The notes under the pieces were generated by a model. That model worked only from the letters and a program-made list of their open reading frames with translations, did no database searches and was not told the origin of the DNA. A DNA stretch of 64,000 bases from positions 231,154-295,153 of the forward strand of contig JAPPMU010000024.1 in NCBI GenBank assembly GCA_028873965.1, written 5' to 3'. Both the position numbers and the translations under genes were made by a program. Source of the stretch: Chloroflexota bacterium. GTDB lineage: Bacteria > Chloroflexota > Dehalococcoidia > Lucifugimonadales > UBA3495. Of the stretch, positions 1 through 64,000 are shown piece by piece (within the stretch, counting starts at the first letter, position 1; every line of letters starts with the position of its first letter).

Positions 1-584
1 TCATCGCCGCGGGGGAGGTTGGCGTCGATGCCCAGGGCGGCTGCGCGGTCGCGGTCGCGCTTCATGGCGGTCACGACGGCGGGCCATATGGTGTATATGT
101 CGCGGTCCGAGAGGTCCTGTGGGTGAATCTCTCCGTTCAGGGCTTTCTCCAGCTCGGGTGTGAGCGGGATTGCCAGGGCAGTTGCCTCGCGGCGAATGGC
201 GTCTCTGGTTGATGCCTGTTGCTTTTGGGTGCGCTCGACCTCCTGCTCGGCGACCCAAACCTGGTAGATACCGCTTTCGTCGATGTATTGGTCGATGACC
301 CGGTTGACGGTGCGGGCGAAGACGTAGCGGATCCTGGGGACGGCCAACAGGATGACCGGGATGACCAGCCAGTGGTTGGGCTGTCCAGACGAGGGCAGGA
401 CGGCGAGAACGACCAAGAGGGCCAGCAGTTCGGGGAGCAGGCAGATGGTGGCGGCGGCGAGGGCCCGGAGAGTCGCCCGGTTGGTGACGCGGTCGCACCG
501 GTCACAGAAGTAGATCTTCCCCGGCGCGGGTGGCCGGATGTAGCACATAGAGCAGAGTTCCCTGCGGGTTGGCGGCCAGGGCAT
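1..584 (-). CDS. hypothetical zinc-ribbon membrane protein (partial; C-terminus beyond the window; ORF absent from supplied track)
   Basis: Own translation of the third minus frame. ATG at 584-582 gives MPWPPTRRELCSMCYIRPPAPGKIYFCDRCDR (CxxC...CxxC). Two hydrophobic helices follow (ICLLPELLALLVVLAVL, WLVIPVILLAV). The frame stays open to position 3 with no stop seen. Confidence 0.45.
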   Translation of the reverse strand, partial: MPWPPTRRELCSMCYIRPPAPGKIYFCDRCDRVTNRATLRALAAATICLLPELLALLVVLAVLPSSGQPNHWLVIPVILLAVPRIRYVFARTVNRVIDQYIDESGIYQVWVAEQEVERTQKQQASTRDAIRREATALAIPLTPELEKALNGEIHPQDLSDRDIYTIWPAVVTAMKRDRDRAAALGIDANLPRGD

Positions 585-1144
585 CGGGGGCGACCTTCGT
601 CAGTGGTTGGGCGGTGATGGGTTTACCAAGGCTTGCCGCGGCGGGGGCAGGGTTCACGGACCAGGGTGGACCACTGGTAGGCTGACCAACCAACCATGAC
701 GCGGCCGCGCTGGGTGCAGCGTCCGAAGGCGCAGGGTTTCTGGCCGTCGCCCTGTAGGTGGGTGAGAGGCTCGGACCGCAGCTCGGTGATGTACTCGTCG
801 GTGTAGCCGGCGTGCTGTATGGCGCGGGTCGCGGCGAGCAGGAGACGTAGTGCTTTGCTCGGAGACGGCATGGGGGATCACCAACTGCATGCCTGGTAGT
901 CTATGAGGGCGTCAGGGAGATAGGCAAGGGTCAGGTGTCATGAAAACGGGAAGCGCGCCCGCGAGTCCGGAGGACTTCTTTGACCCGCAAGCGGTCGCCA
1001 ATGTTCAACTGCAATGGGAAAGATCACTGGAGCCGCTGGCGCCGTGACTTTCCGCATTCGAAACCGTGTAGACGAGTTGCGACCTCAGATAGCTGCCCTG
1101 CTCTAAACGAGTGATATAGTCGTAACTCCATACTGGATGGAAAG

Positions 1145-1438
1145 TTGAAACAGGTCGTGGAGGCGTACTTCACCGACCCGCGGCTGATGCATGGCTCGGG
1201 CAGTGCCATCGATGAGCGTTTACTGTACGTGCTGCTGGCCAACCTGCTGAATGCGGTGGGCGGCGCGCTGAGGCCCAAGGTGTTCTGCGTGCAGGACTTG
1301 GCCAACCAGGGCGCCGGTCACCCCGACTTCGGCCTGTACACCATCCGGCAGGCGCAGAAGGGCAAGGTAAAGATGGTACAGAAGCCTGAGCTCGGGGCTA
1401 TCGAGGTGAGGCTTGTGGATGGCCGCGTTTGGCGGTAA
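1145..1438 (+). pseudogene. orphan N-terminal fragment resembling the N-terminus of large SAM-dependent DNA methyltransferase / type IIG R-M enzymes
   Basis: 97-aa ORF containing ERLLYVLLANLLNAVGGALRPKVFCVQDLANQGAGHPDFGLYT...ELGAIEVR. This pattern is recalled from that enzyme family. The ORF ends abruptly at the cas3 start region and no methylase domain follows. Confidence 0.3.
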
Positions 1439-1472
1439 GGGCGCAGAAACTCATTGCCTGAGGTTTCGTAAA

Positions 1473-4115
1473 GTGCACAGACCATACACGACCCGGTTCT
1501 GGGGCAAATCGGATCGCAGCGCACCGGAGCGCATCCATCTATTGGAGCACCACCTGGCGGACGTGGGGGCGTGCTTCGAGGCGCTGGTGCAGCAGCCATT
1601 GATCCGACGCCGGCTGGCCCACACCGCAGGTTGGAACGACATTGACGACATCACGGCGGCGCGGCTTTGCGTGTTCGCCGCGCTGCATGATGTCGGCAAG
1701 GTGAACATTGGGTTCCAGGCCCAGATTTGGCGACCGGATGAATGGTCAGCAGGTCAGCGGCCTCCGGGCCGGGCCGGTCACACTCTGGATTTGACGCCGG
1801 TGTTGAACGGGGACGACCGCGCAACCTCGTCGTGGTTCTACGACGCCCTGGGCTGGTGGTGGGACGCCACCGAAATGTGGGACGACTGCGGGGGCGAAAC
1901 GGTGTGCGGCCTGCTGGTGGCCACGCTGTCGCATCATGGCACGCCGCTGCAGTTGGACAGCGGGCGCGCCGAGCATCCGCAGCTGTGGCGGCGCTACGGC
2001 GAGCTGGACCCACAGGAGCAGGTGTACCGCATCGGTCGGCTGGTCCGGGAGTGGTTCCCGGAGGCGTTCAACGAAGGTGGTCGTCCGCTGCCGTCTGCGC
2101 CGCAGTTCCAGCATCATTTCCTGGGGCTGTGCAACCTGGCGGACTGGATCGGATCCAACGAGCTGTGGTTCGACTACGTTGGCGAACCCCGAGACGGTTA
2201 CATCGACGCCTCCCGAAGCATCGCGGGGCAGGCCGTCAAAAGGGTTGGGCTGGATATATCGGAACAGCGGACGACCGTGGCGCGCTCCCGGGTTCCCGAT
2301 CTGACGGGCCTGTTCCCGCACATCGCACAGCCCAACGCCATCCAGCGGGCGGCCCACGATGCACCCATCGGCGAGCGGTTGGTCATCATCGAATCGGAGA
2401 CCGGCTCGGGCAAGACGGAGGCCGCGCTGTGGCGTTTCGCAAAGCTGTACGAGGCCGGCCTGGTGGATGGCCTGTACTTCGCGCTACCCACCCGGGCAGC
2501 GGCCAAGCAGATCTTCGACCGGGTGAATGCTTTCGTCGGAAACATGTTCCCGCCCGAAGCTCGGCCGGAGCCCGTGCTGGCGGTGCCCGGCTACATCCGA
2601 TCCGGAGATGCCCAGGGGCAGCGGCTCCAGGACTATGAGGTGTGGTGGGATGATCATGCCGTCGACGGACGACGCTGGGTGGCCGAGAGCCCCAAGCGGT
2701 TCCTCGCCGCGCAGATTGCCGTGGGCACGGTGGACCAGGCGATGCTGGGGTCGCTGACGGTGAAGAACGCTCACATGCGGGCGTCGAGCCTGGCGCGCAA
2801 CCTGCTGGTGGTGGACGAGGTTCACGCCTCAGATGCCTACATGAGCGAGGTTCTGGCCGCCGTGCTGGACGCTCACCTGGGCGCCGGCGGTTACGCGCTG
2901 CTCATGTCGGCGACGCTGGGGGCGATCGCCAGGCATCGCTGGCTGGGGCGGCCCGCCGACGCCGTTCCGACGTTGGCCGACGCCATCGATGCCCCCTATC
3001 CTGCGGTAAGTACGGCGTCGGCCATGATCGACGCCGGTGAGAATGACCGGCGCAAGGATGTGAGCATCGGCGCGGAGCCGGAGATGCGAGACTTCAACGC
3101 GGTGGCGGCTCGGGCGCTGGAAGCGGCGCAGTCCGGCGCCAAGGTGCTGGTGGTGCGCAACACGGTGGACTACGCCATCCGCACGCTGGAGGCTTTGCTG
3201 GAGACGGCTGGGCCGGAGGACGCTGACCTGCTGTTCTCCGTGGATTGCATCCCCACGCTGCACCACGGGCGTTTCGCTGCCGTTGACCGTGAGCTGCTGG
3301 ACGCGGAGATCGAAAGAAGATTGGGGCGGGGACGGCCCGACGGCGGGCTGGTGGTGGTGGGCACTCAGACGCTGGAGCAGTCCCTGGACATCGACGCCGA
3401 CCTGCTCATCACCGACCTTTGCCCCGCCGACGTGCTGCTCCAGCGCATCGGGCGACTGCATCGCCATCGACAAAACGACGCCACGCGGCCCGGCGGCTTT
3501 GACCAAGCCCGGTGCGTCGTGTTGACGCCGGGAGACGATCTGTCGTCATTGCTGTCTGCCGGCCAGAACGCCAACGGTCTGGGTCCCCACGGCGGGGTGT
3601 ACCGCAACCTGCACGTCCTGGAGGCGACCCGCCGTCTGATTGTCGAACATCCCCGGTGGCGCATACCGGACATGAACCGCGAACTGGTGGAGCGCGCCAC
3701 GCATACGCAAGCCCTGGACGCCATCACTGCGGAACTGGGCGACGCCTGGAAGGACCATGCCATCAGCACCGAGGGCGGCCACATCGCCGACGTGCAGACG
3801 GCGCGAGGGCACACCATCCGGCGGGACCGGTCTTTCTTCACGGACAACCGCGAGGTCTGCTTTCCCAGCGACGAGGAGCGCATCCGCACCCGCCTGGGCG
3901 ACGACCGGGTGGATGTAACCTTCGACCCGCCGCCGGCCAGCCCTTTCGACCGGTCGCTCAGTATTGACCGCCTGGCGATGCCGGCGTGGTGGCTGCCGGG
4001 GGTTGAGCCCTCGGAGCCGGTGCAACCGACGCCATCCGACACCGACGAGTTCGAGTTCCGCGTGGGAGACCGCCGCTTCCGCTACGACCGGCTGGGCTTG
4101 CGGCGCTTGCAATAA
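1473..4115 (+). CDS. cas3: type I-E Cas3 HD nuclease/helicase
   Basis: ORF 1413..4115. It has an FWGKS N-terminal motif, HD motifs HHLADV and LHDVGK, Walker A ESETGSGKTEAAL and a DEVH box. GTG 1473 is preferred as start because GAGG lies 9 nt upstream; ATG 1419 is also possible. Confidence 0.95.
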   Translation: MHRPYTTRFWGKSDRSAPERIHLLEHHLADVGACFEALVQQPLIRRRLAHTAGWNDIDDITAARLCVFAALHDVGKVNIGFQAQIWRPDEWSAGQRPPGRAGHTLDLTPVLNGDDRATSSWFYDALGWWWDATEMWDDCGGETVCGLLVATLSHHGTPLQLDSGRAEHPQLWRRYGELDPQEQVYRIGRLVREWFPEAFNEGGRPLPSAPQFQHHFLGLCNLADWIGSNELWFDYVGEPRDGYIDASRSIAGQAVKRVGLDISEQRTTVARSRVPDLTGLFPHIAQPNAIQRAAHDAPIGERLVIIESETGSGKTEAALWRFAKLYEAGLVDGLYFALPTRAAAKQIFDRVNAFVGNMFPPEARPEPVLAVPGYIRSGDAQGQRLQDYEVWWDDHAVDGRRWVAESPKRFLAAQIAVGTVDQAMLGSLTVKNAHMRASSLARNLLVVDEVHASDAYMSEVLAAVLDAHLGAGGYALLMSATLGAIARHRWLGRPADAVPTLADAIDAPYPAVSTASAMIDAGENDRRKDVSIGAEPEMRDFNAVAARALEAAQSGAKVLVVRNTVDYAIRTLEALLETAGPEDADLLFSVDCIPTLHHGRFAAVDRELLDAEIERRLGRGRPDGGLVVVGTQTLEQSLDIDADLLITDLCPADVLLQRIGRLHRHRQNDATRPGGFDQARCVVLTPGDDLSSLLSAGQNANGLGPHGGVYRNLHVLEATRRLIVEHPRWRIPDMNRELVERATHTQALDAITAELGDAWKDHAISTEGGHIADVQTARGHTIRRDRSFFTDNREVCFPSDEERIRTRLGDDRVDVTFDPPPASPFDRSLSIDRLAMPAWWLPGVEPSEPVQPTPSDTDEFEFRVGDRRFRYDRLGLRRLQ

Positions 4116-4171
4116 ATGGCCCGATCGGATGGATCGCAAAGCATCGAGAGCGGAATGGGCGTCCGCTCCCG

Positions 4172-4260
4172 TTGCTATCCCCGCGCGTGCGGGGGAACTG
4201 ATGAATTGGCAGACCCCATCCGAACCTACCATGGTCTACCCCAGCGGTTGCTGGGAAACG
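4172..4260 (-). CRISPR. antisense mini-CRISPR: degenerate repeat (4260-4233), 33-nt spacer (4232-4200), repeat (4199-4172); candidate crRNA-like regulatory RNA (CreR/CreA-like)
   Basis: The minus strand reads CGTTTCCCAGCAACCGCTGGGGTAGACC, then ATGGTAGGTTCGGATGGGGTCTGCCAATTCATC, then AGTTCCCCCGCACGCGCGGGGATAGCAA. Identity to the array repeat is 21/28 and 24/28. The two stem changes in the first repeat are compensatory (C-G to A-T). Repeat spacing is exactly 61 nt, as in the main array. Confidence 0.75.
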
Positions 4261-4295
4261 TGCGATTGACTAGGAAGCCGTCACCATAATACCAT

Positions 4296-4316
4296 AACTG
4301 GTACGTCCGAATGGGG
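4296..4316 (+). promoter_or_regulatory. putative Cascade binding site: partial protospacer for the mini-CRISPR spacer with AA PAM, inside a divergent promoter region
   Basis: AA then CTGGTACGTCCGAATGGGG matches spacer positions 2-6, 8-9, 11-12 and 14-19, with nothing beyond. Nearby promoter-like boxes are plus-strand TTGACT 4266-4271 with TAATAC 4287-4292, and a minus-strand extended -10 TGGTATTAT (4294-4286). Confidence 0.5.
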
Positions 4317-4449
4317 GTGTTGGGGGAAAGGTTGAAATTTGCCGTGGTCCGTGTTACGGTCCTTAAAGCTTCACCGCCGGGAAGGCACCCCGGCAGTGAT
4401 CGAAACTCTCCGCAATCCAGTGGGGCACACTAAATTAAGGAAGATTTCA

Positions 4450-4617
4450 GTGAGAATCATATCAGCCCTTAACACGACTGCCAACCTCTGCGATTACTGT
4501 GACAGGCTCGCAACCGCCGATTGTGAGCTTTGCGGTTATCGGATTTGCGATTGGTGCAAACACCCGGGGACGTCCCGATCTGGAGACTGCTGGATCTGCT
4601 ATCCGTGGTGTCTGTGA
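4450..4617 (+). CDS. small Cys-rich ORF (four CxxC pairs, B-box/zinc-ribbon-like); coding status uncertain
   Basis: GTG 4450 is preceded by AAGGAA. Product is VRIISALNTTANLCDYCDRLATADCELCGYRICDWCKHPGTSRSGDCWICYPWCL. It lies in lower-GC DNA and is rich in codons that are rare for a high-GC genome (AGA, ATA, TCA, CTT). A longer version from TTG 4339 is in the track. Confidence 0.3.
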   Translation: MRIISALNTTANLCDYCDRLATADCELCGYRICDWCKHPGTSRSGDCWICYPWCL

Positions 4618-4750
4618 AGACAAGCGAACTTTTGATGCGAAATCTTGTGCGAAATTTCTTGACAAACCATCACATCGCCTCGTAGTCTCATACGAGCGAT
4701 TGTTCCGCTCGCATGATCGTCTATCAGGCGCGACCGACGAGGCTGACGAT

Positions 4751-6331
4751 ATGCTCAACATTCTAACCGAACCACTGATTGGCATGACCACGGCAGAAGG
4801 CACCCGACCCGTATCCCTGCCGGAGGTGTACGCAGTGCTGATGGCCGACGAGGTGGAGGCGTTTCCGGCGCTGCGTCCACACCAGCGCCACGCTTGGCAC
4901 GCTTCTCTGGTGCAGTTGGCAGCTATGGCAATGCACCGGGCTGGGGTCGCTGAGCCGCCGGCGGATGAGGTGGAATGGGCGGGGCTGATACGGGGGTTGA
5001 CGGCGGATTGGACGGATGATGAGCCGTGGCAGTTGGTGGTTGATGACATTACCAAGCCAGCGTTTATGCAGCCGCCGGCTCGCTCCGCCGACAAACTGGC
5101 GGAGTACAAAAGCCGGGTGGAAACTGCTGATGAGCTGGACATGCTCGTTACATCCAAGAACCACGATTTGAAAGCGACTGTCGGGGCCCAGTCTGGCGTA
5201 GATGACTGGATATACGCGCTGATTTCATTACAGACGATGGAGGGTTTCGGCGGGGCCGGCAACTACGGCATCTCCCGTATGAATGGTGGTTTGGGCAGCC
5301 GTCCAGCGTTTTCCATGGCCCCAACCGGCAGGGTCGGAGCTCACGTCAAGCGGGACATTCGAGCGTTGCTAGACAACTATCCGACAACCGGCGGCGGTCA
5401 TCGCCTGTTGTGGCTGCTGTCGTGGGACGGAACCGCAAGTGAAAGACTGCTACCGAACCAACTGGCACCGCACTACATAGAAGTTTGCCGGCGCGTCCGG
5501 CTGCGCTCCGATGCTGACGGCCGGTTGTACGCTGTCCGAACCAGCACCAAAGCGGCTCGTATTGAGGGTAAAGATCTCAAAGGCCGGACCGGTGATCCCT
5601 GGACGCCGCATAACCCGAACCGGGATGGGTTACCGCTGACTATATCGCGTGGCGGCTTCAACTACAAACGGGTAACGGAATACCTTTTTGACTGGCAAAA
5701 TCCCGACCTGCTGAAAGCTACGCCTGACGAACAACGCTCGAATGACCCTGATGAAACGATGCAGTTGGTAGCTCGCGCCATGGTGCGGGGTCAAGGCAAG
5801 ACTGAAGGCTACTACGAGCGCGTCATCCCCATTCGGAGCAAGAAAGCGTTGCGCGGAATGACGCGGCGCCCAGGCAGTGACAGCACGGAAGACTTGGGTA
5901 ACTTGGCCCAAGAACGCATTAAAGAAGTTGGCATCGTGCAAGGTATCTTGCGCCATGCCATCGCAACGTTCCTGGCGCGCGGTGAATCCAGAGAGACCAG
6001 CCCGGAGCAGCGGGCTTTGGCCAATCCATGGGCAAATCGTTTGGACGAAATCGTTGACGCCGATTTCTTTGATGCCTTGCAAGTTGAGTTTGAACACAAC
6101 GACCGCGCCGAGCGCGAGCGTGTCCGAAATGAGTGGCTGATGAACGGCAGGGATGGCGTCGTTGACCACGCTCGCAACATCCTGGATGAGGCGGTGGATT
6201 CTCTGCCTTGCCCAGCCGTTCACCGTTATCGAGCCCGCGAAAACGCGGAAGGGCTGTTTGAAGGACGAATACGCAGAAGCGGAGGGTTGCCGTTTCTGTT
6301 TGACAGAACGAATTTTGAGGTGACGAAATGA
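4751..6331 (+). CDS. cse1: type I-E Cascade large subunit Cse1/Cas8e
   Basis: Starts MLNILTEPLIGMTTAEGTRPVSLPEVYAVLMADEVEAFPALRPHQRHAWHASLVQL, a typical CasA N-terminus. Length is 526 aa. It occupies the position after cas3 and its stop overlaps the cse2 ATG. Confidence 0.93.
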   Translation: MLNILTEPLIGMTTAEGTRPVSLPEVYAVLMADEVEAFPALRPHQRHAWHASLVQLAAMAMHRAGVAEPPADEVEWAGLIRGLTADWTDDEPWQLVVDDITKPAFMQPPARSADKLAEYKSRVETADELDMLVTSKNHDLKATVGAQSGVDDWIYALISLQTMEGFGGAGNYGISRMNGGLGSRPAFSMAPTGRVGAHVKRDIRALLDNYPTTGGGHRLLWLLSWDGTASERLLPNQLAPHYIEVCRRVRLRSDADGRLYAVRTSTKAARIEGKDLKGRTGDPWTPHNPNRDGLPLTISRGGFNYKRVTEYLFDWQNPDLLKATPDEQRSNDPDETMQLVARAMVRGQGKTEGYYERVIPIRSKKALRGMTRRPGSDSTEDLGNLAQERIKEVGIVQGILRHAIATFLARGESRETSPEQRALANPWANRLDEIVDADFFDALQVEFEHNDRAERERVRNEWLMNGRDGVVDHARNILDEAVDSLPCPAVHRYRARENAEGLFEGRIRRSGGLPFLFDRTNFEVTK

Positions 6332-7194
6332 CTACCCCAACGCAGACTGACCCAGAATTGGCTAGGCGTAGCTATGACTATCTTCACCCACAGTACCGCG
6401 CCGCTCGCACAGAAGCTCTTGCCCGTTCGAAGGGACAGTGCCAGTTCTGTGGTGAACGACCCGCCGCTGAAGCCCACCACTGGGCGACGGACTATCCTTC
6501 TGAAGAGGAGATGACAGCTGATGATCTGACCGGCCTGTGCCTCTTCTGCCATACGATGGCAACAACCATTCGGAGATTTCGTGGCGACCCTTGGGAACTA
6601 TTGGAAAGGTTCAGAGAACAACAGAGGAAGTCGCCGAATGATTCCCAGCCTTACCAGTTTCAAGGCGGAGTCGCCGTGCCTATTGCGAGGGATATCGCAA
6701 TTCTTTCCACCCATAAGAGGGGAGATTTTGCCGGACTGCGCCGTATGGACCCGAACGAACCTGACACGGCAGCCTTCTGGCGGTTGATGGCCAGCGAAGG
6801 GTTGCTGGGCAACCCCGACGCAGAACGCAAGTGGGCGCTCATTATGTGCGGCATTGCCCTGATGACACGCACTGCCGCCGATGACAACCCTTTCAACCGT
6901 TCCGCTCACAACGGGAGTATGCCGGTGGGCCGGGCGCTCTACGAAAGCGGATACAGCGAAACACGCTTCAACCGCCTGCTCACCGCGCGGGACGATATGC
7001 TTCGCGTCCTGCTGACCCGGATGTTCCGGATGCTGGCCGCCGAGCAGGCGACCTTCGACTGGCGGGAGATGGCTGCGTTCATCCTGAACGATGGCTTCAA
7101 CGACGAACGCGCCGAAGAGGGCCGTCGCCGCCTGGCCCGAGCCTACTACCGGGCCGAGCGGCGCGGTTCCCAACAATCAGAAACCCAGCAATGA
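6328..7194 (+). CDS. cse2: Cse2/Cas11 small subunit with N-terminal HNH nuclease domain
   Basis: ATGA overlap with the cse1 stop. Residues 20-85 form an HNH motif: YRAARTEALARSKGQCQFCGERPAAEAHHW...DDLTGLCLFCH. Residues about 110-288 are Cse2-like (GLRRMDPNEPDTAAFWRLM..., ...RLLTARDDMLRVLLTRMFRML..., ARAYYRAE). At 288 aa it is longer than the roughly 160-200 aa usual for Cse2. Confidence 0.88.
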   Translation: MTTPTQTDPELARRSYDYLHPQYRAARTEALARSKGQCQFCGERPAAEAHHWATDYPSEEEMTADDLTGLCLFCHTMATTIRRFRGDPWELLERFREQQRKSPNDSQPYQFQGGVAVPIARDIAILSTHKRGDFAGLRRMDPNEPDTAAFWRLMASEGLLGNPDAERKWALIMCGIALMTRTAADDNPFNRSAHNGSMPVGRALYESGYSETRFNRLLTARDDMLRVLLTRMFRMLAAEQATFDWREMAAFILNDGFNDERAEEGRRRLARAYYRAERRGSQQSETQQ

Positions 7195-8387
7195 CCAACG
7201 GGAGAATGACGATGACCACCCCCAGATTTCTGCAAATTCACACCCTGCACTCGTACCCGGCCGCCCTGCTGAACCGGGACGACTCGGGCCTGGCCAAGCG
7301 GATGCCTTTCGGCGGGGCTACCCGCACCCGCATCTCATCCCAGTGCCTCAAGCGGCATTGGCGGGTGGCCCAGGACGAGTTCGCGCTGCGCGGCATCGCC
7401 GGAACTACCGCGGCCCTGCGCTCACGGAACGTCGTCGAGCGCAAGGTAATACAGCCGTTGCGCAAAGCCAATGAAATCGACAAGGAGATCCTTGACGCGG
7501 TGGAAAACGCATTCAACATCGGCGTGTACGGCAGCAGCGGCACCACCGAATCGGGACGACAACCGCTGCTCCTGGGCCTGCCCGAAGTGGAGTATCTGCA
7601 ACAGAAAGCCTCCGCCATTTGTACGGAACACCCCGACGACGCCAAAGCCGCCGGCGATGCCGCCACGTTGCTGTTCAGCGCGCGGCGCGGCGAGGGCAAT
7701 AACTTCGCCGCCTTCCGCGACGCCGCGCGGTTGCCCGGCGGTCTGGAAGGCGCGCTGTTCGGGCGGATGGTTACGTCGGACCCGGGGGCCAACATCGAGG
7801 CGGCCATCCACGTGGCCCACGCCTTCACCGTTCACGCCGAGGAGAGCGAGAGCGACTATTTCTCCGTGGTCGATGATCTCCAGCGGGAGGACGAGGACGC
7901 CGGCGCCGCCCACATCGGCGACATGGAGCTGACGGCGGCGTTGGCCTACGGCTATGTCGTCGTGGACGTGCCGGGGCTGGTGTCCAACCTGGAGGGCTGC
8001 GACGCCGGCGAGTGGGACAGTGCCGACCGAGAGCTGGCCGGCAAGGTGGTGGAGCACCTGATCCATCTGATTGCCACCGTGTCGCCAGGGGCCAAACTTG
8101 GGTCCACTGCTCCCTATAGTTATGCCGACTTGATGGTCATTGAGGCCGGCAGCCGCCAGCCGCGCAGCCTGGCCAACGCCTATCGCCGACCGGTTCCGGC
8201 GCGCGTCGATGCCGCCACCGACGCGCTGGCCGCCTGCCTGGGCAAGCTGGATGACGCCTATGGCGGAAAGGAAATCCGCCGCGTGATGTCGGTGGAGGAC
8301 TGCGACATCCCCCGGGCGGAGCGCCTCTGCCTGGACGATCTGGCGACGTGGGCCGCAGAAGCCGTGAGGAACGGTGAAGCGAAATGA
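7191..8387 (+). CDS. cas7: type I-E Cascade backbone subunit Cas7e (Cse4/CasC)
   Basis: Contains RFLQIHTLHSYPAALLNRDDSGLAKRMPFGGATRTRISSQCLKRHWR, the canonical CasC N-terminus. ATGA overlap with cse2. Confidence 0.95.
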   Translation: MTNGRMTMTTPRFLQIHTLHSYPAALLNRDDSGLAKRMPFGGATRTRISSQCLKRHWRVAQDEFALRGIAGTTAALRSRNVVERKVIQPLRKANEIDKEILDAVENAFNIGVYGSSGTTESGRQPLLLGLPEVEYLQQKASAICTEHPDDAKAAGDAATLLFSARRGEGNNFAAFRDAARLPGGLEGALFGRMVTSDPGANIEAAIHVAHAFTVHAEESESDYFSVVDDLQREDEDAGAAHIGDMELTAALAYGYVVVDVPGLVSNLEGCDAGEWDSADRELAGKVVEHLIHLIATVSPGAKLGSTAPYSYADLMVIEAGSRQPRSLANAYRRPVPARVDAATDALAACLGKLDDAYGGKEIRRVMSVEDCDIPRAERLCLDDLATWAAEAVRNGEAK

Positions 8388-9136
8388 CCATGCGGCACCT
8401 GATCATCAACCTGGAAGCGCCGCTGATGGCATTCGGCGGCGAGACGATTGATAATCTCGGCGTGATCAGGCCGTTCCCGGCCGCGTCGATGATTACGGGC
8501 CTGTTCGCGAACGCCCTGGGCTGGCGGCGCATCGAACGGCAGCGACACCAGGAATTGCAGGACCGGATGGTCTTCGCCGCCCGCATCGACCGGGAGCCGG
8601 CCGGCGGCGTCCGCATGACAGACTTTCAGACGGCCCAACTGGCCGCCAACGACCGGGGCTGGACCACCCGGGGCGCTCCGGAAGGCCGCGCCGGAGGGGC
8701 CAACACCTACCTGGCTCCGCACCTGCGCTACCGCGACTACTACGCTGACATGCGCGTCACGGTGGCGCTCCGGCTGGAGCCGGCGGCCGACGCCCCGACC
8801 CTGGATGATCTGGCCAACGCTCTACAGCAACCCGCCCGGCCCCTGTTCATCGGACGGAAACCATGCCTGCCATCGGAGCCCTTGTACGGGGACTTCGCCC
8901 AGGGGGACACGGCGCTGGCCGCGCTGCTCAGCGTGGCCCCGGCCGATAATGGACGCGGCGCTCTCTGCCGTCTCCAGTGGCCCCGGGGCGAGGGCGTGGC
9001 CGACGTCGACGCCAGCCGGACGCGCCTGATCACCGACCAGCGCAACTGGAGTTCGTCGGCTCTGCACGGCGGCGGCCGCTGGGTCTGCGAGGGGAGCGTT
9101 GACCGCAGCCGTTGGACGGAGGTGGCAGCATCATGA
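8384..9136 (+). CDS. cas5: type I-E Cas5e (CasD)
   Basis: Starts MTMRHLIINLEAPLMAFGGETIDNLGVIRPFPAASMITGLFANALGWRR, a typical Cas5e N-terminus. Overlaps the cas7 stop. Confidence 0.95.
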   Translation: MTMRHLIINLEAPLMAFGGETIDNLGVIRPFPAASMITGLFANALGWRRIERQRHQELQDRMVFAARIDREPAGGVRMTDFQTAQLAANDRGWTTRGAPEGRAGGANTYLAPHLRYRDYYADMRVTVALRLEPAADAPTLDDLANALQQPARPLFIGRKPCLPSEPLYGDFAQGDTALAALLSVAPADNGRGALCRLQWPRGEGVADVDASRTRLITDQRNWSSSALHGGGRWVCEGSVDRSRWTEVAAS

Positions 9137-9867
9137 CGGAACCGTTGCAGATGATCCGTGCTGAAATCAACGTGCGGGACTTCCAGCGCTGGATGGGTAT
9201 GCGCCGGCTGCAGGACCCGGACCATGCCATGCACTGCTTCTTGGTTGAGTCGTTCGGCAGCGAACTTGCGCCCAAGCCCTTCCGCGCCATCTTCCCGCGG
9301 GGTGGGTCCCACGGGTGCTTGTATGGCTACGGGACGGCGGATGCAGAAACGTTGCGCGAAGCCGCCGGCCTGTACGCCGACCCGTTGCAGTCGCGCATCA
9401 TCCCGCCTCACGGCATCGACAGCAAACCCATGCCGGCCGAGTGGACCGCCGGCAAACGGCTGGGCTTCGAGGTTCGCGTGAGGCCCGTTGTCCGGCGCAC
9501 GGACAAGGCGGAATGCCGGCCGGGCCGCGAGTGGGACGCCTTCCAGCTGGAGGCCATCCAGCATCCCAAGGGCGAGATGCCCCGCAGCCGCGAGGAAGTT
9601 TATACCGACTGGCTGCGCCGGCAATTTCAGATTAGAGGAGGCGCAGCGCTGGAGTCGGCGACACTGGTGTCCTTCCAGCGCACCCGCGCGGTCCGCCGTC
9701 TGCGCGGCGGATACAGCGAGGGACCCGACGCTCTGATGCGCGGCGTGCTGGAAATCACCGACGGTACTGCCTTCGGCAAACTGCTTGCCGGCGGCGTGGG
9801 ACGCCACCGGGCCTACGGGTACGGAATGCTCCTGCTGCGCCCCGCCGGCCGCCAGCCCGCATCCTGA
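9133..9867 (+). CDS. cas6e: type I-E Cas6e (Cse3/CasE) crRNA endoribonuclease
   Basis: ATG 9133 overlaps the cas5 TGA. The C-terminal glycine-rich motif GVLEITDGTAFGKLLAGGVGRHRAYGYGMLLLRP parallels E. coli CasE GIGPAKSMGCGLLSLAP. Gene order supports the call. Confidence 0.9.
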   Translation: MTEPLQMIRAEINVRDFQRWMGMRRLQDPDHAMHCFLVESFGSELAPKPFRAIFPRGGSHGCLYGYGTADAETLREAAGLYADPLQSRIIPPHGIDSKPMPAEWTAGKRLGFEVRVRPVVRRTDKAECRPGREWDAFQLEAIQHPKGEMPRSREEVYTDWLRRQFQIRGGAALESATLVSFQRTRAVRRLRGGYSEGPDALMRGVLEITDGTAFGKLLAGGVGRHRAYGYGMLLLRPAGRQPAS

Positions 9868-9935
9868 CCCCGTGGATCACCGCACCTTAACAACTGAATA
9901 CCTATCCCCGTCATGGGGGAACGGAGGCGACGCGA

Positions 9936-10913
9936 ATGTTGAGAGGAAGACTGGGGCTGGAGACGGCCCGCATCCCCCACGCCGACCGTCACGGTCTGCT
10001 CTGGCTGTCTCGAGGCGCGTTGACGGTGCGGGACGGCACGTTGCGCTTTGAGCGCCATGCGAGCCCCGACGCCGACAGTTCAATGGATGCCGGCGAGTAC
10101 GGCATACCCTTCCAGAGCCTGTCCATGATCCTGCTGGGTCCGGGCTCCACGGTGAGCCACGACGCCCTGCGGCTGATGGCGCGCCACGGCACCGGGCTGG
10201 TGGCCGTGGGCGAGGACGGCGTGCGGTGCTACACCGCGCCGCCCCTGATGCCCGACACGTCGGACATTGCCCGGCGCCAGATGCGTGCGTGGGTGGACGC
10301 CCAGGGCAGCCGCATCACCATCGCGCGCAAGATGTACGCATTGCGCCTGGGCGAGGTGCTGCCCCACACCGACATCACGGTGCTGCGGGGCATCGAGGGC
10401 GCGCGGATGAAGCGCACCTATCAGAACCTGTCGCGCCAGTATGGGATAACCTGGCGGCGACGTCGCTACGACCGGACCAATCCCACGGCGGCGGACATAC
10501 CCAACCAGGCCATTAACCACGCGTCGGTGGCGGTCACGGCGGCGGCGGTGATCGCGGTTACGTCCCTGGGGGCCATCCCACAGTTGGGGTTCATCCACGA
10601 GCACAGCGGCGAGGCTTTCGCCCTGGATATCGCCGACCTGTTCCGCGATACGGTGCTTCTGCCAGCGGCGTTCCAGGCGGCGGCCGAGGTGGAGAAAAAC
10701 CCCCGGCTGGATGTGGAACGGCACACCCGGCGCACCACGGGCGATATGCTGCGGAAAGAGCGCGTCATCCCGAAGATGATCGACCGCATCAGGACCCTGT
10801 TCCAGGACGTGACTCCGCTGGACGCCGGGCCGGCCGTGGACGCCACGCTGATGGACGGCTGGCCGGATGAGGATGCCCCGGATCAGGATTCATTGGAGGA
10901 GGAGGTCCAATGA
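9936..10913 (+). CDS. cas1: type I-E Cas1 integrase
   Basis: 325 aa. Collinear by eye with E. coli Cas1 (LRGIEGARMKRTYQNLSRQYGITWRRRRYD, GFIHEHSGEAFALDIADLFR). Confidence 0.95.
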   Translation: MLRGRLGLETARIPHADRHGLLWLSRGALTVRDGTLRFERHASPDADSSMDAGEYGIPFQSLSMILLGPGSTVSHDALRLMARHGTGLVAVGEDGVRCYTAPPLMPDTSDIARRQMRAWVDAQGSRITIARKMYALRLGEVLPHTDITVLRGIEGARMKRTYQNLSRQYGITWRRRRYDRTNPTAADIPNQAINHASVAVTAAAVIAVTSLGAIPQLGFIHEHSGEAFALDIADLFRDTVLLPAAFQAAAEVEKNPRLDVERHTRRTTGDMLRKERVIPKMIDRIRTLFQDVTPLDAGPAVDATLMDGWPDEDAPDQDSLEEEVQ

Positions 10914-11218
10914 CGGTAGTGGTAACCGTGAACGTGGAGGGCCGGTACCGGGGGTTCCTGGCCTCGGTGATGCTGGAAATCGCGCCGGGAGTGTACACGT
11001 CGCCGGAGATGACCAGCGGCATCAGGGATCGGATCTGGGACGTGCTGGTCCGATGGCACGGAGAACTGGGCAACGGATCGATCGTGATGACTTGGCGGGA
11101 CCCCGCGGCGCCGGGCCAGCAGCAGATCCGGAGCCTGGGCGATCCGCCCAAGGAGATCGTGGATGCCGACGGCGTGTATTTGGTAAGATACGGTGAGGCC
11201 CGCACTCTTGGCGAATGA
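10910..11218 (+). CDS. cas2: type I-E Cas2
   Basis: 102 aa starting MTVVVTVNVEGRYRGFLASVMLEIAPGVYTSPEMTSGIRDRIWD, which resembles E. coli Cas2. Overlaps the cas1 stop. Confidence 0.95.
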   Translation: MTVVVTVNVEGRYRGFLASVMLEIAPGVYTSPEMTSGIRDRIWDVLVRWHGELGNGSIVMTWRDPAAPGQQQIRSLGDPPKEIVDADGVYLVRYGEARTLGE

Positions 11219-11235
11219 AATTCGATAGATATTAT
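11208..11235 (+). promoter_or_regulatory. candidate CRISPR leader promoter (-35 TTGGCG, 16-nt spacer, -10 TATTAT)
   Basis: Boxes read directly at 11208-11213 and 11230-11235. This is the only AT-rich stretch, and it sits between the cas2 3' end and the first repeat at 11248. Confidence 0.35.
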
Positions 11236-11247
11236 CAGCCGCCAAGA

Positions 11248-14200
11248 GGTTCCCCCGCACGCGCGGGGATAGACCCACTTTGCGTTGGAGCAAAACACGT
11301 TGCTCGACGGTTCCCCCGCACGCGCGGGGATAGACCGCAGTTGCGGTAGATGTTGCGCTTGACCAGGTTGGTTCCCCCGCACGCGCGGGGATAGACCCGC
11401 CGCCGCCGGAGTACCAGCCGCAGTCAGGGCGGTTCCCCCGCACGCGCGGGGATAGACCCATCAGCCGGTCAAGAGAGACGCCACTGTTGCCGGTTCCCCC
11501 GCACGCGCGGGGATAGACCGGCTACCCGGGCGCAACGGGATTGGCTGATGCGGGTTCCCCCGCACGCGCGGGGATAGACCTTCCAGCGGCGCATCATCCG
11601 GTTCCAAACCCACGGTTCCCCCGCACGCGCGGGGATAGACCGTCGCGACTTTGGAGCGGGCATTCCTTCACGACGGTTCCCCCGCACGCGCGGGGATAGA
11701 CCCTCGGTTCCCGCAGCCCGGTGACGACTGGTTCAGGTTCCCCCGCACGCGCGGGGATAGACCTTGTGCCATTTTTCGTAATGAGGGTGAGCGATTGGTT
11801 CCCCCGCACGCGCGGGGATAGACCCGATGACGACGATGACTATTCGGGCATCTACTCGGTTCCCCCGCACGCGCGGGGATAGACCCCATCCACAGCGTTT
11901 GCCGCAGTTCGCCGGATGGGTTCCCCCGCACGCGCGGGGATAGACCCTGCCCGATTTCGTTGCGGGTCCGCTCCGGGGTGGTTCCCCCGCACGCGCGGGG
12001 ATAGACCGGTGTTGGCGGGCGCCTGTCCAAACGGGCGTGAGGTTCCCCCGCACGCGCGGGGATAGACCCCTGCGCAGCACGGTGGAAACGCAGCGGCTGC
12101 GGGTTCCCCCGCACGCGCGGGGATAGACCCGATGCCAAGTCGCCGCCGGGATTGCGCGGATAGGTTCCCCCGCACGCGCGGGGATAGACCTCTTGGCGGG
12201 CATGGTGAGATTGTAGCGGCACAGGTTCCCCCGCACGCGCGGGGATAGACCCGGTGAATACATACCAGAGATGCTATGAGCGCAGGTTCCCCCGCACGCG
12301 CGGGGATAGACCACGTGTCGGGGGGCAGTTCTATGTGCGGGGGTGGGTTCCCCCGCACGCGCGGGGATAGACCCTTCGTGCCATTTAGCGAGTAGACCCT
12401 GACCTCGGTTCCCCCGCACGCGCGGGGATAGACCTGGTCATACGGACGATGCGGGAATCGCCGAGGCGGTTCCCCCGCACGCGCGGGGATAGACCGATGT
12501 TGAGCAGCTTCCACCCGGCGCCGCCGGCGGTTCCCCCGCACGCGCGGGGATAGACCGATGACCGGGCCGCGCATCCCCGGCGGGAGTTTGGTTCCCCCGC
12601 ACGCGCGGGGATAGACCCTGCGCATTGTCCGCATTGTGGCCGGCACGCTGGGTTCCCCCGCACGCGCGGGGATAGACCGTCCCTAGCAGTTTGAGGCTCC
12701 AAAAAGAACTCGGTTCCCCCGCACGCGCGGGGATAGACCGGCGTGGTTTCCCGGATTGTCGCGCCCCCGGGGGGTTCCCCCGCACGCGCGGGGATAGACC
12801 CTCTCCGACACGCCCACCGCCCACGAGGAAGTCGGTTCCCCCGCACGCGCGGGGATAGACCCCGCATCAGATCCCAGGGTCTGACACGCAAGGGGGTTCC
12901 CCCGCACGCGCGGGGATAGACCGTGGCGCACCAGCCCTTGCCCCATGAGCGTTTGGGTTCCCCCGCACGCGCGGGGATAGACCCTGCGCGTACTGTGCTC
13001 ACAATTGAGCCTGATTGGTTCCCCCGCACGCGCGGGGATAGACCGTACAGGGTATCAGATAGCACAATACGCGACGCGGTTCCCCCGCACGCGCGGGGAT
13101 AGACCCGATGATGACAGTGGATACAACGGTACGGCAAAGGTTCCCCCGCACGCGCGGGGATAGACCTCACTTTCGGGCGGTATGAAAAGGGTTACGTGGG
13201 GTTCCCCCGCACGCGCGGGGATAGACCTTTGCCTTGCCAGCCTTTCCGCTATCAGGTCGGGGTTCCCCCGCACGCGCGGGGATAGACCTTCCATATCCGC
13301 TCCCGATGTTGATGTTGGTGTGGTTCCCCCGCACGCGCGGGGATAGACCGCCCTTGTACGTTCCTGTCTCTACCCTCATCATGGTTCCCCCGCACGCGCG
13401 GGGATAGACCCCATCTATAGCCCCCTGTACGCGCCTTCACCGAGGTTCCCCCGCACGCGCGGGGATAGACCCCGCATCGTAACCGATTTCGGCGGCATGA
13501 CCCCGGTTCCCCCGCACGCGCGGGGATAGACCCCAACGTGGTCATCCTCGCCCTGGCCGGCGGAGGGTTCCCCCGCACGCGCGGGGATAGACCCGCTTCA
13601 CCTACATGGGAGACGACGACAATGAAGGTTCCCCCGCACGCGCGGGGATAGACCGTCCACCGGGGCCGCGTACAGCATGGTAAGACAGGTTCCCCCGCAC
13701 GCGCGGGGATAGACCTCACTATGATTGGGCCGATGGGCACTGGGATAGGGTTCCCCCGCACGCGCGGGGATAGACCTACGCAGGATATACTCGTTGCGTT
13801 GAGGGACTGGGTTCCCCCGCACGCGCGGGGATAGACCGTCATTCCCACGGCCACGTCGCCCTCCGCCTTCGGTTCCCCCGCACGCGCGGGGATAGACCCT
13901 CCTCGCTGGGCCGGCGGTCCGAGAGGGCGAAGGTTCCCCCGCACGCGCGGGGATAGACCGCGGCAAGGGGGAAAGTGGCGCATCATTGCTTCGGTTCCCC
14001 CGCACGCGCGGGGATAGACCTCAACCCGCGTCGTCCGGCCCACCGTGCTCCGCGGTTCCCCCGCACGCGCGGGGATAGACCGGCCCTATCGGATGGGTCA
14101 AGTTGGGCGTCGCCGGTTCCCCCGCACGCGCGGGGATAGACCCCACTCGCCCCGCGTGACGCAGTGGACGTGGGAGGTTCCCCCGCACGCGCGGGGATAG

Positions 14201-17200
14201 ACCCATAAAGAATATTATTTCACCCAACCGTGCCCGGGTTCCCCCGCACGCGCGGGGATAGACCCCTGGCCGCCGTAACCTACGAGAGCCTGGGCGAGGT
14301 TCCCCCGCACGCGCGGGGATAGACCGTACCAGCGGGGGCGGGCCTCGGTGTTGGGCGGGGTTCCCCCGCACGCGCGGGGATAGACCCACCCCCGCACATA
14401 GAACTGCCCCCCGACACGTGGTTCCCCCGCACGCGCGGGGATAGACCCTGTTGGTGGGCGCCGGGGACGCGAGATCGCCAGGTTCCCCCGCACGCGCGGG
14501 GATAGACCGGATATGAGCAGGTTCATTATCGACATGGTTTCGGTTCCCCCGCACGCGCGGGGATAGACCGAGGCGGCCACGTCGTCCAGGTTGGTCCAAC
14601 GGGGTTCCCCCGCACGCGCGGGGATAGACCCTGTCCAATTTTCGGATGCAGCAGGGTTCAGGGGGTTCCCCCGCACGCGCGGGGATAGACCCATCAGTCA
14701 TCTGGACACGTCGTTTCGGTCTGGGGTTCCCCCGCACGCGCGGGGATAGACCGTCCTGAACCCAGGCGCGCCGCAGGGTCCGCAGGGTTCCCCCGCACGC
14801 GCGGGGATAGACCCTCTTCTATAAGAGGTTCGAGCGCCTCTTCATAGGTTCCCCCGCACGCGCGGGGATAGACCTCATATTCTGATTGATAGGGGCGGCC
14901 TCTTTACGGTTCCCCCGCACGCGCGGGGATAGACCCTATTACAAGCAGTCCCTTGCCAGCATTGGCGAGGTTCCCCCGCACGCGCGGGGATAGACCCGTC
15001 CAAAAAAATAACACCTAGGTGTTACAGACGGTTCCCCCGCACGCGCGGGGATAGACCTTTGTCGGCAAAGACTTTATAGAGGAAAGACTGGGTTCCCCCG
15101 CACGCGCGGGGATAGACCGATCAGGCCATTGCCCAATACTGGTCGGGGAACGGTTCCCCCGCACGCGCGGGGATAGACCGGCGGTTCGGGCAGCAGCCCC
15201 CCGTCCGATGTTGGTTCCCCCGCACGCGCGGGGATAGACCCCACCAACCAGCGGGCCGTCCGCGCGTCGCTGCGGTTCCCCCGCACGCGCGGGGATAGAC
15301 CCGACCCAGACGTTGCGGGGACGTCCATAGGCCCGGTTCCCCCGCACGCGCGGGGATAGACCGGAAGCCAGGTTGTACGGATGGGCCATCGTGGAGGTTC
15401 CCCCGCACGCGCGGGGATAGACCCCGAGGCCGAGGCCTATCTCAGGAGGTGACCAAGGTTCCCCCGCACGCGCGGGGATAGACCCTTCAGCAAAGCCGGC
15501 TTTGGCTTCATCACCCGGGTTCCCCCGCACGCGCGGGGATAGACCGGACCGGAGCGGTGAGCCGGAGATGCGCTACGCGGTTCCCCCGCACGCGCGGGGA
15601 TAGACCCCCCGCGACCAGCTGGACTACGAGAACAAGGAGGGTTCCCCCGCACGCGCGGGGATAGACCCCGCTCCATCGCCTCGGCCGCGGCGCCCGTGCC
15701 GGTTCCCCCGCACGCGCGGGGATAGACCCGGTGAATACATACCAGAGATGCTATGAGCGCAGGTTCCCCCGCACGCGCGGGGATAGACCCGCCGTTGCCC
15801 ATAATGTTCCAGGCTTGCCGTGGGTTCCCCCGCACGCGCGGGGATAGACCTTGTGTGGCTGTTCAACCCGGACGGCGCGGCTTGGTTCCCCCGCACGCGC
15901 GGGGATAGACCGTTGCACGATGATACCGCAAAGTGGGTGGACGTGGTTCCCCCGCACGCGCGGGGATAGACCCGCGGTTGACGAATTCCTGCGCCAACCC
16001 CCGTTGGTTCCCCCGCACGCGCGGGGATAGACCGCCGGCCCTCCAACCTGGGCTCGACCATACCCGGGTTCCCCCGCACGCGCGGGGATAGACCCCAATA
16101 TGACCGGATGGGACGCGACAACAGCATGGTTCCCCCGCACGCGCGGGGATAGACCCGCCAACGCCAACGGCGCGGTGGGTATAGCGCTGGTTCCCCCGCA
16201 CGCGCGGGGATAGACCGTACATGGCGTGGGTGGAGTCGACGATCGACGAGGTTCCCCCGCACGCGCGGGGATAGACCGGTGCCAAACACCAGCAAGTGCG
16301 CGGCGAAGGCGGTTCCCCCGCACGCGCGGGGATAGACCCCACGTTCACGATGGTGCGGTTATCCTGCAAGAGGTTCCCCCGCACGCGCGGGGATAGACCC
16401 TGCCCGATCTCATTGCGGGTCCGCTCCGGGGTGGTTCCCCCGCACGCGCGGGGATAGACCCGGTGTGAGGCCCTGCGAGTGTCCGTAATGGATGGTTCCC
16501 CCGCACGCGCGGGGATAGACCCATCTCATAGGCGTTGTGCGGACCCTCCGGCGAGGTTCCCCCGCACGCGCGGGGATAGACCCCAATAACCGCGCAGTAC
16601 CCAGCTCTCCGCGTAGGTTCCCCCGCACGCGCGGGGATAGACCCTCGGCCGCGGTGATTCCATCTTCCCGCCAGGCGGTTCCCCCGCACGCGCGGGGATA
16701 GACCTTGGACGCCGTCCTCGACGTACGCCTGCTCGGCGGTTCCCCCGCACGCGCGGGGATAGACCCCTGATCTTGAACTCCGGCGCCGGAGGCGAGCGGG
16801 TTCCCCCGCACGCGCGGGGATAGACCGCATATGAGCGTTGCCTACCCACATTGCCAGCCGGTTCCCCCGCACGCGCGGGGATAGACCCGAAACGGCCAAT
16901 GTATCTGAGCGTACCCGACTGGTTCCCCCGCACGCGCGGGGATAGACCCGCCATGATTTACGGAATGCCCTATCAGCCGCCGGTTCCCCCGCACGCGCGG
17001 GGATAGACCGATGGTACAAATATTCAACTATGAGGTGAATATGGTTCCCCCGCACGCGCGGGGATAGACCCTGAGACGGGCAAGGTCAGCGCGGCGCAAG
17101 CCGGGTTCCCCCGCACGCGCGGGGATAGACCCGTCTAGCGGAGATAGGTTGACACCGGGTATCTGGTTCCCCCGCACGCGCGGGGATAGACCCTGAAGGG

Positions 17201-17802
17201 AGTACGCAATCCGACGGATGCTACTGGTTCCCCCGCACGCGCGGGGATAGACCCCTGTATCATTATCATATCCTCCGTAAAGCCCAGGTTCCCCCGCACG
17301 CGCGGGGATAGACCTTTCTTGAGCCCGGCGACTCCCTGAAGGGGCGGGGTTCCCCCGCACGCGCGGGGATAGACCGGCACAATCCGCGACGCCGTTTTCG
17401 GTGAAGGCGGTTCCCCCGCACGCGCGGGGATAGACCCATCCACTGGGGGGCAAAAACTGGGTGAAAGTAGGTTCCCCCGCACGCGCGGGGATAGACCCTT
17501 AGCCACTCATGTGGCATTCACTTACAGGGCGGTTCCCCCGCACGCGCGGGGATAGACCCCTTCGGCTCATTTTCACCTTGCCGTCGCTGCCGGTTCCCCC
17601 GCACGCGCGGGGATAGACCTTCGTGGACAATGGCCCGCTGCCCTAGAGGGGTGGTTCCCCCGCACGCGCGGGGATAGACGTTTTGCACAGTCAGCGCAAG
17701 ATCGGCGGTTGGTGGTTCCCCCGCACGCGCGGGGATAGACCGCATCGGAGTTACCATATCTCCGAACTCTATTCGGTTCCCCCGCACGCGCGGGGATAGA
17801 CC
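11248..17802 (+). CRISPR. type I-E CRISPR array, block 1: 108 repeats of GGTTCCCCCGCACGCGCGGGGATAGACC with 33-nt spacers
   Basis: First repeat at 11248 and last at 17775, a distance of 6527 = 107 x 61. Repeat orientation matches E. coli GTTCCCCGCGCCAGCGGGGATAAACC, so the array is transcribed on the plus strand from the cas2 side. The repeat at 17653 ends in G instead of C. Confidence 0.97.
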
Positions 17803-17811
17803 CCTTGCCCC

Positions 17812-18039
17812 ATGACTACGCTTTTTGTTCAAGAATGGGATAGGCTAGACCATGTGGCCGCGGCTGAATACGGCCAGGTTAGCGACGCTGCGCTCCGCAC
17901 TCTGATTTGGAGCAATCCCGCGCTGCCATTCGGGATCAATTTCCCGCCGTCAACGATCCTGAACGTTCCCGCCGATCCGATCTCGGTTCGGTATTCAGCG
18001 GACGTTGACCCGACGTCGAAGGCTGCGCTTGACGGGTGA
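17812..18039 (+). CDS. phage tail protein X-like (P2 gpX-like) ORF
   Basis: 75 aa. LFVQEWDRLDHVAAAEYGQVSDAALRTLIWSNPALPFGINFPPSTILNVPAD fits the recalled tail-X pattern (GDTLD..YG......ANP.L.....LP.G..I.LP). Confidence 0.45.
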   Translation: MTTLFVQEWDRLDHVAAAEYGQVSDAALRTLIWSNPALPFGINFPPSTILNVPADPISVRYSADVDPTSKAALDG

Positions 18040-18044
18040 ACGAA

Positions 18045-18161
18045 ATGGATTGCAAATGCAAATGCGGTTGCCGATTGCCTCTATACCCGTGGGATTATGC
18101 GTCGGGTATCTGCGAAAACTGCGCCGAACGGTGTCAGAATTCGTTGGGCAATGGGCGATAG
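18045..18161 (+). CDS. 38-aa Cys-rich ORF
   Basis: Own translation: MDCKCKCGCRLPLYPWDYASGICENCAERCQNSLGNGR. Too short for the supplied track. Confidence 0.2.
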   Translation: MDCKCKCGCRLPLYPWDYASGICENCAERCQNSLGNGR

Positions 18162-18265
18162 GTTCTTTCCAGGCCGCCGCCGGCCCCTTGCGGCTCAACG
18201 GCGCACGAGTCGGCAAGTGCGGTGATGCCAAGTATTATCAAATGCGATACGGTGAATGATCCGAT

Positions 18266-18491
18266 ATGCCGCGTATCACGCAAAAGGAAATCGCGGGCGT
18301 GGTTGGGGTTTCGCAGGCGACCGTTTCCGGTTGGCAGTTGGGGCGCAACCCGTCATGGATCGACGTTGCTGCAAAGGTAGTCAGCACGGATCGCCTGTAC
18401 GGTGAACCCGCCATGCGTGACCTGATCCTGCGGGTCGTCGCGGAGCGGGATCCGAACGCAACCCCGCTTGGCAGTCGCGGCCGTTGGGAGT
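18266..18491 (+). pseudogene. XRE/Cro-like HTH gene truncated at the junction with the CRISPR repeat
   Basis: MPRITQKEIAGVVGVSQATVSGWQLGRNP is a classic HTH. The ORF has no stop of its own and reads into repeat and spacer sequence (track ORF 18266..18577). Confidence 0.5.
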
Positions 18492-20456
18492 GGTTCCCCC
18501 GCACGCGCGGGGATAGAGCGTTACATTACATGAATACGTTAATGTCAGCTTCGGTTCCCCCGCACGCGCGGGGATAGAGCCCGTATGGTCGGCGACAGTG
18601 ATGCCGCCGGGGTGGTTCCCCCGCACGCGCGGGGATAGACCCCAAGCCGTTATGGAGTACCCCCCATATACCATGGTTCCCCCGCACGCGCGGGGATAGA
18701 CCTCAGTTTGTGGGCAAAGACTTTATAGAGGAAAGGGTTCCCCCGCACGCGCGGGGATAGACCGTCATGCCCTCGGTTTGCCCCTACAATGACAACGGTT
18801 CCCCCGCACGCGCGGGGATAGACCTTTCAGTACAGGGATTACTAAATCGTCAATTTGGGTTCCCCCGCACGCGCGGGGATAGACCGATTTCGCTCGCCGC
18901 AGTGATGCGCAGGCGTCCGGTTCCCCCGCACGCGCGGGGATAGACCCGGCGAGGGCCGTGTTGTACACCCAGATCGCCGGGTTCCCCCGCACGCGCGGGG
19001 ATAGACCCGGCGAGGGCCGTGTTGTACACCCAGATCGCCGGGTTCCCCCGCACGCGCGGGGATAGACCCTGGGACGACATGGTGTACGTGACCCAGTACT
19101 AGGTTCCCCCGCACGCGCGGGGATAGACCCGTGAGGTCGATGGTGTCGGCCTCAAACATCTGGGTTCCCCCGCACGCGCGGGGATAGACCCCCGGCGGGG
19201 AGCTAGGCCCGATGTGGATTGCGGGTTCCCCCGCACGCGCGGGGATAGACCCCGGACACCGATGGAGCGGATGTTCGGCAGATCGGTTCCCCCGCACGCG
19301 CGGGGATAGACCCGTCCAGGTCCACGACGACGTTGCGGCGACCGAGGTTCCCCCGCACGCGCGGGGATAGACCCTATCGCATTGATCCCGCGCCGTATCC
19401 GGTACTGGTTCCCCCGCACGCGCGGGGATAGACCGGTTCAGATGACCCGGGATCTGAAAGCCGGCCGGGTTCCCCCGCACGCGCGGGGATAGACCCAACC
19501 GGGGCGCCATCCCCCTGGAGGGATTTGCGGTTCCCCCGCACGCGCGGGGATAGACCGCTCTGCCTGACCGCGAACGCGCCCCGCGTGGCGGTTCCCCCGC
19601 ACGCGCGGGGATAGACCCGAGGTTGACAACCGGCCCTACGTCCGGCGCCGGGTTCCCCCGCACGCGCGGGGATAGACCCATCACGGCGCTCGCGGGGATC
19701 ACCACCACTCTGGTTCCCCCGCACGCGCGGGGATAGACCCCCACGATCTCGCGGTCGGTCAGCGGCGGCACCGGTTCCCCCGCACGCGCGGGGATAGACC
19801 CGGTGGTGGCGTGGGGGTGGGCGTCATGGTCGGGGTTCCCCCGCACGCGCGGGGATAGACCCCCGATCCCACAGGTCAGGCGAGCCCTCATCGCGGTTCC
19901 CCCGCACGCGCGGGGATAGACCCCTGACGATCCACGAAGGGGATGCCCGCAACCTGGTTCCCCCGCACGCGCGGGGATAGACCCAGGACAGGCAATAGCC
20001 CTTCCAGTTGCCGCCGGGTTCCCCCGCACGCGCGGGGATAGACCCGACTGCGCCGAGTGCGGCGCGCTGGCCGGTTCGGTTCCCCCGCACGCGCGGGGAT
20101 AGACCCCCCTGGCAGCCGCGGCGCAACGCCAGGGACGGGGTTCCCCCGCACGCGCGGGGATAGACCGCACACCGGCTACCAGTCCATGTTCATTGGCGAG
20201 GTTCCCCCGCACACGCGGGGATAGACCTGAACATCAGCGCAAACACCGACGCCGCGGCCAGGTTCCCCCGCACACGCGGGGATAGACCCTCCTTTATTCA
20301 GCGGATCACGAGCACCGGCGAGGTTCCCCCGCACACGCGGGGATAGACCGGGACGGTCCAAAGCTTTCAAAATCGCAAAGGCGGTTCCCCCGCACACGCG
20401 GGGATAGACCGCGAAGCCCGGCGATATTCCAAATGCCGGTCGGGGTTCCCCCGCAC
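18492..20456 (+). CRISPR. type I-E CRISPR array, block 2: 32 full repeats plus a 13-nt truncated terminal repeat
   Basis: Repeats lie at 18492 + 61k for k = 0 to 31. The first two carry C27>G (GATAGAGC). The last four (20200, 20261, 20322, 20383) carry loop change G14>A. The final copy, GGTTCCCCCGCAC at 20444-20456, is cut off. Confidence 0.97.
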
Positions 20457-20774
20457 GTAGTCCTTGACGATGGTGTGCTTGCCCTCGAACCCGTACTCGT
20501 CCCGGAGCCGCTCGAATATCCGCTTGACGGTATGGCGCTGCTTCCTGGGAACGTGGCGATCCGCCTCCAGGATGGCGTCAATTACGCCGGTGAACGGCTC
20601 GATCTTCGGCTTACGCGGCGGCCTCTGGCGCGTGTAGCCCTGGGGCGCGGCATTGGCCAGCATCTTGCGCACCGTGTCCCGGTGCACGCCGAACACCCGC
20701 GAGGTCTCCCGCACACTCATCCCCTCCACCAGGCAGGCTCGGCGAACCTGATAATACATCTCCACGGAAAACAT
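20457..20774 (-). pseudogene. istA: IS21-family transposase IstA, N-terminal fragment only
   Basis: MYYQVRRACLVEGMSVRETSRVFGVHRDTVRKMLANAAPQGYTRQRPPRKPKIEPFTGVIDAILEADRHVPRKQRHTVKRIFERLRDEYGFEGKHTIVKDYV matches the IstA HTH N-terminus. The frame then runs into the truncated CRISPR repeat. Confidence 0.8.
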
Positions 20775-21010
20775 CCATCGCACCTTCCACAGGCTGAAAA
20801 TCAGCCCTATGAAAGGCGACGGGTGGTACGGTTTTCCTCCGCCCAAACCTGTCGATCGGGCCGCCCGCGCGGTACATTTTCTCTCCGCCCTTTACACCGA
20901 TGCCCAGAGTGCGCGGAAAAACACCAACGCGCCCAAGCGAGCCTGACACATACGATGTAAGAAAGGACAAGCCTGACAGTCCAGCAAATGCACAGGCGAA
21001 ACCCGCCAAG
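20457..21010 (-). mobile_element. IS21-like element remnant (left end plus 5' part of istA)
   Basis: Reiterated GCCTGACA-like motifs at about 20939, 20970 and 21012 upstream of istA resemble the multiple terminal repeats of IS21 ends. The outer boundary is approximate. Confidence 0.45.
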
Positions 21011-21315
21011 GCAACCTGACCTCGGCGGGTTTTTCGTGCCGACGGCTTGAACCATCGCGAAAAGCGGCGACGTCAGAAGCGACTCGCCACTCACGTCCAC
21101 GGAGCGGGACAGTGTCGTCGCAGCATCCACAGCCTCGTGTGCATACCAACCACCGATAATCACCTCGCCCGGTAGAGAACATAACCTGGAACACGAACGG
21201 GCCTGTCAGCTATCCCCGCTCTCCGGGATCTTGGCTTATGTATCACGGTTATGATACATTAGGCAACGATACAGGTCCTATATAGGTTCCGGACCTGAGC
21301 GTGCTGAGGTCCGAT

Positions 21316-21555
21316 ATGCCTACGGTTGTCACCGAGGGCCAGTACAGGTTCGTCATACGAACACACGAAAAGGAGTTCGAGCCGCCCCACGTCCACGTCC
21401 TCATCGGAGGAGGCGACGACGAGTGCCGGATCCGATTGAACGACGGCACCTACATGGATGACCCGCCCCCCGGCCAATTCAGGGACATCCTCGATGTTTA
21501 TGAGCAGCACGCCGAAGAGATCCGGGCCACATGGGACCGGATCCACCAGAGGTAA
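21316..21555 (+). CDS. DUF4160 domain protein
   Basis: MPTVVTEGQYRFVIRTHEKEFEPPHVHVLIGGGDDECRIRL matches the DUF4160 pattern (G.rf.i......PPHvHv). GAGG lies 6 nt upstream of the ATG. Confidence 0.7.
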   Translation: MPTVVTEGQYRFVIRTHEKEFEPPHVHVLIGGGDDECRIRLNDGTYMDDPPPGQFRDILDVYEQHAEEIRATWDRIHQR

Positions 21556-21558
21556 ACC

Positions 21559-22044
21559 ATGGCAGCAACGATGGTCAAGAACGCCGATCGCATGATGTCG
21601 TTCGCCCAACCCGCCGAGACGGGCATCGAGCTCTCCTTCGTGGACGGTCTCGCCGGCATCATCCCCTTTGCCGATCTTCCCGAAATCGCCGCGGGCGGCG
21701 GCATCAGGGATATAGAACTGCCCAACCCCTACGAGATGGTGCTGACCATGAACACCGGCGAGACGTCCGAGGTTCCATGGGACTACGCCCGCGACTACTG
21801 CGACCCCGCCTACCGCCCCCGCATTGAGGCCATCGCCAGGATGTCCTGCGAAAACTTGGGCCGCAGGGTTCGTCAATGCCGGAAGGACGCAGGCATGAGC
21901 CAGAGCACTCTTGCTCACCGGGCCGAGATCGGCCGCGCCACCCTGATTCGCATCGAGAAGGGCGAGCACAGCCCCCGCCACAAAACCCTCTCTGCGATAG
22001 CGAAAGCGCTGGGAGTGGAGTTTCGGGAGCTAGTTACCACTTAG
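21559..22044 (+). CDS. DUF2442-like domain fused to C-terminal XRE-type HTH
   Basis: The C-terminus LGRRVRQCRKDAGMSQSTLAHRAEIGRATLIRIEKGEHSPRHKTLSAIAKALGV is a clear HTH_XRE. It sits 4 nt after the DUF4160 gene, the usual partner arrangement. Confidence 0.65.
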   Translation: MAATMVKNADRMMSFAQPAETGIELSFVDGLAGIIPFADLPEIAAGGGIRDIELPNPYEMVLTMNTGETSEVPWDYARDYCDPAYRPRIEAIARMSCENLGRRVRQCRKDAGMSQSTLAHRAEIGRATLIRIEKGEHSPRHKTLSAIAKALGVEFRELVTT

Positions 22045-22177
22045 CGCTGGCCACCGCCAACTCCGGCGATGCAACATATCCACAGGCGTGCCACCATGGA
22101 GTGCGCTTGCGGCATCCACTATCCAGAGGACCCCACACAAGGAAAGTTTACTCCACGATAACGGTCCCAAGAATGCA

Positions 22178-22567
22178 ATGAGCGGGTACACCGCGGTCTG
22201 TGTCTCCACGTGTCCCAACTGCGCCACACCGGGCATCAAGATCCTTGATTTCCCGGAAAACATTTCAAACCCGCTCAACCCCCGTGCGTGCCGGGGGAAC
22301 CGCCAGCCCCGCGCCGATGTCGTCGAATTGGTGTCCGCGGTCTATCCCGACAACCCTAATACATTTGTCAGCGCTGGCAATGCCCAAGACGCCCGCAAGG
22401 TTTTCCCGACCATATACCGTTCTACCAGAACAGCAATCCCTCTCAACGGTGTTCCCACACCTATCCAAGATACGTACCGTAAAGCCCTGACAGCTCTCGA
22501 TTCTCCTGCTCTCGGCGACTGGGTTACAGCAGCCGCGACCTTGCAAATCTTGCTGACTCTCTTTTGA
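22178..22567 (+). CDS. hypothetical protein, possibly a 3'-truncated DUF4145-like gene
   Basis: Starts MSGYTAVCVSTCPNCATPG and ends VPTPIQDTYRKALTALDSPALGDWVTAAATLQILLTLF immediately before the IS110 region. Confidence 0.3.
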   Translation: MSGYTAVCVSTCPNCATPGIKILDFPENISNPLNPRACRGNRQPRADVVELVSAVYPDNPNTFVSAGNAQDARKVFPTIYRSTRTAIPLNGVPTPIQDTYRKALTALDSPALGDWVTAAATLQILLTLF

Positions 22568-22569
22568 CC

Positions 22570-23800
<1,231 letters not shown>

Positions 23801-24243
23801 TTTGCGGATGTATGGTGGTGCAGAAAGTACGTCTCTATAGTGCGCTTCCTGGGGGTAGCCAGACGATGTGGTAGGGACTGGAATAGCCTTCGCTTGGAGA
23901 GCGGTTCCACGGCGATTTGCGCCAGGTGGCACTCCGAAATGTTCATGTTGTTATGGTCGACGACGACCGTGATATCGAGGGTTTCGTCGCCAAGGTCGAA
24001 GCCGGGGCGGCGAAGGTGCTGCCGCGCTCTCGATCTTGGGCCGCCACTTTGGCAGATGAACCATCGGTGTCGGGGATGGAGTGTAGGAGTGCGACAATGT
24101 TCTCGGTGGTGAAAGCGCCTGCCCCTTTGGGAGTGCTGGCCATTGCGTCCTCCGATGCTGACGGCCGCTGGGATGATGGGATGTCGATGGGGCCTGTGAG
24201 TACGCTTGAGCCAGCTTCTGGAAAGGCTCGGAGAGCGGCGGCG

Positions 24244-25779
24244 TCAGTCTGAAGGTTCAGGCGGTGGGAGACTGTGGTGTCGCCAGACGTCGTGGTACGG
24301 AGGACGGTTGTCCCGCTCGTATTGGTCCGTCCATTCCTGGTGCGAAACGGTGGTGATGGATGGTCGGACGGATGGTGCGTCCTGGTTGGCTAGCTCGGCA
24401 GCGTCGGAGACCGCGTCGAGCAAGTCGGGGTCAATTTGGTCGGCAATAACGACAGTAACCTCGATGGGGATCCGGGTCGAGACGGCGGCGGCGGCCCGAG
24501 AGCCACAAATGGTGACGCGGAGGATCCCGGAGTGGTGGAGTGGCGTCAAGCGAGCGGAGAAGCGGTTGAGCCAGTGGAGTTCCGACTCGAAGATAGTGGT
24601 GATGGGCGGAGCGCTTTCCGGTTCTGCGTCGGGGATCACGTTGATGGGTTGCCGCGGACGGGTCCTGCTGGCGGGAAACGGCAGAGCGGCGATGCGTCGG
24701 TCGGTGAGGCGTATGAAACGACGGTGAAGGTCGTCGGGGCTGCGCCCCGTGGTGATATTGCCGTCAGGGATGTTCCTCCCGAAGGCGTCTCTGATCTGCT
24801 GGCCCGTCATGGGCCCGTGCTCGGACAGATGATCATGGATCGTCTTAGCGATGCCGCGGGCGCCGTGTGGGACAGGGATTGTCTGAGGGGTTTCAGTCCA
24901 TTCAGCGAGGCGACAGGCGTAGGGACCGTTGCGGGCGAGAGAGTCGTTGCCGTCAATGGCGTCTTGGATCTGGCGCTGGGTGATGCGTCGAGCGTAACGG
25001 GCGCCGCCTAGCGCCTGGTTGACGTGTCGGGTGAGCTTTGGGATGTCCAGCGGCAGTTTTTCCCGGTGGAGGACGCGGATGATGGTGTTGCTCACGATGT
25101 GTTCCAACGAAACGAATCGGTGCCAGGGTTGATCCGGGCTGTATCGTCCTTGGGAATCTGGGAGGAGACCGGCGTGATTATTGATGCATTGGTTCGGGTC
25201 GAGGTAGGCCGAGCTGTGGAAGGTGTCTGCCCACGCAGGTGTGCTTTGCAGAATCTGCTCTGCTGTCTGTGGCCCGTCGGCTCTGGTCATGTGGTCAGCC
25301 ACATCGGCGATAAAAGCGCGAAAGTCCAGATCTGTCTGGTCATCGGGTGGTGGATAGGCGTAACCGGCGGCGCGGATGATGGGTAAGTGTTGGGATTCGG
25401 CAAGCTGGAGACGGATCAGGGCTCGGAGAGTGTCTTCGGTGTATGCACGGCGACGTCCGGAGCGATTGTCGATTGCGGCGGCGGCGATGACAAGGTTGGT
25501 GCGCCCGGAGATGGTGGCCAGCGGCGTACCCAGGATCCGGTCAGCCTGCAAGAGCATGGCTCTGATAAGAGCGAAGCGATCACTGATTTCGCGGGCGGTG
25601 GCACCTGTCTGAGCGGCGATGTCAGAATCGCTCCGGGCGGGATTGCCGGACGTACCCAGCTTGCCGTTGAGCACCGCCGGGTGGTCGGTGGCGTCCAGGG
25701 TATGCCTGATGACGTTGTTGGCTGCTTCCAGGATGTCCTGAGTCACGATGGGCTGAGGGTTGTGCGCGCTTTCTGGCAT
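24244..25779 (-). CDS. hypothetical protein (511 aa)
   Basis: Long ORF with coding-like composition. The C-terminal ILRVTICGSRAAAAVSTRIPIEVTVVIADQID vaguely resembles a degenerate nucleotidyltransferase fold. No firm family assignment. Confidence 0.55.
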   Translation of the reverse strand: MPESAHNPQPIVTQDILEAANNVIRHTLDATDHPAVLNGKLGTSGNPARSDSDIAAQTGATAREISDRFALIRAMLLQADRILGTPLATISGRTNLVIAAAAIDNRSGRRRAYTEDTLRALIRLQLAESQHLPIIRAAGYAYPPPDDQTDLDFRAFIADVADHMTRADGPQTAEQILQSTPAWADTFHSSAYLDPNQCINNHAGLLPDSQGRYSPDQPWHRFVSLEHIVSNTIIRVLHREKLPLDIPKLTRHVNQALGGARYARRITQRQIQDAIDGNDSLARNGPYACRLAEWTETPQTIPVPHGARGIAKTIHDHLSEHGPMTGQQIRDAFGRNIPDGNITTGRSPDDLHRRFIRLTDRRIAALPFPASRTRPRQPINVIPDAEPESAPPITTIFESELHWLNRFSARLTPLHHSGILRVTICGSRAAAAVSTRIPIEVTVVIADQIDPDLLDAVSDAAELANQDAPSVRPSITTVSHQEWTDQYERDNRPPYHDVWRHHSLPPPEPSD

Positions 25780-26129
25780 CGGTACTCCTTCGGTGGGAGC
25801 TTATGGTGGTGACAACAAGAAAGGCCGCCTGATGTAGGCGGCCTTAGTGAGCTGGAAACGGATGGAGTGGGGGTGGAGAAGTCGGGTTAGGCCCGTGCCG
25901 GGGTTAAGGCGCTGTGTGGCGCACAGAACCAGGTATAGTGGAGGTATTCGAGGCTGAAACCCGCGAAAATGGTGAAAAGCGGGCTATAGGGCGTTGCGGG
26001 GGTTGCGTGTGGTGTGGTACAAGAAATCGGGTGGCCTGTGCCTGCGAAGACGCGGGGACATCGGGGCGACCTCCGGCCGAAGGAGATGTCGATGTCAAAC
26101 CAAAAATAATCGAAGCAGGAGATGACAGT

Positions 26130-26744
26130 ATGTCTACTCTCGTCGAATCGCTGGAGACGATCGTAGCGCATTTGAGGGTCAAACACGCTGCGACCGGTAG
26201 GGAGTTGGAGATGGGTGAGCGGATGCTGGCGGAGGCAAAAGCTGCTGCTGCCGGCGGTGGGATGAAACTGGGTCGAGAACGCAGCGACTCTGAACTGGCG
26301 CTGGGCACAGTAACGGTCAGTGACGGCGGAGGCTTTCTGGTCCCACCGACGGACTCAAAGGGGCGGGCGGTCTACGATGTGCGTGCCGTGATGGGACGAG
26401 ACGGGTACGGTGGCAAAGGCCAGGGATTGGTGGAGGTGTATGGACCGGAGGTGCAAGTGCATGGCATGGGCCAAGTCGTGTTTGCCTCGGGGGAAACGCA
26501 GGCGCGCAGCCAAAGGGATGTGGTGTCGTCGTGTAGGGGTATCCCTCGCTTCAACAAACTGTGGTCGAAAGGCGAACGGGGTAAGATACTATATCTGGGT
26601 GATATCACCGTCAACGAGGAACTCGTCAATGTGTTGGCCGGTGAGGGGAAGGGGCGTGTGGAGCCGTGGGTGCAAATCGGTGGTGATGTGGAGGGCGCAT
26701 GTGCGGAAGTGACGGTAGGGGGTGGTGGTCTCGACCCTGGATAA
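26130..26744 (+). CDS. hypothetical protein
   Basis: ATG 26130 with AGGAG 9 nt upstream; starts MSTLVESLETIVAHLRVKH. It is part of track ORF 25914..26744. Confidence 0.4.
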   Translation: MSTLVESLETIVAHLRVKHAATGRELEMGERMLAEAKAAAAGGGMKLGRERSDSELALGTVTVSDGGGFLVPPTDSKGRAVYDVRAVMGRDGYGGKGQGLVEVYGPEVQVHGMGQVVFASGETQARSQRDVVSSCRGIPRFNKLWSKGERGKILYLGDITVNEELVNVLAGEGKGRVEPWVQIGGDVEGACAEVTVGGGGLDPG

Positions 26745-27049
26745 TATAGAATATTTGTGCTGGTTTCGCCGGCAGAAAAAAGGCCGCCGCGGATGGACCC
26801 CGCGACGGCTGGACGTAGACCCCTCATGTGCATGATGGAGAGCTACTGTGTTTAACATACCACATCTTTGTTGGGAAATCTGGGATTTTGGTACGCCGGT
26901 TGGCTCGGGGTTCATGCGTGGGCCGACCGCTCGTTCGGACCCCTGTGCAGTTGCCGCGGTGCGCCGGCCATGTAGGCCGGTGGCACTGCGGTTTTTTGTG
27001 GTTTCGCCAACCCCATGGGCACAGGTAGCCCGACACGAACGGAGGAATT

Positions 27050-27330
27050 GTGCTTATCGGGAAGGAAGACTTCGACAGAGTTCAGGACCGGTTGCGCGGT
27101 CAGCAGGCTCCTGAGTCCGCAAGTGCCCGCCGGCGCCCGATGGTGGGTGGCATCAAATGCGCATCCTGCGGCTCTTACCTCGTAGCAAGGAGCGTGCGCG
27201 GTGGTCGTCGCTACTACCGTTGCTGCAATGCCGTGTTGGGTATTTTCGTTGAGGCGTCCTGCAGCGAGAAGTCCGTTCGGGCTGACGCCCTCGCGGAGTT
27301 CTTCGAACGGCCGTTTCGGTCCTCGCGCTT
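27050..27330 (+). pseudogene. fragment of a large serine recombinase (zinc-ribbon region)
   Basis: EDFDRVQDRLRG...GGIKCASCGSYLVARSVRGGRRYYRCCN...CSEKSVRADALAEFF matches the LSR zinc beta-ribbon pattern (C..CG....YYRC....C...v....lE). No catalytic domain is attached. Confidence 0.45.
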
Positions 27331-27587
27331 GGTGATGAAGCAAACGGTTGGTCACCAGAGGACTCGTTATGATTCACATTGTGAAAGCGGCTCTGTTTTT
27401 GTGGCACCGCAGTGCCAAGAAACGCCCCGATGCTGAACTTTCGATCGAGGAGTAAGAGCAAGTCTGCCCTGATTTCGCACGGCGAGCTGGTTATCCGCTT
27501 GTGTCCATTTACATCGAGCCCCAAGTAGTGAAAGCGCACGCGGGCCGGAATGCGAAGGAAGCCACCCATGGAAAAGGAGAGCATAGG

Positions 27588-27980
27588 ATGACAAACAGGC
27601 CACCGGGATTTCTTGATCCCGAATTAGATGAAACGGCGCCACGGGAGGTTGAGCCCCGGCCCGCGGCGCTAAGACCAGACGAGCAGCAACTCGGCGAGGT
27701 CTTGTGTACCGATATCACAACTGGAGGTGGATTGACAACTGAAACAGCGCAATTCTTGGGTGCCTGGCCCCGAGAGCGGTCGGCGGACTTCGACCACTCG
27801 CTCATCGAGGGCTGGGTGGCCGGAGTGCCAGTCGTGGATGGGGTGGGGGACAGTGGCTGGACCGACTGCGAAGGTGGCCGGGTGCGGCTGGTGGTTCGCG
27901 TGAAGGACTGCCCCGAGCAGAGAGAGTGGGTACGTTCCATGGCCCACGGTGGGGCTTACGCCCGCGAGGTGTTGAGGTAG
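27588..27980 (+). CDS. hypothetical protein
   Basis: ATG 27588 after AAAGGAGA; starts MTNRPPGFLDPELDE. Confidence 0.4.
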   Translation: MTNRPPGFLDPELDETAPREVEPRPAALRPDEQQLGEVLCTDITTGGGLTTETAQFLGAWPRERSADFDHSLIEGWVAGVPVVDGVGDSGWTDCEGGRVRLVVRVKDCPEQREWVRSMAHGGAYAREVLR

Positions 27981-28059
27981 AGCGGGCTTACCCGCCCGGA
28001 TGGGCCGGCGGCGGCGCACTCGGTATCGCCGCCGCCGGTACCAATGGAACAGAGCGGAC

Positions 28060-28287
28060 ATGGAGGTGGAGATTGCACCTGAGGAAAGTAGCTGGGAGGC
28101 CAGCGTCGTGATTCGGGTCTTTGAACTCGTTGCATCGGGTCTGAGCTTAGGCGCGGCTGCCGAACGGATAAACGAGGAGTACTCCCAAGTCGGGGAATGC
28201 ACGAACCTGTCCCAGGTTCGATTAGAAGGCAAAGGAGGGCTGAAATGTCGACAACCAAAAATAAGGCGAAGGTGTGCCCAAGGGTGA
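28060..28287 (+). pseudogene. short ORF resembling the recombinase-domain HTH segment of serine recombinases (fragment or small excisionase-like gene)
   Basis: WEASVVIRVFELVASGLSLGAAAERINEEY parallels EAAVVKRIFRLYVDGWSMYRISKQLNEEG in the adjacent intact recombinase. Confidence 0.25.
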
Positions 28288-29801
28288 GCTCCGCGCTCCA
28301 GGAGGACGGGACCTCCTTGGAGTCGCAGGCGCTAGCGTGCATCAAATTGGCGGAATCCTTGGGGTACCAGGTCGGACCCGACGATGTTTTGCCGGAGGCG
28401 AAGACCGCAGTGAACTTGCACCGCCCGCAACTTGATGCGCTGCGCCGCATGGCGGCGGCCGGGGAGTTTGGCGCGTTGTTCGTGTACAGCTCCGACCGGT
28501 TGTCCCGTGACCCAGTGGAAATGTTGGTTCTCGTGCGCGAGTTCACCGCGTGCGGTGTGGACGTGCATTTCGTGCAGGATCCGTCGGATGATTCGCCGTA
28601 CGGCGAACTGGTGAAGTTCGTGCTCGGGTTTTCCGCCAGCCAAGAGCACGCCGAGATCCGGGAGCGCACGATGCGCGGCAGGAGAGCAGTTGCCCTTGCC
28701 GGCCGGGTGCCGGTGGGGAGCTCCGATGGCACCTACGGTTACGACTACCTGAAGGCAACGAAACAGCGGGTTGTGAACGAAGCGGAAGCTGCGGTAGTGA
28801 AACGGATCTTCCGGCTCTACGTTGACGGCTGGAGTATGTACCGGATTTCCAAGCAGCTCAACGAGGAAGGCATCCCGACAAAAACGGGCGTACGTTGGCA
28901 AGGGGCTTCGATCCGCGACGTTTTGTCGAACACTTCCTACATAGGCATTGACTACTACGGCAAGACCATGCAGGCGGTGGGCTCGGATGGCAAAAAAAGG
29001 AGCGTTCCGGCTCCTCGGGAGAATTGGATTGAGATCACCGGCTATACCGAGCCTCTGGTCACCAAGGAGTTGTGGAGGAAGGCACAAGAACGCTTGGCGG
29101 CTGCTCAGGAGCGGTACGGCGACAGAAACAAGCGTCGACAACTGCTGACAGGAATCGCGGTGTGTGGTCGTTGTGGCGGTTGGGTTAGTTCAAATGGAGG
29201 CGAAGGGAGGCATCGGTATTATCGGTGTAACAGTCGGCACTCGAAGTATGTTCGGGGGGACGAGGAGAAAGACTGCAGGGCGCCGGGAATCCGCATCGAC
29301 TGGTTGGATGATCAGGTATGCTCATGCGTAAAGGCGATGGTGAGGAATCCAAGTGGAGTCATCGCGGACTTGGAGTTGAACTTCCGGACCGGCGGCGGGG
29401 AAATCGGGAAGGAGATCGAGCGCCTGCGTGGCGAAGTTAGCAAAACGGAGCGGGAAGAAGTCCGTCTGGTGGGTCTTTACCGTCGCGGCACCATCCGTGT
29501 GGAATTGCTTGATGCCGAGATGGAGATGTTGACCGCCAAGTTAGCGGACCTGCGGCAGCGGTTGTTGGCGTTGGAAGAACAACGCACCAACGAAGAAAAC
29601 GTGGTTGCTGCGGCTGAGCGCATCCGCGATTATTGTGAGAACGTATCCGCAGGTTTGGAGGAACTGGGCGTTGATGGGAAGCGGGCGTTGATGTTTCGCC
29701 TGGGGATCAAGGTCTCGGCAGTGCAGAGGGACGTGATGGTCACGGCAGAGCTTGACTCGGGATTTGTGGTAAATGAGGCTACTACTTGTGGTTGCCGATG
29801 A
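28245..29801 (+). CDS. large serine recombinase (integrase)
   Basis: Has the catalytic RVSS..Q motif, LFVYSSDRLSRD, a recombinase domain (VVKRIFRLYVDGWSMYRISKQLNEEGIPT), a zinc ribbon CGRCGG...RYYRC, and a C-terminal coiled coil. AAAGGAGG lies before ATG 28245. Confidence 0.9.
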   Translation: MSTTKNKAKVCPRVSSALQEDGTSLESQALACIKLAESLGYQVGPDDVLPEAKTAVNLHRPQLDALRRMAAAGEFGALFVYSSDRLSRDPVEMLVLVREFTACGVDVHFVQDPSDDSPYGELVKFVLGFSASQEHAEIRERTMRGRRAVALAGRVPVGSSDGTYGYDYLKATKQRVVNEAEAAVVKRIFRLYVDGWSMYRISKQLNEEGIPTKTGVRWQGASIRDVLSNTSYIGIDYYGKTMQAVGSDGKKRSVPAPRENWIEITGYTEPLVTKELWRKAQERLAAAQERYGDRNKRRQLLTGIAVCGRCGGWVSSNGGEGRHRYYRCNSRHSKYVRGDEEKDCRAPGIRIDWLDDQVCSCVKAMVRNPSGVIADLELNFRTGGGEIGKEIERLRGEVSKTEREEVRLVGLYRRGTIRVELLDAEMEMLTAKLADLRQRLLALEEQRTNEENVVAAAERIRDYCENVSAGLEELGVDGKRALMFRLGIKVSAVQRDVMVTAELDSGFVVNEATTCGCR

Positions 29802-29991
29802 ACAGGTAGACGTTGTCCATGGTGAAGAACCGGCAGGGAACCCCCTCGCCGTTGAGAAGCCTTTCACATATAGCTTGAAACAGTTCGCGCTGGTTGTCCT
29901 TCTGTAGCAGGACGTACTCGTGGGGCCAGGTGTCTCGAAATTGCACAGCTTCCCGCCAAGGCGCGCGTTCTATGAGTTCAGCCAGTGTCAT
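29782..29991 (-). pseudogene. 3'-truncated paralog of the 60776..61195 gene, cut at the recombinase-proximal end of an integrated element
   Basis: MTLAELIERAPWREAVQFRDTWPHEYVLLQKDNQRELFQAICERLLNGEGVPCRFFTMDNVYLFIGNHK aligns with the first 69 residues of the 139-aa protein MKLTELIAAAPWREAVTYRDTWPHEYVLLQKD...VYLFVGDYKYWFMSD. Similarity ends where it overlaps the recombinase 3' end. Confidence 0.7.
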
Positions 29992-30220
29992 TGGTCGACC
30001 TTCTCCGCGGTGATGCTGTTGGCCGCGATATCTTCACGGCTGTGATTATCCCACGTTCGTCAGTTAATTCGACACATGATAGCGGATGCGGAACTGGCGC
30101 GTCGCTTGGAGTGTCGTTCTCCACGCATCATGCCATTTCCGAACCGGCTCCCCATCCAATGCTTACCCAATCCGCTATCGTATAATGCAGCCCAACCGAA
30201 AAACCGGAGCCCAATCAGCC

Positions 30221-31504
30221 ATGGCCACCATCAGACCCTTCCGCGGTTGCCGCTACGATCCCGCTGCCGTGGGCAACCTGTCCTCCGTCATCTGTCCGCC
30301 CTACGACATGATCGGCCCGCAGCTGAAGACCGAGCTTCAGCAGCGCAGCCCTTACAACGCGGTCCATCTCGAGGGCGGCGAACAGCCCGACCCGGTGGAC
30401 CCCCAGGCCGGCTACCAACAGGCCGCGGGACTGTTCCAGCGCTGGCTCGCCGACGGCGTGCTGCGCCGCGACGATGCCACCTCGTTTTATCTGATGCGGC
30501 ACGCCTACGACTTCGGCGGACGCCGCTATCAGCACCTGGGGCTGTTCGCCGACGTGCTGGTCGAGGACTACGACGCCGGATCGGTGCTGCCCCACGAGTT
30601 CACCCGCGAGCCGTCAGTGCTGGACCGGGTCGCCCTGCTGGACGCCTGCCAGGCGCAGTTCAGCCCGATCATGTCGCTGTATCGCGACGCGGAAGGCGCT
30701 CTCAAGCGTGTGTTCGACGAAATTATCGCCGAACCGCCGGAGGCGTCCGCTGCCACCCCCGCCGGGGGCACCGCCGAGTTCTGGCATATCGGCGACGCGG
30801 CTACCCAGTCGAACATCGTCGATCTCTTTGCCGGACGCCCCGTCTTCCTCGCCGATGGTCACCACCGCTACGAGGCGGCGCTCCGCTATCGACGCGGGCG
30901 ACCCGACGGCCAGCAATCCGACGACGCAGCCGCCAGCAACTACGTGATGATGACCCTGGTCGAGTTCGACGACCCCGGTCTCCTGCTGCTGCCCTACCAC
31001 CGCGTCGCCGGCGGCATGTCGTCCGAGCAGTTGGACGCCGTGCGTTCCAGGATGGGCGAGTATTTCGACGCGCGGCCCCTGAACCCCGACATCACGCCGG
31101 AGGCAGCGGTCGCCGACGTGGCCCGCATCGGCGAGAACGCCCACTGCTTCGCCGTGTTCTGGGCCGACGCTCCGCCGACCATCCACACCCTGCGATCCGA
31201 TATCGACTGGGCGTCCTGGGGCCAGCTGGCGGTCTCCGAGGCGTGGGTTTTGCAGGAGCGGGTGCTGTCGCCCGTCTTGGGGGACGCCCTGGCGCAGCAC
31301 ATCGACTACAGCCCCGACCACGAGGCCATCGTGCAGCAGGTCAACATCGGCGAACAACAGGCGGCCATCCTGCTCAAGCCCTTCCCGCTGGAACCCTTCC
31401 GACAGATCGTCAGCGCCGGCAACCGCCTCCCACCCAAGTCCACCTTCTTCTACCCCAAGCTCCCCACCGGCCTGGTGATCAACCAGCTCTCCGGCAGCAT
31501 CTAG
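30221..31504 (+). CDS. DUF1015 domain protein
   Basis: Contains MATIRPFRGCRYDP...ICPPYDMI...LPHEFT...FLADGHHRYEAAL, the characteristic DUF1015 motifs. Confidence 0.85.
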   Translation: MATIRPFRGCRYDPAAVGNLSSVICPPYDMIGPQLKTELQQRSPYNAVHLEGGEQPDPVDPQAGYQQAAGLFQRWLADGVLRRDDATSFYLMRHAYDFGGRRYQHLGLFADVLVEDYDAGSVLPHEFTREPSVLDRVALLDACQAQFSPIMSLYRDAEGALKRVFDEIIAEPPEASAATPAGGTAEFWHIGDAATQSNIVDLFAGRPVFLADGHHRYEAALRYRRGRPDGQQSDDAAASNYVMMTLVEFDDPGLLLLPYHRVAGGMSSEQLDAVRSRMGEYFDARPLNPDITPEAAVADVARIGENAHCFAVFWADAPPTIHTLRSDIDWASWGQLAVSEAWVLQERVLSPVLGDALAQHIDYSPDHEAIVQQVNIGEQQAAILLKPFPLEPFRQIVSAGNRLPPKSTFFYPKLPTGLVINQLSGSI

Positions 31505-31520
31505 CCCGCGAGGTGACGCC

Positions 31521-32105
31521 ATGACGACCACCGCCCTGCCCGCGCAAACCGCCGCGCCGACCCGTCGCCGCTTCACCGTCGAAGAATACTGCGCCATGGT
31601 CGACGCCGGCATACTGGCAGAGGACGAGCGCATTGAGCTACTGAATGGAGAGATATTGGTAATGCCTCCCATCGGACCACCCCACGAATCCGGCACCGAC
31701 CAGTTGAATGACCAGTTGCTTTACCCGCTGCACGGTCGGGCTTTGGTCAGGGTTCAGGGCTCCATTATGCTTGATGACAGCAGCCTGCCCCAGCCGGATC
31801 TCACGGTCTTGCGTCGTCGAGACAATTATCAGCGCGAACGGGCGACAGCGGCAGACGTACTGCTGGTAATCGAGGTCGCAGACAGTTCTCTACGGCGCGA
31901 CCGTGAGTTGAAACTGCCTCACTATGCCGCCGCCGGCATCCCCGAAGTGTGGATCGCCAACGTGCCCGCCCGCCAGGTGGAAGCCTTTTCCGACCCCGTG
32001 GACGGCGTTTACCAGAGCCGCCGCATCGTCCCCGCCGACGGGCAGATCAGCCCCATCGCCTTCCCTGACGTGGTGCTGACCGTGGGCGACTTCCTGCTTG
32101 AATGA
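31521..32105 (+). CDS. Uma2 (DUF820) family endonuclease, tandem copy 1
   Basis: FTVEEYCAMVDAGILAEDERIELLNGEI...PDLTVL...LVIEVADSS...KLPHYAAAGIPEVWI is the typical Uma2 PD-(D/E)XK pattern. Confidence 0.85.
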   Translation: MTTTALPAQTAAPTRRRFTVEEYCAMVDAGILAEDERIELLNGEILVMPPIGPPHESGTDQLNDQLLYPLHGRALVRVQGSIMLDDSSLPQPDLTVLRRRDNYQRERATAADVLLVIEVADSSLRRDRELKLPHYAAAGIPEVWIANVPARQVEAFSDPVDGVYQSRRIVPADGQISPIAFPDVVLTVGDFLLE

Positions 32106-32114
32106 GGTGACGCC

Positions 32115-32699
32115 ATGACGACCACCGCCTTGCCCGCGCAGACCGCCGCGCCAACCCGGCGTCGCTTCACCGTGGATGAGTTCTACGCCATGGCCGAGGC
32201 TGGCATCCTGGCAGAGGACGAGCGCGTCGAACTACTGAATGGAGAAATATTTGCAATGGCGCCCATGGGAGCGGCTCACGCGGACATCAACGACCTCTTC
32301 GATGATTTTTTCAAGTCTTCATTGCGGGGTCGCGCTCGCGTGCCGGTACAGGGGCCGCTGAGGGTCGATGACACCACCTTACTGTTTCCGGACATCGCGG
32401 TGCTCCGTCTGCGGTCGGACTACCGTCGTCATCTGCCCGAACCGGGGGACGTGCTCCTGCTCATCGAGGTGTCCGACAGTTCGCTGCGGCGCGACCGTGA
32501 GGCCAAATTGCCCCTTTACGCCGCGGCCGACCTCCCCGAGGTCTGGATCGCCAACGTGCCCGCCTGCCAGATGGAAGCCTTCTCCGACCCCGTGGACGGC
32601 GTTTACCAGAGCCGTCGCATCGTCCCTGCCGACGGCCAAATCAGCCCCATCGCCTTCCCCGAGGTCGTGTTGACCGTGGGCGACTTCCTGTTCGAATAA
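32115..32699 (+). CDS. Uma2 (DUF820) family endonuclease, tandem copy 2
   Basis: Same architecture as copy 1. The first 20 and last 50 residues are almost identical to copy 1. Confidence 0.85.
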   Translation: MTTTALPAQTAAPTRRRFTVDEFYAMAEAGILAEDERVELLNGEIFAMAPMGAAHADINDLFDDFFKSSLRGRARVPVQGPLRVDDTTLLFPDIAVLRLRSDYRRHLPEPGDVLLLIEVSDSSLRRDREAKLPLYAAADLPEVWIANVPACQMEAFSDPVDGVYQSRRIVPADGQISPIAFPEVVLTVGDFLFE

Positions 32700-32708
32700 G
32701 GTGACGCC

Positions 32709-33341
32709 ATGACCACAACTGCCCTGCCCGCACAAACCTTCACGCCGACACGGCGCCGCTTCACCGTCGAGGAATACTGTGCCATGGCCGAGGCCGGCAT
32801 CCTGGCAGAGGACGAGCGCGTCGAACTGCTGGACGGAGAGATATTCGTAATGCCCCCCATCGGACCACCCCACGAAGACGGAACCACGCGGTTGAGCAGA
32901 GATTTGATCCTCCGACTCGGCGACCGCGCCTGGGTGCGCGTTCAGAATTCGGTGCGCCTGAACGATTATGGACTGCCCGAGCCGGACATTGCAGTCGTCC
33001 GGTTCCGGGACGACTACCATCGGAACCGGCCCACTCCGGCCGACGTACTGCTGGTGATCGAGGTCGCGGACAGTTCTCTACGGCGCGACCGAGAGCTGAA
33101 GCTCCCTCACTACGCCGCCGCCGGCATCCCCGAATTCTGGATCCCCAACGTGCCCGCCCGCCATGTCGAAGCCTTCTCCGACCCGGTGGATGGCGTCTAT
33201 CAGAGCCGCCGCACCATCCCCGCCGACGGTCAAATCAGCCCCATCGCCTTCCCCGACGTGGTGCTGACGGTGGGGGAGTTCCTGCTCGGTGACCCCGGCA
33301 GCGAGGGCGACGAAACGGGCACGCTCGGAACGGATTCGTAA
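32709..33341 (+). CDS. Uma2 (DUF820) family endonuclease, tandem copy 3
   Basis: Same architecture, with a C-terminal extension GDPGSEGDETGTLGTDS. Confidence 0.85.
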   Translation: MTTTALPAQTFTPTRRRFTVEEYCAMAEAGILAEDERVELLDGEIFVMPPIGPPHEDGTTRLSRDLILRLGDRAWVRVQNSVRLNDYGLPEPDIAVVRFRDDYHRNRPTPADVLLVIEVADSSLRRDRELKLPHYAAAGIPEFWIPNVPARHVEAFSDPVDGVYQSRRTIPADGQISPIAFPDVVLTVGEFLLGDPGSEGDETGTLGTDS

Positions 33342-33474
33342 ATCCTTGCTATAATATTCGCCGCGTGCGCACGAAACGCGCCGTTATCCGCCGTCACCTG
33401 ACGAGCCAATTCGACGACGAACGTCGCCTCGCCTTTCAATCACCACCCTAGCGTGACTCCCAGGAGCTTTCCCG

Positions 33475-34590
33475 ATGACCTTGACCAAGATTGCGCCCCA
33501 GAACCTGCGAACCCCGGGTCCCACCCCCATCCCCGACGACATCGTCGACGAGATGTCCCTGCCCATGATCAACCACCGGGGTCCCGAGTTCAAGGAGCTG
33601 ATCGAGGCCACCACCGCCGGTCTGAAGCAGGTCTTCATGACCAGCAACGACCTCTACATCCTCACCTCCAGCGGCACCGGAGCCCTGGAGGCCGCGGTGG
33701 TCAACACCCTGTCCCCCGGCGACAAGGTCATCGCCGCCACCGCCGGGTCCTTCGGCGACCGTTTCGTCCAGATCGCCGAGGGCTATGGCGCCGACGTGGT
33801 CCGAATGGACTTCGAATGGGGCGACGCCATCGACCCCGAGGCCATCCGCGCCGAGCTCCGGAAGGACCCCGAAATCAAGGCTGTGCTCGTCACCCACAAC
33901 GAGACCTCCACCGGCGTGACCCACGACCTGGAATCCATCGCCCGCGTGGTCAAGGGCGAGTTCGACAAGCTGCTCCTGGTTGACGCCGTGAGCAGCCTCG
34001 GCTGCATCCCACTGCCGGTGGACGGCTGGAACTGCGACCTGGTGGCCACCGGCTCCCAGAAGGGCTTCATGATCCCGCCCGGCCTGGCCTTCATCAGCAT
34101 CAGCGCCCGCGGCTGGGAAGCCTATCAGGACGCTAAAATGCCCCGCTTCTATTTCGACCTGATGGCCGCCGAGCGCTCCCTGTCCCGTGGCCAGACCCCG
34201 TGGACGCCCAACGTCGCGCTGCTCTATGGCTTGCGGCTGGGGCTCGACCACATCATCGGCGAGGGCTTGGAGAACGTTTACGAGCGTCACGCCGAAGTTG
34301 CCGCGCATACCCGCGCCGGCGTCAAGGCCCTGGGCTTGGAGCTCCTCGCCAACGACGAATCCCGCGCCTCCAACACCGTCACCGGCATCAAGATGCCCGA
34401 GGACATCGACGGCGGCCGGTTCATGTCCATGATGCGCGAGGACGAGGGCGTCGTCCTGGCCGGAGGGCAGGGCAAGCTCACCGGTCACTGCTTCCGCATC
34501 GGCCACCTGGGATGGGTGACCAAGGATGACATCACCGAGGTGCTGGAAGCCCTGGAGCGCGTGCTTCCCAAGGTCGGCTTCAAGAGCTAG
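33475..34590 (+). CDS. class V aminotransferase (serine-pyruvate / alanine-glyoxylate aminotransferase-like)
   Basis: Contains LRTPGPTPIPDDIV...HRGPEFKELI...TSSGTGALEAAV...THNETSTGV...DAVSSLG...ATGSQKGFM, which includes the PLP lysine. Confidence 0.88.
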   Translation: MTLTKIAPQNLRTPGPTPIPDDIVDEMSLPMINHRGPEFKELIEATTAGLKQVFMTSNDLYILTSSGTGALEAAVVNTLSPGDKVIAATAGSFGDRFVQIAEGYGADVVRMDFEWGDAIDPEAIRAELRKDPEIKAVLVTHNETSTGVTHDLESIARVVKGEFDKLLLVDAVSSLGCIPLPVDGWNCDLVATGSQKGFMIPPGLAFISISARGWEAYQDAKMPRFYFDLMAAERSLSRGQTPWTPNVALLYGLRLGLDHIIGEGLENVYERHAEVAAHTRAGVKALGLELLANDESRASNTVTGIKMPEDIDGGRFMSMMREDEGVVLAGGQGKLTGHCFRIGHLGWVTKDDITEVLEALERVLPKVGFKS

Positions 34591-34610
34591 ATCGAGCGTG
34601 AAATTCAACG

Positions 34611-35111
34611 GTGGCGAATGAACATTCGCCCCCACGATTATCCGGTGTTATGTCTTCCGTTTCCCAACTCCAACAGGCCATGGCGGCCCTGCGCCTTTCC
34701 CTGGCGGAAATCCGCCACAAGGAAGAGCAGCTGGACGCCAGCATCTCCCAGTTCCGTACCCAGCTGCGCCGGCTGCCCCGGCAAACCATCTACGGTCGCG
34801 CCCCGTTGGACATGGCTCTTTCAGCAATGGGAGAGGTCGAAGAGCGGCTGCGGGACGCCGAGGAAAACCATCGGCGCCTGCTCACCATCAAGAAGGCCGC
34901 GCTGGACGAACTGGCCGCTCTGGAATCCGTCCAGCAGGTCGACAAGGCGCGCAAGGAGCTGTCCCAGCTGAAACAGCAGGCTGCCCGCACGGATCCGTCT
35001 CCGGATACGGCAGCGGAGATCCGTCGCTTGGAACAGTTCATCGCCGATCACAGCAAGCGCGCCGAGCAGGCGATCACCGCCAGCTTCGAGGAGCGGCGCG
35101 GCCAGCGCTAG
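34611..35111 (+). CDS. hypothetical coiled-coil protein
   Basis: Heptad-like, charged sequence. The start is uncertain; ATG near 34650 (MSSVSQLQQ) is possible. Confidence 0.45.
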   Translation: MANEHSPPRLSGVMSSVSQLQQAMAALRLSLAEIRHKEEQLDASISQFRTQLRRLPRQTIYGRAPLDMALSAMGEVEERLRDAEENHRRLLTIKKAALDELAALESVQQVDKARKELSQLKQQAARTDPSPDTAAEIRRLEQFIADHSKRAEQAITASFEERRGQR

Positions 35112-35191
35112 CATCGGTCGCACGGCCGAAGCACCGACCCGAATAACCACGTTGGCGGCAACGCCAGAAAGGATCGCAGGAGCATCTCAGC

Positions 35192-36295
35192 ATGAAAGCA
35201 TCCTATCTCGGCGCCATGGGATACGCTCACCGGCGGGACTTCCCGCCGACCTGGCCCACCCCTCCGTCATACAGCGACCCGGCAACCTCGGTGCAGAGCT
35301 ACCAGGATGGCATTGAGGAGTGCGAGTTCGCCGAGGAAATGGGCTTCGAGTGGGTCAGCTTCTCCGAGCACCACTACTCGGGCCGCATCGCCACCGGCAC
35401 ACCCGCGGTTATGGCCGCCGCGGTTGCGGAGCGGTGCAAGTCGGTGAAAATCGCCATGCTCGGCCCGCTGCTGCCCCTCAACAACCCCATCCGCGCCGCG
35501 GAAGAGCTCACCCTGCTGGACAACATCACCAACGGCCGCCTGGTCATGGGTTTTCTTCGCGGCACTCCCAACGAAGACCAGGTGTACGGCGTGCACCCTT
35601 CGGAAGGCCGGGGACGCCTGCTGGAAGGCATGGACTTGATTCTGAAGGCCATGACCGAACCCGAACCCTTCTCCTGGGAGGGCCGCTACTACCAATATCG
35701 CACCGTGGCCGTGTGGCCGCGCCCGGTGCAGCAACCCTTCCCGTCCGCGCTGGTGGCCACTCGCAGCGATGATGCGGTGCGGTACGCCGCGGAGCACGGG
35801 TTGGGACTCGGCGTATCCTTCGTGCCCTGGGAACAGGTCGCGGGCATCACCGAGAAATATCGGCACTGGTGCGACGACGCCGGCTGGCAGCCGGAACCGG
35901 ACCAACTGGTGTTTCGCGGCAGCATCTACCTGGCCGAAACCGACCGCCAGGCCCAGGACTGGTTCAACGCGCAGACCGACCAGGGCCGCGCGCCCGGCAT
36001 GGCTCTGCGCTCCTCGGTGTCCCAGGTGATCCAGGCTTCCCGCTCCGGCCAGGACGTTGACTACCGCAACGTGTTTGCCGGCAGCGCCAGCGGCGACATC
36101 GTGGGCGGCGCTCCCGGGCTGACCTTTGTCGGCGGGCCCGACACCGTTTTCGAGCAGATCAAGGCTTACCACGACCGGTGCGGTACCGGTGTCATCGACC
36201 TCTTCTTCCAGCAACCCAGCCTGACCCACCGCGACGTCATGGCCGAAATCGACCTGTTCGGGCGCGAGGTCCTGCCTCGCCTCAAGGAGTTGTAA
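35192..36295 (+). CDS. LLM-class flavin-dependent oxidoreductase
   Basis: Contains AEEMGFEWVSFSEHHYS...NPIRAAEELTLLDNITNGRLVMGF, luciferase-like monooxygenase motifs. Confidence 0.85.
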   Translation: MKASYLGAMGYAHRRDFPPTWPTPPSYSDPATSVQSYQDGIEECEFAEEMGFEWVSFSEHHYSGRIATGTPAVMAAAVAERCKSVKIAMLGPLLPLNNPIRAAEELTLLDNITNGRLVMGFLRGTPNEDQVYGVHPSEGRGRLLEGMDLILKAMTEPEPFSWEGRYYQYRTVAVWPRPVQQPFPSALVATRSDDAVRYAAEHGLGLGVSFVPWEQVAGITEKYRHWCDDAGWQPEPDQLVFRGSIYLAETDRQAQDWFNAQTDQGRAPGMALRSSVSQVIQASRSGQDVDYRNVFAGSASGDIVGGAPGLTFVGGPDTVFEQIKAYHDRCGTGVIDLFFQQPSLTHRDVMAEIDLFGREVLPRLKEL

Positions 36296-36297
36296 CG

Positions 36298-36867
36298 GTG
36301 GCCTCTGATCAGGTGCGTGAGACCGTAGTCATCGTCGACGAACCCGGACGTTCTGCCGCCCTTCGGGACGGCTTGGCGCAACGGTGGGTGGTGCTGGAAC
36401 CGCACTTGGACGACTTGGGATCCGGGGCGGAAGACCAGGTGGCCGCCGCGGTTGCCCCGTTGACCTCCGAATACTACGGACTTATCGGCGTTTCGTCCGC
36501 CGCCTCGGTAGCCATCCGCCACGCTCTGAATTCGCCCGAAAGCATAGCGGCACTGGTCTTGGTGTCGCCCCTGGCGGTACGGTCCTCCGAAGCGCCGGTC
36601 GGCGCCGCCCACGATCTGGAGTCACAACTCGCTCAAATCCAGTGTCCGACGCTCGCCGTCTTCGGACAGGCGGATGACACGATCGACCCGGTGGCCCCCA
36701 GCATTTACCGGAGCCGCATCCCCAACTGCAACGTGGCTTTCGTTTACGACGCCGGCCACGACATCGCCGCCGCCCGTCCGCAGGCCCTGCTGAACCTCGT
36801 CGCGGATTATCTAGAAAGGCGCGAGACGTTCATCGTGCAGAACCGCGCCGGCGCGATCAACCCCTGA
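36298..36867 (+). CDS. alpha/beta hydrolase-fold protein
   Basis: GTG 36298 lies just after the upstream stop. Contains a GVSSA nucleophile-elbow-like motif, CPTLAVFGQADD and AGHDI. Confidence 0.6.
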   Translation: MASDQVRETVVIVDEPGRSAALRDGLAQRWVVLEPHLDDLGSGAEDQVAAAVAPLTSEYYGLIGVSSAASVAIRHALNSPESIAALVLVSPLAVRSSEAPVGAAHDLESQLAQIQCPTLAVFGQADDTIDPVAPSIYRSRIPNCNVAFVYDAGHDIAAARPQALLNLVADYLERRETFIVQNRAGAINP

Positions 36868-36880
36868 TCTTGACTCACAC

Positions 36881-37052
36881 GTACCCATTTTGTCATCGCG
36901 AGGAGCGCAGCGACCAGGGCCTTTTCAAAGTTAATCCGTCATTCCGGCGAAAGCCGGAATCCAGAACATTCCGAACGCAACGTCCTCCTGGATTTCCGCT
37001 TCCGCGGGAATGACGGTTCGGGTGAAAGGCCGCCATTCGATACCTTGAAAAG
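36881..37052. repeat. composite MITE-like palindromic repeat (GTCATCGCGAGGAGCGCAGCGAC unit plus GTCATTCCGGCGAAAGCCGGAATCCAG hairpin units)
   Basis: Positions 36881-36914 are 33/34 identical to 42901-42934. The inner element is bounded by CCTTTTCAAAG and CCTTGAAAAG, like the element at 60231-60383. Confidence 0.7.
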
Positions 37053-37065
37053 TCCCGGTTGATCG

Positions 37066-37596
37066 CTATTCTCCCCGTGCGCTCGTCTGCTGTCCTTCCT
37101 GCAACTCGTCGATCTGTTCCCGCGTGCGTCCGTAGATCTGCGGCACGTCCCAACCCTGCATCCCGGCGTAGGTGTCGATCTGCGAGCGGTGGTGCACCTC
37201 GTGTTCCACCAGCATCATCAGGATGCGCCAGCCGGAGAGCATCCCGTCGGTGTCGATCATCTTGATCCGTCGCGTCAGCCAGTCCGCGGGCGTACCCTCG
37301 ATGCGGCTGCGAAACTCGGCCGCCGAGGTCTCCAGCGCCGGAACCCAATCATCGATTGACGCCGTGCTCGGCACTTCCCAGTCGTATAGCCACCCCTCGT
37401 TGCGGTAGGCCCGCGCGAAGTACATCCGCGACTCGCAGATGTGATGCACGATCTGTCGGATGCTCCACGCGTTCTCACCCTCGCCCGCCGACGGTGCCCA
37501 CGACTCGGCCGGAGCCGGCAGGGCCTGGATGTCCCGCACGGTGCGGCGATGTATGCCGTCGAAATAACGGAGGAATGCCTGTGGGTCGTTCAGCAT
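37066..37596 (-). CDS. DinB family protein
   Basis: Contains WSIRQIVHHICESR and LVEHEVHHRSQI, the DinB/YfiT-like metal-binding histidines. Confidence 0.85.
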   Translation of the reverse strand: MLNDPQAFLRYFDGIHRRTVRDIQALPAPAESWAPSAGEGENAWSIRQIVHHICESRMYFARAYRNEGWLYDWEVPSTASIDDWVPALETSAAEFRSRIEGTPADWLTRRIKMIDTDGMLSGWRILMMLVEHEVHHRSQIDTYAGMQGWDVPQIYGRTREQIDELQEGQQTSARGE

Positions 37597-38399
37597 GGCG
37601 CGGCGTCTCCTTCAATTTCATTTTCTTCGCCGTTCCTCCGGCGGAGCAGTTCCCGCAGCCTTTCGACTTCCGCAATGGCAGTGTCGCGCTCTTCTCGGGC
37701 CGCGTCCCGCTGATCCCGGACCGCAACTGCATACGCTTGTACTGCCCGCCAGTTCCGGTCGTATGCTTGGGTGGCCGGGTCATACACCCGAGGCCAGCCG
37801 TCATCCCAGCACAGGCTGATACCCAGCAGCGGGCTGTACACCTTCAAGATGCCGTCCGGTTCGCGGGTTTGCGGGAACTCTCGATAGCTTCCGTCGGCCA
37901 ATTCGCCGCCCCATATCGGCTGCCCGTAATACCGCCCGCCGGTGGGGTCAAAGTGCCAAAATTCACGAACACCGATGGCGGCGTAGATGGCGGGTTTACG
38001 GTTGACGTCTGCGCTGGCGGTACTCTCGGAGGCGATTTCCATAGCCCAGTCGGGCGGCTTTCCCACTTCCCACGGCAGGTAGATTTTGCGGGGTCGAATC
38101 GCTGCGGCGTCCACACCGAAAGCCAGGTACACGTCCGGCGCGATGCGCACGTTCAGGTTGCTCGGGTCGTAGCAGATGAAGGTTTCATTATCCAGAAATA
38201 CGTCGGGACGCTGGTTGAAATCAGTGAAACGGGCGCGGAAGAGGCCAAGGATTTCCGCCAGTTCGAGGTTCTGTTCCATGGCGTCGAGAGTCACATTCTT
38301 CTCATTCGGATCGAATTCCAGGCTGGCGTAGTCGATCTCCCCACCACGGCGGTAGGGCAGCATCGGGATGTCAGCGGGTGTTTTGGGGGTTGCCATCAT
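37590..38399 (-). CDS. Uma2 family endonuclease with C-terminal coiled coil
   Basis: Contains IAPDVYLAFGV...PPDWAMEIASESTAS...GVREFWHFDP. The ATGATG start at 38399 follows GGAGG. The longer track ORF would overlap the divergent GMC gene. Confidence 0.8.
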   Translation of the reverse strand: MMATPKTPADIPMLPYRRGGEIDYASLEFDPNEKNVTLDAMEQNLELAEILGLFRARFTDFNQRPDVFLDNETFICYDPSNLNVRIAPDVYLAFGVDAAAIRPRKIYLPWEVGKPPDWAMEIASESTASADVNRKPAIYAAIGVREFWHFDPTGGRYYGQPIWGGELADGSYREFPQTREPDGILKVYSPLLGISLCWDDGWPRVYDPATQAYDRNWRAVQAYAVAVRDQRDAAREERDTAIAEVERLRELLRRRNGEENEIEGDAAPC

Positions 38400-38472
38400 C
38401 AACCTCCGGTCAGTTCTTGTCGGTGCGATAGTGTAGAATCGCCCATCCCAAACCGCAAGCGAGGGCATTGTC

Positions 38473-40008
38473 ATGAAGTACGACGTGATCGTCGTCGGCT
38501 CCGGTTCTGCGGGGTCCGTGGTTGCCAGCCGCCTGTCCGAAGACCCCAGCCGTTCCGTCCTGCTGCTGGAGGCCGGCCAGGACTATCCCAACGCGGACCA
38601 TCTGCCCGACGTGGTCCGCGATGGCTACTCCAACGAGGGTGAACAGCCCGGCTCGCCAGTTTCCTGGAATCTGCACGGGACCATCAACGAGCAGCAGGGC
38701 GAGATCAACATCGCCCAGGGTAAGGTCATCGGCGGTTCCGGCTCCATCAACGGCCAGGTGTACCTGCGCGGCCTGCCCGAGGACTTCGAGCGGTGGGAAT
38801 CCTTCGGCAATGAGGAGTGGTCATACCTGAAGGTCCTGCCCTTCTTCCGCAAAGCCGAGACCGACCTGGACATCCAGGACGACTTCCACGGCAGCGACGG
38901 CCCGATTCCCATCATCCGCCGGGAGAACCAGCCGTGGCCCGACGTGCAAAAAGCGTTCCACGCCGCCGCCATGGAACGCGGCTACTCATACAACGCCGAC
39001 CTCAACGGACCCGACTCTGCGGGCATTGGCGCCATTCCCATGAACAACCAGGCCGGCGTCCGCATGAGCACCGCCATCACCCACCTCAACCCGGTGCGCC
39101 ACCGTCTGAACCTCACCGTCAAGGGCAACGTTTTCGTCCGCCGCGTGCTGTTCGACGGCAACGAGGTCTCCGGCGTCGAGGTGGAGAGCAGCGGCGAGAT
39201 ATTCACCGTCGAGTGTGACCAGGTAGTGCTCAGCGCCGGCGCGCTGAAATCGCCCCACATCATGATGCTGTCCGGCATTGGCCCGCGAGATCAACTCCGG
39301 CAGTTCGGCATCCCGGTCATCCACGAATTGCCCGGCGTCGGCCAGAACCTCTTCAACCACCCCATGGGCAACGTTTCCTTCCGGGTCAAGGATCACGTCC
39401 AACTGCACGCCAACGCCGGCGCCCTGCGCTTCGGACTCCGCGTGACCTCAGAGGAACCGTCGTATCCCAACGACGTAATGCTGCATACCCTGGGCGTGTT
39501 CAACGTCATGACCGGCGAGCATCTGCCCGACCGCATTGCCCGCATCGCCTGCGCCCTGGAACTGCCCGACGGCTCCGGCTGGGTGCGACTGGCCTCCTCC
39601 GACCCCACGGAGCAGCCAGAGATCAACTATCGCTACCTGCACAACGATAACGACATGCGCCGCATGCGCGACGCCGTGCGCCTGGCCGCAGACATGCTGG
39701 AGTCGGAGGCCTACCGCGACGTGATCGACCACCGCACCGCCCCCGCGGATGACGTGCTATCCGACAACGACGCTCTGGACGCCTGGATCCGCCAGACCGT
39801 CGGCACCTCCCGCCACGTCTCCGGCACCTGTCGCATCGGCCCCGACGGCGACCCCATGGCCGTAACGGATCAGCAGTGCCGCGTCCGCGGTGTGCAGGGC
39901 CTCTGGGTCGCCGACTCGTCAATCATGCCCCAGGTAACCCGCGCCAACACCAACGCCACCGCTATCATGATCGGCGAGCGCGTCGCCGACTGGATAGCGG
40001 GGTCATAG
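38473..40008 (+). CDS. GMC family oxidoreductase (choline dehydrogenase-like)
   Basis: MKYDVIVVGSGSAGSVVASRLSED...LLLEAG is an FAD Rossmann motif. The C-terminus is GMC-like. Confidence 0.92.
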   Translation: MKYDVIVVGSGSAGSVVASRLSEDPSRSVLLLEAGQDYPNADHLPDVVRDGYSNEGEQPGSPVSWNLHGTINEQQGEINIAQGKVIGGSGSINGQVYLRGLPEDFERWESFGNEEWSYLKVLPFFRKAETDLDIQDDFHGSDGPIPIIRRENQPWPDVQKAFHAAAMERGYSYNADLNGPDSAGIGAIPMNNQAGVRMSTAITHLNPVRHRLNLTVKGNVFVRRVLFDGNEVSGVEVESSGEIFTVECDQVVLSAGALKSPHIMMLSGIGPRDQLRQFGIPVIHELPGVGQNLFNHPMGNVSFRVKDHVQLHANAGALRFGLRVTSEEPSYPNDVMLHTLGVFNVMTGEHLPDRIARIACALELPDGSGWVRLASSDPTEQPEINYRYLHNDNDMRRMRDAVRLAADMLESEAYRDVIDHRTAPADDVLSDNDALDAWIRQTVGTSRHVSGTCRIGPDGDPMAVTDQQCRVRGVQGLWVADSSIMPQVTRANTNATAIMIGERVADWIAGS

Positions 40009-40052
40009 CATCCGTGCTAACATACCAATCACAACCACGGTGACAGGTATTT

Positions 40053-40328
40053 ATGGATCCGCAAACTTACGCGCTGATTGGCGTATCCGTTACGCTTGGG
40101 CTGTTTCTGCTGGGCGGTGCCTTCGGGCTCGGCAGGCTGTTCCAGCGTGTAGAGTCACTGGACCGGCGCGTGGATACGCTGTCGGACGAAGTCAGGCAAC
40201 TGACTACCGAAGTTCGGAAACTGACCGGCGAAGTTCGACGAACCAACGAGACCGTCGTGGCTTTGGCGAACCACCGGCATGACGTCGATGGCAACACTGT
40301 GTTCACCTTGCCAGGCGGCGGCGACTAG
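40053..40328 (+). CDS. small membrane-anchored coiled-coil protein
   Basis: An N-terminal TM segment (ALIGVSVTLGLFLLGGAFGL) is followed by heptad repeats. Confidence 0.4.
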   Translation: MDPQTYALIGVSVTLGLFLLGGAFGLGRLFQRVESLDRRVDTLSDEVRQLTTEVRKLTGEVRRTNETVVALANHRHDVDGNTVFTLPGGGD

Positions 40329-40414
40329 ACCGTCAACGTTCCGACCGCTGGCGGAAACGTTCCAACGGCCATTGGCTTTTTTGTGCCAATGGCCGTTACT
40401 GCTACACTCCCAGC

Positions 40415-41815
40415 CTAAACCGGTGGCCACAGGCTGTGCTCCGTCGCCCGCTCGTAGGCGTCGCCCACCTGCACCAGCAGCGGCTCTGCCAGGTGCCGGC
40501 CCACAAACTGGATGCTCAGCGGCAACCCCTCGCTGTTCAGCCCCGCCGGTAGCGAGATTGTCGGCGCACCGTTGAAATCGTAGGGTATGGTAAACCGACC
40601 CCACGTCCACTCGTCATCGCCCATCGGCCCATACAGTTCCTCCGGCGTTACCCGACCGGGCGGCGTGGTCATGGATGGGCACACCAGCACGTCGATGCCC
40701 GTGAAGATGCCGGCCAGGACGCCATTGCATTCCATCCGCACCAGGTTGGCGGCGGCGTAGTCAACCGCCGTGTACTTACATCCCAGTTCCAGCCACCCGC
40801 GGAACCAGGGGCCGTAGTCGTCAGCGCGGGAGGGGTAGGTGTCTATATGGGCATTAGCCGCTTCGGCCGCGCACAGCACGCCCCAGGCCAGGGAATAGGG
40901 CAGGATGTCGGGCATCCGCACGGGCACAAGGACGGCGCCCATGCTTTCCAGCAGGCGCGCGCCGGCCATGACGGCCGCGGCGACTTCCGCATCAACGTCG
41001 TCGCCGCTGATGTATTCCTCATCTACGCCGATACGGACGCCGGCGACACCCTGACCCAAGCCGGCCAGCATATCGGGAACCGGAGCGCGCAGCGAAGTGG
41101 GGTCATTGGAGTCGTGGCCAGCCAAGGCTTGCAGCATGATCCCGGCGTCCGCCGCGCTGCGGGTCATGGGGCCCACGTGGTCCAGCGACTCCGCCAGCGC
41201 CAGCACTCCGTATCGGCTCACCCGACCCCACGTCGGCTTGATGCCCACCGTGCCGCACGCCGCCGCCGGAAAACGGATCGACCCGCCGGTGTCGCTGCCC
41301 AGCGAGCCGTAGCACAGGCCCGCCGCCGTGGCCACGCCCGAGCCGCTGGAAGACGCCCCGGCCCATCGGTCGGCGCCCCACGGGTTGATCGGAATGTCGA
41401 AGGCCGGGTTGTACCCCGCCATCGCCCCTTCGGTGAGGTTCAGCTTGCCCAGGATGACCGCGCCGGCGTCGTTAAGCTTGCTCACCACGGTGCTGTCAAA
41501 ATCGGGTACCAGGTCCCACAGGACTTGGGCGCCGCCCATGGTGGCGACGCCGGCGGTGAAGCACAGGTCCTTAACCGCGACGGGTACACCGTGCAACGGT
41601 CCCCGGTAGCGTCCGGCAACAATCTCCTGCTCTGCCGTGCGCGCCGCCGCCATCGCCAGCTCGGCCATGACGGTGGCGTAGCTCTTCAGTTCACCGTCCA
41701 GCGCGGCGATCCGATTCAGTTGGGCCTCCGTCAGTTCAACGGGCGAAATCTCCCGCGACCGGATCCTTTCCGCCACTTCCGTGATGGTCTGATAGTGCAG
41801 CAGCGCTTCCGCCAT
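40415..41815 (-). CDS. amidase (amidase-signature family)
   Basis: Contains GGSSSGSGVATAAGL...GSDTGGSIRFPA, the amidase signature. Confidence 0.9.
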   Translation of the reverse strand: MAEALLHYQTITEVAERIRSREISPVELTEAQLNRIAALDGELKSYATVMAELAMAAARTAEQEIVAGRYRGPLHGVPVAVKDLCFTAGVATMGGAQVLWDLVPDFDSTVVSKLNDAGAVILGKLNLTEGAMAGYNPAFDIPINPWGADRWAGASSSGSGVATAAGLCYGSLGSDTGGSIRFPAAACGTVGIKPTWGRVSRYGVLALAESLDHVGPMTRSAADAGIMLQALAGHDSNDPTSLRAPVPDMLAGLGQGVAGVRIGVDEEYISGDDVDAEVAAAVMAGARLLESMGAVLVPVRMPDILPYSLAWGVLCAAEAANAHIDTYPSRADDYGPWFRGWLELGCKYTAVDYAAANLVRMECNGVLAGIFTGIDVLVCPSMTTPPGRVTPEELYGPMGDDEWTWGRFTIPYDFNGAPTISLPAGLNSEGLPLSIQFVGRHLAEPLLVQVGDAYERATEHSLWPPV

Positions 41816-41832
41816 GGCAGAGCTCCTTCAGG

Positions 41833-42228
41833 CTAGGCCGCGGGCTGCACCAGCTCGATCAGCACGTCGTCCGGACCCTCGATGTACGACAGCTTCGATC
41901 CGGTGGGCGTCTCGGTGATGGGCAGCACCGTGCGTATGCCGGCGGCGGTGAGCCGTTCCATCTCCGCCTCGATGTCCTCCACGTCGAACCCGAAGTGCTC
42001 CAGCCCCAATCGGTTCAGTTCCGCGACGGCGCGCTCATCGGACGATCCCGGCGGTTTCGACGACACGTTGAGCCGGCAGGCCCCGCCCATCTCCATGCCG
42101 ATGGTGATGGTGCGCGGCATCACCTCACGCTCGGAAACGATGCGCGCGTTGAAGTGCTTCTCGTACCACGCCGCCGTGGCGTGGGGGTCCGCAGCGCGGA
42201 TGTGCACGTGGTTGATGCGGTATTCCAT
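41833..42228 (-). CDS. VOC (glyoxalase/bleomycin resistance) family protein
   Basis: Contains INHVHIRAADP...GLEHFGFDVEDI...YIEGPDDVLIELV. Confidence 0.85.
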   Translation of the reverse strand: MEYRINHVHIRAADPHATAAWYEKHFNARIVSEREVMPRTITIGMEMGGACRLNVSSKPPGSSDERAVAELNRLGLEHFGFDVEDIEAEMERLTAAGIRTVLPITETPTGSKLSYIEGPDDVLIELVQPAA

Positions 42229-42259
42229 GGTTGCTCTCCTGAGTTGTGTAAGGAGCCAA

Positions 42260-42817
42260 TTAATACGCGAAGATGTCGCTCACCGGGCAGGCGAACCCCG
42301 GCAGCACCGGCTCACAAGTCAACGTATCGTTGACGCCAAAGCGTTGAATTGAACCATCGTCGCTATAAACGACTATCTCTTGCGTGGCTATGTAAGCCGT
42401 CAGCGCCAACCGCACTCCTGCCTCCAACCACATCAAGGCCCTGGCTTCCGCCTCAGCCTCGCCGTACCCAGGCGAAATTACCTCCACCACCAAATCGGGA
42501 ACCAGGCCGGCGACATAACCGCGCTCCGGCAGTGGTTCGGCGATGCGCTGGCGGGCGATGATGGCATAGTCGGCGGTGCGCACGGTGTCCGGGTTTTGCT
42601 CGACGTAGATTCCGGTTCCCGACGTGCTCACGAAGGGGAGGGAATTTTGCCTGATGAACGTGCCGATAAGCCAGCCGATGTTGTCAACGACAATTCCGTG
42701 GGCAAATCCCGATGGCGGCATTTCAATCAACTCCCCCCGAACCAGCTCGTAGCGCTTGCCGTCGTCGGGTATTGCCAGCAAGTCGTCGGCAGTGAGCAAT
42801 TTGGGAGCAGTAGTCAT
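42260..42817 (-). CDS. Uma2 family endonuclease
   Basis: ATG 42817 after GGAGGC. Contains LLTADDLLAIPDDGKRYELVRGELIEMPP...PDLVVEVISP. Confidence 0.8.
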   Translation of the reverse strand: MTTAPKLLTADDLLAIPDDGKRYELVRGELIEMPPSGFAHGIVVDNIGWLIGTFIRQNSLPFVSTSGTGIYVEQNPDTVRTADYAIIARQRIAEPLPERGYVAGLVPDLVVEVISPGYGEAEAEARALMWLEAGVRLALTAYIATQEIVVYSDDGSIQRFGVNDTLTCEPVLPGFACPVSDIFAY

Positions 42818-42900
42818 CGCAGCCTCCAATCCCATCGTTCTCGCTTGCGCCGGGGCGCATAGTATAGCGCACCAGTCCCCCAGCTTCGCGTTCCTCATGC

Positions 42901-43023
42901 GTACCCAGTTTGTCATCGCGAGGAGCGCAGCGACGTGGCGATCTCGTTGCTGAAAGAGACTCCGTTGCCATCACGAGATTGCCATATTTCGCTCGCAATG
43001 ACGGTTCGTGTGAAACTGGGTAC
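42901..43023. repeat. MITE-like element with perfect 11-bp terminal inverted repeats (GTACCCAGTTT / AAACTGGGTAC)
   Basis: TIRs read directly. The internal arms GTCATCGCGAGGAGCGCAGCGACGTGGCGATCTCG and (reverse complement) GTCATTGCGAGCGAAATATGGCAATCTCG form a long imperfect palindrome. Confidence 0.75.
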
Positions 43024-43117
43024 TCTTGAGATTCGAGTTCCAGTTGCTCCCGTACAGCCCCGTTGCTACACTGGCCCAACCTCAACCGCAAGCCAACCGC
43101 GAGTACAGGAGAGAACC

Positions 43118-43735
43118 ATGATCTACGAAGTCCGCACCTATGACCTCAAGCCCGGCGGCGTCCCTCAGGCGGAGGAAGCCTTCGCCGAGGCGCTGCCCCA
43201 CCGCGAGAAGTACTCACCCATCGCCGCCTTTTGGCACACCGAGATCGGCCCGCTGAACCAGATAATCCACGTCTGGGGCTACGAAAGTGTCGAAGAGCGC
43301 AACCGCATCCGTGCCGAGGCCGGCAAGGACCCCAACTGGCCGCCGAAGATCACCCCTGGCAACATCCTCAACATGAACGCCGAGATCTGGAACCCCGCTC
43401 CCTTCATGCGGCCCATGGGCGGCGACCAGGCCCTGGGCAACATCTACGAGATGCGGGTTTACACCTACGAGAACGGCTCCATGCCCGAACTGCTGCGCCG
43501 CTGGGAAGAGTCCCTGCCCTACCGTGAGGAGTTCTCCCCGCTGGCCGCCGGCATGTTCACCGAGTTCGGCGACCTGAACAAGTGGATGCACGTCTGGCCC
43601 TACCAGGACCTGAACCACCGCGCCGAGGTCCGCGCCGCCGCCAGCCAGATCCCCCAGTGGCCCTCCGGCGCCCCCGGCCGCGTCAGCCAGGAAAACAAGA
43701 TCATGATCCCGGCCAGCTTCTCGCCGATGCACTGA
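43118..43735 (+). CDS. NIPSNAP family protein (two NIPSNAP repeats)
   Basis: Contains MIYEVRTYDLKPG...IHVWGYESVEERNRIR and IYEMRVYTY...MHVWPYQDLNHRAEVR. Confidence 0.85.
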   Translation: MIYEVRTYDLKPGGVPQAEEAFAEALPHREKYSPIAAFWHTEIGPLNQIIHVWGYESVEERNRIRAEAGKDPNWPPKITPGNILNMNAEIWNPAPFMRPMGGDQALGNIYEMRVYTYENGSMPELLRRWEESLPYREEFSPLAAGMFTEFGDLNKWMHVWPYQDLNHRAEVRAAASQIPQWPSGAPGRVSQENKIMIPASFSPMH

Positions 43736-43751
43736 CGACCAACACCTTATA

Positions 43752-43781
43752 TCCGTCATTCCCGCGAAAGCGGGAATCCAG
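43752..43781. repeat. hairpin repeat unit CCGTCATTCCCGCGAAAGCGGGAATCCAGC
   Basis: Same unit type as at 36938-36964 and 60271-60297, with a GAAA tetraloop stem. Confidence 0.6.
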
Positions 43782-43796
43782 CAAAAAGCGCAACCA

Positions 43797-44513
43797 GTGA
43801 ACGACCGGCGCGCGCAAGACTTGACGCAGTTTTACGAGTTGCTGACCCAACTGGAACGCAAGCTCGACGGCGCGCGCCGGCTATCGAAGTGCAAGGGCAA
43901 AATGGGCTGGCCGCAACGGGGCGTCTATTTCTTCCGGGAGGCGGGAGAGTGCCGCACTGAAACCGGAGACGGACCGCGCATCGTGCGGGTGGGAACCCAC
44001 GCGCTGAAAGCCGGCGGCAAAACTACGCTTTGGAATCGGCTTTCGCAGCATAGGGGCAATGCCAATGGCGACGGAGGCAATCATCGTGGTTCGATTTTCC
44101 GATTGATTACCGGCACTGCCCTGGTGGAGCGGGACGGCCTGGCCCGCTCATCTTGGGGAATAGGCAACAATGCGCCCAGGGAGGTCAAACTGGGAGAGCG
44201 CCCTTTAGAGCAGAAAGTCAGCGCCGTCATCGGCGCTATGCCCTTCCTGTGGCTGGCCGTGGACGACGAGCCGGGACCAAATAGTTTGCGGGGCCATATC
44301 GAGCGCAACGCCATCGCGCTGCTCAGCAACTACGGGCGTCAGCCGATTGATCCACCATCTACAGAGTGGTTAGGCCGTTACTCTGACCGTGAGAGAGTTC
44401 GGCAGTCTGGGCTTTGGAACTCAAACCACGTTGATGACGACTATGACCCCGCATTTCTGTGTGCATTGCAGCAGCAAATCGACAAAATGGGACAAGCACA
44501 GTATGGACAATAG
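43797..44513 (+). CDS. GIY-YIG-like nuclease superfamily protein
   Basis: GVYFFREAGE...IVRVGTHALKAGGKTTLWNRLSQHRGN...NHRGSIFRLITGTAL...ERNAIALLS fits the GIY-YIG core pattern recalled from standalone GIY-YIG proteins. Confidence 0.55.
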   Translation: MNDRRAQDLTQFYELLTQLERKLDGARRLSKCKGKMGWPQRGVYFFREAGECRTETGDGPRIVRVGTHALKAGGKTTLWNRLSQHRGNANGDGGNHRGSIFRLITGTALVERDGLARSSWGIGNNAPREVKLGERPLEQKVSAVIGAMPFLWLAVDDEPGPNSLRGHIERNAIALLSNYGRQPIDPPSTEWLGRYSDRERVRQSGLWNSNHVDDDYDPAFLCALQQQIDKMGQAQYGQ

Positions 44514-45168
44514 CATTGTCGTCATCCAGTGCGCCGGCCGCAAACAGCCGACCGCCGGCCATCTTCAAAACCACGATGGGCGCAAGGTGATGTTCGTTGC
44601 CAAGCCCGACGAGGCTCCAAAGGGTGCGCCGTATGCCTACGCTCATCCTGATGGCGTCGACGCCTTCGGCGAGTCATGGCGTGAAAAACTGTTGCAGTAC
44701 AACCGTGAACCGACAGACAACCCGCTGGGACTGTTGCCGGCCTGGCAGCTCTACCAGAATCCAGCCTATGAGCTGCTTTACCGGAAATGCGGGCCGGACA
44801 ACCTTTACATCCTTTCAGCGGGCTGGGGATTAATCCCAGCGGACTTCTTGACTCCGACCTATGACATCACGTTCAGTAGCAGTGCGGAAAAATACCAACG
44901 CCGGTACAAACAGGACCACTATGGCGATTTTCGGATGTTGCCAGATGACACTGCGGAGCCGGTGGTGTTCTTCGGCGGCAAAGACTACGTGGGCCTGTTC
45001 TGCGCACTGACCAGCCGGGTGCAAGCCCCGCGCTGTGTACTTTACAATGCAAACAACGCCCCCAAAGCCCCGGGCTGCCAAACTAAGAAGTTCAATACCA
45101 ACATTAGAACCAATTGGCACTACAAGGCCGCCCAAGCGTACGTAGAGGGGCGCATCGATCTGCAATAA
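44503..45168 (+). CDS. hypothetical protein, DUF6884-like
   Basis: The ATG overlaps the upstream gene by 11 nt. MDNSIVVIQCAGRK...LYILSAGWGLIPADFLTPTYDITF resembles the DUF6884 core (ILSAkyGL..p...i.pYd). Confidence 0.4.
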   Translation: MDNSIVVIQCAGRKQPTAGHLQNHDGRKVMFVAKPDEAPKGAPYAYAHPDGVDAFGESWREKLLQYNREPTDNPLGLLPAWQLYQNPAYELLYRKCGPDNLYILSAGWGLIPADFLTPTYDITFSSSAEKYQRRYKQDHYGDFRMLPDDTAEPVVFFGGKDYVGLFCALTSRVQAPRCVLYNANNAPKAPGCQTKKFNTNIRTNWHYKAAQAYVEGRIDLQ

Positions 45169-45172
45169 CCCC

Positions 45173-45568
45173 ATGCTAGCCACCGACCGCGCATCCGCCA
45201 TCTTCGCCGACGCCCGCGCCGTCCACGCCGACGCGCTGCGGCTGCTGGAGGCCGGCGACATCCGCGACGCCGCCGAAAAGGCATGGTGCGCCACCAAGCG
45301 GGCGACTGATGCGCTGATCATTGCTCGGACGGGCGAGGCGCCTCAATTTTCATCAGACACTTCGCGGGGACTGCTCATGCTGGCTGAAGCCGACGCCGCG
45401 GTCAATCCCTTGATCGGACGCTACTATTCAAGACAAGGCCACTTGCATGGTGAATGCTTCTACCATGGCATCTGCGAGCCTGCTGCTGAAGTGGAGCGGC
45501 GCATCCGCCAAACCGCCGACTACATCAACGACGCCGTCAGGCTAGCCGGATATCCCGACGCATCCTGA
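45173..45568 (+). CDS. PaREP1/HEPN-like protein, tandem paralog 1
   Basis: Contains GDIRDAAEKAWCATKRATDALI...RYYSRQGHLHGECFYHG (PaREP1-type pattern EK.W.A...A; LH..FY). Confidence 0.55.
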   Translation: MLATDRASAIFADARAVHADALRLLEAGDIRDAAEKAWCATKRATDALIIARTGEAPQFSSDTSRGLLMLAEADAAVNPLIGRYYSRQGHLHGECFYHGICEPAAEVERRIRQTADYINDAVRLAGYPDAS

Positions 45569-45587
45569 ACGAAAGAGTGAAGTCCAA

Positions 45588-45983
45588 ATGGTAGCCACCG
45601 ACCGCATATCCGCCACTTTTGCCGACGCCCGCGCCGTCCACGCCGACGCGCTGCGCTTGCTGGAGGCTGGCGACATCCGCGACGCCGCGGAAAAGGCCTG
45701 GTGCGCCACCAAGCGGGCCACCGATGCGCTCATCCTGGCGAGAACGAGCACGGAACCGGAATTTTCGCCAGACACCACGCGCGGTCTGGTCCGACTGGCC
45801 GCGGCCGACAGCGCTGTCAACTCGTTGGTGGGCCGTTATTACTCAAGGCAGGGACATCTACATGGAACCTGTTTTTATTTGGGCGACTGTGAGCCTGTGG
45901 CTGAGGTTCACCGCCGCATCCGCCAGACCGCCGACTACATCAACGACGCCGAGCGATTGGCCGGCTATTCCAACAGCGCCTGA
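45588..45983 (+). CDS. PaREP1/HEPN-like protein, tandem paralog 2
   Basis: 131 aa. Collinear with the previous gene and highly similar to it. Confidence 0.55.
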   Translation: MVATDRISATFADARAVHADALRLLEAGDIRDAAEKAWCATKRATDALILARTSTEPEFSPDTTRGLVRLAAADSAVNSLVGRYYSRQGHLHGTCFYLGDCEPVAEVHRRIRQTADYINDAERLAGYSNSA

Positions 45984-46002
45984 TCAAAAAGGAACTACAA
46001 CC

Positions 46003-47019
46003 ATGAAACTCTTGACCTACGACAACGGCAACGGCCCCCGCTGCGGCGTCCTCCAGGATGACACGGTGGTGGACGTGGCCGCTCTGATCGGCTCCGACCG
46101 CCCGCTGGTCGACGTTCGCGCCCTGCTGGACACCGGCGATGGCGCCGTGGATCGCGTGGGCGACGCCCTGGCCGGCAACGTGGCCGCGCCCACCGTGGCC
46201 CTGGCCGACGTGCGCCTGCGGGCCCCGGTCCTCCAGCCGCCCACCGTGCGGGACTACATCGTCTATGAGGAGCACGCCACGTCCCAGGGCACCCGCCAGA
46301 TCGATCCGGTCTGGTACCGGATGCCGGTGTTCTATTTCTCCAACCCCCTGGTCATCTACGGCCCCGATGAGGACGTTCCCTATCCCGCCGCCTCCGAACA
46401 GCTGGACTACGAGCTGGAAATCGGCTGCATCGTCGGACGGGCCGGAACCAACGTGGCCGCGTCGGAGGCGTTGCAGTACGTCGCCGGCTTCTGCATCTTC
46501 AACGACTGGAGCGCGCGCGACCTGCAATTTGACGAAATGACCTTCGGCCTCGGCCCCGCGAAAGGCAAGGACTCGGCGTCGTCCATCGGCCCGTGGATCG
46601 TCACCACCGACGAGATGATGCCCCACATCAAGGACGGCCGGCTCGACCTCAAGGCTCACGTCCGCGTCAACGGCGACCACTGGCTCCGCGACGGCGAGAC
46701 CATCAATGCCTGGTACAGCTGGGGCGAGATCATCCAGCGTGCCGCCAAGGACAGCCGCATCGCTCCCGGCGACGTCATCGGCAGCGGCACCGTCGGCGGC
46801 GGTTCCGTCCGCGAGTCCATCCGCAAGGGCTACGAGACCTCGCGCTGGCTCGAACCGGGCGACACCGTGGAGCTGGAGGTTGAGAACATCGGCGTCCTGC
46901 GCAACACCCTGGCCCCCAAGGTCGGCGTCGACCCCAACTACCCCTACCTGCCCAACAGCCCGACAGCTACCCCAGAGCGCGGTACCGCCCGCGACTACCG
47001 CTACGAGCGCACGCGGTAG
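46003..47019 (+). CDS. fumarylacetoacetate hydrolase (FAH) family protein
   Basis: Contains DYELEIGCIVG...FCIFNDWSARDLQ...GPAKGKD...GDVIGSGTVGGG. Confidence 0.9.
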   Translation: MKLLTYDNGNGPRCGVLQDDTVVDVAALIGSDRPLVDVRALLDTGDGAVDRVGDALAGNVAAPTVALADVRLRAPVLQPPTVRDYIVYEEHATSQGTRQIDPVWYRMPVFYFSNPLVIYGPDEDVPYPAASEQLDYELEIGCIVGRAGTNVAASEALQYVAGFCIFNDWSARDLQFDEMTFGLGPAKGKDSASSIGPWIVTTDEMMPHIKDGRLDLKAHVRVNGDHWLRDGETINAWYSWGEIIQRAAKDSRIAPGDVIGSGTVGGGSVRESIRKGYETSRWLEPGDTVELEVENIGVLRNTLAPKVGVDPNYPYLPNSPTATPERGTARDYRYERTR

Positions 47020-47037
47020 GTCAGATATCGGGATGCC

Positions 47038-47559
47038 ATGGCTACCTTTGGAGATAACGTCAATCCAGTTGCCATAAAACCTCCGCTACTGCTGGACCAC
47101 ATGGACGGCAAGCTGGGTGTTCTTACGGGCTGGCGGCTGGAACATCGCATACACCGCGATATTCCCGGTATTGCCAGCCGTTGGCTGCGCTTGAACCGTC
47201 TTCGCGTGCTTCAAAGTTTACAGGTCGCTCGGTCCCCGGAATTTCAGGACCTGATTGACGATGCTGAGGAATTCGGCGTCATCACCTTTGATGAGGCCGA
47301 CCATTTGGAGCAAACCGACATCATGTTCTCGGCCCGCCGGCGCTATGACCAGCGGGCCGTTCACGTGGCGGTCTCGTTATTCCGAGACATCGCCAACGAT
47401 GATGTCGTTTTGACCCGGGAACGGGCGGATACCCTGTCCAAGATCATGGATACACCCGCCGTTCCCGTAGTGGTCGGGAGCAACATACCCCCTGACCAAC
47501 AGCAGCTTGCCGACAGCCTCGGCGTGGCGACCATCATCACTCCCAGGCTGGCAATCTAA
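47038..47559 (+). CDS. hypothetical protein; C-terminal domain related to the C-terminus of the 62932..63756 product
   Basis: FDEADHLEQTDIMFSARRRYDQRAVHVAV...RERADTLSKIMDTPAVPVVVGSNIPP compares with YEDLMDADIIIVGQDAAGQRAYAVVEISV...RRARTLARATGDECSAIVVGSEIPP. Confidence 0.45.
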   Translation: MATFGDNVNPVAIKPPLLLDHMDGKLGVLTGWRLEHRIHRDIPGIASRWLRLNRLRVLQSLQVARSPEFQDLIDDAEEFGVITFDEADHLEQTDIMFSARRRYDQRAVHVAVSLFRDIANDDVVLTRERADTLSKIMDTPAVPVVVGSNIPPDQQQLADSLGVATIITPRLAI

Positions 47560-48182
47560 TCCGGCGGCGCTCCCCACCGGTCGTAGCTGCACACCTCGTT
47601 CAGCGGCAGTCGCGTCACCGGCCCGAAGTTGCCCCGGGGATACCCGAAGGGCATGCAGTACACCACTTGCGCGGTGTCCGGGATGCCGAAAAGCTCGTGG
47701 ACCCGCTCCTCCACCACCGGATGCAGCGTGGCGATGGTGCCGCCGATTCCGAAAGCCCGCGCCGCCAGGAGCATATTCTGCGCCGCCGGTATCACCGACC
47801 CTGCCGCCTGTGCGCCCTTGGCCGTGGCGCACACCAGCACCATCACCGGCGCGTCGCCGATCTCGTTGGCCAGCCGCATCGCCGAGCGCATGGGATGCCG
47901 TCCCGGCGGGATGTCCTGGGGACCCATGATTCCCGCGTCGGCCCGCTTGGCCCACCAGGCTTCGTGGTAAAGTTCACCCAGCTTGCGGCGTGTCTCCTCG
48001 TCTTGCACCACGATGAAATGCCACTGCTGGGTATTGCCGCCGTTGGGCGCGCGGATGGCGGCCTGCATGATGTCCTGCATCACGTCGGCCGGAATGGGAT
48101 CAGTCTTGAACCGGCGAATGGCCCGTTGGGTGAACATCGCTTCCCCCAGGGGAATGACGTTCAGTCGGTCGGCGGTGGTCAC
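47556..48182 (-). CDS. nitroreductase family protein
   Basis: Contains MFTQRAIRRFKTDPIPADVMQDIMQAAIRAPNGGNTQQWHFIVV. GTG 48182 follows GGAGG by 7 nt; the track ORF extends to 48263. Confidence 0.85.
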   Translation of the reverse strand: MTTADRLNVIPLGEAMFTQRAIRRFKTDPIPADVMQDIMQAAIRAPNGGNTQQWHFIVVQDEETRRKLGELYHEAWWAKRADAGIMGPQDIPPGRHPMRSAMRLANEIGDAPVMVLVCATAKGAQAAGSVIPAAQNMLLAARAFGIGGTIATLHPVVEERVHELFGIPDTAQVVYCMPFGYPRGNFGPVTRLPLNEVCSYDRWGAPPD

Positions 48183-48268
48183 GTTGCTACCTCCAAAGTT
48201 TGAGCAGTTGCCGGATGGTACCACAACGGCTTTGGGCTGCTTGTTATAATCCGTTATCCCCACTTACC

Positions 48269-48297
48269 CCGTCATTCCGCCGCAAGCCGGGACGACG
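48269..48297. repeat. hairpin repeat unit variant CCGTCATTCCGCCGCAAGCCGGGACGACG
   Basis: Shares the CGTCATTCC...stem-loop design with the units at 43752 and 60271. Confidence 0.4.
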
Positions 48298-48317
48298 ATC
48301 GGTTCCAGGAGCCCTCC

Positions 48318-49463
48318 ATGAGCCCGCAGAACATCTCGGACGCAGAACAGGCATACCGCAACCTGGGCGTTACTCCCATCATCAACGCCAGCGGGTCCGT
48401 CACCCGCCTGGGCGGCTCCCGGACCCGTCCCGAGGTCCTGGAGCAGATGGCCGGCACCGCCCGCGTCATGGTCAACATCGACGAGCTGAACCGCAAGGCC
48501 GGCGAAGAGATCGCCCGCCTGGTCGGGTCCGAAGCGGCCATGGTCAGCAGCGGAGCCGCCGGCGGCCTGCTGCTGCAGGCGGCGGCGTGCATCGCCGGCA
48601 GCGACCCGGTCAAGATGCAGCGCCTGCCCGAAACCGAGGGCATGAAAAACGAGATCATCATGCAGACGACGCACCGGTTCCCCTACGACCACGCCTACCG
48701 CGCCGCCGGTGCCAAGATCGTAGAGATCGGCAACTACCTGTTCAACCACCCCTGGGAACTGGAAGGTGCCATCAACGAGCGCACTGCCGCCGTCGCCTAC
48801 CTGTGCGCCCCCTTCACCAGCAAGCGGGTGATGCCCCTGGCCCAGGTATGCGAAATCGCCCACGCCCACGACGTGCCCGTGATCGTGGACGCCGCCTCCA
48901 TGCTGCCGCCCCGGGCCAACCTCCAGCGCTACCTGCGCGACGGCGCGGACATGGTGATCTTCAGCGGTGGTAAAGGCGTCCGCGGCCCCCAGGGAACCGG
49001 CATACTCTGCGGCCGCGCCGACCTCATCGACGCTGCCCTGGCCAACGCCAGCCCTGCCCAGTTCATCGGTCGCTCCGCCAAGGTCGCCAAGGAGGAGATC
49101 GTCGGCCTGGTCACCGCCCTCTCAATGTTCGTGGAGGAAGATGAGCAAGCCGAGATGGCCTGGTACCGCAGCATGGCCCAGCGCGTCGTGGACAGCCTCA
49201 TCGAAGTGCCCGGTCTCAACATCACGCTGGAGCACGACGGCATCGACTACCTGCTCCCCAACGCCGTGCTCCGTCTGGGCGGCGACTGGTCCGGCCCCTC
49301 AGCGCAGCAGGTCGCCGCTGCCCTGCAGCAGGGCGATCCGCCCATCTACCTCCAGCAGCTCCGCGCGCCGGACGAGTTGATGGTGGACCCGCTGAACGTG
49401 ACCGAGGACGAGATCGACGTCATCATCCGCCGCCTGCGGGAAGCTCTGACCGGGACCACCTGA
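48318..49463 (+). CDS. SelA-like PLP-dependent enzyme (DgaE / selenocysteine synthase-related fold)
   Basis: Contains INASGSVTRLGGS...VIVDAAS...FSGGKGVRGPQGTGIL, which parallels the SelA SGDKLLGGPQAG lysine motif. Confidence 0.75.
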   Translation: MSPQNISDAEQAYRNLGVTPIINASGSVTRLGGSRTRPEVLEQMAGTARVMVNIDELNRKAGEEIARLVGSEAAMVSSGAAGGLLLQAAACIAGSDPVKMQRLPETEGMKNEIIMQTTHRFPYDHAYRAAGAKIVEIGNYLFNHPWELEGAINERTAAVAYLCAPFTSKRVMPLAQVCEIAHAHDVPVIVDAASMLPPRANLQRYLRDGADMVIFSGGKGVRGPQGTGILCGRADLIDAALANASPAQFIGRSAKVAKEEIVGLVTALSMFVEEDEQAEMAWYRSMAQRVVDSLIEVPGLNITLEHDGIDYLLPNAVLRLGGDWSGPSAQQVAAALQQGDPPIYLQQLRAPDELMVDPLNVTEDEIDVIIRRLREALTGTT

Positions 49464-49472
49464 TCCTGCTTT

Positions 49473-50249
49473 CTATCCTTGAGTTCGGCCGTTTTCGCGC
49501 AGCTGGCGCACCAGTTCGCGGTACTCTTCCAACTCCCGCTCCGCCGCCAACCGCGCCTGCCGCTCTGCCTCTAACGCACGGCGTTCCGACTCCATCGCCA
49601 GACGCACCCCGCGGCGGTCCAGCAGGATCTCCCCGGTGTCCGGATCTTGCAGCTCGATCTCGCCATCATTCCAGCGCAGGTTGAGCCGCAATAGCGGGCT
49701 GTAGGCCCATATCACGCCGTCAGCGGTGGTATGCACGGGGAACGCTCGATACTCACCCTGTTCCAGGTACTCGCCCACCAACGCCACGCCGTACATGTCG
49801 CCGCCGCTGGCGTCAAACCGCCAGTACTCGGTGACGCCCATTCGCGCGTACAGGTCGCGCTTACCGCCGGTGTCGTTCGATGCCGTCGTTTCCGACGCCA
49901 CCTCCAGCACGAAATCGGGCGGCTTGCCCACCTCCCAGATGAGGTAGCCGTTCCGCCGCCGGATGGCCCGCGCGTCCACGTCAAAGGCAACGTAAATGTC
50001 CGGCTGAAGCCGGCGGTTTCGATCCGTCGGGTCGTAATAGACGATGGTGTTGGTATCGGCGAAGGTGTCCAAGCGGTCGGTGAGCAGATCAGCCAGGATC
50101 TGCATCACGTACAGGATGTGCGGGTTTTGCTGCATGGCGTCCGGCATCGGTTCCGGATCCGGCAGCGGCGGCGCGTCCGGCCCGAAAAACGGGTCGAGGT
50201 TGGGGATTGTTACGCCGTCGGACGGCGCGTAGGGCGTCTTTATGGTCAT
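49473..50249 (-). CDS. Uma2 family endonuclease with C-terminal coiled coil
   Basis: Contains LQPDIYVAFDV...PPDFVLEVASETTAS...GVTEYWRFD. Confidence 0.8.
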   Translation of the reverse strand: MTIKTPYAPSDGVTIPNLDPFFGPDAPPLPDPEPMPDAMQQNPHILYVMQILADLLTDRLDTFADTNTIVYYDPTDRNRRLQPDIYVAFDVDARAIRRRNGYLIWEVGKPPDFVLEVASETTASNDTGGKRDLYARMGVTEYWRFDASGGDMYGVALVGEYLEQGEYRAFPVHTTADGVIWAYSPLLRLNLRWNDGEIELQDPDTGEILLDRRGVRLAMESERRALEAERQARLAAERELEEYRELVRQLRENGRTQG

Positions 50250-50354
50250 GGCTATTCACCAATAGCACAAACAATGGGGAATGACCAGCGTACCATCCGC
50301 GTGGCCAATCCCCACCCAAAACCTGTCAGCAATTTCGAAACGTGGGGTTGGATG

Positions 50355-51440
50355 CTATGCCACCGCCGCCTCCTGGAAGTGCGGCATCACCTCCGTGGCG
50401 AACAGCTCGATGGAGCGCATCACCTTGGAATGCGGCAGGCCGGCGAACCCGAAGTTGCCGAAGACGTGGTTGATCCCCGCCGCCTGCACTTCCTTCAACC
50501 GTTCCGCGACTACCTCCGGCGTTCCCCGCAGCGGCGGCAGACCGGCATGGCCCACGTCGTCGCGGCGGTCCCGGTCTGCCTGGCGGTTGGCCCAGTGCTC
50601 GTAGCCCTTGGCGATGTTCCCGTTCCTGTCCATGGGCATTCCGATGGGCGCGCCGTTGCTGCCGATGGAACGCAGCACCCGGGACGAGAAGTCCTCCAAT
50701 CCGATGGGATCCCGCTCCGCCTCTTCCATGGTCGGCGCCACGTAGATCGACTTGGACATCGGCGGATCCAGGTGCGCGTGGGGGTGCCCGTACTCGTCCA
50801 TCTTCTCCCGCCACGACTGGATCACCTGCGGAGCCTGGCCCAGTATGTCCGTCGGCCCTCCGGTGATGACCTGGATGTTTCGGCTGGCGGCGAAGTCGAT
50901 GCTGGCCGGGCTGGTGCTCACCGCCTGGAACAGCGGCGGATACGGCTTCTGCACCGGCTTGGGCAGCACCCAAACGTCATCGACGTTGGTGTACTTGCCG
51001 TGGAACGTCAGCGTCTCCTCCGTCCACGCTTTGATCATAACGTCAACGGCTTCCTGGAACCGCTCACGGCTAGTATCGATGTCGACGCCTACGCCGTCGA
51101 ACTCCTGCTGCTGGTATCCGGCGCCGATGCCGAAGTTGATGCGGCCGCCGCTGATCACGTCCAGCATGGCCACTTCCTCAGCCACCAGCACCGGGTTGTG
51201 CAGGGGCAGCACGATCACCGCCGTGCCGATGCGGATCTGCTTGGTGCTCCCGGCAACCGCGCCCAGGAACGACCAGATGCCCGACAGCAGGCCGTGGCGC
51301 GAGAAGCGATGCTCGCCCAGCCAGGCCTCGTCCAGTCCCGCCTCGTCGGCGAACCGGATCTGCTCCAAGGCATCGTTCAACGCCTGCGGCGGCGTGAAGT
51401 CCTGGTGATAGGGAACGATGGTGAAAATTCCGAACTGCAT
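50355..51440 (-). CDS. LLM-class flavin-dependent oxidoreductase
   Basis: Contains MQFGIF...ADEAGLDEAWLGEHRFS...NPVLVAEEVAMLDVISGGRINFGIGAG. Confidence 0.9.
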   Translation of the reverse strand: MQFGIFTIVPYHQDFTPPQALNDALEQIRFADEAGLDEAWLGEHRFSRHGLLSGIWSFLGAVAGSTKQIRIGTAVIVLPLHNPVLVAEEVAMLDVISGGRINFGIGAGYQQQEFDGVGVDIDTSRERFQEAVDVMIKAWTEETLTFHGKYTNVDDVWVLPKPVQKPYPPLFQAVSTSPASIDFAASRNIQVITGGPTDILGQAPQVIQSWREKMDEYGHPHAHLDPPMSKSIYVAPTMEEAERDPIGLEDFSSRVLRSIGSNGAPIGMPMDRNGNIAKGYEHWANRQADRDRRDDVGHAGLPPLRGTPEVVAERLKEVQAAGINHVFGNFGFAGLPHSKVMRSIELFATEVMPHFQEAAVA

Positions 51441-51469
51441 GGCGGGCCTCCTTGGTTCGCGTGATACGG

Positions 51470-52147
51470 TTACTTGACGAAGTTTTCGCCGTCAGCCGTT
51501 GCGGTTGTCGCTTCCGCGCCTGACGTGTCCAGCAGGATAGGCTCGTGGGTGTCCGGGTCTTGCCGCCAGAGCCGACGCACCTTGATTTCGTGGGCGCGCT
51601 CCATGGCCACTTTGGCGACGTCGTAGTTGGCCTGGAGCGCCGACCATTTCTGCGGGTGGCCGCCGAAAGCCTGGTCAATGCGGATAATCAACTCCGGCGT
51701 CAGCGAAGTCCGACAGTTCACCAGGTCATCCAGTTCTTCATAGCTGACGCCCAGGTGCTCAGCGGCCTCGGCGACGGTGAGGCCCAGGGGCTCCAAACAT
51801 TCGTGGAGCAACACCTGGCCGGGATGGAGCGGGCTGGACGTTGGCAAGCCGATTTCACCCAAGGGGTTCCCCAGGCGCTTGACCTTGATGCCGTGGGCGC
51901 TGTGGAAAACCTGGGCAAGATCATAAGACGCCTGTAACCGTCGCCGGATCGAGACGCTGGCGCCAAATGCCTTGTATAGCCGGATGGACATTTCCGGTGA
52001 AACGGGCACCTTGCCGTTTACTACGTCGTTCAACTCCCCGCAGCTGACACCGATATGCAGAGCGGCTTCCGCAATGCTCACTCCCAAAGGCTCTATGTCA
52101 TCGTGCCAAATCCCCTTGCCCGGGTGAACGGCGTTTCTCATCGACAT
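51470..52147 (-). CDS. higA: HigA-family antitoxin with two tandem HigA HTH modules
   Basis: Two collinear copies of HPG..L.....EPLG(L/V)(S/T)(I/V)AEAA.H(I/L)GVS..EL.D(V/L)VN.....(S/T)PE(M/L).IR....FG. One spans residues about 8-95 and the other about 108-195. Confidence 0.8.
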   Translation of the reverse strand: MSMRNAVHPGKGIWHDDIEPLGVSIAEAALHIGVSCGELNDVVNGKVPVSPEMSIRLYKAFGASVSIRRRLQASYDLAQVFHSAHGIKVKRLGNPLGEIGLPTSSPLHPGQVLLHECLEPLGLTVAEAAEHLGVSYEELDDLVNCRTSLTPELIIRIDQAFGGHPQKWSALQANYDVAKVAMERAHEIKVRRLWRQDPDTHEPILLDTSGAEATTATADGENFVK

Positions 52148-52159
52148 TTCACAGCCCCC

Positions 52160-52438
52160 CTAATGGTAATCGATCAAATCCACGTCACACACGTCGCCCT
52201 CTTGAAACCGAAATACTATGCGCCAGTTGGCGGAAACGGTAACCGCCCAATACCCAGCGCGATCGCCGGCCAGTCGGTGCAACCCAAATCCCTGACGGTT
52301 CATATCATCCGGCATCATCGCTTCGTCCAGGCTGTCCAGAATACGCTGTATTTTGGCAGTATATTCCTGTGGAACGCGCCGCCTCTCCCCGCGCTCCCAG
52401 AAACGCCGCAGACCGTTGTGCCGGAAGTTGCGTATCAT
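52160..52438 (-). CDS. higB: HigB-type toxin (RelE/ParE superfamily, plasmid maintenance system killer)
   Basis: Contains MIRNFRHNGLRRFWERGE...LHRLAGDRAGYWAVTVSANWRIVFRFQEGDVCDVDLIDYH. Confidence 0.85.
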   Translation of the reverse strand: MIRNFRHNGLRRFWERGERRRVPQEYTAKIQRILDSLDEAMMPDDMNRQGFGLHRLAGDRAGYWAVTVSANWRIVFRFQEGDVCDVDLIDYH

Positions 52439-52483
52439 TGTACGTTGTCAACGCACAACGGCCTGACGCGGTACAGTAAATCG

Positions 52484-54151
52484 TCACCCTCCCGTCCGCC
52501 GCGCGATCATTGCGTCGGCCAGCGGGCTGGCCCCCGACTTCACCGTTATGTTCACCAGAGACGGCCGGTTGGAGTTAATGGCTCGCTCCACCGCCGGCGC
52601 AACCTCGTCCGGCTGCTCCACCAACTCCGCGTAGCCGCCGATGCCCTCCACCACCTGGTCATAGCGCACGCCCGGACGCAGCGCAGTGCCCACGTCCCGC
52701 CCGAAGTAGGCCAGCTGGAAGGTGCGGTCGATGCCCCAGTTGCCGTCGTTCCCCATGATGCCGGTGATGTTCAGGTTGTGCCGGATGCAGGTGTCGTACT
52801 CCATCGAGTAGAACCCGAAGGAACCGTCGCCCATGAACGCCAGCACCTTGCTGTCGGGGTAGGCCAGCTTGGCCGCCATGGCGTAGGGAATCGCTCCGCC
52901 CAGGTGGCTCAGCGGCCCCAGGCGCATGAAGTGCCCCGGCGACCTCGCCGGCAGGTAACACCGACCCCACTGCACGTAGTCGCCGCCGTCCAGGATGATG
53001 AAGGTGTCTTCGTCCACCAGGTGCTCGATTCGCGTGTACACGTCCAGCGGGTGCATCGGCGCCTCATTGGCGACGTTGCTGCGCAGGCTGTCCAGCCAGG
53101 CTTCCTGCTCCCGTTTCAACTCGCTGATCCACGGCCCCAAGTTCCCGTTGTGCCTGGCCGCCGCCGCAATCTGGTCCACGATGGCGCCCAGATCTCCCAG
53201 CAGACCCACGGCCACGCCCCGGTTGCGTCCGATCTCGGCCTCAGACGGGTCGGCCTGGATCAGCTTGGCGTCGGCGTTGAAGACGCCGCCGTAGCGGTAG
53301 CGATGATCCAGCCGCTTGCCCAAGAGCAGGACCACGTCGGCCTCCCGGAACTTGCGGGCGGTCCGGTTCAGCGCCCCGTCAGCGTAGCCGAAGCACAACG
53401 TATGCAGGTCGTCGATGAGACCCCGCGCCTGCTCCACGGTGAAAATGGGCGCGCCCGTTGCCTCGGCCAGCGCCTCCAGCTGCGCCGGCTCGACGGAGTA
53501 GCGGGCCGGATTGCCCACGATGATCACTGGACGCTGGGCGTTCGCCAGCAGGTTGGCGGCCTGCTCGATCAGCTTGGGATCGCCCTGGGAACGGCCCATG
53601 TTCCGGTATTCCTGGGGCAGGAACGGAGGCAGATCCTCTTCGCTGATGGGCGCCTCCTGCAAGTCGATGGGCAGGGTCAGGTGCACCGGCCCGGGCCGCC
53701 CGCTCATGGCGGTGCGGAAGGCCGTGGCCACGAACTCCGGGATGCGGTTCTTCTCGTGGATCAACCACGAACCCTTCGACACCGGCGCGGCCATCGCCAC
53801 CTGGTCGATCTCCTGGAAAGTGGCCTGTCCCTTTTCCGGCAGCTCGGCGCAGCCGGCCACGAAGATCACCGGGCTCTCAGAGGTGTAGATGGCGGGCAGA
53901 CCGGAGATAGCGTTAGCGAAGCCGGGCCCGCCGGTAAACAAGGCCACCGCCGGCTGGCCGGTGATGCGGGCATATCCGTCGGCCATGTGCATCGCCGCGC
54001 CCTCGTGTCGGGTGTCGATGAACTCGATGCCCTCATCCGCCGCGGCGTCCACCAGGGGCAGTATCGTGTCCCCGACAATCGTAAAAACCTTCTGCACCCC
54101 TTCCTGCTTCAGGCAGCGAATGAACAGATGCCCACCATTCAACTCCGGCAT
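52484..54151 (-). CDS. thiamine-pyrophosphate-dependent enzyme (acetolactate synthase large subunit-like)
   Basis: Contains MPELNGGHLFIRCLKQEGVQKVFTIVGDTILPLVDA...HEGAAMHMADGYARITG... and the TPP motif GDGSFGF...N. ATG 54151 follows CAGGAG. Confidence 0.9.
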   Translation of the reverse strand: MPELNGGHLFIRCLKQEGVQKVFTIVGDTILPLVDAAADEGIEFIDTRHEGAAMHMADGYARITGQPAVALFTGGPGFANAISGLPAIYTSESPVIFVAGCAELPEKGQATFQEIDQVAMAAPVSKGSWLIHEKNRIPEFVATAFRTAMSGRPGPVHLTLPIDLQEAPISEEDLPPFLPQEYRNMGRSQGDPKLIEQAANLLANAQRPVIIVGNPARYSVEPAQLEALAEATGAPIFTVEQARGLIDDLHTLCFGYADGALNRTARKFREADVVLLLGKRLDHRYRYGGVFNADAKLIQADPSEAEIGRNRGVAVGLLGDLGAIVDQIAAAARHNGNLGPWISELKREQEAWLDSLRSNVANEAPMHPLDVYTRIEHLVDEDTFIILDGGDYVQWGRCYLPARSPGHFMRLGPLSHLGGAIPYAMAAKLAYPDSKVLAFMGDGSFGFYSMEYDTCIRHNLNITGIMGNDGNWGIDRTFQLAYFGRDVGTALRPGVRYDQVVEGIGGYAELVEQPDEVAPAVERAINSNRPSLVNITVKSGASPLADAMIARRTGG

Positions 54152-54278
54152 AAAACGAAACTCCTGGACGAAAGTGACTTGCCTCCTACGGAGGTTCCAC
54201 CATGCTATCACAGGAGCGAGAGTTGCCCATGCTCGGATACGGACCAGCAGCGTATGGCATCCGGCCATGCGCCGGCGG

Positions 54279-54560
54279 TCAGGGCCGGACTGCTTCGATG
54301 ATTACGCTGCCGCCGTCCCAGGCGTCCACCGAAACCCGGCTGCCTTCCAGCAACTCCATCCCCAGCAGGGGCTGGTCCATGGACTGAAAAACCTCAATTC
54401 TGTGCAACTGACCGTGCCACAACACCGAAGTTTCGTAGTATTCAAACTCTTCCTGGTTGCCACTGACGATGATACTGTAACGAGACCCTGCTCTAACCAG
54501 CCCGAGCCGCCGGATTTCGGCTTCCGGAAGAGTAAGCCAGGCAGTGAACCCCGTGTCCAC
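54279..54560 (-). CDS. retropepsin-like (clan AA) aspartic protease domain protein, possibly N-terminally truncated
   Basis: Contains VDTGFTAWLTLPEAEIRRLGL...LLGMELLEG. Only a GTG start lies directly at the DTG motif. Confidence 0.5.
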   Translation of the reverse strand: MDTGFTAWLTLPEAEIRRLGLVRAGSRYSIIVSGNQEEFEYYETSVLWHGQLHRIEVFQSMDQPLLGMELLEGSRVSVDAWDGGSVIIEAVRP

Positions 54561-54691
54561 GATAACCTTGTACTGTTGACTGTTGCAGCTCGCCGTAAGC
54601 GTCCATTACGGACACGGTAATCCAAGCCTCCAGCCCACCGTCGGAGTTCCGTGCCACCTCGCCCCTAATCATAGGACTTGGTAGAGTAGGG

Positions 54692-54955
54692 TCAGGTCAC
54701 GACGCTGGGATGTACCCGGTAAGTTACCGGCACATCCACCCATTCGTCCCAAGTGTATGCATCCGGACGCCGCTCACGCAACTTCCGAACGGCCTGTAGG
54801 TGCCCCTTTAGGGGCCCGTCGGCAATCTCGTAGTCGCCGCTTTTGACGTCGATGACCACTATCTTGCCCTTGTGTTCCGGCCCCAGGGTAGGGTGTATCT
54901 TCTCGCGATAGATGGCGCGCCCAATGGCCGGCGCGTCCGCTTCGTTGAACTCCAT
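54692..54955 (-). CDS. hypothetical small protein (usual upstream partner of clan AA protease genes)
   Basis: ATG 54955. Starts MEFNEADAPAIGRAIYREKIHPTLGPEHKGKIVVIDVKSGDYEIAD. Confidence 0.45.
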   Translation of the reverse strand: MEFNEADAPAIGRAIYREKIHPTLGPEHKGKIVVIDVKSGDYEIADGPLKGHLQAVRKLRERRPDAYTWDEWVDVPVTYRVHPSVVT

Positions 54956-54957
54956 GA

Positions 54958-55188
54958 TTATCGCTCCGCGCCGCCATTCCGCCTGGCCAGGCCCGCGCCG
55001 CCGGCGAACCCGACTATCGCCCCTACTGCCGTTTTGACCGTCCAGTCCGCTACCTGAACCAGGGTGCTTTGAGCCGGTGTAAGTTGCGCGTCCGAAACCG
55101 TCGCTACCCATATCAAGACACTGCCGCTCAGCATGACCAGAGCGAACAGCATACCCAGGACCGCAAACGAAACCGCGGTGCTATTCAC
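54958..55188 (-). CDS. small membrane protein
   Basis: Two hydrophobic segments (AVSFAVLGMLFALVMLSGSVLIWV; AVGAIVGFAGGAGL). Confidence 0.35.
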   Translation of the reverse strand: MNSTAVSFAVLGMLFALVMLSGSVLIWVATVSDAQLTPAQSTLVQVADWTVKTAVGAIVGFAGGAGLARRNGGAER

Positions 55189-55366
55189 CGCTGGCCGTGC
55201 CCGCTTGATCCTCGACAGCGGTAGAGCCAGCCGCTCGGCGCGATGGTTCCACGACCCAGCCCTTCCACAGCGTCCAAAACAGCACCGCGACGCTGCCTAT
55301 CAGCAGAATGAGCCCGACTACTGCCAGAATAGCCGCGATAATCAACGGAAACGTTACCATCGTCAT
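55181..55366 (-). CDS. small membrane protein
   Basis: Contains FPLIIAAILAVVGLILLIGSVAVLFWTLW, a TM helix. Overlaps the downstream gene by 8 nt. Confidence 0.35.
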   Translation of the reverse strand: MTMVTFPLIIAAILAVVGLILLIGSVAVLFWTLWKGWVVEPSRRAAGSTAVEDQAGTASGE

Positions 55367-55644
55367 TACCCCTTACCGCCGTCTTCCTCGCCGCCCACTG
55401 CCGCGATTCTAGCACACTCCAGCTGCAAGACCATCACGCGCCCGTCTTTATCCATTCATCCCGGTTTATGATCCGCGCCTTCCAGACGACGTTCCGCTTC
55501 TATCAACCCCCTCGTTATTGCCCCAACAAATCATGCGCCCATCGGCCCAGACCCTGCACATAATGCAACTGCACCGCATAGATTGCGTTATCATTAGCTT
55601 CACGGTATGATACTACGTGCCACAATTTGAAAAGGAGCCACACC

Positions 55645-56540
55645 ATGAACTTATTAGAACAGATTAACATAGACTTGATTGATCATTCCTCCCAACTTAC
55701 CAACACACTGCGTAAGGCGCAAGTGTTGGCCCGTCAGCTCAATGTGCCGGAATTGGGTGATTGGGTCAAGTTAGAGTTGGAAGGATACAAGAACGATGAT
55801 GTTCCCGAATACAGACATCTCCAGCTGCCTGTTTATGGGATATTCCCCGGCCTATGGGACTCGGCACGCAGACAGTGGACATTTCCAGCAAATTGCCTCA
55901 ACACATCAGGGATAACGTCCAAGACCTTCCTGTCACATATAAAATAGCGGTCCTTGAAGCATTGATAACCTCCGACGATACAGAGTCAAACAGAACACTT
56001 GCAGAAGAACTCACCAGCCTGCTGCGTCAAGCAGTGCAAATTGATGAGCGTGCTCTGCTGATTGAATCTTATCAGAAAGGGCCTCATGTCTTTTTCGCAG
56101 GCATATTAGACAGCGTGAAGAACAGGCTGTTGAATTTCATTCTGGACTTACAGCAAATGAACGCAACGCCGGATTCACTGAACAAAGACAGCGTTGCGCG
56201 TGAGGCGATACGCAATTCTTTCCACTTCCACATCAACGGCAACAATAACACCGTCGCTGTCGGCGAGAACGTGAGTCAAACGGTCTCCACCGTTCATAAG
56301 GGAGATGTCGAATCCCTCAAGGCGCATCTCCGAGCCCATAACATCGACGAAGTTGATCTGAGTGAACTCGCAAGCGCAGTGACGTCCGAGACAGCAGGGA
56401 ACAACGGTCAATTTGGGGCTAGGGTGAATGCGTGGGTTGGGAAAATGGGCGGCAAGGCAATTTCTGGCGCATGGCAGTATAGCGTAGAGAATGCCCTGCC
56501 TATGTTGGTGGAAGCAATCAAGAGCTATTACGGTGCTTGA
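55645..56540 (+). pseudogene. AbiTii-domain abortive-infection-like gene with a frameshift near 55846-55856
   Basis: MNLLEQINIDLIDHSSQLTNTLRKAQVLARQLNVPELGDWVKLELEGYKNDDVPEYRHLQLPVYG fits the AbiTii N-terminal pattern. Reading continues in another frame (track ORF 55854..56540). The region is distinctly lower in GC. Confidence 0.6.
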
Positions 56541-56667
56541 TTTACCAATGCCATCCACTACGGCGGCGCAGCCTGCCCACGTCGTGCTGCCCCAGCAAAC
56601 TACCCGCCCGTCTGTCCGCACCCCACAGGTGTGATCGCCACCGGGCACTGACCGATTGGAAGGTCCC

Positions 56668-56988
56668 TTACGGCGGTTCGCCCGGGTCGTAGTCCGACCC
56701 GTCAAGACGCCGATATGCTTCTCGGAGCTCATCAAGCGTGAACAAGGCGCGCCACGGCTCTCGCAGTACCAACGCCTCCACCGAGAGATCAAGACGCCTT
56801 TCTTCCCACAGCTTCTCGAAACCGTAAGATGGAGCGTCTTTACCCAGCAGTATCCTGGCAGCCTGTACGCCGCCGTGATCGTTAACCATCCGTCGGAAGT
56901 ACGTGGGGCGGTAGCCGAAGGTACTCGCCTCGTCGTAAATCCGCAGCATCTCCTGGTGAAAATGTGGTTGGAGATTCGCAGTTGTCAA
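56668..56988 (-). CDS. hypothetical protein
   Basis: 106-aa ORF with plausible composition (GGVQAARILLGKDAPSYGFEKLWEERRLDLSVEALVL). Family not recognised. Confidence 0.5.
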   Translation of the reverse strand: MTTANLQPHFHQEMLRIYDEASTFGYRPTYFRRMVNDHGGVQAARILLGKDAPSYGFEKLWEERRLDLSVEALVLREPWRALFTLDELREAYRRLDGSDYDPGEPP

Positions 56989-57236
56989 ATCAATCCTCCT
57001 GCCGTTTGTCGCTACGGCGGCGCGGCCTGCCCACTAACATTATATTCCCAACAAACCACTCGCCCATCCGTCCACACTCCGCAAGTACAGCTCCGCCGGC
57101 ACCAACGGGCACAAGCTACAGTAGGATGATAGCCAGTCCAATCGCTCCCAGATGCTATCCGTCATAATCCATAGCTCCCGCACATGCCAAGGCAAACCAT
57201 TGCCAAGTGTACTGACACCCCTAATCCAGGGTCAAC

Positions 57237-58097
57237 GTGCGCTATACTGCCCCTGTGGGCACCCTCTACGTCATCGGCACCCCCATCGGCAACCTGGAGG
57301 ACCTCACCCTCCGCGCCAGCCGTATCCTGTCCGCCGTGCCGCTGGTGGCTGCCGAGGACACCCGCGTCACTCGCCGCTTGCTGGCCCATCTCGACGCGCG
57401 TCCTCGTCTGCTCAGCTGTCACGAACACAACTGGAAGCGGCAACTGCCGCGCCTGCTGGACGCGCTGGCCGAGGGCGACGTTGCCCTCACCACCGACGCC
57501 GGCTCCCCCGCCGTCAGCGACCCGGGCGCGGACCTGGTGGCCGCCGTCGCCGAGGCCGGACATTCCGTGGTCAGCATCCCCGGTGTGTCGGCGGTAACTG
57601 CTACGCTGTCCGTCGCCGGTTTCCCCGCCGACCGCTTCGTCTTTCTAGGTTTCCTGCCCCGCCGTCGTTCTGAGCGCACTGCCGCGCTGCTGGAAGCCGC
57701 GCAGTCGGAGCAGACCATCGTCCTGTTCGAGGCGCCTCACCGCCTGCGGACCGCGCTGGCCGACATCACCGACGCACTCGGAGACCCGCCCATCGCGGTC
57801 TGCCGGGAATTGACCAAACTCCACGAGGAGGTCTGGCGCGGGACCGCCTCGGCTGCCCTCGACCACTTCACCGAGCCCCGCGGCGAGTTCACCATCGTCA
57901 TCGGCCCGGTCACCCTTGCCGAGCCGGAGCGCTCCGCCAGCGAAGATGAACTGCTGGAAATGGCGCGTCAGGCTCTCATGGAGCGCCGCGCTGCCGGAAC
58001 ACGCGGGCGCGACGCGGTGGCCGAGGTCGTCGCCACCACCGGCCTGCCGCGCCGCGCCGTCTATGCCCTGTGGGTTGAGACGGGCAGATCAGGCTGA
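57237..58097 (+). CDS. rsmI: 16S rRNA (cytidine1402-2'-O)-methyltransferase
   Basis: Contains GTLYVIGTPIGNLEDLTLRA...AAEDTR...DAGSPAVSDPG...IPGVSA...FEAPHRL...CRELTKLHEE, canonical RsmI motifs. Confidence 0.9.
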   Translation: MRYTAPVGTLYVIGTPIGNLEDLTLRASRILSAVPLVAAEDTRVTRRLLAHLDARPRLLSCHEHNWKRQLPRLLDALAEGDVALTTDAGSPAVSDPGADLVAAVAEAGHSVVSIPGVSAVTATLSVAGFPADRFVFLGFLPRRRSERTAALLEAAQSEQTIVLFEAPHRLRTALADITDALGDPPIAVCRELTKLHEEVWRGTASAALDHFTEPRGEFTIVIGPVTLAEPERSASEDELLEMARQALMERRAAGTRGRDAVAEVVATTGLPRRAVYALWVETGRSG

Positions 58098-58847
58098 CTC
58101 GCCGCGCAGACGCATCAGCTCTGCCTCCAGCTCGGCAGCCCTGGTCTCCGCCGCTTGCCGCGCTGCTTCTGCTGCCTGTTGGGCCGCTTCCGCCGCTTCG
58201 CGGCCGGCGCGCTCCTCGGAGCGGGTGCGCAGCCATATTCCGGTGGCCGGGTCGTAAAAGCGGAGTTGGTTGTCCTCCCAATACAGCCACAAGCCCAGGG
58301 TCGGGCTGTAGCCGTGGGGACGCCCCTGATGATCGTGGGCGATGTCAAACCGATGGTATTGACCGTCGGCGCCCAGGTACTCGCCAACCAGCGCCTCGCC
58401 GTAGAAATCGCCGCCGGTGCCGTCAAAGCGCCAATATTCGCCAAAGCCGATCTGCGCGTACAGAACGCGCTTTTCGGTGACGTCGCGCCGGGCGGTGCTT
58501 TCAGACGCGATCTCCAGCACAAAGTCCGCCGGCTTGCCAATCTCCCACACGAGATAGGTGTTGCGGTAATCCATGGACGCAAACCCCTCTGCGGTCACGT
58601 CCAGGGTCACGTGCAGGTCCGGCGAAATGAACCGGCGCGGGTTGCCCTCTTCGTAGTAGATGAACGTGTTGCCGCTCACCTCCACGTTCGGGCGGTCGCT
58701 GAAATGTTCGCGGACGGTGCCGACGATTTCGCTGAAATAGGGTTCCTGGTAACGTCCGTCCGGCAATGGCTCATCATCCGAGTCGGGATAGTGTACGTCG
58801 TCGGGAAAGCGCCAGTTTCCGACGCTGGCGGGCAGTTTGGCAGTCAT
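58089..58847 (-). CDS. Uma2 family endonuclease with C-terminal coiled coil
   Basis: Contains ISPDLHVTLDV...PADFVLEIASESTAR...GFGEYWRFD. ATG 58847 follows GAGG. Confidence 0.8.
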   Translation of the reverse strand: MTAKLPASVGNWRFPDDVHYPDSDDEPLPDGRYQEPYFSEIVGTVREHFSDRPNVEVSGNTFIYYEEGNPRRFISPDLHVTLDVTAEGFASMDYRNTYLVWEIGKPADFVLEIASESTARRDVTEKRVLYAQIGFGEYWRFDGTGGDFYGEALVGEYLGADGQYHRFDIAHDHQGRPHGYSPTLGLWLYWEDNQLRFYDPATGIWLRTRSEERAGREAAEAAQQAAEAARQAAETRAAELEAELMRLRGESA

Positions 58848-58896
58848 GGCAAGCCTCGCAACCGTGATGTTGGGTCGCAACTACCTGGCATCCTCG

Positions 58897-59697
58897 CTAG
58901 GCGCAGACCACCACCGCCTCGCCCAGGCCCTCGATCGATATTCGTCCCTCCGACGCAAACCCCAGCGCCGTCGGCGGGATCAGGCTGCCCGTGATCACCG
59001 TGTCGCCGGCCTTCAGCGGATGGTTCCGCGCCGACAGCTCGTTGGCCAGCCACACCAGCGGCTCGAAGGGATGGCCCATCACGTCCCGGCCGTAGCCCTC
59101 GCCCACCTGCTCGTGGTTGATGCTCATCACGCCCTTGCAGCCCACCAGGTCCAGGTCCCGCCAGTTGGTCACCGGATCACCCAGCACCACGCCGGAGTTC
59201 AGAATGTTCACCGCCACGCTCATCAGCGTGCGCTCCTCGGTGGTCAGGTCGGCCGGCGTCCGCATGTCCACGATCTCAAAGGCCGTGGCGATCTCGGCCA
59301 CCGCGTCGTCAATCGCCTCCCTGGTGTACGGCGCGCCCGACGCCGGCAGGTCCTTGCCCAGCGTGACGCCCACCTCCAGCTCGATGCCCAGGTTCACGTA
59401 CTCGGTGAAGTTCAGCACCACCGGCGAGCGCAGGATGGTCTTCTCAAACACGCCCCCCAACACCGGATGGTTCAACCCGGCCCGTTCTTGCATGACCGGC
59501 GTGGTGTACGCCAGCTTGTAACCCGACAGCGGCCCCCACAGGCTGGACAGCATGCAATGGAGCTCCAACTGTATGGCGTAGGCCTCGTCCAGCGTCTTGG
59601 GGAACAGGTCAGGAGGCAGGCGCTCAAAAGGCTGCACCGTCTTGTAGCTCTCGAAAATGAACTCGGCGGCCGCGCGGGCCGGTGTCGTAGTTACCAT
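58897..59697 (-). CDS. 2-keto-4-pentenoate hydratase-like (MhpD/HpcG, FAH-fold) protein
   Basis: Contains LDEAYAIQLEL...GYKLAYTTP...LGIELEVGVTLGKDL...GDTVITGSL. ATG 59697; the upstream part of the track ORF is Arg/Pro-rich noise. Confidence 0.75.
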   Translation of the reverse strand: MVTTTPARAAAEFIFESYKTVQPFERLPPDLFPKTLDEAYAIQLELHCMLSSLWGPLSGYKLAYTTPVMQERAGLNHPVLGGVFEKTILRSPVVLNFTEYVNLGIELEVGVTLGKDLPASGAPYTREAIDDAVAEIATAFEIVDMRTPADLTTEERTLMSVAVNILNSGVVLGDPVTNWRDLDLVGCKGVMSINHEQVGEGYGRDVMGHPFEPLVWLANELSARNHPLKAGDTVITGSLIPPTALGFASEGRISIEGLGEAVVVCA

Positions 59698-59878
59698 GGT
59701 GCGCCTCCTGGGCCAGATCTTGAATTTGATTTGCTCTGACGATACCCGACGGCATAATGCCTCAACCGGCTGGGCCTGCCGGGTGTGATCACCCGCACAT
59801 GATAGCAAAAGCCGCCGGCTGCCGGTTGGTCGACCCGGCGGCTGGCGGCGGATACGCTGGATTTCAGCGGTACGAGGT

Positions 59879-60085
59879 CTAGCGGGCCTCGCTGGCAGCC
59901 TCGAACCCGCAGTCGCGGTGCGTGCCGTCGCAGAAGGGCTTGTTATCCGACTGTCCGCAGCGGCAGAAGGAAACCCATTGCCCCTCGGGAATGGTGTAGT
60001 TGTTGCCGCTCTGGTCGACAATCTCGATCTCGCCGATGACCCGCAGCGGGCCGTTGCCCCGAATTTCTACCTTGACGTCCGCCAT
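59879..60085 (-). CDS. CDGSH iron-sulfur domain protein
   Basis: Contains MADVKVEIRGNGPLRVIG...FCRCGQSDNKPFCDGTH. Confidence 0.85.
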   Translation of the reverse strand: MADVKVEIRGNGPLRVIGEIEIVDQSGNNYTIPEGQWVSFCRCGQSDNKPFCDGTHRDCGFEAASEAR

Positions 60086-60230
60086 TCTGTTCCTCCTCGG
60101 TTTTGTTGACTGTCCGTTTAGCGACCGACAATCGGTCCGCCGTGCGCCCAAGTTAGAGGCAAAGGCAGCCGGCGGCATGATTATTCACCAAATCGCTACC
60201 ACGGTCAATTATGCGCCGCTTTTGACCCTG

Positions 60231-60383
60231 CCTTTTCAAAGCCTTGGATACATGGTATTTCACCCAGCAACGTCATTCCGGCGAAAGCCGGAATCCAGAG
60301 AGCACACAACAAGGCTAACTTCCTTGTGCAATACTTTTCTGGGTTCCTGCTTTCGCAGGAACGACGGTGAGACTTTCAAAAGG
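60231..60383. repeat. MITE-like element bounded by CCTTTTCAAAG / CTTTCAAAAGG, containing GTCATTCCGGCGAAAGCCGGAATCCAG and TTCCTGCTTTCGCAGGAACGACGG hairpins
   Basis: Termini are 10/11 inverted. The design matches the inner element at 36920-37052. Confidence 0.65.
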
Positions 60384-60393
60384 TCAACACGGC

Positions 60394-60789
60394 CTACAAG
60401 TTCACCACCAGGTTGTCCGGCGCGCGGCAGAGGATGCCCTCCTGCTCTTCGTCGTAGGGGTTCTCCTCGATATGCGGGGTGTTGGCCGGCACGAAGATGA
60501 AGTCCCCAGGCCCGGCCTCGATCCACTCCTCGAAGTTCTCGCCGAAATACACGCGGACATGTCCCTTGAGCACGTAGGCGGCGGTCTCGGCCTCCAAGTG
60601 CGTGTGCGGCGGCCCCTTCTCGCGGGGCGCGGCGGTCACCTTGCCCATCCAGATCTTCGTGGTGTCGCCCTTGCCCGGTACTACGGCCGGCAGTCGGGTC
60701 ATCCCCGGCGTCTGGATGGTCTCCGAGGCGTCGCCCACGGTGTGCACCACGTAGGGCTTCTGGCCGGTCTGCTGTTCAGTTGTCGTCAT
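60394..60789 (-). CDS. cupin domain protein
   Basis: Contains GPPHTHLEAETAAYVLKGHVRVYFGE...GDFIFVPANTPH. Confidence 0.85.
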   Translation of the reverse strand: MTTTEQQTGQKPYVVHTVGDASETIQTPGMTRLPAVVPGKGDTTKIWMGKVTAAPREKGPPHTHLEAETAAYVLKGHVRVYFGENFEEWIEAGPGDFIFVPANTPHIEENPYDEEQEGILCRAPDNLVVNL

Positions 60790-61195
60790 TGTTGTCGCTC
60801 CTTGCTTCGTCGCGCTTCATCCACCACGGCGGCCCGGGATAGTCGTCCCGCATCCCGGTGTCGCCATCCTGGATGTAGAAATCCCGTCGGTCATGATACA
60901 GCCGCGCCCGGTTCAGCACCACCTCGCTGTCGTCATCCTCGTCGTCCAGCACGGCCCTGATCGTATCGGCGTCCGACATGAACCAATACTTGTAATCGCC
61001 AACAAAGAGATAAACCGTGGGCCGGCGGAAGAAATACCCATTGAACGCCTCGCCATCGAGGATGCGCTGGCACACCGCCCGCATCAGATCCCGCTCGCTG
61101 TCCTTCTGCAACAGCACATATTCGTGGGGCCACGTATCGCGGTAGGTAACGGCTTCACGCCAAGGGGCGGCGGCGATCAGCTCGGTCAGCTTCAT
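60776..61195 (-). CDS. hypothetical protein (intact paralog of the truncated gene at 29782..29991)
   Basis: MKLTELIAAAPWREAVTYRDTWPHEYVLLQKD..., 139 aa with an acidic C-terminus. Confidence 0.6.
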   Translation of the reverse strand: MKLTELIAAAPWREAVTYRDTWPHEYVLLQKDSERDLMRAVCQRILDGEAFNGYFFRRPTVYLFVGDYKYWFMSDADTIRAVLDDEDDDSEVVLNRARLYHDRRDFYIQDGDTGMRDDYPGPPWWMKRDEARSDNNDDN

Positions 61196-62199
61196 TCTGT
61201 TGTCTCCCGGTAGTCTGGCCGCAATTCGCTCATTATCTTCTCCAATCGGGGTTGAATGGTCGATTTGAACTTGGGCAGCACATCTGACGCCCACTCCCGA
61301 AGCTCGACCAGTTTCTCACTGGAATCGCTGATGGAACCGGGGTTTTGGAGGTATATTGCCGACATCCGCTGACTATCCCGACGCCCCCAGCCAACTCCGG
61401 GCAATTCCTCTTTGATCTTCGTCCGCTGCTCATGCAGCGTATCGAAAATCTGCTTGTTGATGTCCGTGTCCCACGTGGCAATCCACAGGTACACGTCAAG
61501 GCTTGGACCGCTCCAGAAACCAACGTGATAGTCGATACCGGCAAAACCGGAAGGGAAGGTCTGGTAGTTACCAACCCGGACGTAGTCATTGTCAGTGAAT
61601 CTTGCGCGACGCAAGTCGTCAAGCAATCCCTGAAAGAAATCACGGTATCGTTGGTTTGTTTCCGTTAGATCTCCATCCTTTAGAACCGCCCATTCCGGCC
61701 CGTACTTGTCCAGGTCTACCTGGGCAAATTCCGCATGGAATCCCGGCCCAATTCCCTCGTTGCCGACCGGGCGCAAGTTACCATCGTCGTCGGGGACAAG
61801 GCGCGCTGCAACGACATGGACTTCGCCATTGCCCGCCATCACTTGGTTCAGCCAAGCGACCTGTCTCAGGTGATACATCCAGAATTGGGGCGCTACCCAA
61901 ATCAGAATGCGGGCGTCGTGATTGGCGGCGTAGCCGATAAGCCTGGCGAAATGGTCACTATCAGACGGCTCGATTTGGTTTTCGATAGCAACTTTGCCCT
62001 TGCCGGTAGCTTCCGCCAGTACGTCCAGATACCCGGCCCAACCGGACGCTTCCGTCTGAATCAGCGACAGTTCCATTCCTATCGCATCGCCCAGCAAGTG
62101 CAGGTTATCCGCCAGCCAGGGCGTGAAATCCAATGACTCATTGGGCCAGACTTGCCGCAGGCTCACGGGTTGCGGTTCGTCAGTATTCGCGTTAGTCAT
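61192..62199 (-). CDS. DUF4268-like protein with N-terminal PD-(D/E)XK-like module
   Basis: Starts MTNANTDEPQPVSLRQVWPNESLDFTPWLADNL and contains YLDVLAEATGKGKVAIENQIEPSDSDHFARLIGYAA. ATG 62199. Confidence 0.55.
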   Translation of the reverse strand: MTNANTDEPQPVSLRQVWPNESLDFTPWLADNLHLLGDAIGMELSLIQTEASGWAGYLDVLAEATGKGKVAIENQIEPSDSDHFARLIGYAANHDARILIWVAPQFWMYHLRQVAWLNQVMAGNGEVHVVAARLVPDDDGNLRPVGNEGIGPGFHAEFAQVDLDKYGPEWAVLKDGDLTETNQRYRDFFQGLLDDLRRARFTDNDYVRVGNYQTFPSGFAGIDYHVGFWSGPSLDVYLWIATWDTDINKQIFDTLHEQRTKIKEELPGVGWGRRDSQRMSAIYLQNPGSISDSSEKLVELREWASDVLPKFKSTIQPRLEKIMSELRPDYRETTE

Positions 62200-62218
62200 G
62201 GGGCATCCTCCTCGCGGG

Positions 62219-62473
62219 CTAGGCCAGCAACACGTCAAGCAATCGCGGGCACTGGCGAAAGTTGTTCCTGACCTGGTGGTCTGGTAAGTGGACACGGTAA
62301 AAGTAGCGATGAAGCACCTCGCCATGTCCGAAAAGCCGCTGTAGGTTGACGGCAGGAACCCGTGCGTCGATCGCCGGCAGTGCCTGTTTTATCTCACGGT
62401 GCGAATGCAGCGTATCCCGTATGTTCGTCGGCGCGACGAATTTGATGGCGTGCACTACAGCACCCCACATCAT
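62219..62473 (-). CDS. HEPN/PaREP1-like small protein (start uncertain)
   Basis: Contains MMWGAVVHAIKFVAPTN...HSHREIKQ. The frame stays open upstream of the first ATG. Confidence 0.3.
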   Translation of the reverse strand: MMWGAVVHAIKFVAPTNIRDTLHSHREIKQALPAIDARVPAVNLQRLFGHGEVLHRYFYRVHLPDHQVRNNFRQCPRLLDVLLA

Positions 62474-62561
62474 TTCGGCGGCAGTCAGAAGGTCATTTGG
62501 CTCAATCTCCCGCTCTGCTTTGCGTCGGCAGCGAGCGAAAGCGCATAATGATCGGGCGGGC

Positions 62562-62930
62562 TCATTCTGCCATCGCCAGCAGGTCGATTATGAACGAATG
62601 CACAACCGGCTGATAGAACACAACATCCTCCAGATCCAGCAGATCACCGTCGCTGTTCCTCTGATACTCGAGGGTAATCAGATAGGCCGCCATCAGTCCT
62701 ACCCCGGGGTCAAGCTGCTGGTCCAGGCTATCGATAAAAGGCTCCACGTCGTCGTAATCCAACGAACGCAGCTTGTGCCCACGCGCCGATGCCGCCTGCT
62801 CTATCGCGGCCTCCGTGGCCTTCCAGAAGAAAGTTGACGCCTCGCCGTGCTTGCCCCGCAGCAGGCTCAAGTCGGCCCGGTCGAGCAGGGACCGGATGTT
62901 TTCCGGTAGTAGAGCGCTTTCGATTTTCAT
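62562..62930 (-). CDS. HEPN/PaREP1-like protein
   Basis: Contains GKHGEASTFFWKATEAAIEQAASARGH, the same EK.W.A..A pattern as the genes at 45173 and 45588. Confidence 0.45.
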   Translation of the reverse strand: MKIESALLPENIRSLLDRADLSLLRGKHGEASTFFWKATEAAIEQAASARGHKLRSLDYDDVEPFIDSLDQQLDPGVGLMAAYLITLEYQRNSDGDLLDLEDVVFYQPVVHSFIIDLLAMAE

Positions 62931-62931
62931 A

Positions 62932-63756
62932 TCACTCTACTCGCTCGGCAATTGCAACGATGGCTACCGCGGAGCGCTGCGCCCGTTCCTGCTCCGCCGG
63001 CGGAATTTCGCTGCCCACGACGATAGCGCTGCATTCGTCGCCGGTGGCACGGGCCAGCGTGCGGGCGCGGCGGGCGGCGCGGTTCACGTCGGTACTGCTC
63101 ACCGTAACGCTGATTTCGACGACCGCATAGGCGCGCTGCCCCGCCGCGTCTTGTCCGACAATGATGATGTCAGCGTCCATCAGATCCTCATACTCATCAT
63201 CGTTGATGGAATCAGCGTCGTTCAACAGCCACACGAACTCGTTAACCGTTTCGCCCCAATCGGTATGCAGCACCTGCACTGGCGACAGACCGATGCTGCG
63301 GCTGGGTCGGCGGAGAATTATCCTGGCAACGCGGCGCTCATAGCGCGTGCAGGTAAGGTTGCCCACGCGGCTGTTGGTTTCCGTGAGGGTTCTGGACATG
63401 GCATCGAGGCGGTCGACCACTTCGTCGGTACGGGCAGCCAGTTGGTCAGTATGGGCAGCCAGTTGGTCAGTATGGGCAGCCAGTTGGTCAGTTCGGGCTA
63501 CCAACACTGCCAGCGACTCTTTGATGCTCGCGATTTCGGCGTCCTGAGCATCCTGCCTTTCTCGGATGGCGTTGAGCTCCCGCTCTATGCGCTCGTGGAC
63601 AGCAGTGAACTCGGCCGCTTGCTGCTCAAGGCTCTGGCGCACTGTGTCGGCAATTTCGGGCAACCATTGCTTGATGCGCTCCAAATCTTCCGCGTGGAGC
63701 GCCAGCGTCGCCTGCATCGCGGCGATTTCATCCTGGGGCGATTGCGTGGTGGACAT
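62932..63756 (-). CDS. coiled-coil protein with C-terminal nuclease-like domain
   Basis: N-terminal heptad region containing TDQLAAH x3. The C-terminus is related to the 47038..47559 product. Confidence 0.6.
   Translation of the reverse strand: MSTTQSPQDEIAAMQATLALHAEDLERIKQWLPEIADTVRQSLEQQAAEFTAVHERIERELNAIRERQDAQDAEIASIKESLAVLVARTDQLAAHTDQLAAHTDQLAARTDEVVDRLDAMSRTLTETNSRVGNLTCTRYERRVARIILRRPSRSIGLSPVQVLHTDWGETVNEFVWLLNDADSINDDEYEDLMDADIIIVGQDAAGQRAYAVVEISVTVSSTDVNRAARRARTLARATGDECSAIVVGSEIPPAEQERAQRSAVAIVAIAERVE
63432..63494. repeat. 21-bp in-frame tandem repeat x3 (GGGCAGCCAGTTGGTCAGTAT)
   Basis: Units at 63432, 63453 and 63474; the third ends in TC. On the minus strand they encode TDQLAAH/TDQLAAH/TDQLAAR. 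Confidence 0.9.
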
Positions 63757-63845
63757 CGGGTTTCACTCTTTCGGTGACAATAGAAAGGAACGCCGGGGCA
63801 TATCATTATACGCCCCGGCGTTCTAATAACTGTGGAGTTGAACGT

Positions 63846-64000
63846 CTATCCGCCGTTCTGCTCCCACAGCGCTTCCAGCACCGCGCCGGGGTTCATGGGC
63901 AGGTTCTGCATCCGCACGCCCGTCGCGTCGTGGATGGCGTTGGCGATGGCCGCCATGGGCGGGACGATGGGCACCTCGCCCACGCCGCGCACGCCGTAGG
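63846..64000 (-). CDS. xanthine dehydrogenase family molybdopterin-binding subunit, C-terminal end (partial; not in supplied track)
   Basis: Own translation: ...YGVRGVGEVPIVPPMAAIANAIHDATGVRMQNLPMNPGAVLEALWEQNGG then stop (TAG at 63848-63846). This is the typical CoxL/XdhB C-terminus. Confidence 0.75.
   Translation of the reverse strand, partial: YGVRGVGEVPIVPPMAAIANAIHDATGVRMQNLPMNPGAVLEALWEQNGG

Follow-up and report, generated by a model that had tools for sequence, protein, structure and literature searches.

A probable CreR/CreA-type regulatory mini-CRISPR between cas3 and cas8e of a Chloroflexota type I-E locus

Between cas3 and the Cascade operon of this type I-E locus lie two sequences that resemble the CRISPR repeat and read opposite to both the cas genes and the arrays. 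What could such a unit do there? The stretch of DNA analyzed here, referred to as the window, is 64,000 nucleotides long and contains the setting for the question:

1413-4115, plus strand: cas3 (Pfam Cas3_HD, DEAD and Cas3 C-terminal matches); the mini-CRISPR runs toward its 3' end
4751-9867, plus strand: Cascade operon cas8e-cse2-cas7-cas5e-cas6e, with Pfam matches for cse2, cas7, cas5 and cas6e
11248-17802 and 18492-20410 (11248-20410 overall), plus strand: two canonical arrays, 140 repeats, period 61

Cas8e homologues carry PF09481. The repeat is defined by the arrays, which also supply the crRNAs that compete with any RNA made from the mini-CRISPR, whereas the Cascade operon is presumed to contain the regulated genes and to supply the effector. 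We consider the unit to be a regulatory mini-CRISPR of the CreR/CreA type, that is, a gene for a crRNA-like RNA that represses the Cascade promoter, with a probability of roughly 85%. Its RNA would most likely guide the locus's own Cascade onto the promoter of the Cascade operon without cutting.

The unit occupies 4260-4172 of the minus strand and consists of a degenerate repeat (psiR1), a spacer-like segment (psiS) and a second repeat (psiR2):

4233-4260, minus strand: psiR1, degenerate first repeat, CGTTTCCCAGCAACCGCTGGGGTAGACC; base 4232 is the 29th repeat base
4200-4231, minus strand: psiS, spacer-like, 32 nt, TGGTAGGTTCGGATGGGGTCTGCCAATTCATC; its 5' 18 nt match the target described below
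4172-4199, minus strand: psiR2, second repeat, AGTTCCCCCGCACGCGCGGGGATAGCAA; 24/28 identical to the array repeat, Cas6e-type hairpin intact
4179-4239, minus strand: predicted mature crRNA-like RNA, 61 nt, composed of an 8-nt handle GUAGACCA, the 32-nt psiS and a 21-nt 3' hairpin
4148-4168, no strand assigned: GC-rich hairpin of 7 bp, GAGCGGA-N7-TCCGCTC, read from the sequence, between the cas3 stop codon and psiR2

The distance from one repeat-like copy to the other is 61 nt, as in the arrays. psiR1 is identical to the array repeat GGTTCCCCCGCACGCGCGGGGATAGACC at 21 of 28 positions, and since two of its changes, C9>A and G18>T, form a compensatory pair, the 6-bp stem is retained. On these three points the initial annotation, which had drawn attention to the unit, was correct. 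The hairpin of psiR1 (CCCAGC-AACC-GCTGGG) is followed by the 5'-handle GTAGACC(A); the handle TAGACC is unchanged, as is the psiR2 hairpin. Two other details of that annotation need adjustment. Its 24/28 identity for psiR2 holds, but the four mismatches are not confined to the last three positions (26-28), as position 1 also differs (A for G). Similarly, the spacer was correctly located but was given as 33 nt (4232-4200); because the unit is built from a 29-nt repeat and a 32-nt spacer, base 4232 belongs to the repeat and psiS extends from 4231 to 4200.

The ends of the predicted mature RNA follow the rule for Cas6e in E. coli type I-E, which cleaves after the stem. With a covariance model built for the entire unit, the window locus scores 67.3 bits, and an Rfam search of 3900-4800 returned no matching family. 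Folded whole, the 121-nt precursor is no more stable than its shuffles (z = -0.47), so that only the component hairpins are informative. The GC-rich hairpin at 4148-4168 lacks a U-tract and was not called by a terminator scan; it is possibly a bidirectional terminator.

Is the unit conserved? The comparison set comprised 83 related I-E loci, all from metagenome-assembled genomes or contigs, mainly of Chloroflexota with some Binatia; the record names hint at sources that may be marine and host-associated. In at least 54 of the 83, the covariance model detects the same unit, again antisense, ahead of cas8e, and repeat-like matches upstream of cas8e were found in about 50 of 80 loci, every one on the minus strand. 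The two repeats have decayed in opposite ways. Across 48 units, conservation in psiR1 is 0.77-1.0 at positions 18-28 and only 0.17-0.77 at positions 1-17, while in psiR2 it is 0.83-1.0 at positions 2-21 and only 0.15-0.27 at positions 26-28. The best-conserved parts are thus the psiR1 handle and the psiR2 hairpin, in agreement with the initial annotation. This asymmetry, with psiR1 keeping the 5' handle and psiR2 the hairpin, is diagnostic for CreA/CreR. The psiR1 hairpin is itself maintained: in 40 aligned sequences (window and relatives), 81.7% of cells are paired and 26 are compensatory double changes, a level that none of 500 shuffles reached.

The second requirement for a regulatory unit is a target. 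A partial copy of psiS lies a short distance away on the opposite strand, and it is flanked by a PAM-like trinucleotide:

4296-4298, plus strand: PAM AAC of the partial target
4299-4316, plus strand: partial protospacer, TGGTACGTCCGAATGGGG; mismatches to psiS at positions 6, 9 and 12 only

psiS and the target are identical at 15 of 18 positions, after which identity ends. Positions 6, 12 and 18 correspond to the bases that are flipped out, every sixth, when Cascade pairs with DNA, and of the 15 positions in 1-18 that are not flipped out, 14 match. The initial annotation had already described these mismatches, the intact seed and the loss of pairing further on. It had also recognized the AA flank, but set the start one base off (4298-4316); the PAM is AAC at 4296-4298 and the protospacer begins at 4299. 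At the 29th repeat position, the arrays most often have C (C 80, G 39, T 20 and A 1 of 140), which makes AAC plausible as a PAM in use and as one that could function here.

This site is the best non-self match to psiS in the whole window on both strands; the next-best matches reach 12/15 and have no PAM. None of 200 shuffled psiS sequences attained the target score in the 1.5-kb region, and the analytic expectation of a match of at least 14/15 in 64 kb on both strands is about 5e-3, or about 3e-4 with the AA flank included.

The related loci reveal the same arrangement. In 46 of 48 loci analyzed, the best psiS match lies on the cas8e strand, 2 to 107 nt beyond psiR1 (one outlier in this survey, L061, was a mis-picked unit and was re-analyzed). 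All 46 targets are flanked by AA (AAT 28, AAC 15, AAA 3), even though the flank played no part in picking the best matches. Identity between psiS and target is 0.91-1.0 at positions 1-5, 0.28 at position 6, 0.76-1.0 at 7-11, 0.20 at 12, 0.67-0.85 at 13-17 and 0.30 at 18, and falls to background beyond. Positions 6, 12 and 18 were left out of the target scoring, and we considered whether the pattern was an artefact of this choice. This was rejected, as plain 18-nt scoring finds the same site in 41 of the 46 loci. Taken as an evolutionary read-out of how Cascade reads DNA, the 46 independent promoter targets show three near-identical 5-nt segments, with chance identity at 6, 12 and 18 and beyond.

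psiS is homologous among close relatives, and there the two partners change together. Relative to the window, the psiS:target pair of L081 has gone from T:T to C:C at position 8 and from G:G to A:A at position 11; L084 likewise has a homologous, co-varying pair. An alignment of cas3-cse1 intergenic regions had been suggested as a way to look for such covariation, and it is found, with the AA-N PAM kept. The lengths of psiS across loci, 20/21, 26, 32 and 38 nt, also fit the 6-nt register of Cas7. Together with the conserved antisense unit, the asymmetric decay and the compensatory changes in the psiR1 hairpin, the co-varying, PAM-flanked targets strongly support the proposal of CreR/CreA-like, Cascade-guided autoregulation with which the analysis started.

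Could the unit instead be an ordinary tiny array, or a decayed remnant from the end of an inverted one, with a single real defence spacer and a coincidental match nearby? The 61-nt repeat spacing is canonical, and in L061 a 12-repeat array in the mini-CRISPR orientation is headed by such a unit. However, dozens of diverged loci share the ordered decay of both repeats, relatives have homologous and not hypervariable psiS sequences, and the target co-varies with psiS and always has a PAM. A full-length protospacer in a phage would have favored an ordinary array, but a search of 2.9 million viral contigs, with mismatches permitted at every sixth position, found none. psiS is also strongly self-structured compared with the 138 real spacers of the window: its 3' part folds onto its 5' part in an internal hairpin (z = -2.58, equalled by 5 of 200 dinucleotide shuffles). 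The ordered degeneracy, the homologous psiS and the lack of a protospacer in these viral contigs effectively refute a canonical CRISPR array, and we regard this explanation as very improbable.

We give equally little credence to the idea that the hairpins and palindromes are some other DNA or RNA signal, such as a cas3 terminator, a protein operator or a 5'-UTR structure, whose likeness to the repeat stems from repeated recombination with the array. GC-rich hairpins do follow directly after the cas3 stop codon, and the palindromes in psiS could be operators. Yet a terminator or operator has no need of the unpaired handle ATAGACC, which is the best-conserved segment of psiR1. Nor would such a signal need a spacing between the two hairpins that is quantized in 6-nt steps, or a PAM-flanked partial copy of psiS whose identity drops to chance exactly at positions 6, 12 and 18.

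A regulatory mini-CRISPR, which we prefer to both, requires that the target be placed where a bound complex matters. Promoter-like elements surround it on both strands:

4266-4295, plus strand: predicted sigma-70-type promoter, -35 TTGACT (4266-4271), 18-nt spacer, -10 TACCAT (4290-4295); a consensus prediction, facing the small ORF and cas8e
4286-4294, minus strand: extended -10-like TGGTATTAT, candidate mini-CRISPR promoter

Divergent promoters had been proposed at this site. The minus-strand element is present, but for the plus strand the consensus scan prefers TACCAT after 18 nt to the TAATAC given earlier as the -10. As the PAM directly adjoins TACCAT, the protospacer would span roughly +1 to +20. 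The layout, with a TTGACA beside psiR1 and a -10 just ahead of the PAM, is common to most related loci. For the minus-strand promoter, AT-rich -10-like hexamers adjoin the reverse-complemented PAM in many relatives, and a search across loci for a -10 element at a fixed distance upstream of psiR1 gave no clear positional peak. A second minus-strand promoter-like site was found by the consensus scan at 4484-4456.

These placements suggest the following mechanism. The mini-CRISPR would be transcribed from the minus strand, divergently from the Cascade operon, and judging from the conserved segments, Cas6e would cleave past the hairpins of psiR1 and psiR2 to release a 61-nt RNA with a normal 5' handle, psiS and a 3' hairpin. 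Cascade would assemble on this RNA, recognize AAC at 4296-4298 and pair at positions 1-5, 7-8, 10-11 and 13-18 of the matching site at 4299-4316. Because the site lies directly downstream of the -10 that faces the small ORF and cas8e-cse2-cas7-cas5-cas6e, the bound complex would block initiation or promoter escape at TTGACT-18-TACCAT, by analogy with experiments on CreA and CreR. Since pairing ends after about 18 nt, the R-loop presumably cannot lock or recruit Cas3, and the locus would be repressed and not cut. In effect, both Cascade and the small ORF would be under negative feedback, relieved once the ~140 array crRNAs titrate Cascade or anti-CRISPRs disable it. The -35 and spacer of the candidate minus-strand promoter would also lie under the Cascade footprint; as the footprint overlaps this likely upstream promoter region, the mini-CRISPR RNA may limit its own synthesis.

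Two features of the site bear on this scheme. Position 9 is a true mismatch within the second pairing segment, a point against the mechanism. An ORF lies in the 452 nt that separate the target from the cas8e start, so direct control of cas8e assumes read-through; a terminator scan from the promoter to cas8e predicted none, although intrinsic terminators are poorly modelled in such genomes.

The window unit is, with good support, a new example of a known device, CreA/CreR, which was first described in 2021-2023 and has already been described for type I-E. One of the closest counterparts is CreR of Salmonella enterica type I-E, for which the mechanism was shown experimentally (Liu et al., 10.1101/2023.03.10.532045). 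Both share the subtype and the position in the cas3-cas8e (casA) spacer, and in both, two degenerate repeats retain the 8-nt 5' handle in psiR1 and the 3' hairpin in psiR2, with the seed-proximal part of psiS matching a PAM-flanked site in or beside the casA promoter, which in the window is a predicted one. The predicted function is likewise the same, Cascade autorepression that senses crRNA load and anti-CRISPRs. There are differences. The two have no sequence relationship and come from different phyla, the present one being of an uncultivated, Chloroflexota-type lineage. The PAM is AAC in the window (AAT, AAC or AAA in relatives, with AAG in 0 of the 46 tabulated) compared with AAG in S. enterica, and the match is broken at 6, 9 and 12, whereas S. 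enterica CreR has 15 consecutive nucleotides. In addition, a conserved small protein gene separates the target from cas8e in the window.

According to Shmakov et al. 2023 (10.1101/2023.03.03.530964; PMC10120712), about 19% of the bacterial I-E loci have regulatory mini-arrays, which are located between cas3 and cas8 and transcribed opposite to cas3. The class was defined computationally, as a pair of repeat-like elements together with a spacer that has partial complementarity to the promoter of cas8. The window unit shares composition and location with these mini-arrays, and its psiS matches a site at the predicted promoter that faces the small ORF and cas8e. The same paper notes the every-sixth mismatches, cargo genes under mini-array control and the spacer region as a hotspot of gene shuffling; most of the cargo regulation described concerns I-D loci that have toxin-antitoxin genes and regulators. 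The viral Cracr RNAs are also crRNA-like and redirect Cascade to cas or creT promoters, some with shortened spacers that lead to complexes with fewer Cas7-type subunits (10.1101/2024.10.29.618823). These are anti-defence elements of phages and plasmids, whereas the window unit is chromosomal, lies within the cas locus and is conserved with it. The present loci would add a large, uncultivated and mostly Chloroflexota-type group of bacteria to those with self-regulation of CRISPR by crRNA-like RNAs.

If the promoter is repressed by Cascade, the first gene to be affected would not be cas8e:

4450-4617, plus strand: small ORF, 55 aa, GTG start, RBS AAGGAAG at 4437-4443; first gene past the targeted promoter

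The product is a cross-brace, B-box/PHD-like zinc finger with weak Pfam zf-B_box matches. Its family motif, C-D-x2-C...C-x2-C-x4-C-x2-[CH]-x-H-P-x-T-P...C-x2-3-C, is conserved in 10 related loci. Word-indexed homology searches with the ORF and with the family alignment found nothing, whereas an exhaustive phmmer search gave four true matches, all between cas3 and cas8e and behind a CreR-like unit and target; in this search, the family is confined to the cas3-cas8e slot. An AF2 model from the 4-sequence alignment has a pLDDT of 70, and its fold matches in the PDB, generic PHD, B-box and RING fingers, are not significant (best E = 0.43). Comparisons with known toxins and defence proteins gave no match, and phage records and viral contigs gave only chance matches to alternative frames of tape-measure genes.

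In other loci the slot holds unrelated families of small ORFs. Seeded HMM searches, used because all-against-all clustering was swamped by low-complexity alternative-frame cas3 ORFs, assigned the zinc finger to 10 loci, a coiled-coil family to 12 and a beta-rich family to 8; the latter two have no matches in PHROGs, PADLOC or Pfam. Further occupants are phage-type HNH ORFs (L001 and L083) and an RHH-like ORF (L061). About 20 loci have the mini-CRISPR and target straight ahead of cas8e with no ORF.

These ORFs raise the possibility that the mini-CRISPR is the CreA antitoxin of a guard module like CreTA or CrePA, which silences the 55-aa zinc-finger protein (a toxin or back-up effector) and releases it when Cascade is lost or blocked by an anti-CRISPR. 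This and the CreR reading overlap; all that separates them is the gene at which the regulation is aimed. In CreTA of the Haloarcula hispanica I-B system, the proven toxin is a tRNA-sequestering RNA (Li et al. 2021 Science, as cited in later papers); in CrePA of the Acinetobacter baylyi I-F system, it is a KilAC-domain protein (10.1101/2024.01.05.574328). Both systems differ in subtype from the window locus. In both, CreA RNA with Cascade or Csy represses a neighboring gene through a partial, PAM-flanked match, as would the window unit. The CrePA layout is also the same: the ORF lies in the cas3-csy1 spacer about 120 bp past the CreA target, compared with 151 bp from the protospacer start to the ORF in the window. 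A conserved small ORF is first past the target in the window and in at least 30 related loci, and the diversity of at least three unrelated families in one slot resembles that of CreT/CreP toxins. RHH/ParE and HicB modules are also present in cas3-cas8e spacers of relatives. Moreover, in L082 the target, a coiled-coil ORF and the mini-CRISPR are all on the strand opposite to cas8e, with the target ahead of the ORF and the mini-CRISPR downstream in the same transcript, as in an autoregulated toxin-antitoxin operon. This layout suggests that the small ORF, and not cas8e, can be the primary regulated gene.

Against a guard module, the ORF in the window matches no toxin, defence or phage family, has no informative fold match and, unlike phage-derived CreP, belongs to a family with no relatives outside the slot. 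In most loci, the ORF shares the transcription unit of cas8e, as it apparently does here, and sometimes overlaps the cas8e start; expression of Cascade would then always bring expression of the ORF, an inconvenient arrangement for a toxin. Finally, because about 20 loci have no ORF, the element functions without cargo, and guard logic cannot be its sole role. On balance, we view a guard module as possible but not probable; the gene primarily regulated by the mini-CRISPR may be the small ORF (CreA-like) or the Cascade operon (CreR-like).

A broader and rather doubtful reading is that, among the I-E systems of this clade, the Cascade-repressed promoter is a slot dedicated to the expression of exchangeable small proteins (zinc finger, coiled-coil, beta-rich, HNH) that act as Cascade-guarded toxins or back-up effectors, combined with a purpose-built regulatory RNA. 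If true, this would be a protein-toxin CreTA in type I-E; a 2026 preprint lists these for I-B and I-F only. Self-complementarity of psiS would impede loading and leave the repressor role to surplus Cascade alone, and spacers that vary in 6-nt steps would give shortened Cascades unable to license Cas3. The small-protein families found only in the slot, the length classes and the psiS hairpin are leads that do not appear in the passages of 10.1101/2023.03.03.530964 matching our term searches. If it turned out that they adjust how Cascade is loaded, or protect the system from anti-CRISPRs, they would be of value in studies of CRISPR homeostasis and in the design of Cascade repressors that do not cut.

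A complete type I-E locus lies on the plus strand of the window. Its cas3 and cas8e genes are 635 nt apart, and the spacer between them holds both a degenerate, minus-strand mini-CRISPR and a partial target for it. Below, ψR1 and ψR2 are the first and second repeat copies of this unit, ψS is the spacer-like sequence between them, and positions are numbered as is usual for I-E arrays, with 29 nt per repeat and 32 nt per spacer.

Features of the locus
1413-4115, plus strand: cas3
4199-4172, minus strand: ψR2, 24/28 identical to the array repeat
4231-4200, minus strand: ψS
4260-4233, minus strand: ψR1, 21/28 identical to the array repeat
TTGACT (4266)-18 nt-TACCAT (4295), plus strand: promoter predicted by a consensus-only scan, with the PAM starting at 4296
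4294-4286, minus strand: TGGTATTAT, AT-rich -10 region of a candidate promoter, from sequence
4296-4298, plus strand: PAM AAC, directly 5' of the target
4299-4316, plus strand: target TGGTACGTCCGAATGGGG
4450-4617, plus strand: small ORF, GTG start, RBS AAGGAAG
4751-6331, plus strand: cas8e
after cas8e, up to 11218, plus strand: cse2, cas7, cas5e, cas6e, cas1, cas2

The repeat used for comparison, GGTTCCCCCGCACGCGCGGGGATAGACC, occurs in 140 copies with a strict 61-nt period in two arrays downstream of cas2, and ψR1 and ψR2 are likewise 61 nt apart. The changes C9>A and G18>T in ψR1 retain the 6-bp stem. In these respects the initial annotation holds on the sequence; it placed the degeneracy of ψR2 in the last three positions only, but position 1 also differs. 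The partial plus-strand target that it described is confirmed as well, with mismatches to ψS at positions 6, 9 and 12 and no identity beyond position 18; the 29 + 32 convention sets the PAM to AAC and the target to 4299-4316. The match is not due to chance. No shuffled ψS reached the observed score within the surrounding 1.5 kb (0/200), the target is the top non-self match of ψS on either strand of the whole window (the runners-up, at 12/15, lack a PAM), and the analytic expectation of such an AA-flanked match anywhere in the window is ~3e-4.

A profile of Cas8e homologues retrieved 80 related loci from species-representative genomes, and metagenome contigs supplied six more, all from uncultivated organisms (Dehalococcoidia and other Chloroflexota, Caldilineaceae, Binatia and a few others). 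A simple scan of the 1.5 kb upstream of cas8e found repeat-like 28-mers in ~50/80 loci, all on the minus strand, and with a covariance model of the whole unit at least 54 of 83 loci gave a hit upstream of cas8e. Across loci the two repeat copies decay in opposite directions. In ψR1, positions 18-28, which span the 3' stem arm plus the ATAGACC handle, are conserved at 0.77-1.0 while positions 1-17 drift; in ψR2, positions 2-21 are conserved at 0.83-1.0 and the last three fall to 0.15-0.27. Two-sided changes maintain the ψR1 stem: 81.7% of cells are paired and 26 are compensatory, involving all six pairs, and neither 500 shuffles nor slid registers came close. The conserved parts are those that a Cas6e-processed, Cascade-loaded RNA would need.

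Covariation between ψS and its target in related loci, which the initial annotation had named as a check, was found. For 48 units, the first 18 nt of ψS were searched against both upstream strands with PAM information unused. The best site lay on the cas8e strand in 46 loci, 2-107 nt past the 5' end of ψR1 in 45 of them, and AA precedes all 46 targets (AAT 28, AAC 15, AAA 3). The exception, L061, had its unit mis-picked at first; on re-analysis its ψS matches 15 nt at 3584 with an AAC flank, and a 78-aa RHH-like ORF comes next (region 3584-3855). Identity is 0.91-1.0 at positions 1-5, 0.28 at 6, 0.76-1.0 at 7-11, 0.20 at 12, 0.67-0.85 at 13-17 and 0.30 at 18, reaching background from about position 19. 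A scoring that counts positions 6, 12 and 18 chose the identical site in 41/46 loci, so the pattern is not circular. ψS sequences diverge widely among loci, and the targets change along with them. In L081 (88% Cas8e identity), whose pair is homologous, position 8 has gone from T:T to C:C and position 11 from G:G to A:A, and in L084, the closest relative, spacer and target have exchanged their bases at position 6. The pattern is the pairing rule of type I Cascade as seen in natural variation. The third PAM base at the self-targets (T 28, C 15, A 3, G 0) differs from base 29 after the window array repeats (C 80, G 39, T 20, A 1; 140 copies) with a chi-square p = 4e-11, a comparison between different loci; the skew may only reflect AT-rich promoters.

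Related elements have been described. The Salmonella enterica I-E CreR represses the casA promoter by matching 15 nt flanked by AAG, and it responds to AcrIE8 as well as to crRNA load (10.1101/2023.03.10.532045). A computational survey reports mini-arrays in ~19% of bacterial I-E loci, in the cas3-cas8 spacer and antisense to cas3, notes sixth-position mismatches, and describes cargo genes under mini-array control, mostly in I-D loci (10.1101/2023.03.03.530964). Viral versions with shortened spacers have been reported as well (10.1101/2024.10.29.618823). The window element agrees with this CreR/CreA class in every respect that sequence can test and thus belongs to an already published class. 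Together with the repeat decay and the co-varying AA-flanked targets, this supports the CreR/CreA-like reading first proposed: the element is very probably a regulatory mini-CRISPR that would guide Cascade (probability about 0.85).

In most loci a TTGACA-like hexamer adjoins the 5' end of ψR1 on the plus strand and a -10-like hexamer follows ~17 nt later, directly before the PAM, both by consensus prediction only. In the window, the protospacer would cover roughly +1 to +20 of the predicted promoter facing the small ORF and cas8e, and bound Cascade would overlie the -35/spacer region of the candidate minus-strand promoter. Of the plus-strand promoter originally proposed, TTGACT stands, but the scan calls TACCAT rather than TAATAC as the -10. 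The proposed minus-strand extended -10 is present in the sequence, but no sharp positional signal for it was found across loci. Another minus-strand site, TTGGCA-17 nt-TATGAT with an upstream TG (4456-4484; 10/12 matches, strong), lies within the 5' end of the small ORF, directed at the target and mini-CRISPR; the match may be fortuitous, or the site could serve as an alternative creR promoter. The scan predicted no terminator upstream of cas8e in the window. The ~130 nt between target and ORF (4317-4449; 1528-1660 in L084) retain a GC hairpin, GCCGGG...CCCGGC (~4367-4396), and the block CTCTCCGCAATCCAGTGGGGCACAC in both loci, and may be a structured 5' UTR.

The small ORF is a real gene. Its family (~55-65 aa) occurs in 10 related loci, always downstream of the target, and conserves the Cys/His ligands C-D-x2-C, C-x2-C-x4-C-x2-[CH]-x-H-P-x-T-P and C-x2-3-C. 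Searched exhaustively with phmmer, 1.8 billion representatives gave only five matches. The four convincing ones each sit in a cas3-cas8e spacer, behind a mini-CRISPR and its target; the fifth (369 aa, E = 9e-4) was judged by sequence alone to be an unrelated RING-like protein. Pfam zf-B_box weakly matches 5/10 members, and an AF2 model (pLDDT 70) resembles a PHD/B-box finger, with no significant structural match. The L084 copy has lost its start codon and is frameshifted at a G run, through decay or assembly error.

Other loci carry different genes in this slot: a coiled-coil family (12 loci) and a beta-rich family (8 loci), neither matched in the databases searched (including PHROGs, PADLOC and Pfam), a phage-type HNH ORF in L001 and L083, with an added HTH in L001, and the RHH-like ORF of L061. 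In ~20 loci there is no slot ORF and the target directly precedes cas8e. L082 has its target, coiled-coil ORF and mini-CRISPR in a single orientation, opposite to cas8e, so control of the small ORF can be the primary function. In Acinetobacter CrePA, the cas3-csy1 spacer encodes a protein toxin ~120 bp beyond the CreA target (10.1101/2024.01.05.574328). The slot proteins are candidate toxins, back-up effectors or accessory factors.

The length of ψS, excluding base 29, is 20/21, 26, 32 or 38 nt in 52/53 units (p ~2e-24 against a uniform 20-38, counting only the 46 units of exactly 20, 26, 32 or 38), which fits one Cas7 subunit per 6 nt. ψS also tends to fold on itself: z against dinucleotide shuffles is negative in 20/20 sequences tested (mean -2.0) and -2.58 in the window, where 138 genuine spacers average +0.22. 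In the 32-nt class, the target-matching half is complementary to the 3' half, which has no match to the target. Term searches of the papers cited here returned neither the length steps nor the self-folding for host I-E mini-arrays. One idea is that folding would handicap loading, such that only surplus Cascade becomes a repressor.

The cas3-cas8e spacer of relatives is a hotspot for cargo genes (own-record coordinates: L081 1729-2233, L082 1201-1705, L084 545-1346, L083 1269-1532; likewise L004, L022, L044, L047, L054, L064 and L079): RHH/ParE toxin-antitoxin pairs, HicB-like antitoxins and a PaREP1 gene sit on the cas3 side of the mini-CRISPR, an interval that carries no such cargo in the window. 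L083 (87% Cas8e identity) has complete plus-strand repeat-spacer-repeat units within its cas operon (6355-6443 and 7181-7270), filling the cas7-cas5 and cas5-cas6e gaps, and in L061 a CreR-like unit heads a 12-repeat minus-strand array (2782-3540) divergent from cas8e.

In many related loci, the cas6e-cas1 gap contains a conserved motif, GCACCTTAACAAYTGAAT, followed 10-25 nt on by a solitary plus-strand repeat-like hairpin, GTTCCCCCGCACACGCGGGG (L063 8969-9008, L021 9020-9060, L017 8983-9021, L056 9321-9360, L058 9022-9038, L014 8974-8989, L079 9020-9035). The window version (9880-9920) has the motif at 9880-9897 and the hairpin TATCCCCGTCATGGGGGAAC at 9901-9920, which looks like a shortened, inverted repeat and may serve Cas6e as a cleavage site that would divide the operon transcript, or be one more standalone repeat unit.

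The gap between the cas2 stop codon and the first repeat is just 29 nt (11216-11248), so any conventional AT-rich leader there has to be very short or overlap cas2. Between the two arrays lies a 689-bp insert (17803-18491) with a 38-aa Cys-rich ORF (~18046-18162, MDCKCKCGCRLPLYPWDYASGICENCAERCQ...) and an HTH-like ORF from ~18267 that extends into repeat 1 of the second array; repeats 1 and 2 of that array end in GAGC instead of GACC. Elsewhere in the window, Tandem Repeats Finder reported two short tandem repeats of 21 nt (63417-63492 and 40187-40237) and a 415-bp unit repeated 1.9 times with 78% matches (45173-45951); the latter resembles a coding segment that has been duplicated.

What the first reader, a model, noticed from the sequence alone, without database searches (positions are those of the whole stretch)
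6328..7194. HNH nuclease domain fused to the N-terminus of Cse2/Cas11 in a type I-E locus that still has cas3
- The cse2 ORF is 288 aa, whereas Cse2 is usually about 160-200 aa. Its ATG overlaps the cse1 stop (ATGA), so the extension is very likely translated.
- Residues 23-75 (HNH core at nt 6439-6552) read YRAARTEALARSKGQCQFCGERPAAEAHHWATDYPSEEEMTADDLTGLCLFCH.
- This is a complete beta-beta-alpha-Me / HNH layout: CxxC, then the catalytic HH, then a (N>D)L..LC..CH zinc knuckle at the usual spacing.
- The remainder (from about residue 110) is recognisably Cse2.
- From memory, the described HNH-Cascade variants carry HNH on Cas5 (I-E-like) or Cas8 (I-F-like) and have lost Cas3. I do not know of a Cas11-HNH fusion coexisting with an apparently intact Cas3 (HD and helicase motifs present).
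- Cascade contains more than one Cse2 copy along the R-loop. That could place two nuclease heads next to the displaced or target strand.
Basis: partly seen in the sequence, partly recalled or inferred. Interest (0 to 1): 0.8.

Follow-up and report, generated by a model that had tools for sequence, protein, structure and literature searches.

The report
HNH nuclease fused to Cas11 (Cse2)
A complete type I-E CRISPR system, probably from a Chloroflexota bacterium, carries an apparently active HNH DNA-cutting domain on its small Cascade subunit while keeping its normal Cas3 nuclease, a combination I did not find in the CRISPR literature searched here.

Summary
ORF 6328-7194 encodes 288 aa: an N-terminal HNH domain (aa ~15-101), a short low-confidence linker, and a Cas11e/Cse2 body (aa ~116-288).

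- **HNH assignment.** Pfam HNH is sub-threshold for this protein. PHROG HNH profiles (E 2.6e-6), profile-profile comparison with the Cas5-HNH domain (96.6%, E 6.9e-10), a confident AlphaFold model and Foldseek all agree on HNH.
- **Catalytic residues.** H51/D66/H75 align with H310/D324/H333 of Cas5-HNH, where H310A and D324A abolish cleavage. The four zinc cysteines are present.
- **Selection.** The domain is under strong purifying selection (dN/dS ~0.15).
- **Rarity and context.** Six distinct full-length fusion proteins turned up among 765 Cse2 homologues. All five loci with enough context are complete I-E operons. Each has a full-length Cas3 with invariant HD motifs.
- **Origin.** The fusion HNH domains form one clade inside a family of small standalone HNH genes found in Dehalococcoidia and Vicinamibacterales genomes.
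- **Prior knowledge.** The 2023 survey and 2025 classification list HNH on Cas5, Cas8f and CasDinG, and a PD-(D/E)xK nuclease on Cas11, but not HNH on Cas11.

Most likely it is a Cascade-tethered second nuclease acting alongside Cas3. This is a new variant of a known kind. Activity is untested.

The parts
6328..7194 (+). HNH-cas11e (cse2) fusion gene, 288 aa
   Evidence: Continuous ORF. ATGA overlap with the cas8e stop and an upstream GAGGTG. The identical protein is called on the independent contigs read, from an ENA assembly and a Logan run.
6370..6630 (+). HNH (beta-beta-alpha-metal) nuclease domain, aa 15-101. Zn cysteines C38, C41, C71, C74. Catalytic H51 (6478-6480), D66 (6523-6525), H75 (6550-6552). 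H50 at 6475-6477.
   Evidence: PHROG HNH E 2.6e-6. hhalign against the Cas5-HNH tail 96.6%, E 6.9e-10. PDB profile hit to Cas5-HNH E 8.5e-5. AF2 pLDDT 94-98 and Foldseek hits to HNH nucleases. dN/dS 0.14-0.15.
6631..6672 (+). Linker between the HNH domain and the Cse2 body, aa 102-115; contains the fusion-specific SQPYQF junction
   Evidence: pLDDT below 50 at aa 105-113. The junction is shared by the three aligned fusions and absent from unfused Cse2. Higher dN/dS, 0.45-0.59, against L001 and L002.
6673..7194 (+). Cas11e/Cse2 body, aa 116-288 plus stop
   Evidence: PF09485, TIGR02548 and PADLOC Cas11e. 74-79% identical to unfused Cse2 of Chloroflexota MAGs and metagenomes. Foldseek hits to E. 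coli Cse2.
1419..4115 (+). cas3 (HD nuclease + SF2 helicase + C-terminal domain), 898 aa
   Evidence: PF18019, PF00270, PF22590, TIGR01587 and TIGR01596. HD motifs are invariant across the five fusion loci. Gene call of 898 aa.
4751..6331 (+). cas8e (cse1), 526 aa
   Evidence: TIGR02547 E 5.8e-17 over aa 87-592 of the long ORF, below its curated cut-off (61.8 bits against 70.05). Gene call of 526 aa with PF09481.
7212..8387 (+). cas7e (casC)
   Evidence: PF09344 E 5.5e-96 and TIGR01869. Gene call of 391 aa.
8384..9136 (+). cas5e (casD), 250 aa, no HNH extension
   Evidence: PF09704 and TIGR01868.
9133..9867 (+). cas6e (casE)
   Evidence: PF08798 and TIGR01907. Gene call of 244 aa.
9936..11218 (+). 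cas1 (9936-10913) and cas2 (10910-11218)
   Evidence: PF01867 and PF09707.
11248..17802 (+). CRISPR array 1: 108 copies of the repeat GGTTCCCCCGCACGCGCGGGGATAGACC, period 61
   Evidence: Pattern search found 140 matches against 0 expected by chance. TRF.
18492..20410 (+). CRISPR array 2: 32 repeats, with variant repeats at both ends

Best explanation
The gene encodes the small subunit (Cas11e/Cse2) of a type I-E Cascade with a catalytically competent HNH endonuclease domain tethered to its N-terminus by a roughly 15-residue flexible linker.

Shown:
- The fusion is real, translated as one protein and conserved.
- Its HNH domain is homologous to the HNH domain of the experimentally characterised Cas5-HNH Cascade and has the same H-D-H triad and zinc cysteines.
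- It always sits in complete I-E operons next to a full Cas3 with intact HD motifs, and next to large CRISPR arrays.

Inferred:
1. The fusion assembles into Cascade through its Cse2 body.
2. When the crRNA forms an R-loop, the HNH domain is held at the belly or PAM-distal side of the complex. There it nicks or cuts the target DNA, or the displaced strand, locally.
3. Cas3 is still recruited through Cas8e at the PAM-proximal side for processive degradation.
4. The system would therefore be a dual-nuclease I-E variant. The HNH cut could serve as a Cas3-independent backup, for example when anti-CRISPRs block Cas3. It could also speed target destruction, or supply extra DNA ends.

By analogy with Cas5-HNH Cascade, where HNH fills the second Cas11 site, one HNH-Cas11 may supply both a Cse2 body and an HNH head.

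Origin: the HNH module was captured once from a family of small standalone HNH genes common in Dehalococcoidia and Vicinamibacterales genomes. It now sits on Cse2 bodies of two different subclades.
For: Fusion and translation:
- Continuous ORF with ATGA coupling and a Shine-Dalgarno-like motif, in the window and in orthologues.
- Six distinct full-length fusion proteins plus one 98-aa fragment, drawn from four sample accessions.
- dN/dS of the HNH core is 0.14-0.15 where dS is 0.66-1.1. This is as low as or lower than the Cse2 body at 0.12-0.28.

HNH identity and catalytic residues:
- PHROG HNH E 2.6e-6.
- The best PDB sequence hit of the fusion profile is Cas5-HNH, E 8.5e-5.
- hhalign 96.6%, E 6.9e-10.
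- AF2 pLDDT 94-98. Foldseek probability 1.00 to Cas5-HNH chains, then GVE2 HNH, McrA, IscB, T4 endonuclease VII and Cap5.
- H51/D66/H75 align to H310/D324/H333. H310A and D324A abolish cleavage and D324N weakens it (PMC11794572).
- C38, C41, H50, H51, C71, C74 and H75 are invariant or at least 90% conserved in 118 family members.

System context:
- Window, L001, L062, L063 and L064 all carry cas3 (872-902 aa)-cas8e-HNHcas11-cas7-cas5-cas6-cas1-cas2.
- Cas3 HD motifs are invariant.
- 140 near-perfect repeats indicate an active system.

Precedent:
- Cas5-HNH and Cas8-HNH Cascades cut DNA through HNH (PMC10910872).
- PD-(D/E)xK-Cas11 fusions occur together with an apparently active Cas3 (PMC12669027).

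Single origin:
- The fusion HNH domains are monophyletic among 202 family domains.
Against: - No biochemical, transcript or proteomic data exist for any member.
- The Pfam HNH model is below its curated cut-off for this protein.
- The second triad residue is Asp, not the canonical Asn, although the same is true of the active Cas5-HNH.
[quoted passage not shown] The full-length model gives no reliable interdomain geometry (pTM 0.42), and no multimer modelling was possible.
- Retention of a fully intact Cas3 means HNH cleavage is not needed for interference, so its role could lie elsewhere.
- The donor HNH family is multicopy and looks mobile, so a selfish origin is likely. Residual selfish behaviour cannot be excluded.
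Confidence: 0.6

Rival explanations
1. The HNH domain is active but does not serve target interference. It might work in primed or naive adaptation by generating or trimming DNA fragments for Cas1-Cas2. Or it might act as a target-activated collateral ssDNase, giving an abortive-infection-like outcome. In either case Cas3 remains the only interference nuclease.
For: - Cas3 is intact in all five loci, so interference does not require HNH.
- The arrays are unusually long, 140 repeats, which fits vigorous adaptation.
- Cas5-HNH Cascade shows collateral ssDNA cleavage (PMC10910872).
Against: - Nothing links the domain to Cas1-Cas2.
- The characterised HNH-Cascades use HNH for target cleavage.
- Array length was not compared with unfused relatives, so it is not evidence specific to the fusion.
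Confidence: 0.17
2. The HNH domain is a domesticated, non-catalytic zinc-finger or DNA-binding module. It could stabilise the R-loop or the displaced strand. Alternatively it is a recently captured selfish HNH gene with no role in CRISPR function.
For: - The donor family is multicopy in single genomes and travels with a conserved partner gene, like a mobile cassette.
- The Pfam HNH score is weak.
- Cse2 normally contributes DNA-binding surface, from general knowledge of Cascade.
Against: - The full H-D-H triad and all four Zn cysteines are conserved in all three aligned fusions and in at least 90% of family members, apart from D66 (92 of the 136 motif-matched representatives carry DL).
- The HNH core is the most conserved part of the operon between window and L062: 97% against 64-91% for the other proteins.
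- dN/dS is about 0.15.
- The fusion persists across Cse2 bodies that are only 63% identical.
Confidence: 0.15
3. The fusion is an artefact. A separate small HNH gene and an ordinary cse2 were joined by an assembly or sequencing error, or the real product starts internally so that the HNH part is not made.
For: - All sequences come from metagenome assemblies.
- A GTG at codon 117, preceded by a GGAG/GGTGGA-like motif, is conserved in the three orthologues examined. It could give a roughly 172-aa Cse2.
Against: - The same uninterrupted frame is found in six distinct full-length sequences from independent assemblies, including a 3.87-Mb contig.
- The start codon is translationally coupled to cas8e in all three loci aligned.
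- There is strong purifying selection on the HNH codons in this frame.
- Unfused relatives show no HNH remnants upstream of cse2.
- An internal start would add a second product, not remove the first.
Confidence: 0.03

Closest known systems
Type I-E HNH-Cascade (Cas5-HNH; called I-E2 in the main text of PMC12669027 and I-E3 in its supplementary table); structures 8YB6, 8YHA, 8ZLU, 8ZP7
   Same: - Type I-E backbone.
- The HNH domain is the closest solved relative by sequence and by fold.
- Same unusual H-D-H triad, the CxxC...CxxC zinc site, and the preceding D-Y...Y(K/R)..R.E motif.
- The HNH domain is physically associated with Cas11 in the complex.
   Different: - Here HNH is on the N-terminus of Cas11, not the C-terminus of Cas5. 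Cas5 here is an ordinary 250-aa protein.
- Cas3 is retained with intact HD motifs in 5 of 5 loci, whereas Cas5-HNH systems typically lack it.
- The HNH domains are only about 27% identical, so this is an independent capture.
- Activity is untested here.
Type I-E variant with a PD-(D/E)xK (VRR-NUC) nuclease fused to Cas11 ('Cas11-VRR', 7 loci in PMC10910872; I-E3 in the main text of PMC12669027)
   Same: - A nuclease domain fused to the I-E small subunit.
- Some loci keep Cas3 with an apparently active HD domain.
- The role of the extra nuclease is unresolved.
   Different: The nuclease belongs to an unrelated superfamily (PD-(D/E)xK against HNH/beta-beta-alpha-Me). I did not compare the side of the fusion or the host lineages.
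Type I-F HNH-Cascade (Cas8f-HNH, I-F4) and type IV-A2 (CasDinG-HNH)
   Same: Independent co-option of an HNH nuclease by a class 1 effector complex.
   Different: Different subtype and carrier subunit. Cas3 is absent in I-F4. Those HNH domains did not appear among the sequence or fold hits here.
Small standalone zinc-ribbon HNH endonucleases of phage type (e.g. GVE2 HNH, PDB 5H0M; PHROG HNH families 8048, 119, 589, 144)
   Same: Same fold and motif. The direct donor family is a set of 85-250-aa standalone HNH proteins that are 55-66% identical to the fusion domain.
   Different: These are not fused to any Cas protein and are not next to CRISPR loci. No close relative was found in the IMG/VR viral contigs.

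Membership tests
HNH / beta-beta-alpha-Me endonuclease superfamily | Significant match to curated HNH sequence profiles | tested here: inconclusive
   Pfam PF01844 gives 13.6 bits against a cut-off of 21.4 for this protein, so the curated cut-off is not met. PHROG HNH families match at E 2.6e-6, 6.3e-6 and 1.4e-4. 41 of 118 family members hit PF01844 at E <= 0.01. hhalign to the Cas5-HNH domain gives 96.6%, E 6.9e-10.
HNH / beta-beta-alpha-Me endonuclease superfamily | beta-beta-alpha-metal fold | tested here: met
   AF2 gives helix 21-33, strands 48-51 and 67-70, and helices 72-83 and 88-101, with pLDDT 94-98. Foldseek top hits are Cas5-HNH (TM 0.52-0.58 normalised to the query), GVE2 HNH, McrA, IscB, T4 endonuclease VII and Cap5.
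HNH / beta-beta-alpha-Me endonuclease superfamily | Catalytic His at the end of strand 1, Asn/Asp, metal-binding His, and a CxxC...CxxC zinc site | tested here: met
   H51, D66 and H75 align to H310, D324 and H333 of Cas5-HNH. C38, C41, C71 and C74 are present. These residues are invariant in the three aligned fusions.
HNH / beta-beta-alpha-Me endonuclease superfamily | Metal-dependent DNA cleavage | not testable with these tools
   Needs biochemistry.
Cas11e / Cse2 (CasB) | Match to Cse2 profiles above the curated cut-offs | tested here: met
   PF09485 52.9 bits (cut-off 24.6). TIGR02548 65.9 bits (cut-off 28.5). PADLOC Cas11e E 1.3e-36.
Cas11e / Cse2 (CasB) | Gene position between cas8e and cas7e in a I-E operon | tested here: met
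   Order is cas3-cas8e-[this gene]-cas7-cas5-cas6e-cas1-cas2-array.
Type I-E CRISPR-Cas | Full gene set including cas3 with HD and helicase, plus a 29-nt-type repeat array | tested here: met
   All eight cas genes were identified. There are 140 repeats with period 61.
Type I-E HNH-Cascade (Cas5-HNH variant) | HNH fused to the C-terminus of Cas5 | tested here: not met
   Cas5 is 250 aa with only the Cas5 domain. The HNH domain is on Cas11.
Type I-E HNH-Cascade (Cas5-HNH variant) | Typical absence of cas3 | tested here: not met
   Full cas3 in 5 of 5 loci, with HD motifs invariant.
Type I-E HNH-Cascade (Cas5-HNH variant) | Single Cas11 per complex, with HNH in the second Cas11 site | not testable with these tools
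   Needs native mass spectrometry, cryo-EM or multimer modelling.
Type I-E variant with a nuclease-Cas11 fusion (PD-(D/E)xK-Cas11) | Nuclease domain fused to Cas11 in a I-E locus, with Cas3 sometimes retained | tested here: met
   definition from PMC12669027.
Type I-E variant with a nuclease-Cas11 fusion (PD-(D/E)xK-Cas11) | The nuclease is of the PD-(D/E)xK / VRR-NUC superfamily | tested here: not met
   No VRR-NUC or PD-(D/E)xK hit in Pfam, NCBIfam or PHROGs. The domain is HNH.

The most novel reading that the evidence does not exclude
This would be a fourth, independent recruitment of an HNH nuclease by a class 1 CRISPR effector, and the first on the small subunit. It would give a naturally dual-nuclease type I-E system. 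Cascade itself would make a precise crRNA-guided cut through HNH-Cas11, while still recruiting Cas3 for processive degradation. It could represent the evolutionary intermediate between canonical I-E and the Cas3-less HNH-Cascades. Because Cas11 is small and modular, it could also offer a simple way to convert ordinary I-E Cascades into programmable cutters.
Probability: 0.5. Interest if true: 0.75.

Novelty: new variant of a known kind. Interest (0 to 1): 0.62.

Why it matters
**Classification.** HNH-bearing Cascades are recent discoveries that turned type I systems into precise cutters usable for genome editing. So far HNH is known on Cas5, Cas8f and CasDinG, and it mostly replaces Cas3. A conserved HNH-Cas11 fusion that coexists with an intact Cas3 adds a new carrier subunit.

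**Biology.** It makes a question directly testable: what does a second nuclease add to a system that already has Cas3? Candidates are backup against anti-CRISPRs, faster target clearance, priming, or a step on the way to Cas3 loss. The same question is open for the PD-(D/E)xK-Cas11 variant.

**Technology.** Cas11 is small, can be supplied separately and is present in more than one copy. An active HNH-Cas11 might be a portable module for arming other I-E Cascades.

**Evolution.** The locus also documents where such a nuclease came from: a lineage-resident, multicopy standalone HNH gene family.

Tried and rejected
1. Word-index protein search with the N-terminal 121 aa alone found nothing. With the three-sequence profile it found only six standalone HNH proteins and no further fusions. 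That index is evidently too sparse for a census.
2. A JGI metagenome scan with fusion-specific peptide patterns found no confirmed relative. So did an IMG/VR viral scan with family patterns. The broad family alignment was too diverse to make search patterns.
3. The exhaustive representative search returned 711 HNH-family representatives. None of the best 150 contains a Cse2 domain. The fusions themselves are hidden under other cluster representatives, so this is not a count of fusions.
4. I tried to map the Cas11 residues that contact HNH in the Cas5-HNH Cascade (W46, R49, Q53). Sequence and profile searches of the Cse2 body against PDB gave nothing. hhalign to the Cloacimonetes Cas11 was not significant, probability 0.4%. 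I dropped this line.
5. The full-length AF2 model is confident only for the HNH domain. The Cse2 body has pLDDT 37-74 and pTM is 0.42, so I draw no conclusion on interdomain geometry.
6. Independent double acquisition of HNH was considered, because the Cse2 bodies are polyphyletic. I rejected it in favour of one capture followed by recombination or repeated loss. The fusion HNH domains are each other's closest relatives, 71-83% against 66% or less for standalone genes. They also share the junction peptide.
7. The partner gene of the standalone HNH family has no Pfam or PADLOC hit, only PHROG 4652 of unknown function.
Full report
**1. What is in the sequence**

The + strand of the window carries a complete type I-E CRISPR-Cas locus.

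| Gene | Coordinates | Note |
|---|---|---|
| cas3 | 1419-4115 | HD, DEAD-box helicase and Cas3 C-terminal domains |
| cas8e | 4751-6331 | |
| flagged gene | 6328-7194 | 288 aa |
| cas7e | 7212-8387 | |
| cas5e | 8384-9136 | |
| cas6e | 9133-9867 | |
| cas1 | 9936-10913 | |
| cas2 | 10910-11218 | |

Two CRISPR arrays follow, with the I-E-type repeat GGTTCCCCCGCACGCGCGGGGATAGACC. Array 1 has 108 copies at 11248-17802 and array 2 has 32 copies at 18492-20410. The period is 61. The pattern search found 140 matches against 0 expected by chance.

The flagged ORF is uninterrupted. Its ATG overlaps the cas8e stop codon (ATGA) and is preceded by GAGGTG.

**2. The C-terminal part is Cas11e/Cse2**

- PF09485 matches aa 134-274 at 52.9 bits (cut-off 24.6).
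- TIGR02548 matches aa 130-276 at 65.9 bits (cut-off 28.5).
- PADLOC Cas11e matches aa 128-278 at E 1.3e-36.

Among the best 120 of 765 homologues, all but three are 191-228 aa. Aligned with these, the window protein has about 94 extra N-terminal residues.

**3. The N-terminal part is an HNH nuclease domain**

Pfam's HNH model is sub-threshold for this protein (E 0.079; best of the three orthologues 2.3e-4). NCBIfam gives only a marginal HlpB hit. More sensitive tests are consistent and positive:

- **Phage profiles.** PHROG HNH endonuclease families match the window domain directly at E 2.6e-6, 6.3e-6 and 1.4e-4, with others weaker.
- **PDB sequence search.** A profile of the three fusion N-termini finds, as its best match among all PDB sequences, the Cas5-HNH subunit of the type I-E HNH-Cascade (8ZP9/8YB6, residues 276-339, E 8.5e-5).
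- **Exhaustive HMMER search.** With that profile, 711 cluster representatives were found, 232 of them at E <= 1e-10. They are mostly 85-250-aa proteins with the domain at the N-terminus. Of 118 aligned members, 41 hit PF01844 at E <= 0.01.
- **Profile-profile comparison.** The family profile against the Cas5-HNH tail gives 96.6% probability and E 6.9e-10 over 66 columns. The Cas5-HNH sequence was taken from supplementary file 8 of PMC10910872.

**4. Catalytic competence**

In the Cas5-HNH Cascade the triad is H310 (end of strand 1), D324 (replacing the canonical Asn) and H333. H310A and D324A abolish cleavage and D324N weakens it (PMC11794572). In all alignments these positions correspond to H51, D66 and H75 of the window protein.

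The two CxxC knuckles (C38/C41 and C71/C74) are present. All of these residues are invariant in the three aligned fusions. C38, C41, H50, H51, C71, C74 and H75 are invariant or at least 90% conserved across 118 family members.

Nei-Gojobori estimates between the three orthologues aligned give dN/dS of 0.14-0.15 for the HNH core, at dS 0.66-1.1. The Cse2 body gives 0.12-0.28 and the linker 0.17-0.59. The domain is therefore translated in this frame and under strong constraint. Nuclease activity itself is inferred, not shown.

**5. How common, and in what context**

Cluster look-ups add close variants. In total there are six distinct full-length fusion proteins (288-295 aa) plus one 98-aa fragment, from four sample accessions.

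Every locus with enough flanking DNA has the same operon with a full-length cas3 of 872-902 aa. These are the window, L001, L062 (on a 3.87-Mb contig), L063 and L064. Alignment of the five Cas3 N-termini shows the HD-domain motifs invariant: LLEHHLADVG, ALHD(I/V)GKVN, GH, LSHHG and LADWIGS. Helicase motifs I and II are visible in the window protein. Coexistence with an apparently functional Cas3 is thus a stable property of this variant. It is not a snapshot of decay.

No fusion was found in the GTDB species-representative genomes with close patterns. None was found in the JGI metagenome scan. The closest unfused operons are in Dehalococcoidia and Chloroflexota MAGs, so the host is probably a member of that group. 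That is an inference.

**6. Origin and evolution**

- **Donor family.** The standalone relatives closest to the fusion domain (55-66% identical) lie in Dehalococcoidia/Chloroflexota and Vicinamibacterales MAGs. They often occur in several copies per genome. In 46 of 52 loci they are followed by a roughly 200-aa gene matching PHROG 4652, of unknown function.
- **One capture.** In a neighbour-joining tree of 202 family domains, the three fusion domains form an exclusive clade. They are 71-83% identical to each other against 66% or less to any standalone gene. They also share a junction peptide (SQPYQF/L...AVPIARDI) that is absent from unfused Cse2. This points to a single capture.
- **Mosaic Cse2 bodies.** The Cse2 bodies are not monophyletic. 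The window's body is 79% identical to unfused proteins but 63% to the other fusion group. That group in turn nests with other unfused proteins at 84-86%.
- **Mosaic operons.** Between the window and L062 the HNH domain is 97% identical. The Cse2 body is 86%, Cas8e 85% and Cas3 only 67%.

The module has therefore either moved between I-E operons by recombination or been lost repeatedly. I did not resolve which.

**7. Mechanism (inferred)**

- The Cse2 body should place the protein on the belly of Cascade along the crRNA-target duplex and the displaced strand. This rests on general knowledge of I-E Cascade structures.
- A roughly 15-residue low-confidence linker (pLDDT below 50 at aa 105-113) would give the HNH domain limited reach.
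- In Cas5-HNH Cascade there is only one Cas11, and the HNH domain sits in the second Cas11 site next to Cas6. [quoted passage not shown]
- The simplest model is that HNH-Cas11 puts a homologous HNH domain in a similar neighbourhood, while Cas8e still recruits Cas3 at the PAM-proximal side. That would be a dual-nuclease system.
- Whether one or two HNH heads are present, which strand is cut, and whether the cut serves interference, backup against Cas3-directed anti-CRISPRs, priming or collateral activity are all open.
- A GTG at codon 117 with an upstream GGAG-like motif is conserved in the three orthologues examined. It might also allow a short, untagged Cas11. This is speculative.

**8. Comparison with what is known**

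[quoted passage not shown] It also reports a VRR-NUC (PD-(D/E)xK) nuclease fused to Cas11 in I-E. Its supplement lists 'Cas11-VRR (Cse2_VRR)' with 7 loci and no Cse2-HNH entry.
- The 2025 classification lists the same HNH variants (I-E2, I-F4, IV-A2) and the PD-(D/E)xK-Cas11 variant (I-E3). It notes that some of the latter keep an apparently active Cas3, and that the role of the extra nuclease is undetermined. Its supplementary nuclease table has no HNH-Cas11 row.
- Full-text searches for Cas11-HNH, HNH-Cas11, Cse2-HNH and similar terms returned no paper. Broader term combinations returned only the papers above and reviews.
- The library does not cover most subscription journals, so an existing description cannot be excluded.

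The finding fails the defining features of the Cas5-HNH variant, which are the carrier subunit and Cas3 loss. It also fails the defining feature of the PD-(D/E)xK-Cas11 variant, which is the nuclease superfamily. It combines one feature of each.

**9. Verdict**

This is a new variant of a known kind: a nuclease-armed I-E Cascade. It is rare, conserved and probably functional, and it is biochemically untested. Interest is 0.62. A specialist would find it noteworthy and directly testable, but no longer startling now that Cas5-HNH, Cas8-HNH and PD-(D/E)xK-Cas11 are known.

Noticed in passing
window 11248-20410: The CRISPR content is very large: 108 + 32 near-identical repeats. The first repeat starts only 30 nt after the cas2 stop, so there is almost no room for a conventional leader. 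Variant repeats occur at 17653, at 18492-18580 (GAGC ends) and at 20200-20410 (CACACGC).
   Followed up: partly
window 17803-18491: A 690-bp non-repeat segment splits the array in two. It contains short ORFs. One begins MPRITQKEIAGVVGVSQATVSGWQLG, which looks like a helix-turn-helix. It may be an insertion into the array or the leader of the second array.
   Followed up: no
L008-L059 (GTDB genomes), HNH gene at about 6001-6500 of each locus: The donor family is a small standalone HNH gene with a Ser/Pro-rich tail. In 46 of 52 loci it is followed, partly overlapping, by a roughly 200-aa gene matching only PHROG 4652 (unknown function). It is multicopy in single Vicinamibacterales genomes, with at least 6 copies in one assembly. 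It looks like an uncharacterised mobile two-gene cassette. There are no PADLOC or Pfam hits for the partner and no IMG/VR relatives.
   Followed up: partly
window 6676-6678 (codon 117, GTG), with L001 and L002 equivalents: A GTG codon preceded by GGCGGAG/GGTGGA is conserved at the start of the Cse2 body in the three orthologues examined. It is a possible internal start that would co-produce an untagged Cas11. Conservation may simply reflect protein constraint.
   Followed up: partly
window against L062 (whole operon): The operons are mosaic. HNH is 97% identical, while the Cse2 body is 86%, Cas8e 85%, Cas7 85% and Cas3 only 67%. Unfused operons L004 and L005 have a closer Cas3 (79-81%). This suggests module shuffling among related I-E loci.
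   Followed up: partly
L062 6672-7505: In the close relative on the 3.87-Mb contig, an RHH/ParE toxin-antitoxin pair and a PaREP1 gene sit between cas3 and cas8e.
   Followed up: no
window 28197-29801: A large serine recombinase (Resolvase + Recombinase + Zn-ribbon domains) lies about 8 kb downstream of the arrays. It could mark an integrated element. Several neighbouring long ORFs have no Pfam hit (24244-25779, 30076-31524, 49731-51464, 52055-54301).
   Followed up: no
L001, L063, L064 upstream of cas3: The second fusion group shares a conserved upstream neighbourhood: a Uma2-family endonuclease gene and a divergently oriented RNase T-like exonuclease gene next to cas3.
   Followed up: no

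Follow-up and report, generated by a model that had tools for sequence, protein, structure and literature searches.

A 689-bp phage-derived segment fills one spacer slot of a type I-E CRISPR array, and oversized slots recur in related arrays

One spacer slot of a type I-E CRISPR array in a sponge-type SAR202-like bacterium contains 689 bp of phage-derived DNA, and oversized slots of this kind recur in related arrays; the recurrence is the new result. In the usual view, the Cas1–Cas2 ruler locks spacer length, and IS elements, prophages, or misassembly are the common explanations for long DNA inside arrays. In several unrelated arrays, spacer slots are occupied exactly by gene-sized pieces of the targeted phage. 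We tentatively favor a reading in which a repeat-less phage segment was copied into the array through spacer–protospacer homology, with a mis-sized Cas1–Cas2 integration as its close rival. The recurrent oversized "spacers" point to a poorly known route by which arrays take up long invader DNA.

The segment lies in a window of 64,000 nt (the whole stretch of DNA analyzed) whose CRISPR–Cas locus is type I-E by both its signature genes and its repeat and spacer format (Table 1). Enumeration with the 28-nt consensus GGTTCCCCCGCACGCGCGGGGATAGACC gave 140 full repeats (11248–20410) that share the + strand and a 61-nt period, in keeping with the I-E format of 28–29-nt repeats with a CCCCGC...GCGGGG stem and an AUAxACC handle and of 32–33-nt spacers. 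Rfam returned no CRISPR-DR family at threshold and no known RNA family in the window. R106 is a singleton variant (GATAGACG), R137–140 read CACACGCG, and the 141st repeat is cut after 14 nt (20444–20457). The first bases of the window's spacers (C, 79; G, 39; T, 20; A, 1) suggest AA followed by non-A as the PAM. Spacers 116 and 117 form a tandem duplicate, so local repeat-mediated rearrangement occurs in this array. Because only 29 nt of noncoding DNA separate the cas2 stop from repeat 1, part of the true leader lies inside cas2; directly before repeat 1 stands the motif ATAGnnAnTATCA(n5-6)CCAAG(G/A), common to the window and its relatives L053, L045, and L122.

Table 1. Features of the CRISPR–Cas locus and of the long slot in the window
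Feature	Position	Strand	Remarks
cas operon, type I-E	1413..11218	+	cas3 to cas2e
cas3	1413-4115	+	Pfam on called genes
cse1	4499-6331	+	Pfam; NCBIfam Cse1 61.8 bits, just under cut-off 70
cse2	6328-7194	+	Pfam on called genes
cas7e	7191-8387	+	Pfam on called genes
cas5e	8384-9136	+	Pfam on called genes
cas6e	9112-9867	+	Pfam on called genes
cas1e	9936-10913	+	Pfam; NCBIfam Cas1e 284 bits, above cut-off
cas2e	10910-11218	+	Pfam; NCBIfam Cas2e 97 bits, above cut-off
Leader, noncoding part	11219..11247	+	ends ...ATAGATATTATCAGCCGCCAAGA, adjoining repeat 1
Array part 1	11248..17802	+	repeats 1-108, spacers 1-107; all consensus except R106
Repeat 108	17775..17802	+	consensus, intact; left boundary of long slot
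Phage-derived segment	17803..18491	+	fills exactly one spacer slot
ORF1, tail protein X-like	17812-18039	+	75 aa; ATG 9 nt after repeat 108
ORF2, Cys-rich	18045-18161	+	38 aa; alternative of 41 aa from GTG 18036, overlapping ORF1 stop
Promoter-like site	18210..18238	+	TCGGCA-17-TATTAT ahead of ORF3; consensus match alone
ORF3, weak XRE-type HTH	18266..18577	+	103 aa: 75 from insert, 28 from R109-spacer 109-R110
Repeat 109	18492-18519	+	intact; right boundary of long slot
R109 + spacer 109 + R110	18492..18580	+	both repeats with private C27>G, GATAGAGC
Array part 2	18581..20457	+	spacer 110 to repeat 140, spacer 140, truncated 141st repeat

The original prediction placed 689 bp, instead of 33, between the 108th repeat and the next; this is exact, and all of the other gaps (138/138) measure precisely 33 nt. 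Like a canonical spacer, the segment has intact flanking repeats and exact boundaries, and it departs from one in length (689 nt, not 33). Its first base, C, is the commonest among the array's spacers. CG, and not AA, stands before its last 33 nt, which show no relation to its first 33 nt (10/33). A search for a cryptic or decayed repeat inside the insert gave a best consensus match of 16/28, the level of control DNA. An IS element or transposon was rejected: The termini are unrelated; terminal inverted repeats, target duplication, and transposase are absent; and the gene content is a tail X ORF, a Cys-rich ORF, and an HTH ORF. Tn7-like elements do target CRISPR repeats (PMC11837452), and transposable elements also leave long nonspacer DNA inside arrays. 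The boundaries of the window insert coincide with repeat ends. IS630-like copies were found in the related arrays L104 and L117.

Gene content bears out the claim that the segment is foreign and phage-derived, through both codon composition and tail protein X homology. GC3 is 0.59–0.72 in the insert versus 0.82–0.87 for host genes, and the three same-strand ORFs that had been proposed are present. ORF1 matches PHROG 46 (E 1e-4) and is 58–60% identical to a fragment in L007, a related array described below; it is also 41% identical to P0004, which itself passes Pfam Phage_tail_X (PF05489; 30.9 bits vs. a cut-off of 22). From these homologies ORF1, itself without a Pfam match, is predicted to be a divergent member of the tail protein X family. 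ORF2, closely coupled to the stop of ORF1, has no family match in Pfam or PHROG. The HTH ORF indeed lacks a stop of its own and reads into the repeat, continuing through R109, spacer 109, and R110. Its profile matches are weak (Pfam HTH_3, E 0.002, below cut-off; HigA, E 0.33). AlphaFold predicts five helices (pLDDT 74), with a helical domain ending near residue 61, and a fold search returned HTH matches, none significant. In order, the insert has small ORFs followed by a weak HTH ORF.

The structure is shared by a sister sample: An independently assembled scaffold (L005) matches the window at 100% identity across the insert, its two junctions, and the two variant repeats. This bears on the possibility of an assembly artefact, in which two ordinary spacers would form the insert ends and the assembler would have walked along a co-occurring phage genome between the matching protospacers. 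The window comes from a short-read metagenome scaffold, N gaps interrupt the array in the sister scaffold, and a repeat followed by phage sequence from the protospacer onward is the pattern expected of a chimera. An artefact is nevertheless decidedly unlikely given that the same structure stands gap-free in two samples. A 33-nt identity should not join paths at k > 34, and ordering 140 repeats would need a large k; comparable long slots also occur in complete-chromosome records, taken to be long-read (L021).

Long slots in other arrays extend the observation. In L007, another I-E array with >107 repeats, a 547-bp slot flanked by consensus repeats contains a piece of the same phage region, inverted and with different cut points, that includes the 5' 39 codons of an ORF1 homologue. 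A donor-like contig (L132) is identical to this slot at 460/461 positions through its last base and then continues into non-repeat DNA. Together, these two records indicate that no accompanying repeats are needed for long phage DNA to enter a slot. At the end of the L007 slot, the final 33 nt begin with T after an AA, which fits the AA+non-A motif drawn from the spacer first-base bias. Of the eight long slots compared, four have ends that are homologous over exactly 33 nt, the opening and closing 33-mers aligning in register: 31/33 in a 597-bp slot and 17/33 in a 343-bp slot of L021, 26/33 in a 765-bp slot of L007, and a 377-bp slot of L021 with 8/33 ungapped, where homology was judged by eye with indels. 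This recurrent terminal homology suggests that spacer-scale homology is used in the clade.

The first repeat of a type I-C array in L130 is joined directly to the same phage region, at a point that in the donor follows right after a TTC; TTC is the I-C PAM. As a possible third long slot with its proper PAM, L130 was downgraded because it is a Logan contig assembled at k=31, which could yield the pattern from an ordinary spacer; here, a chimera is a serious possibility. Measured from the start of tail X, the junctions to the phage region lie at -9, +117, and +17. Three arrays drew on one and the same 126-bp zone in a single phage family.

These junctions also bear on a prophage that integrated site-specifically into a CRISPR repeat and later lost nearly everything except its two ends. 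The ΦAP1.1 prophage integrates into CRISPR repeats of type II-A in S. pyogenes, yielding repeat-flanked phage DNA (10.1101/2020.10.09.333658); it resembles the window case in placing phage DNA between repeats, splitting the array, and disturbing its transcription. A deletion joint could be hidden in the 104 bp that separate ORF2 from ORF3, and a hybrid attR could account for the R109 variant. ΦAP1.1, however, is a complete prophage that has its integrase and a fixed attP, whereas the 689-bp insert contains neither an integrase nor att arms. Moreover, the tail X ATG lies just 9 nt from the repeat, and R110 carries the variant too. L007 and L130 join the same phage region at other positions and in different orientation, which is incompatible with a fixed attP, and we regard a prophage remnant as very improbable.

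Database searches returned relatives of the ORFs by one route, exhaustive phmmer. No donor of the insert was found by blastn or tblastn against 50,697 phage records, by blastn against 72,556 plasmids, or in IMG/VR and JGI metagenomes by back-translated scans with single proteins and an alignment. Exact-protein look-ups were negative as well, and word-index homology searches gave no relatives of ORF1 or ORF3. A tblastx match of the insert to L122 (E 5e-4) falls in an unrelated frame inside cas genes and was judged spurious. The insert matched none of the 138 window spacers, and 4047 spacers of relatives matched neither the insert nor any of the phage fragments. No protospacer was found for window and L007 spacers in either insert or in L008 (with shuffled controls) or for window spacers in the window, and spacers 63/112, 109, and 114 have no exact match in IMG/VR. 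Window spacer 28 shares 13 nt with the insert's first 13 nt, which suggests that the same phage site was sampled again later. A look-up of one array-encoded pseudo-protein for a pre-insertion allele returned the source contig alone.

Under the favored homology-directed copying, the 689 bp would be a contiguous genome piece, without repeats of its own, of a phage fought by the host CRISPR system. Two neighboring spacers, once present in the window array and matching that phage at sites ~0.6 kb apart, would have paired with their protospacers; homology-directed repair or recombination would then have replaced the "spacer-repeat-spacer" stretch with the intervening phage DNA. The outcome would be intact repeats on both sides and phage sequence starting and ending exactly at spacer boundaries, with ~107 spacers added afterward. 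Support comes from the exact slot geometry with intact flanks and neither cryptic repeats nor a leader motif at the right boundary, from the foreign codon composition, tail X homology, and identical structure in a second sample, and from the recurrence in L007 with the repeat-less junction in L132. The in-register ends of four long slots in relatives, the AA before the final 33 nt of the L007 slot, the resampling by spacer 28, the duplication of spacers 116/117, and documented spacer–target recombination argue in the same direction.

Spacer–target recombination with phages has been shown experimentally (Varble 2019, Watson 2018, as summarized in PMC8616872). As described there, it uses 30–35-bp spacer–target identity as homology, forms phage–array joints at spacer boundaries, as in the window, and yields phage–CRISPR hybrids that transduce CRISPR loci. 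Fixation of short phage segments in chromosomal arrays was not part of that description, and the window case differs further in that it would need two spacers acting together. Several observations weigh against homology-directed copying: The searches returned neither a pre-insertion allele nor a donor phage for the window; the insert ends are mutually unrelated, with CG before the last 33 nt; the insert is unmatched by spacers of the window and its relatives; and the two spacers from one phage would have to be adjacent, co-oriented, and correctly ordered. The model also leaves unexplained the sole paired repeat variant directly after the insert, and every sequence feature of the window insert fits a single mis-sized Cas1–Cas2 integration equally well.

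Such an integration is a minority possibility, if a substantial one. Cas1–Cas2 would have inserted a ~0.7-kb phage fragment, not a 33-bp prespacer, at the then leader-proximal repeat; the usual repeat duplication would have produced R108 and R109, and normal acquisition would have continued 107 times. A single event requiring no pre-existing spacers would suffice. As in canonical I-E acquisition, invader DNA lies between two full repeats with exact boundaries at both ends, its first base fits the array bias, and cas1e and cas2e are intact beside a conserved leader; the arrays are very large and active (140 and >107 repeats). The L007 donor has no repeat at the junction, and the L130 array enters the phage region directly after TTC, although that k=31 record may be a chimera through an ordinary spacer. 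Unlike canonical acquisition, the event would involve 689 bp instead of 33 bp, whole genes, and no normal 61-nt crRNA. The Cas1–Cas2 ruler fixes prespacer length, with which an oversized integration conflicts. Searches of the accessible literature returned no such long integration, no description of the configuration, and nothing relevant on long, oversized, or giant spacers. R108 and R109, sister copies under this model, disagree at position 27, and the model does not predict the in-register homology seen at the ends of four long slots in relatives. The original prediction had ranked Cas1–Cas2 integration as less likely, a judgment we do not share: Boundary-precise processes best account for the anatomy.

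The flanking repeats raise a different question. As had been noticed, C27>G is confined to the two repeats after the insert: R109 and R110 alone read GATAGAGC. The chance that the sole paired repeat variant adjoins the insert is ~0.7–1.4%, so the link between the two is probably real. It had been proposed that the insert came with R109-spacer 109-R110 from a repeat-bearing mobile element or another CRISPR locus by recombination. Two variant host-type repeats and one spacer beside phage small ORFs and an HTH gene do resemble mini-arrays, Racr, or acr/aca-adjacent repeat units (PMC10651486). There is also a proposal that solitary repeat units recombine with host arrays (Faure et al. 2019, via PMC8616872). 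L021 likewise has a pair of private 3'-end repeat variants after a long slot, and L007 contains a block of foreign-type repeats within its array.

We nonetheless consider this origin improbable, having found nothing specific to support it and no phage or plasmid bearing GATAGAGC. The expected phage with this repeat beside the HTH gene did not appear: IMG/VR gave 0 exact matches in 2.9 million viral contigs, and the single match in JGI metagenomes falls within the degenerate terminal repeats of an ordinary array. The window unit, unlike mini-arrays, lies within a 140-repeat chromosomal array and has a consensus host repeat as its left boundary; that junction, 9 nt before tail X, would need a second donor repeat or an exact illegitimate join. 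A simple crossover would put the variant on R108 or restore consensus in R110, unless it fell within the last base. The L007 slot, with consensus repeats and a repeat-less donor, also stands against it. Spacer 109 is AT-rich as claimed (33% GC) but not uniquely so, since spacers 62, 63, 95, 112, and 114 are also <42% GC; its resemblance to its AT-rich neighbors 112 and 114 (p ~0.01–0.03) suggests that it is native to the array. With homology-directed copying, the C27>G pair would be a separate, later local event, possibly one mutation spread to the adjacent repeat by short-tract conversion or by one off-leader acquisition.

The variant pair could also mark the start of a second, independent array 689 bp from the first, with R109 as its first repeat behind its own leader. 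One first-repeat mutation plus one acquisition would give exactly two adjacent variant repeats, and the AT-rich spacers 109, 112, and 114 would be the most recent acquisitions. The prediction that there is no second leader withstood comparison with relatives: The clade motif is absent from the 70 nt before R109, as it is from the L007 slot. The segment ends 3' in GC-rich coding sequence, and R108 is perfect, not a degenerate terminal repeat. Two arrays are thus very unlikely.

Between two Cas6e sites, the array transcript would contain ~0.7 kb that resembles mRNA and from which no normal crRNA could form, and the promoter-like site may drive expression of ORF3 as a fusion whose last residues are repeat-encoded. 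If confirmed, the slots would represent a second, homology- or integrase-driven route of array–target DNA exchange in nature and a natural footprint of phage–CRISPR recombination, so far laboratory-only. They would affect how software detects and splits arrays and how array histories are reconstructed, and arrays might express captured phage genes.

More speculative, and doubtful at present, is the idea that arrays of this clade (mostly uncultured bacteria, many apparently sponge-associated) are capture-and-expression sites for whole phage genes, with 0.3–0.8 kb "spacers" placed at spacer boundaries and kept because array transcription expresses their genes. If true, the captured candidates would be lipoproteins and repressor-like HTH proteins with the potential for superinfection exclusion, adding protein-based to RNA-guided immunity. 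The hint comes from the shared 126-bp phage zone and from ORF orientation: In the six long slots that contain a complete ORF, all eight such ORFs (8/8) are oriented like the array (p = 0.016).

The phage-derived insert occupies exactly one spacer position of the type I-E array. The gap between repeats R108 and R109, counted from the leader, is 689 bp; every other gap in the array enumeration is 33 nt, and the insert length minus 33 is no multiple of 61. No repeat is hidden inside the insert, where the best consensus match (16/28) is the same as in control DNA. Comparison of all 140 full repeats confines the GATAGAGC form to R109 and R110, the two repeats directly after the insert, with a singleton variant at R106 (GATAGACG) and the reading CACACGCG in the oldest repeats, R137–R140. 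Spacers begin with C (79), G (39), T (20), or A (1). Only spacer 18 opens with A; its sequence exactly reverse-complements that of spacer 52, as if it had been integrated in flipped orientation. Spacers 17 and 74 are identical, as are 116 and 117, which form a tandem duplicate; spacers 12 and 85 match except at 2 nt, and 63 and 112 overlap, offset by 4 nt.

Coordinates of the window locus and of long spacer slots in other arrays (L-numbers denote loci outside the window)
Feature	Position	Strand	Remarks
Type I-E cas operon, cas3 to cas2e	1413–11218	+	complete; called genes and family matches
Mini-array in cas3–cse1 gap	4172–4260	−	
Mini-array, second repeat	4172–4199	−	4 mismatches
Mini-array, spacer-like stretch	4200–4232	−	33 nt
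Mini-array, degenerate repeat	4233–4260	−	7 mismatches
Leader, non-coding part	between cas2e and R1		29 nt
Array	11248–20410	+	140 full 28-nt repeats, strict 61-nt period; repeat enumeration
R108	17775–17802		
R109	18492 (start)		
141st repeat	20457 (end)		broken off after 14 nt; repeat enumeration
IS110 transposase	22797–23519		
Serine recombinase	28197–29801		
L021 (OY282385.1) slots	4810–6796, array-forward		377, 343, 597 bp; Dehalococcoidia complete chromosome; each with complete small ORF, co-oriented with array
L092 slot	3235–3842		608 bp; complete Phage_VG64/PHROG 478 gene, E 6e-53
L054 slot			433 bp
L007, second slot	7148–7912		765 bp; 13 repeats of different type (CCCCGCCCTCGCCCGCGTGGGGACACC) and their spacers in one host spacer slot

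The same arrangement is present in a second sample. The window belongs to ENA scaffold_35 (329 kb; sample SAMN13943215), and a scaffold assembled from SAMN13943213 reproduces the insert at 100% identity together with its two junctions, the pair of variant repeats, and spacers 100–117; N gaps interrupt its array elsewhere. An assembly chimera is very unlikely, because a 33-nt spacer–phage identity would be unable to join assembly paths at k > 34. At the leader end, the second sample's array (L002 10339–11247, aligned with window 11248–12280) keeps spacers 1 and 2 and is without spacers 3 and 4; either that sample underwent an internal deletion, or the window lineage gained the two spacers away from the leader.

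The insert's content bears out the original prediction of a foreign, phage-like segment: Its ORFs have a GC3 of 0.59–0.72 versus 0.82–0.87 for host genes, and its first ORF has tail protein X relatives. ORF calling recovered the three same-strand ORFs described there. ORF1 had no Pfam match and a family match only to PHROG 46 (E 1e-4); when 1.84 billion representative proteins were searched exhaustively with phmmer, two credible relatives emerged, P0006 and P0004, the latter 41% identical over the full length and matching Pfam Phage_tail_X at 30.9 bits (cut-off 22). ORF2, a 38–41-aa Cys-rich peptide coupled to the stop of ORF1, matches no family. ORF3 weakly resembles XRE-type HTH proteins (HTH_3 E 0.002, HigA E 0.33) and has a promoter-like site ahead of it by sequence match; as had been noted, no stop codon closes it ahead of the repeat, and its reading frame extends to 18577. 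The predicted structure (medium confidence, pLDDT 74) comprises five helices, the last ending near residue 61, so truncation would affect a tail only; a fold search returned nothing significant. Searches of phage, plasmid, IMG/VR, and JGI collections yielded no donor. Sequence relationships probably place the host among the SAR202-type Dehalococcoidia. The closest cas1–cas2 is that of SAR202 bin87 (83.6% identical); arrays with this repeat come nearly all from Dehalococcoidia, Caldilineaceae, or Binatia metagenome-assembled genomes, and study labels would point to a sponge origin.

If R109 began a second array, a leader should precede it. The window and its closest relatives share the leader motif ...ATAGnnAnTATCA(n5-6)CCAAG(G/A) directly before repeat 1, and leaders of more distant relatives retain TATCAA...CAAGG. 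Nothing resembling this motif occurs in the 70 nt before R109, in agreement with the earlier argument against an independent second leader, and the two-array explanation is thus highly improbable.

A related phage has entered an array elsewhere. The first part of the gene call P0006 is homologous to ORF1 (58% identity over 40 aa); the call then continues into the CRISPR array of L007, a contig from a different study and a different organism. Among the 107 repeats of this I-E array (repeat GTTTCCCCCGCCCACGCGGGGATAGACC), numbers 101 and 102, both consensus, enclose a 547-bp segment that exactly fills the spacer slot. In the segment, tail X lies antisense to the array and is broken off by the repeat after its first 39 codons, whereas a complete 106-aa lipoprotein gene has the array's orientation; the segment matches the window insert by tblastx (E 2e-10). 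Because junctions and orientation differ from those of the window, it stems from a separate event involving a related phage. L132, a 519-bp contig from yet another sample, is identical to the L007 segment at 460/461 positions through its last base, and past that base continues into non-repeat DNA where L007 has a repeat; the donor therefore lacked a repeat there. A long stretch of phage DNA can enter a slot with no repeats of its own. At 1123–1522 of a Logan contig (L130) that carries type I-C cas1–cas2 followed by a leader, the first repeat directly adjoins the same phage region. This tail X/lipoprotein region begins at tail X codon 6, directly after TTC in the donor, and shares 90% identity with the L007 slot across 307 bp. 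As Logan assembles with k=31, an ordinary spacer may have been joined there to a phage path; the contig is either a long slot or such a chimera, and we take it only as a sign that the phage site is a recurrent CRISPR target. Spacer 28 of the window shares CCTTGCCCCATGA (13 nt) with the insert's first 13 nt.

Long slots recur more widely among related arrays. A repeat-pattern scan of species-representative genomes (120 tiles, about 4066 repeats) sorted gaps >130 nt into four groups: IS630-like insertions (L104, L117); cas1–cas2 bracketed by repeats, with a repeat copy just upstream of cas1 (L029, L059, L068, L079); a few gaps with degenerate repeats, together with Sulfobacillus-type loci; and genuine long slots, three in L021 and one each in L092 and L054. 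The L092 slot lies in a four-repeat orphan array of a Chloroflexota metagenome-assembled genome and is flanked by degenerate repeats; the L007 scaffold has N gaps elsewhere, which calls for caution over its 765-bp slot. Complete ORFs are co-oriented with the array in 6/6 long slots having any complete ORF (P = 0.016). This co-orientation is the ground for reading the arrays as capturing and expressing phage genes, which we consider quite unlikely.

Four of the eight long slots begin and end with 33-nt stretches that are homologous in register: L021 597 bp (31/33), L007 765 bp (26/33), L021 343 bp (17/33), and L021 377 bp, which scores 8/33 ungapped and was called by eye, allowing indels. The window insert and the L007 547-bp, L092, and L054 slots show no such terminal homology (6–10/33). 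From sequence, such ends are the footprint expected if spacer-sized homology took part in recombination or templated repair. The same near-terminal spacer–repeat unit appears three times in the L021 array.

Any model must yield exact repeat boundaries on both sides from a repeat-less donor. We tentatively favor homology-directed copying of phage DNA into the array: Two neighboring spacers matching the phage would pair with their protospacers, and the phage DNA between these would replace the spacer–repeat–spacer stretch, from an ancestral array that would have read spacer 107-R-CCTTGCCCCATGACTACGCTTTTTGTTCAAGAA-R-...-CAACCCCGCTTGGCAGTCGCGGCCGTTGGGAGT-R-spacer 109. In its favor, it draws on a process with clear footprints in related arrays, it is consistent with the AA|T context in which the L007 slot's last 33 nt lie, and it has a laboratory precedent in the spacer–target recombination described in PMC8616872. 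One mis-sized Cas1–Cas2 integration is possible, though somewhat doubtful. It accounts for the window equally well and makes prior spacers unnecessary, starting from what would have been spacer 107-R-spacer 109; it is at odds, however, with the known length ruler that sets Cas1–Cas2 spacer length, and does not predict the in-register ends elsewhere. Prophage integration at a repeat attB followed by deletion is exceedingly unlikely, given that no integrase accompanies the insert and the junctions vary.

The variant pair is accounted for by neither homology copying nor mis-sized integration. The original prediction had the insert arrive with R109, spacer 109, and R110 by recombination with a repeat-bearing mobile element or another CRISPR locus. 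By chance, an adjacent doublet would lie next to the insert in only about 1% of cases, and in L021 the two repeats after the 343-bp slot likewise share a private 3′ variant (GATAGTTG); insert and variant pair are on these grounds probably causally linked. Co-arrival itself is nevertheless unlikely. Simple crossover geometry would put the variant on the wrong repeat, the left junction would require a second donor repeat, and spacer 109 clusters with two other AT-rich spacers, 112 and 114 (P = 0.01–0.03), which suggests that it is native. The phage bearing a GATAGAGC repeat that this reading anticipated did not emerge: The variant is absent from IMG/VR and has a single occurrence in JGI, where the two degenerate repeats at the end of an ordinary array carry it. 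The options for the pair are mutation with short-tract conversion, in an array whose spacers 116 and 117 form a tandem unit duplication; a single acquisition away from the leader, at R109; and co-arrival.

Known kin of this configuration include IS elements in arrays, Tn7-like elements targeting repeats (PMC11837452), prophage integration into repeats, mobile-element mini-arrays and solitary repeat units (PMC10651486), and the laboratory spacer–protospacer recombination cited for homology copying. The literature searched held no description of gene-sized phage fragments fixed in exact spacer slots and recurring across arrays.

At the distal end (20444–20846), the cut repeat abuts a minus-strand transposase-like ORF fragment (faint HTH_23 match), so a mobile-element insertion removed the array's far end. 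The next 10 kb are mobile-element-rich. The mini-array between cas3 and cse1, known here from its sequence, is of the same kind as the regulatory mini-arrays of Shmakov et al. (10.1101/2023.03.03.530964); its candidate partial target (4298–4330, plus strand; 16/33 matches, AA in front) lies ~200 nt before cse1. The closest relative (L084/L122) has a solitary opposite-strand repeat in a neighboring tile, apparently upstream of the cas genes. Near the window's end, 63396–63500 holds four tandem 21-nt CCAGTTGGTCAGTATGGGCAG-like units.
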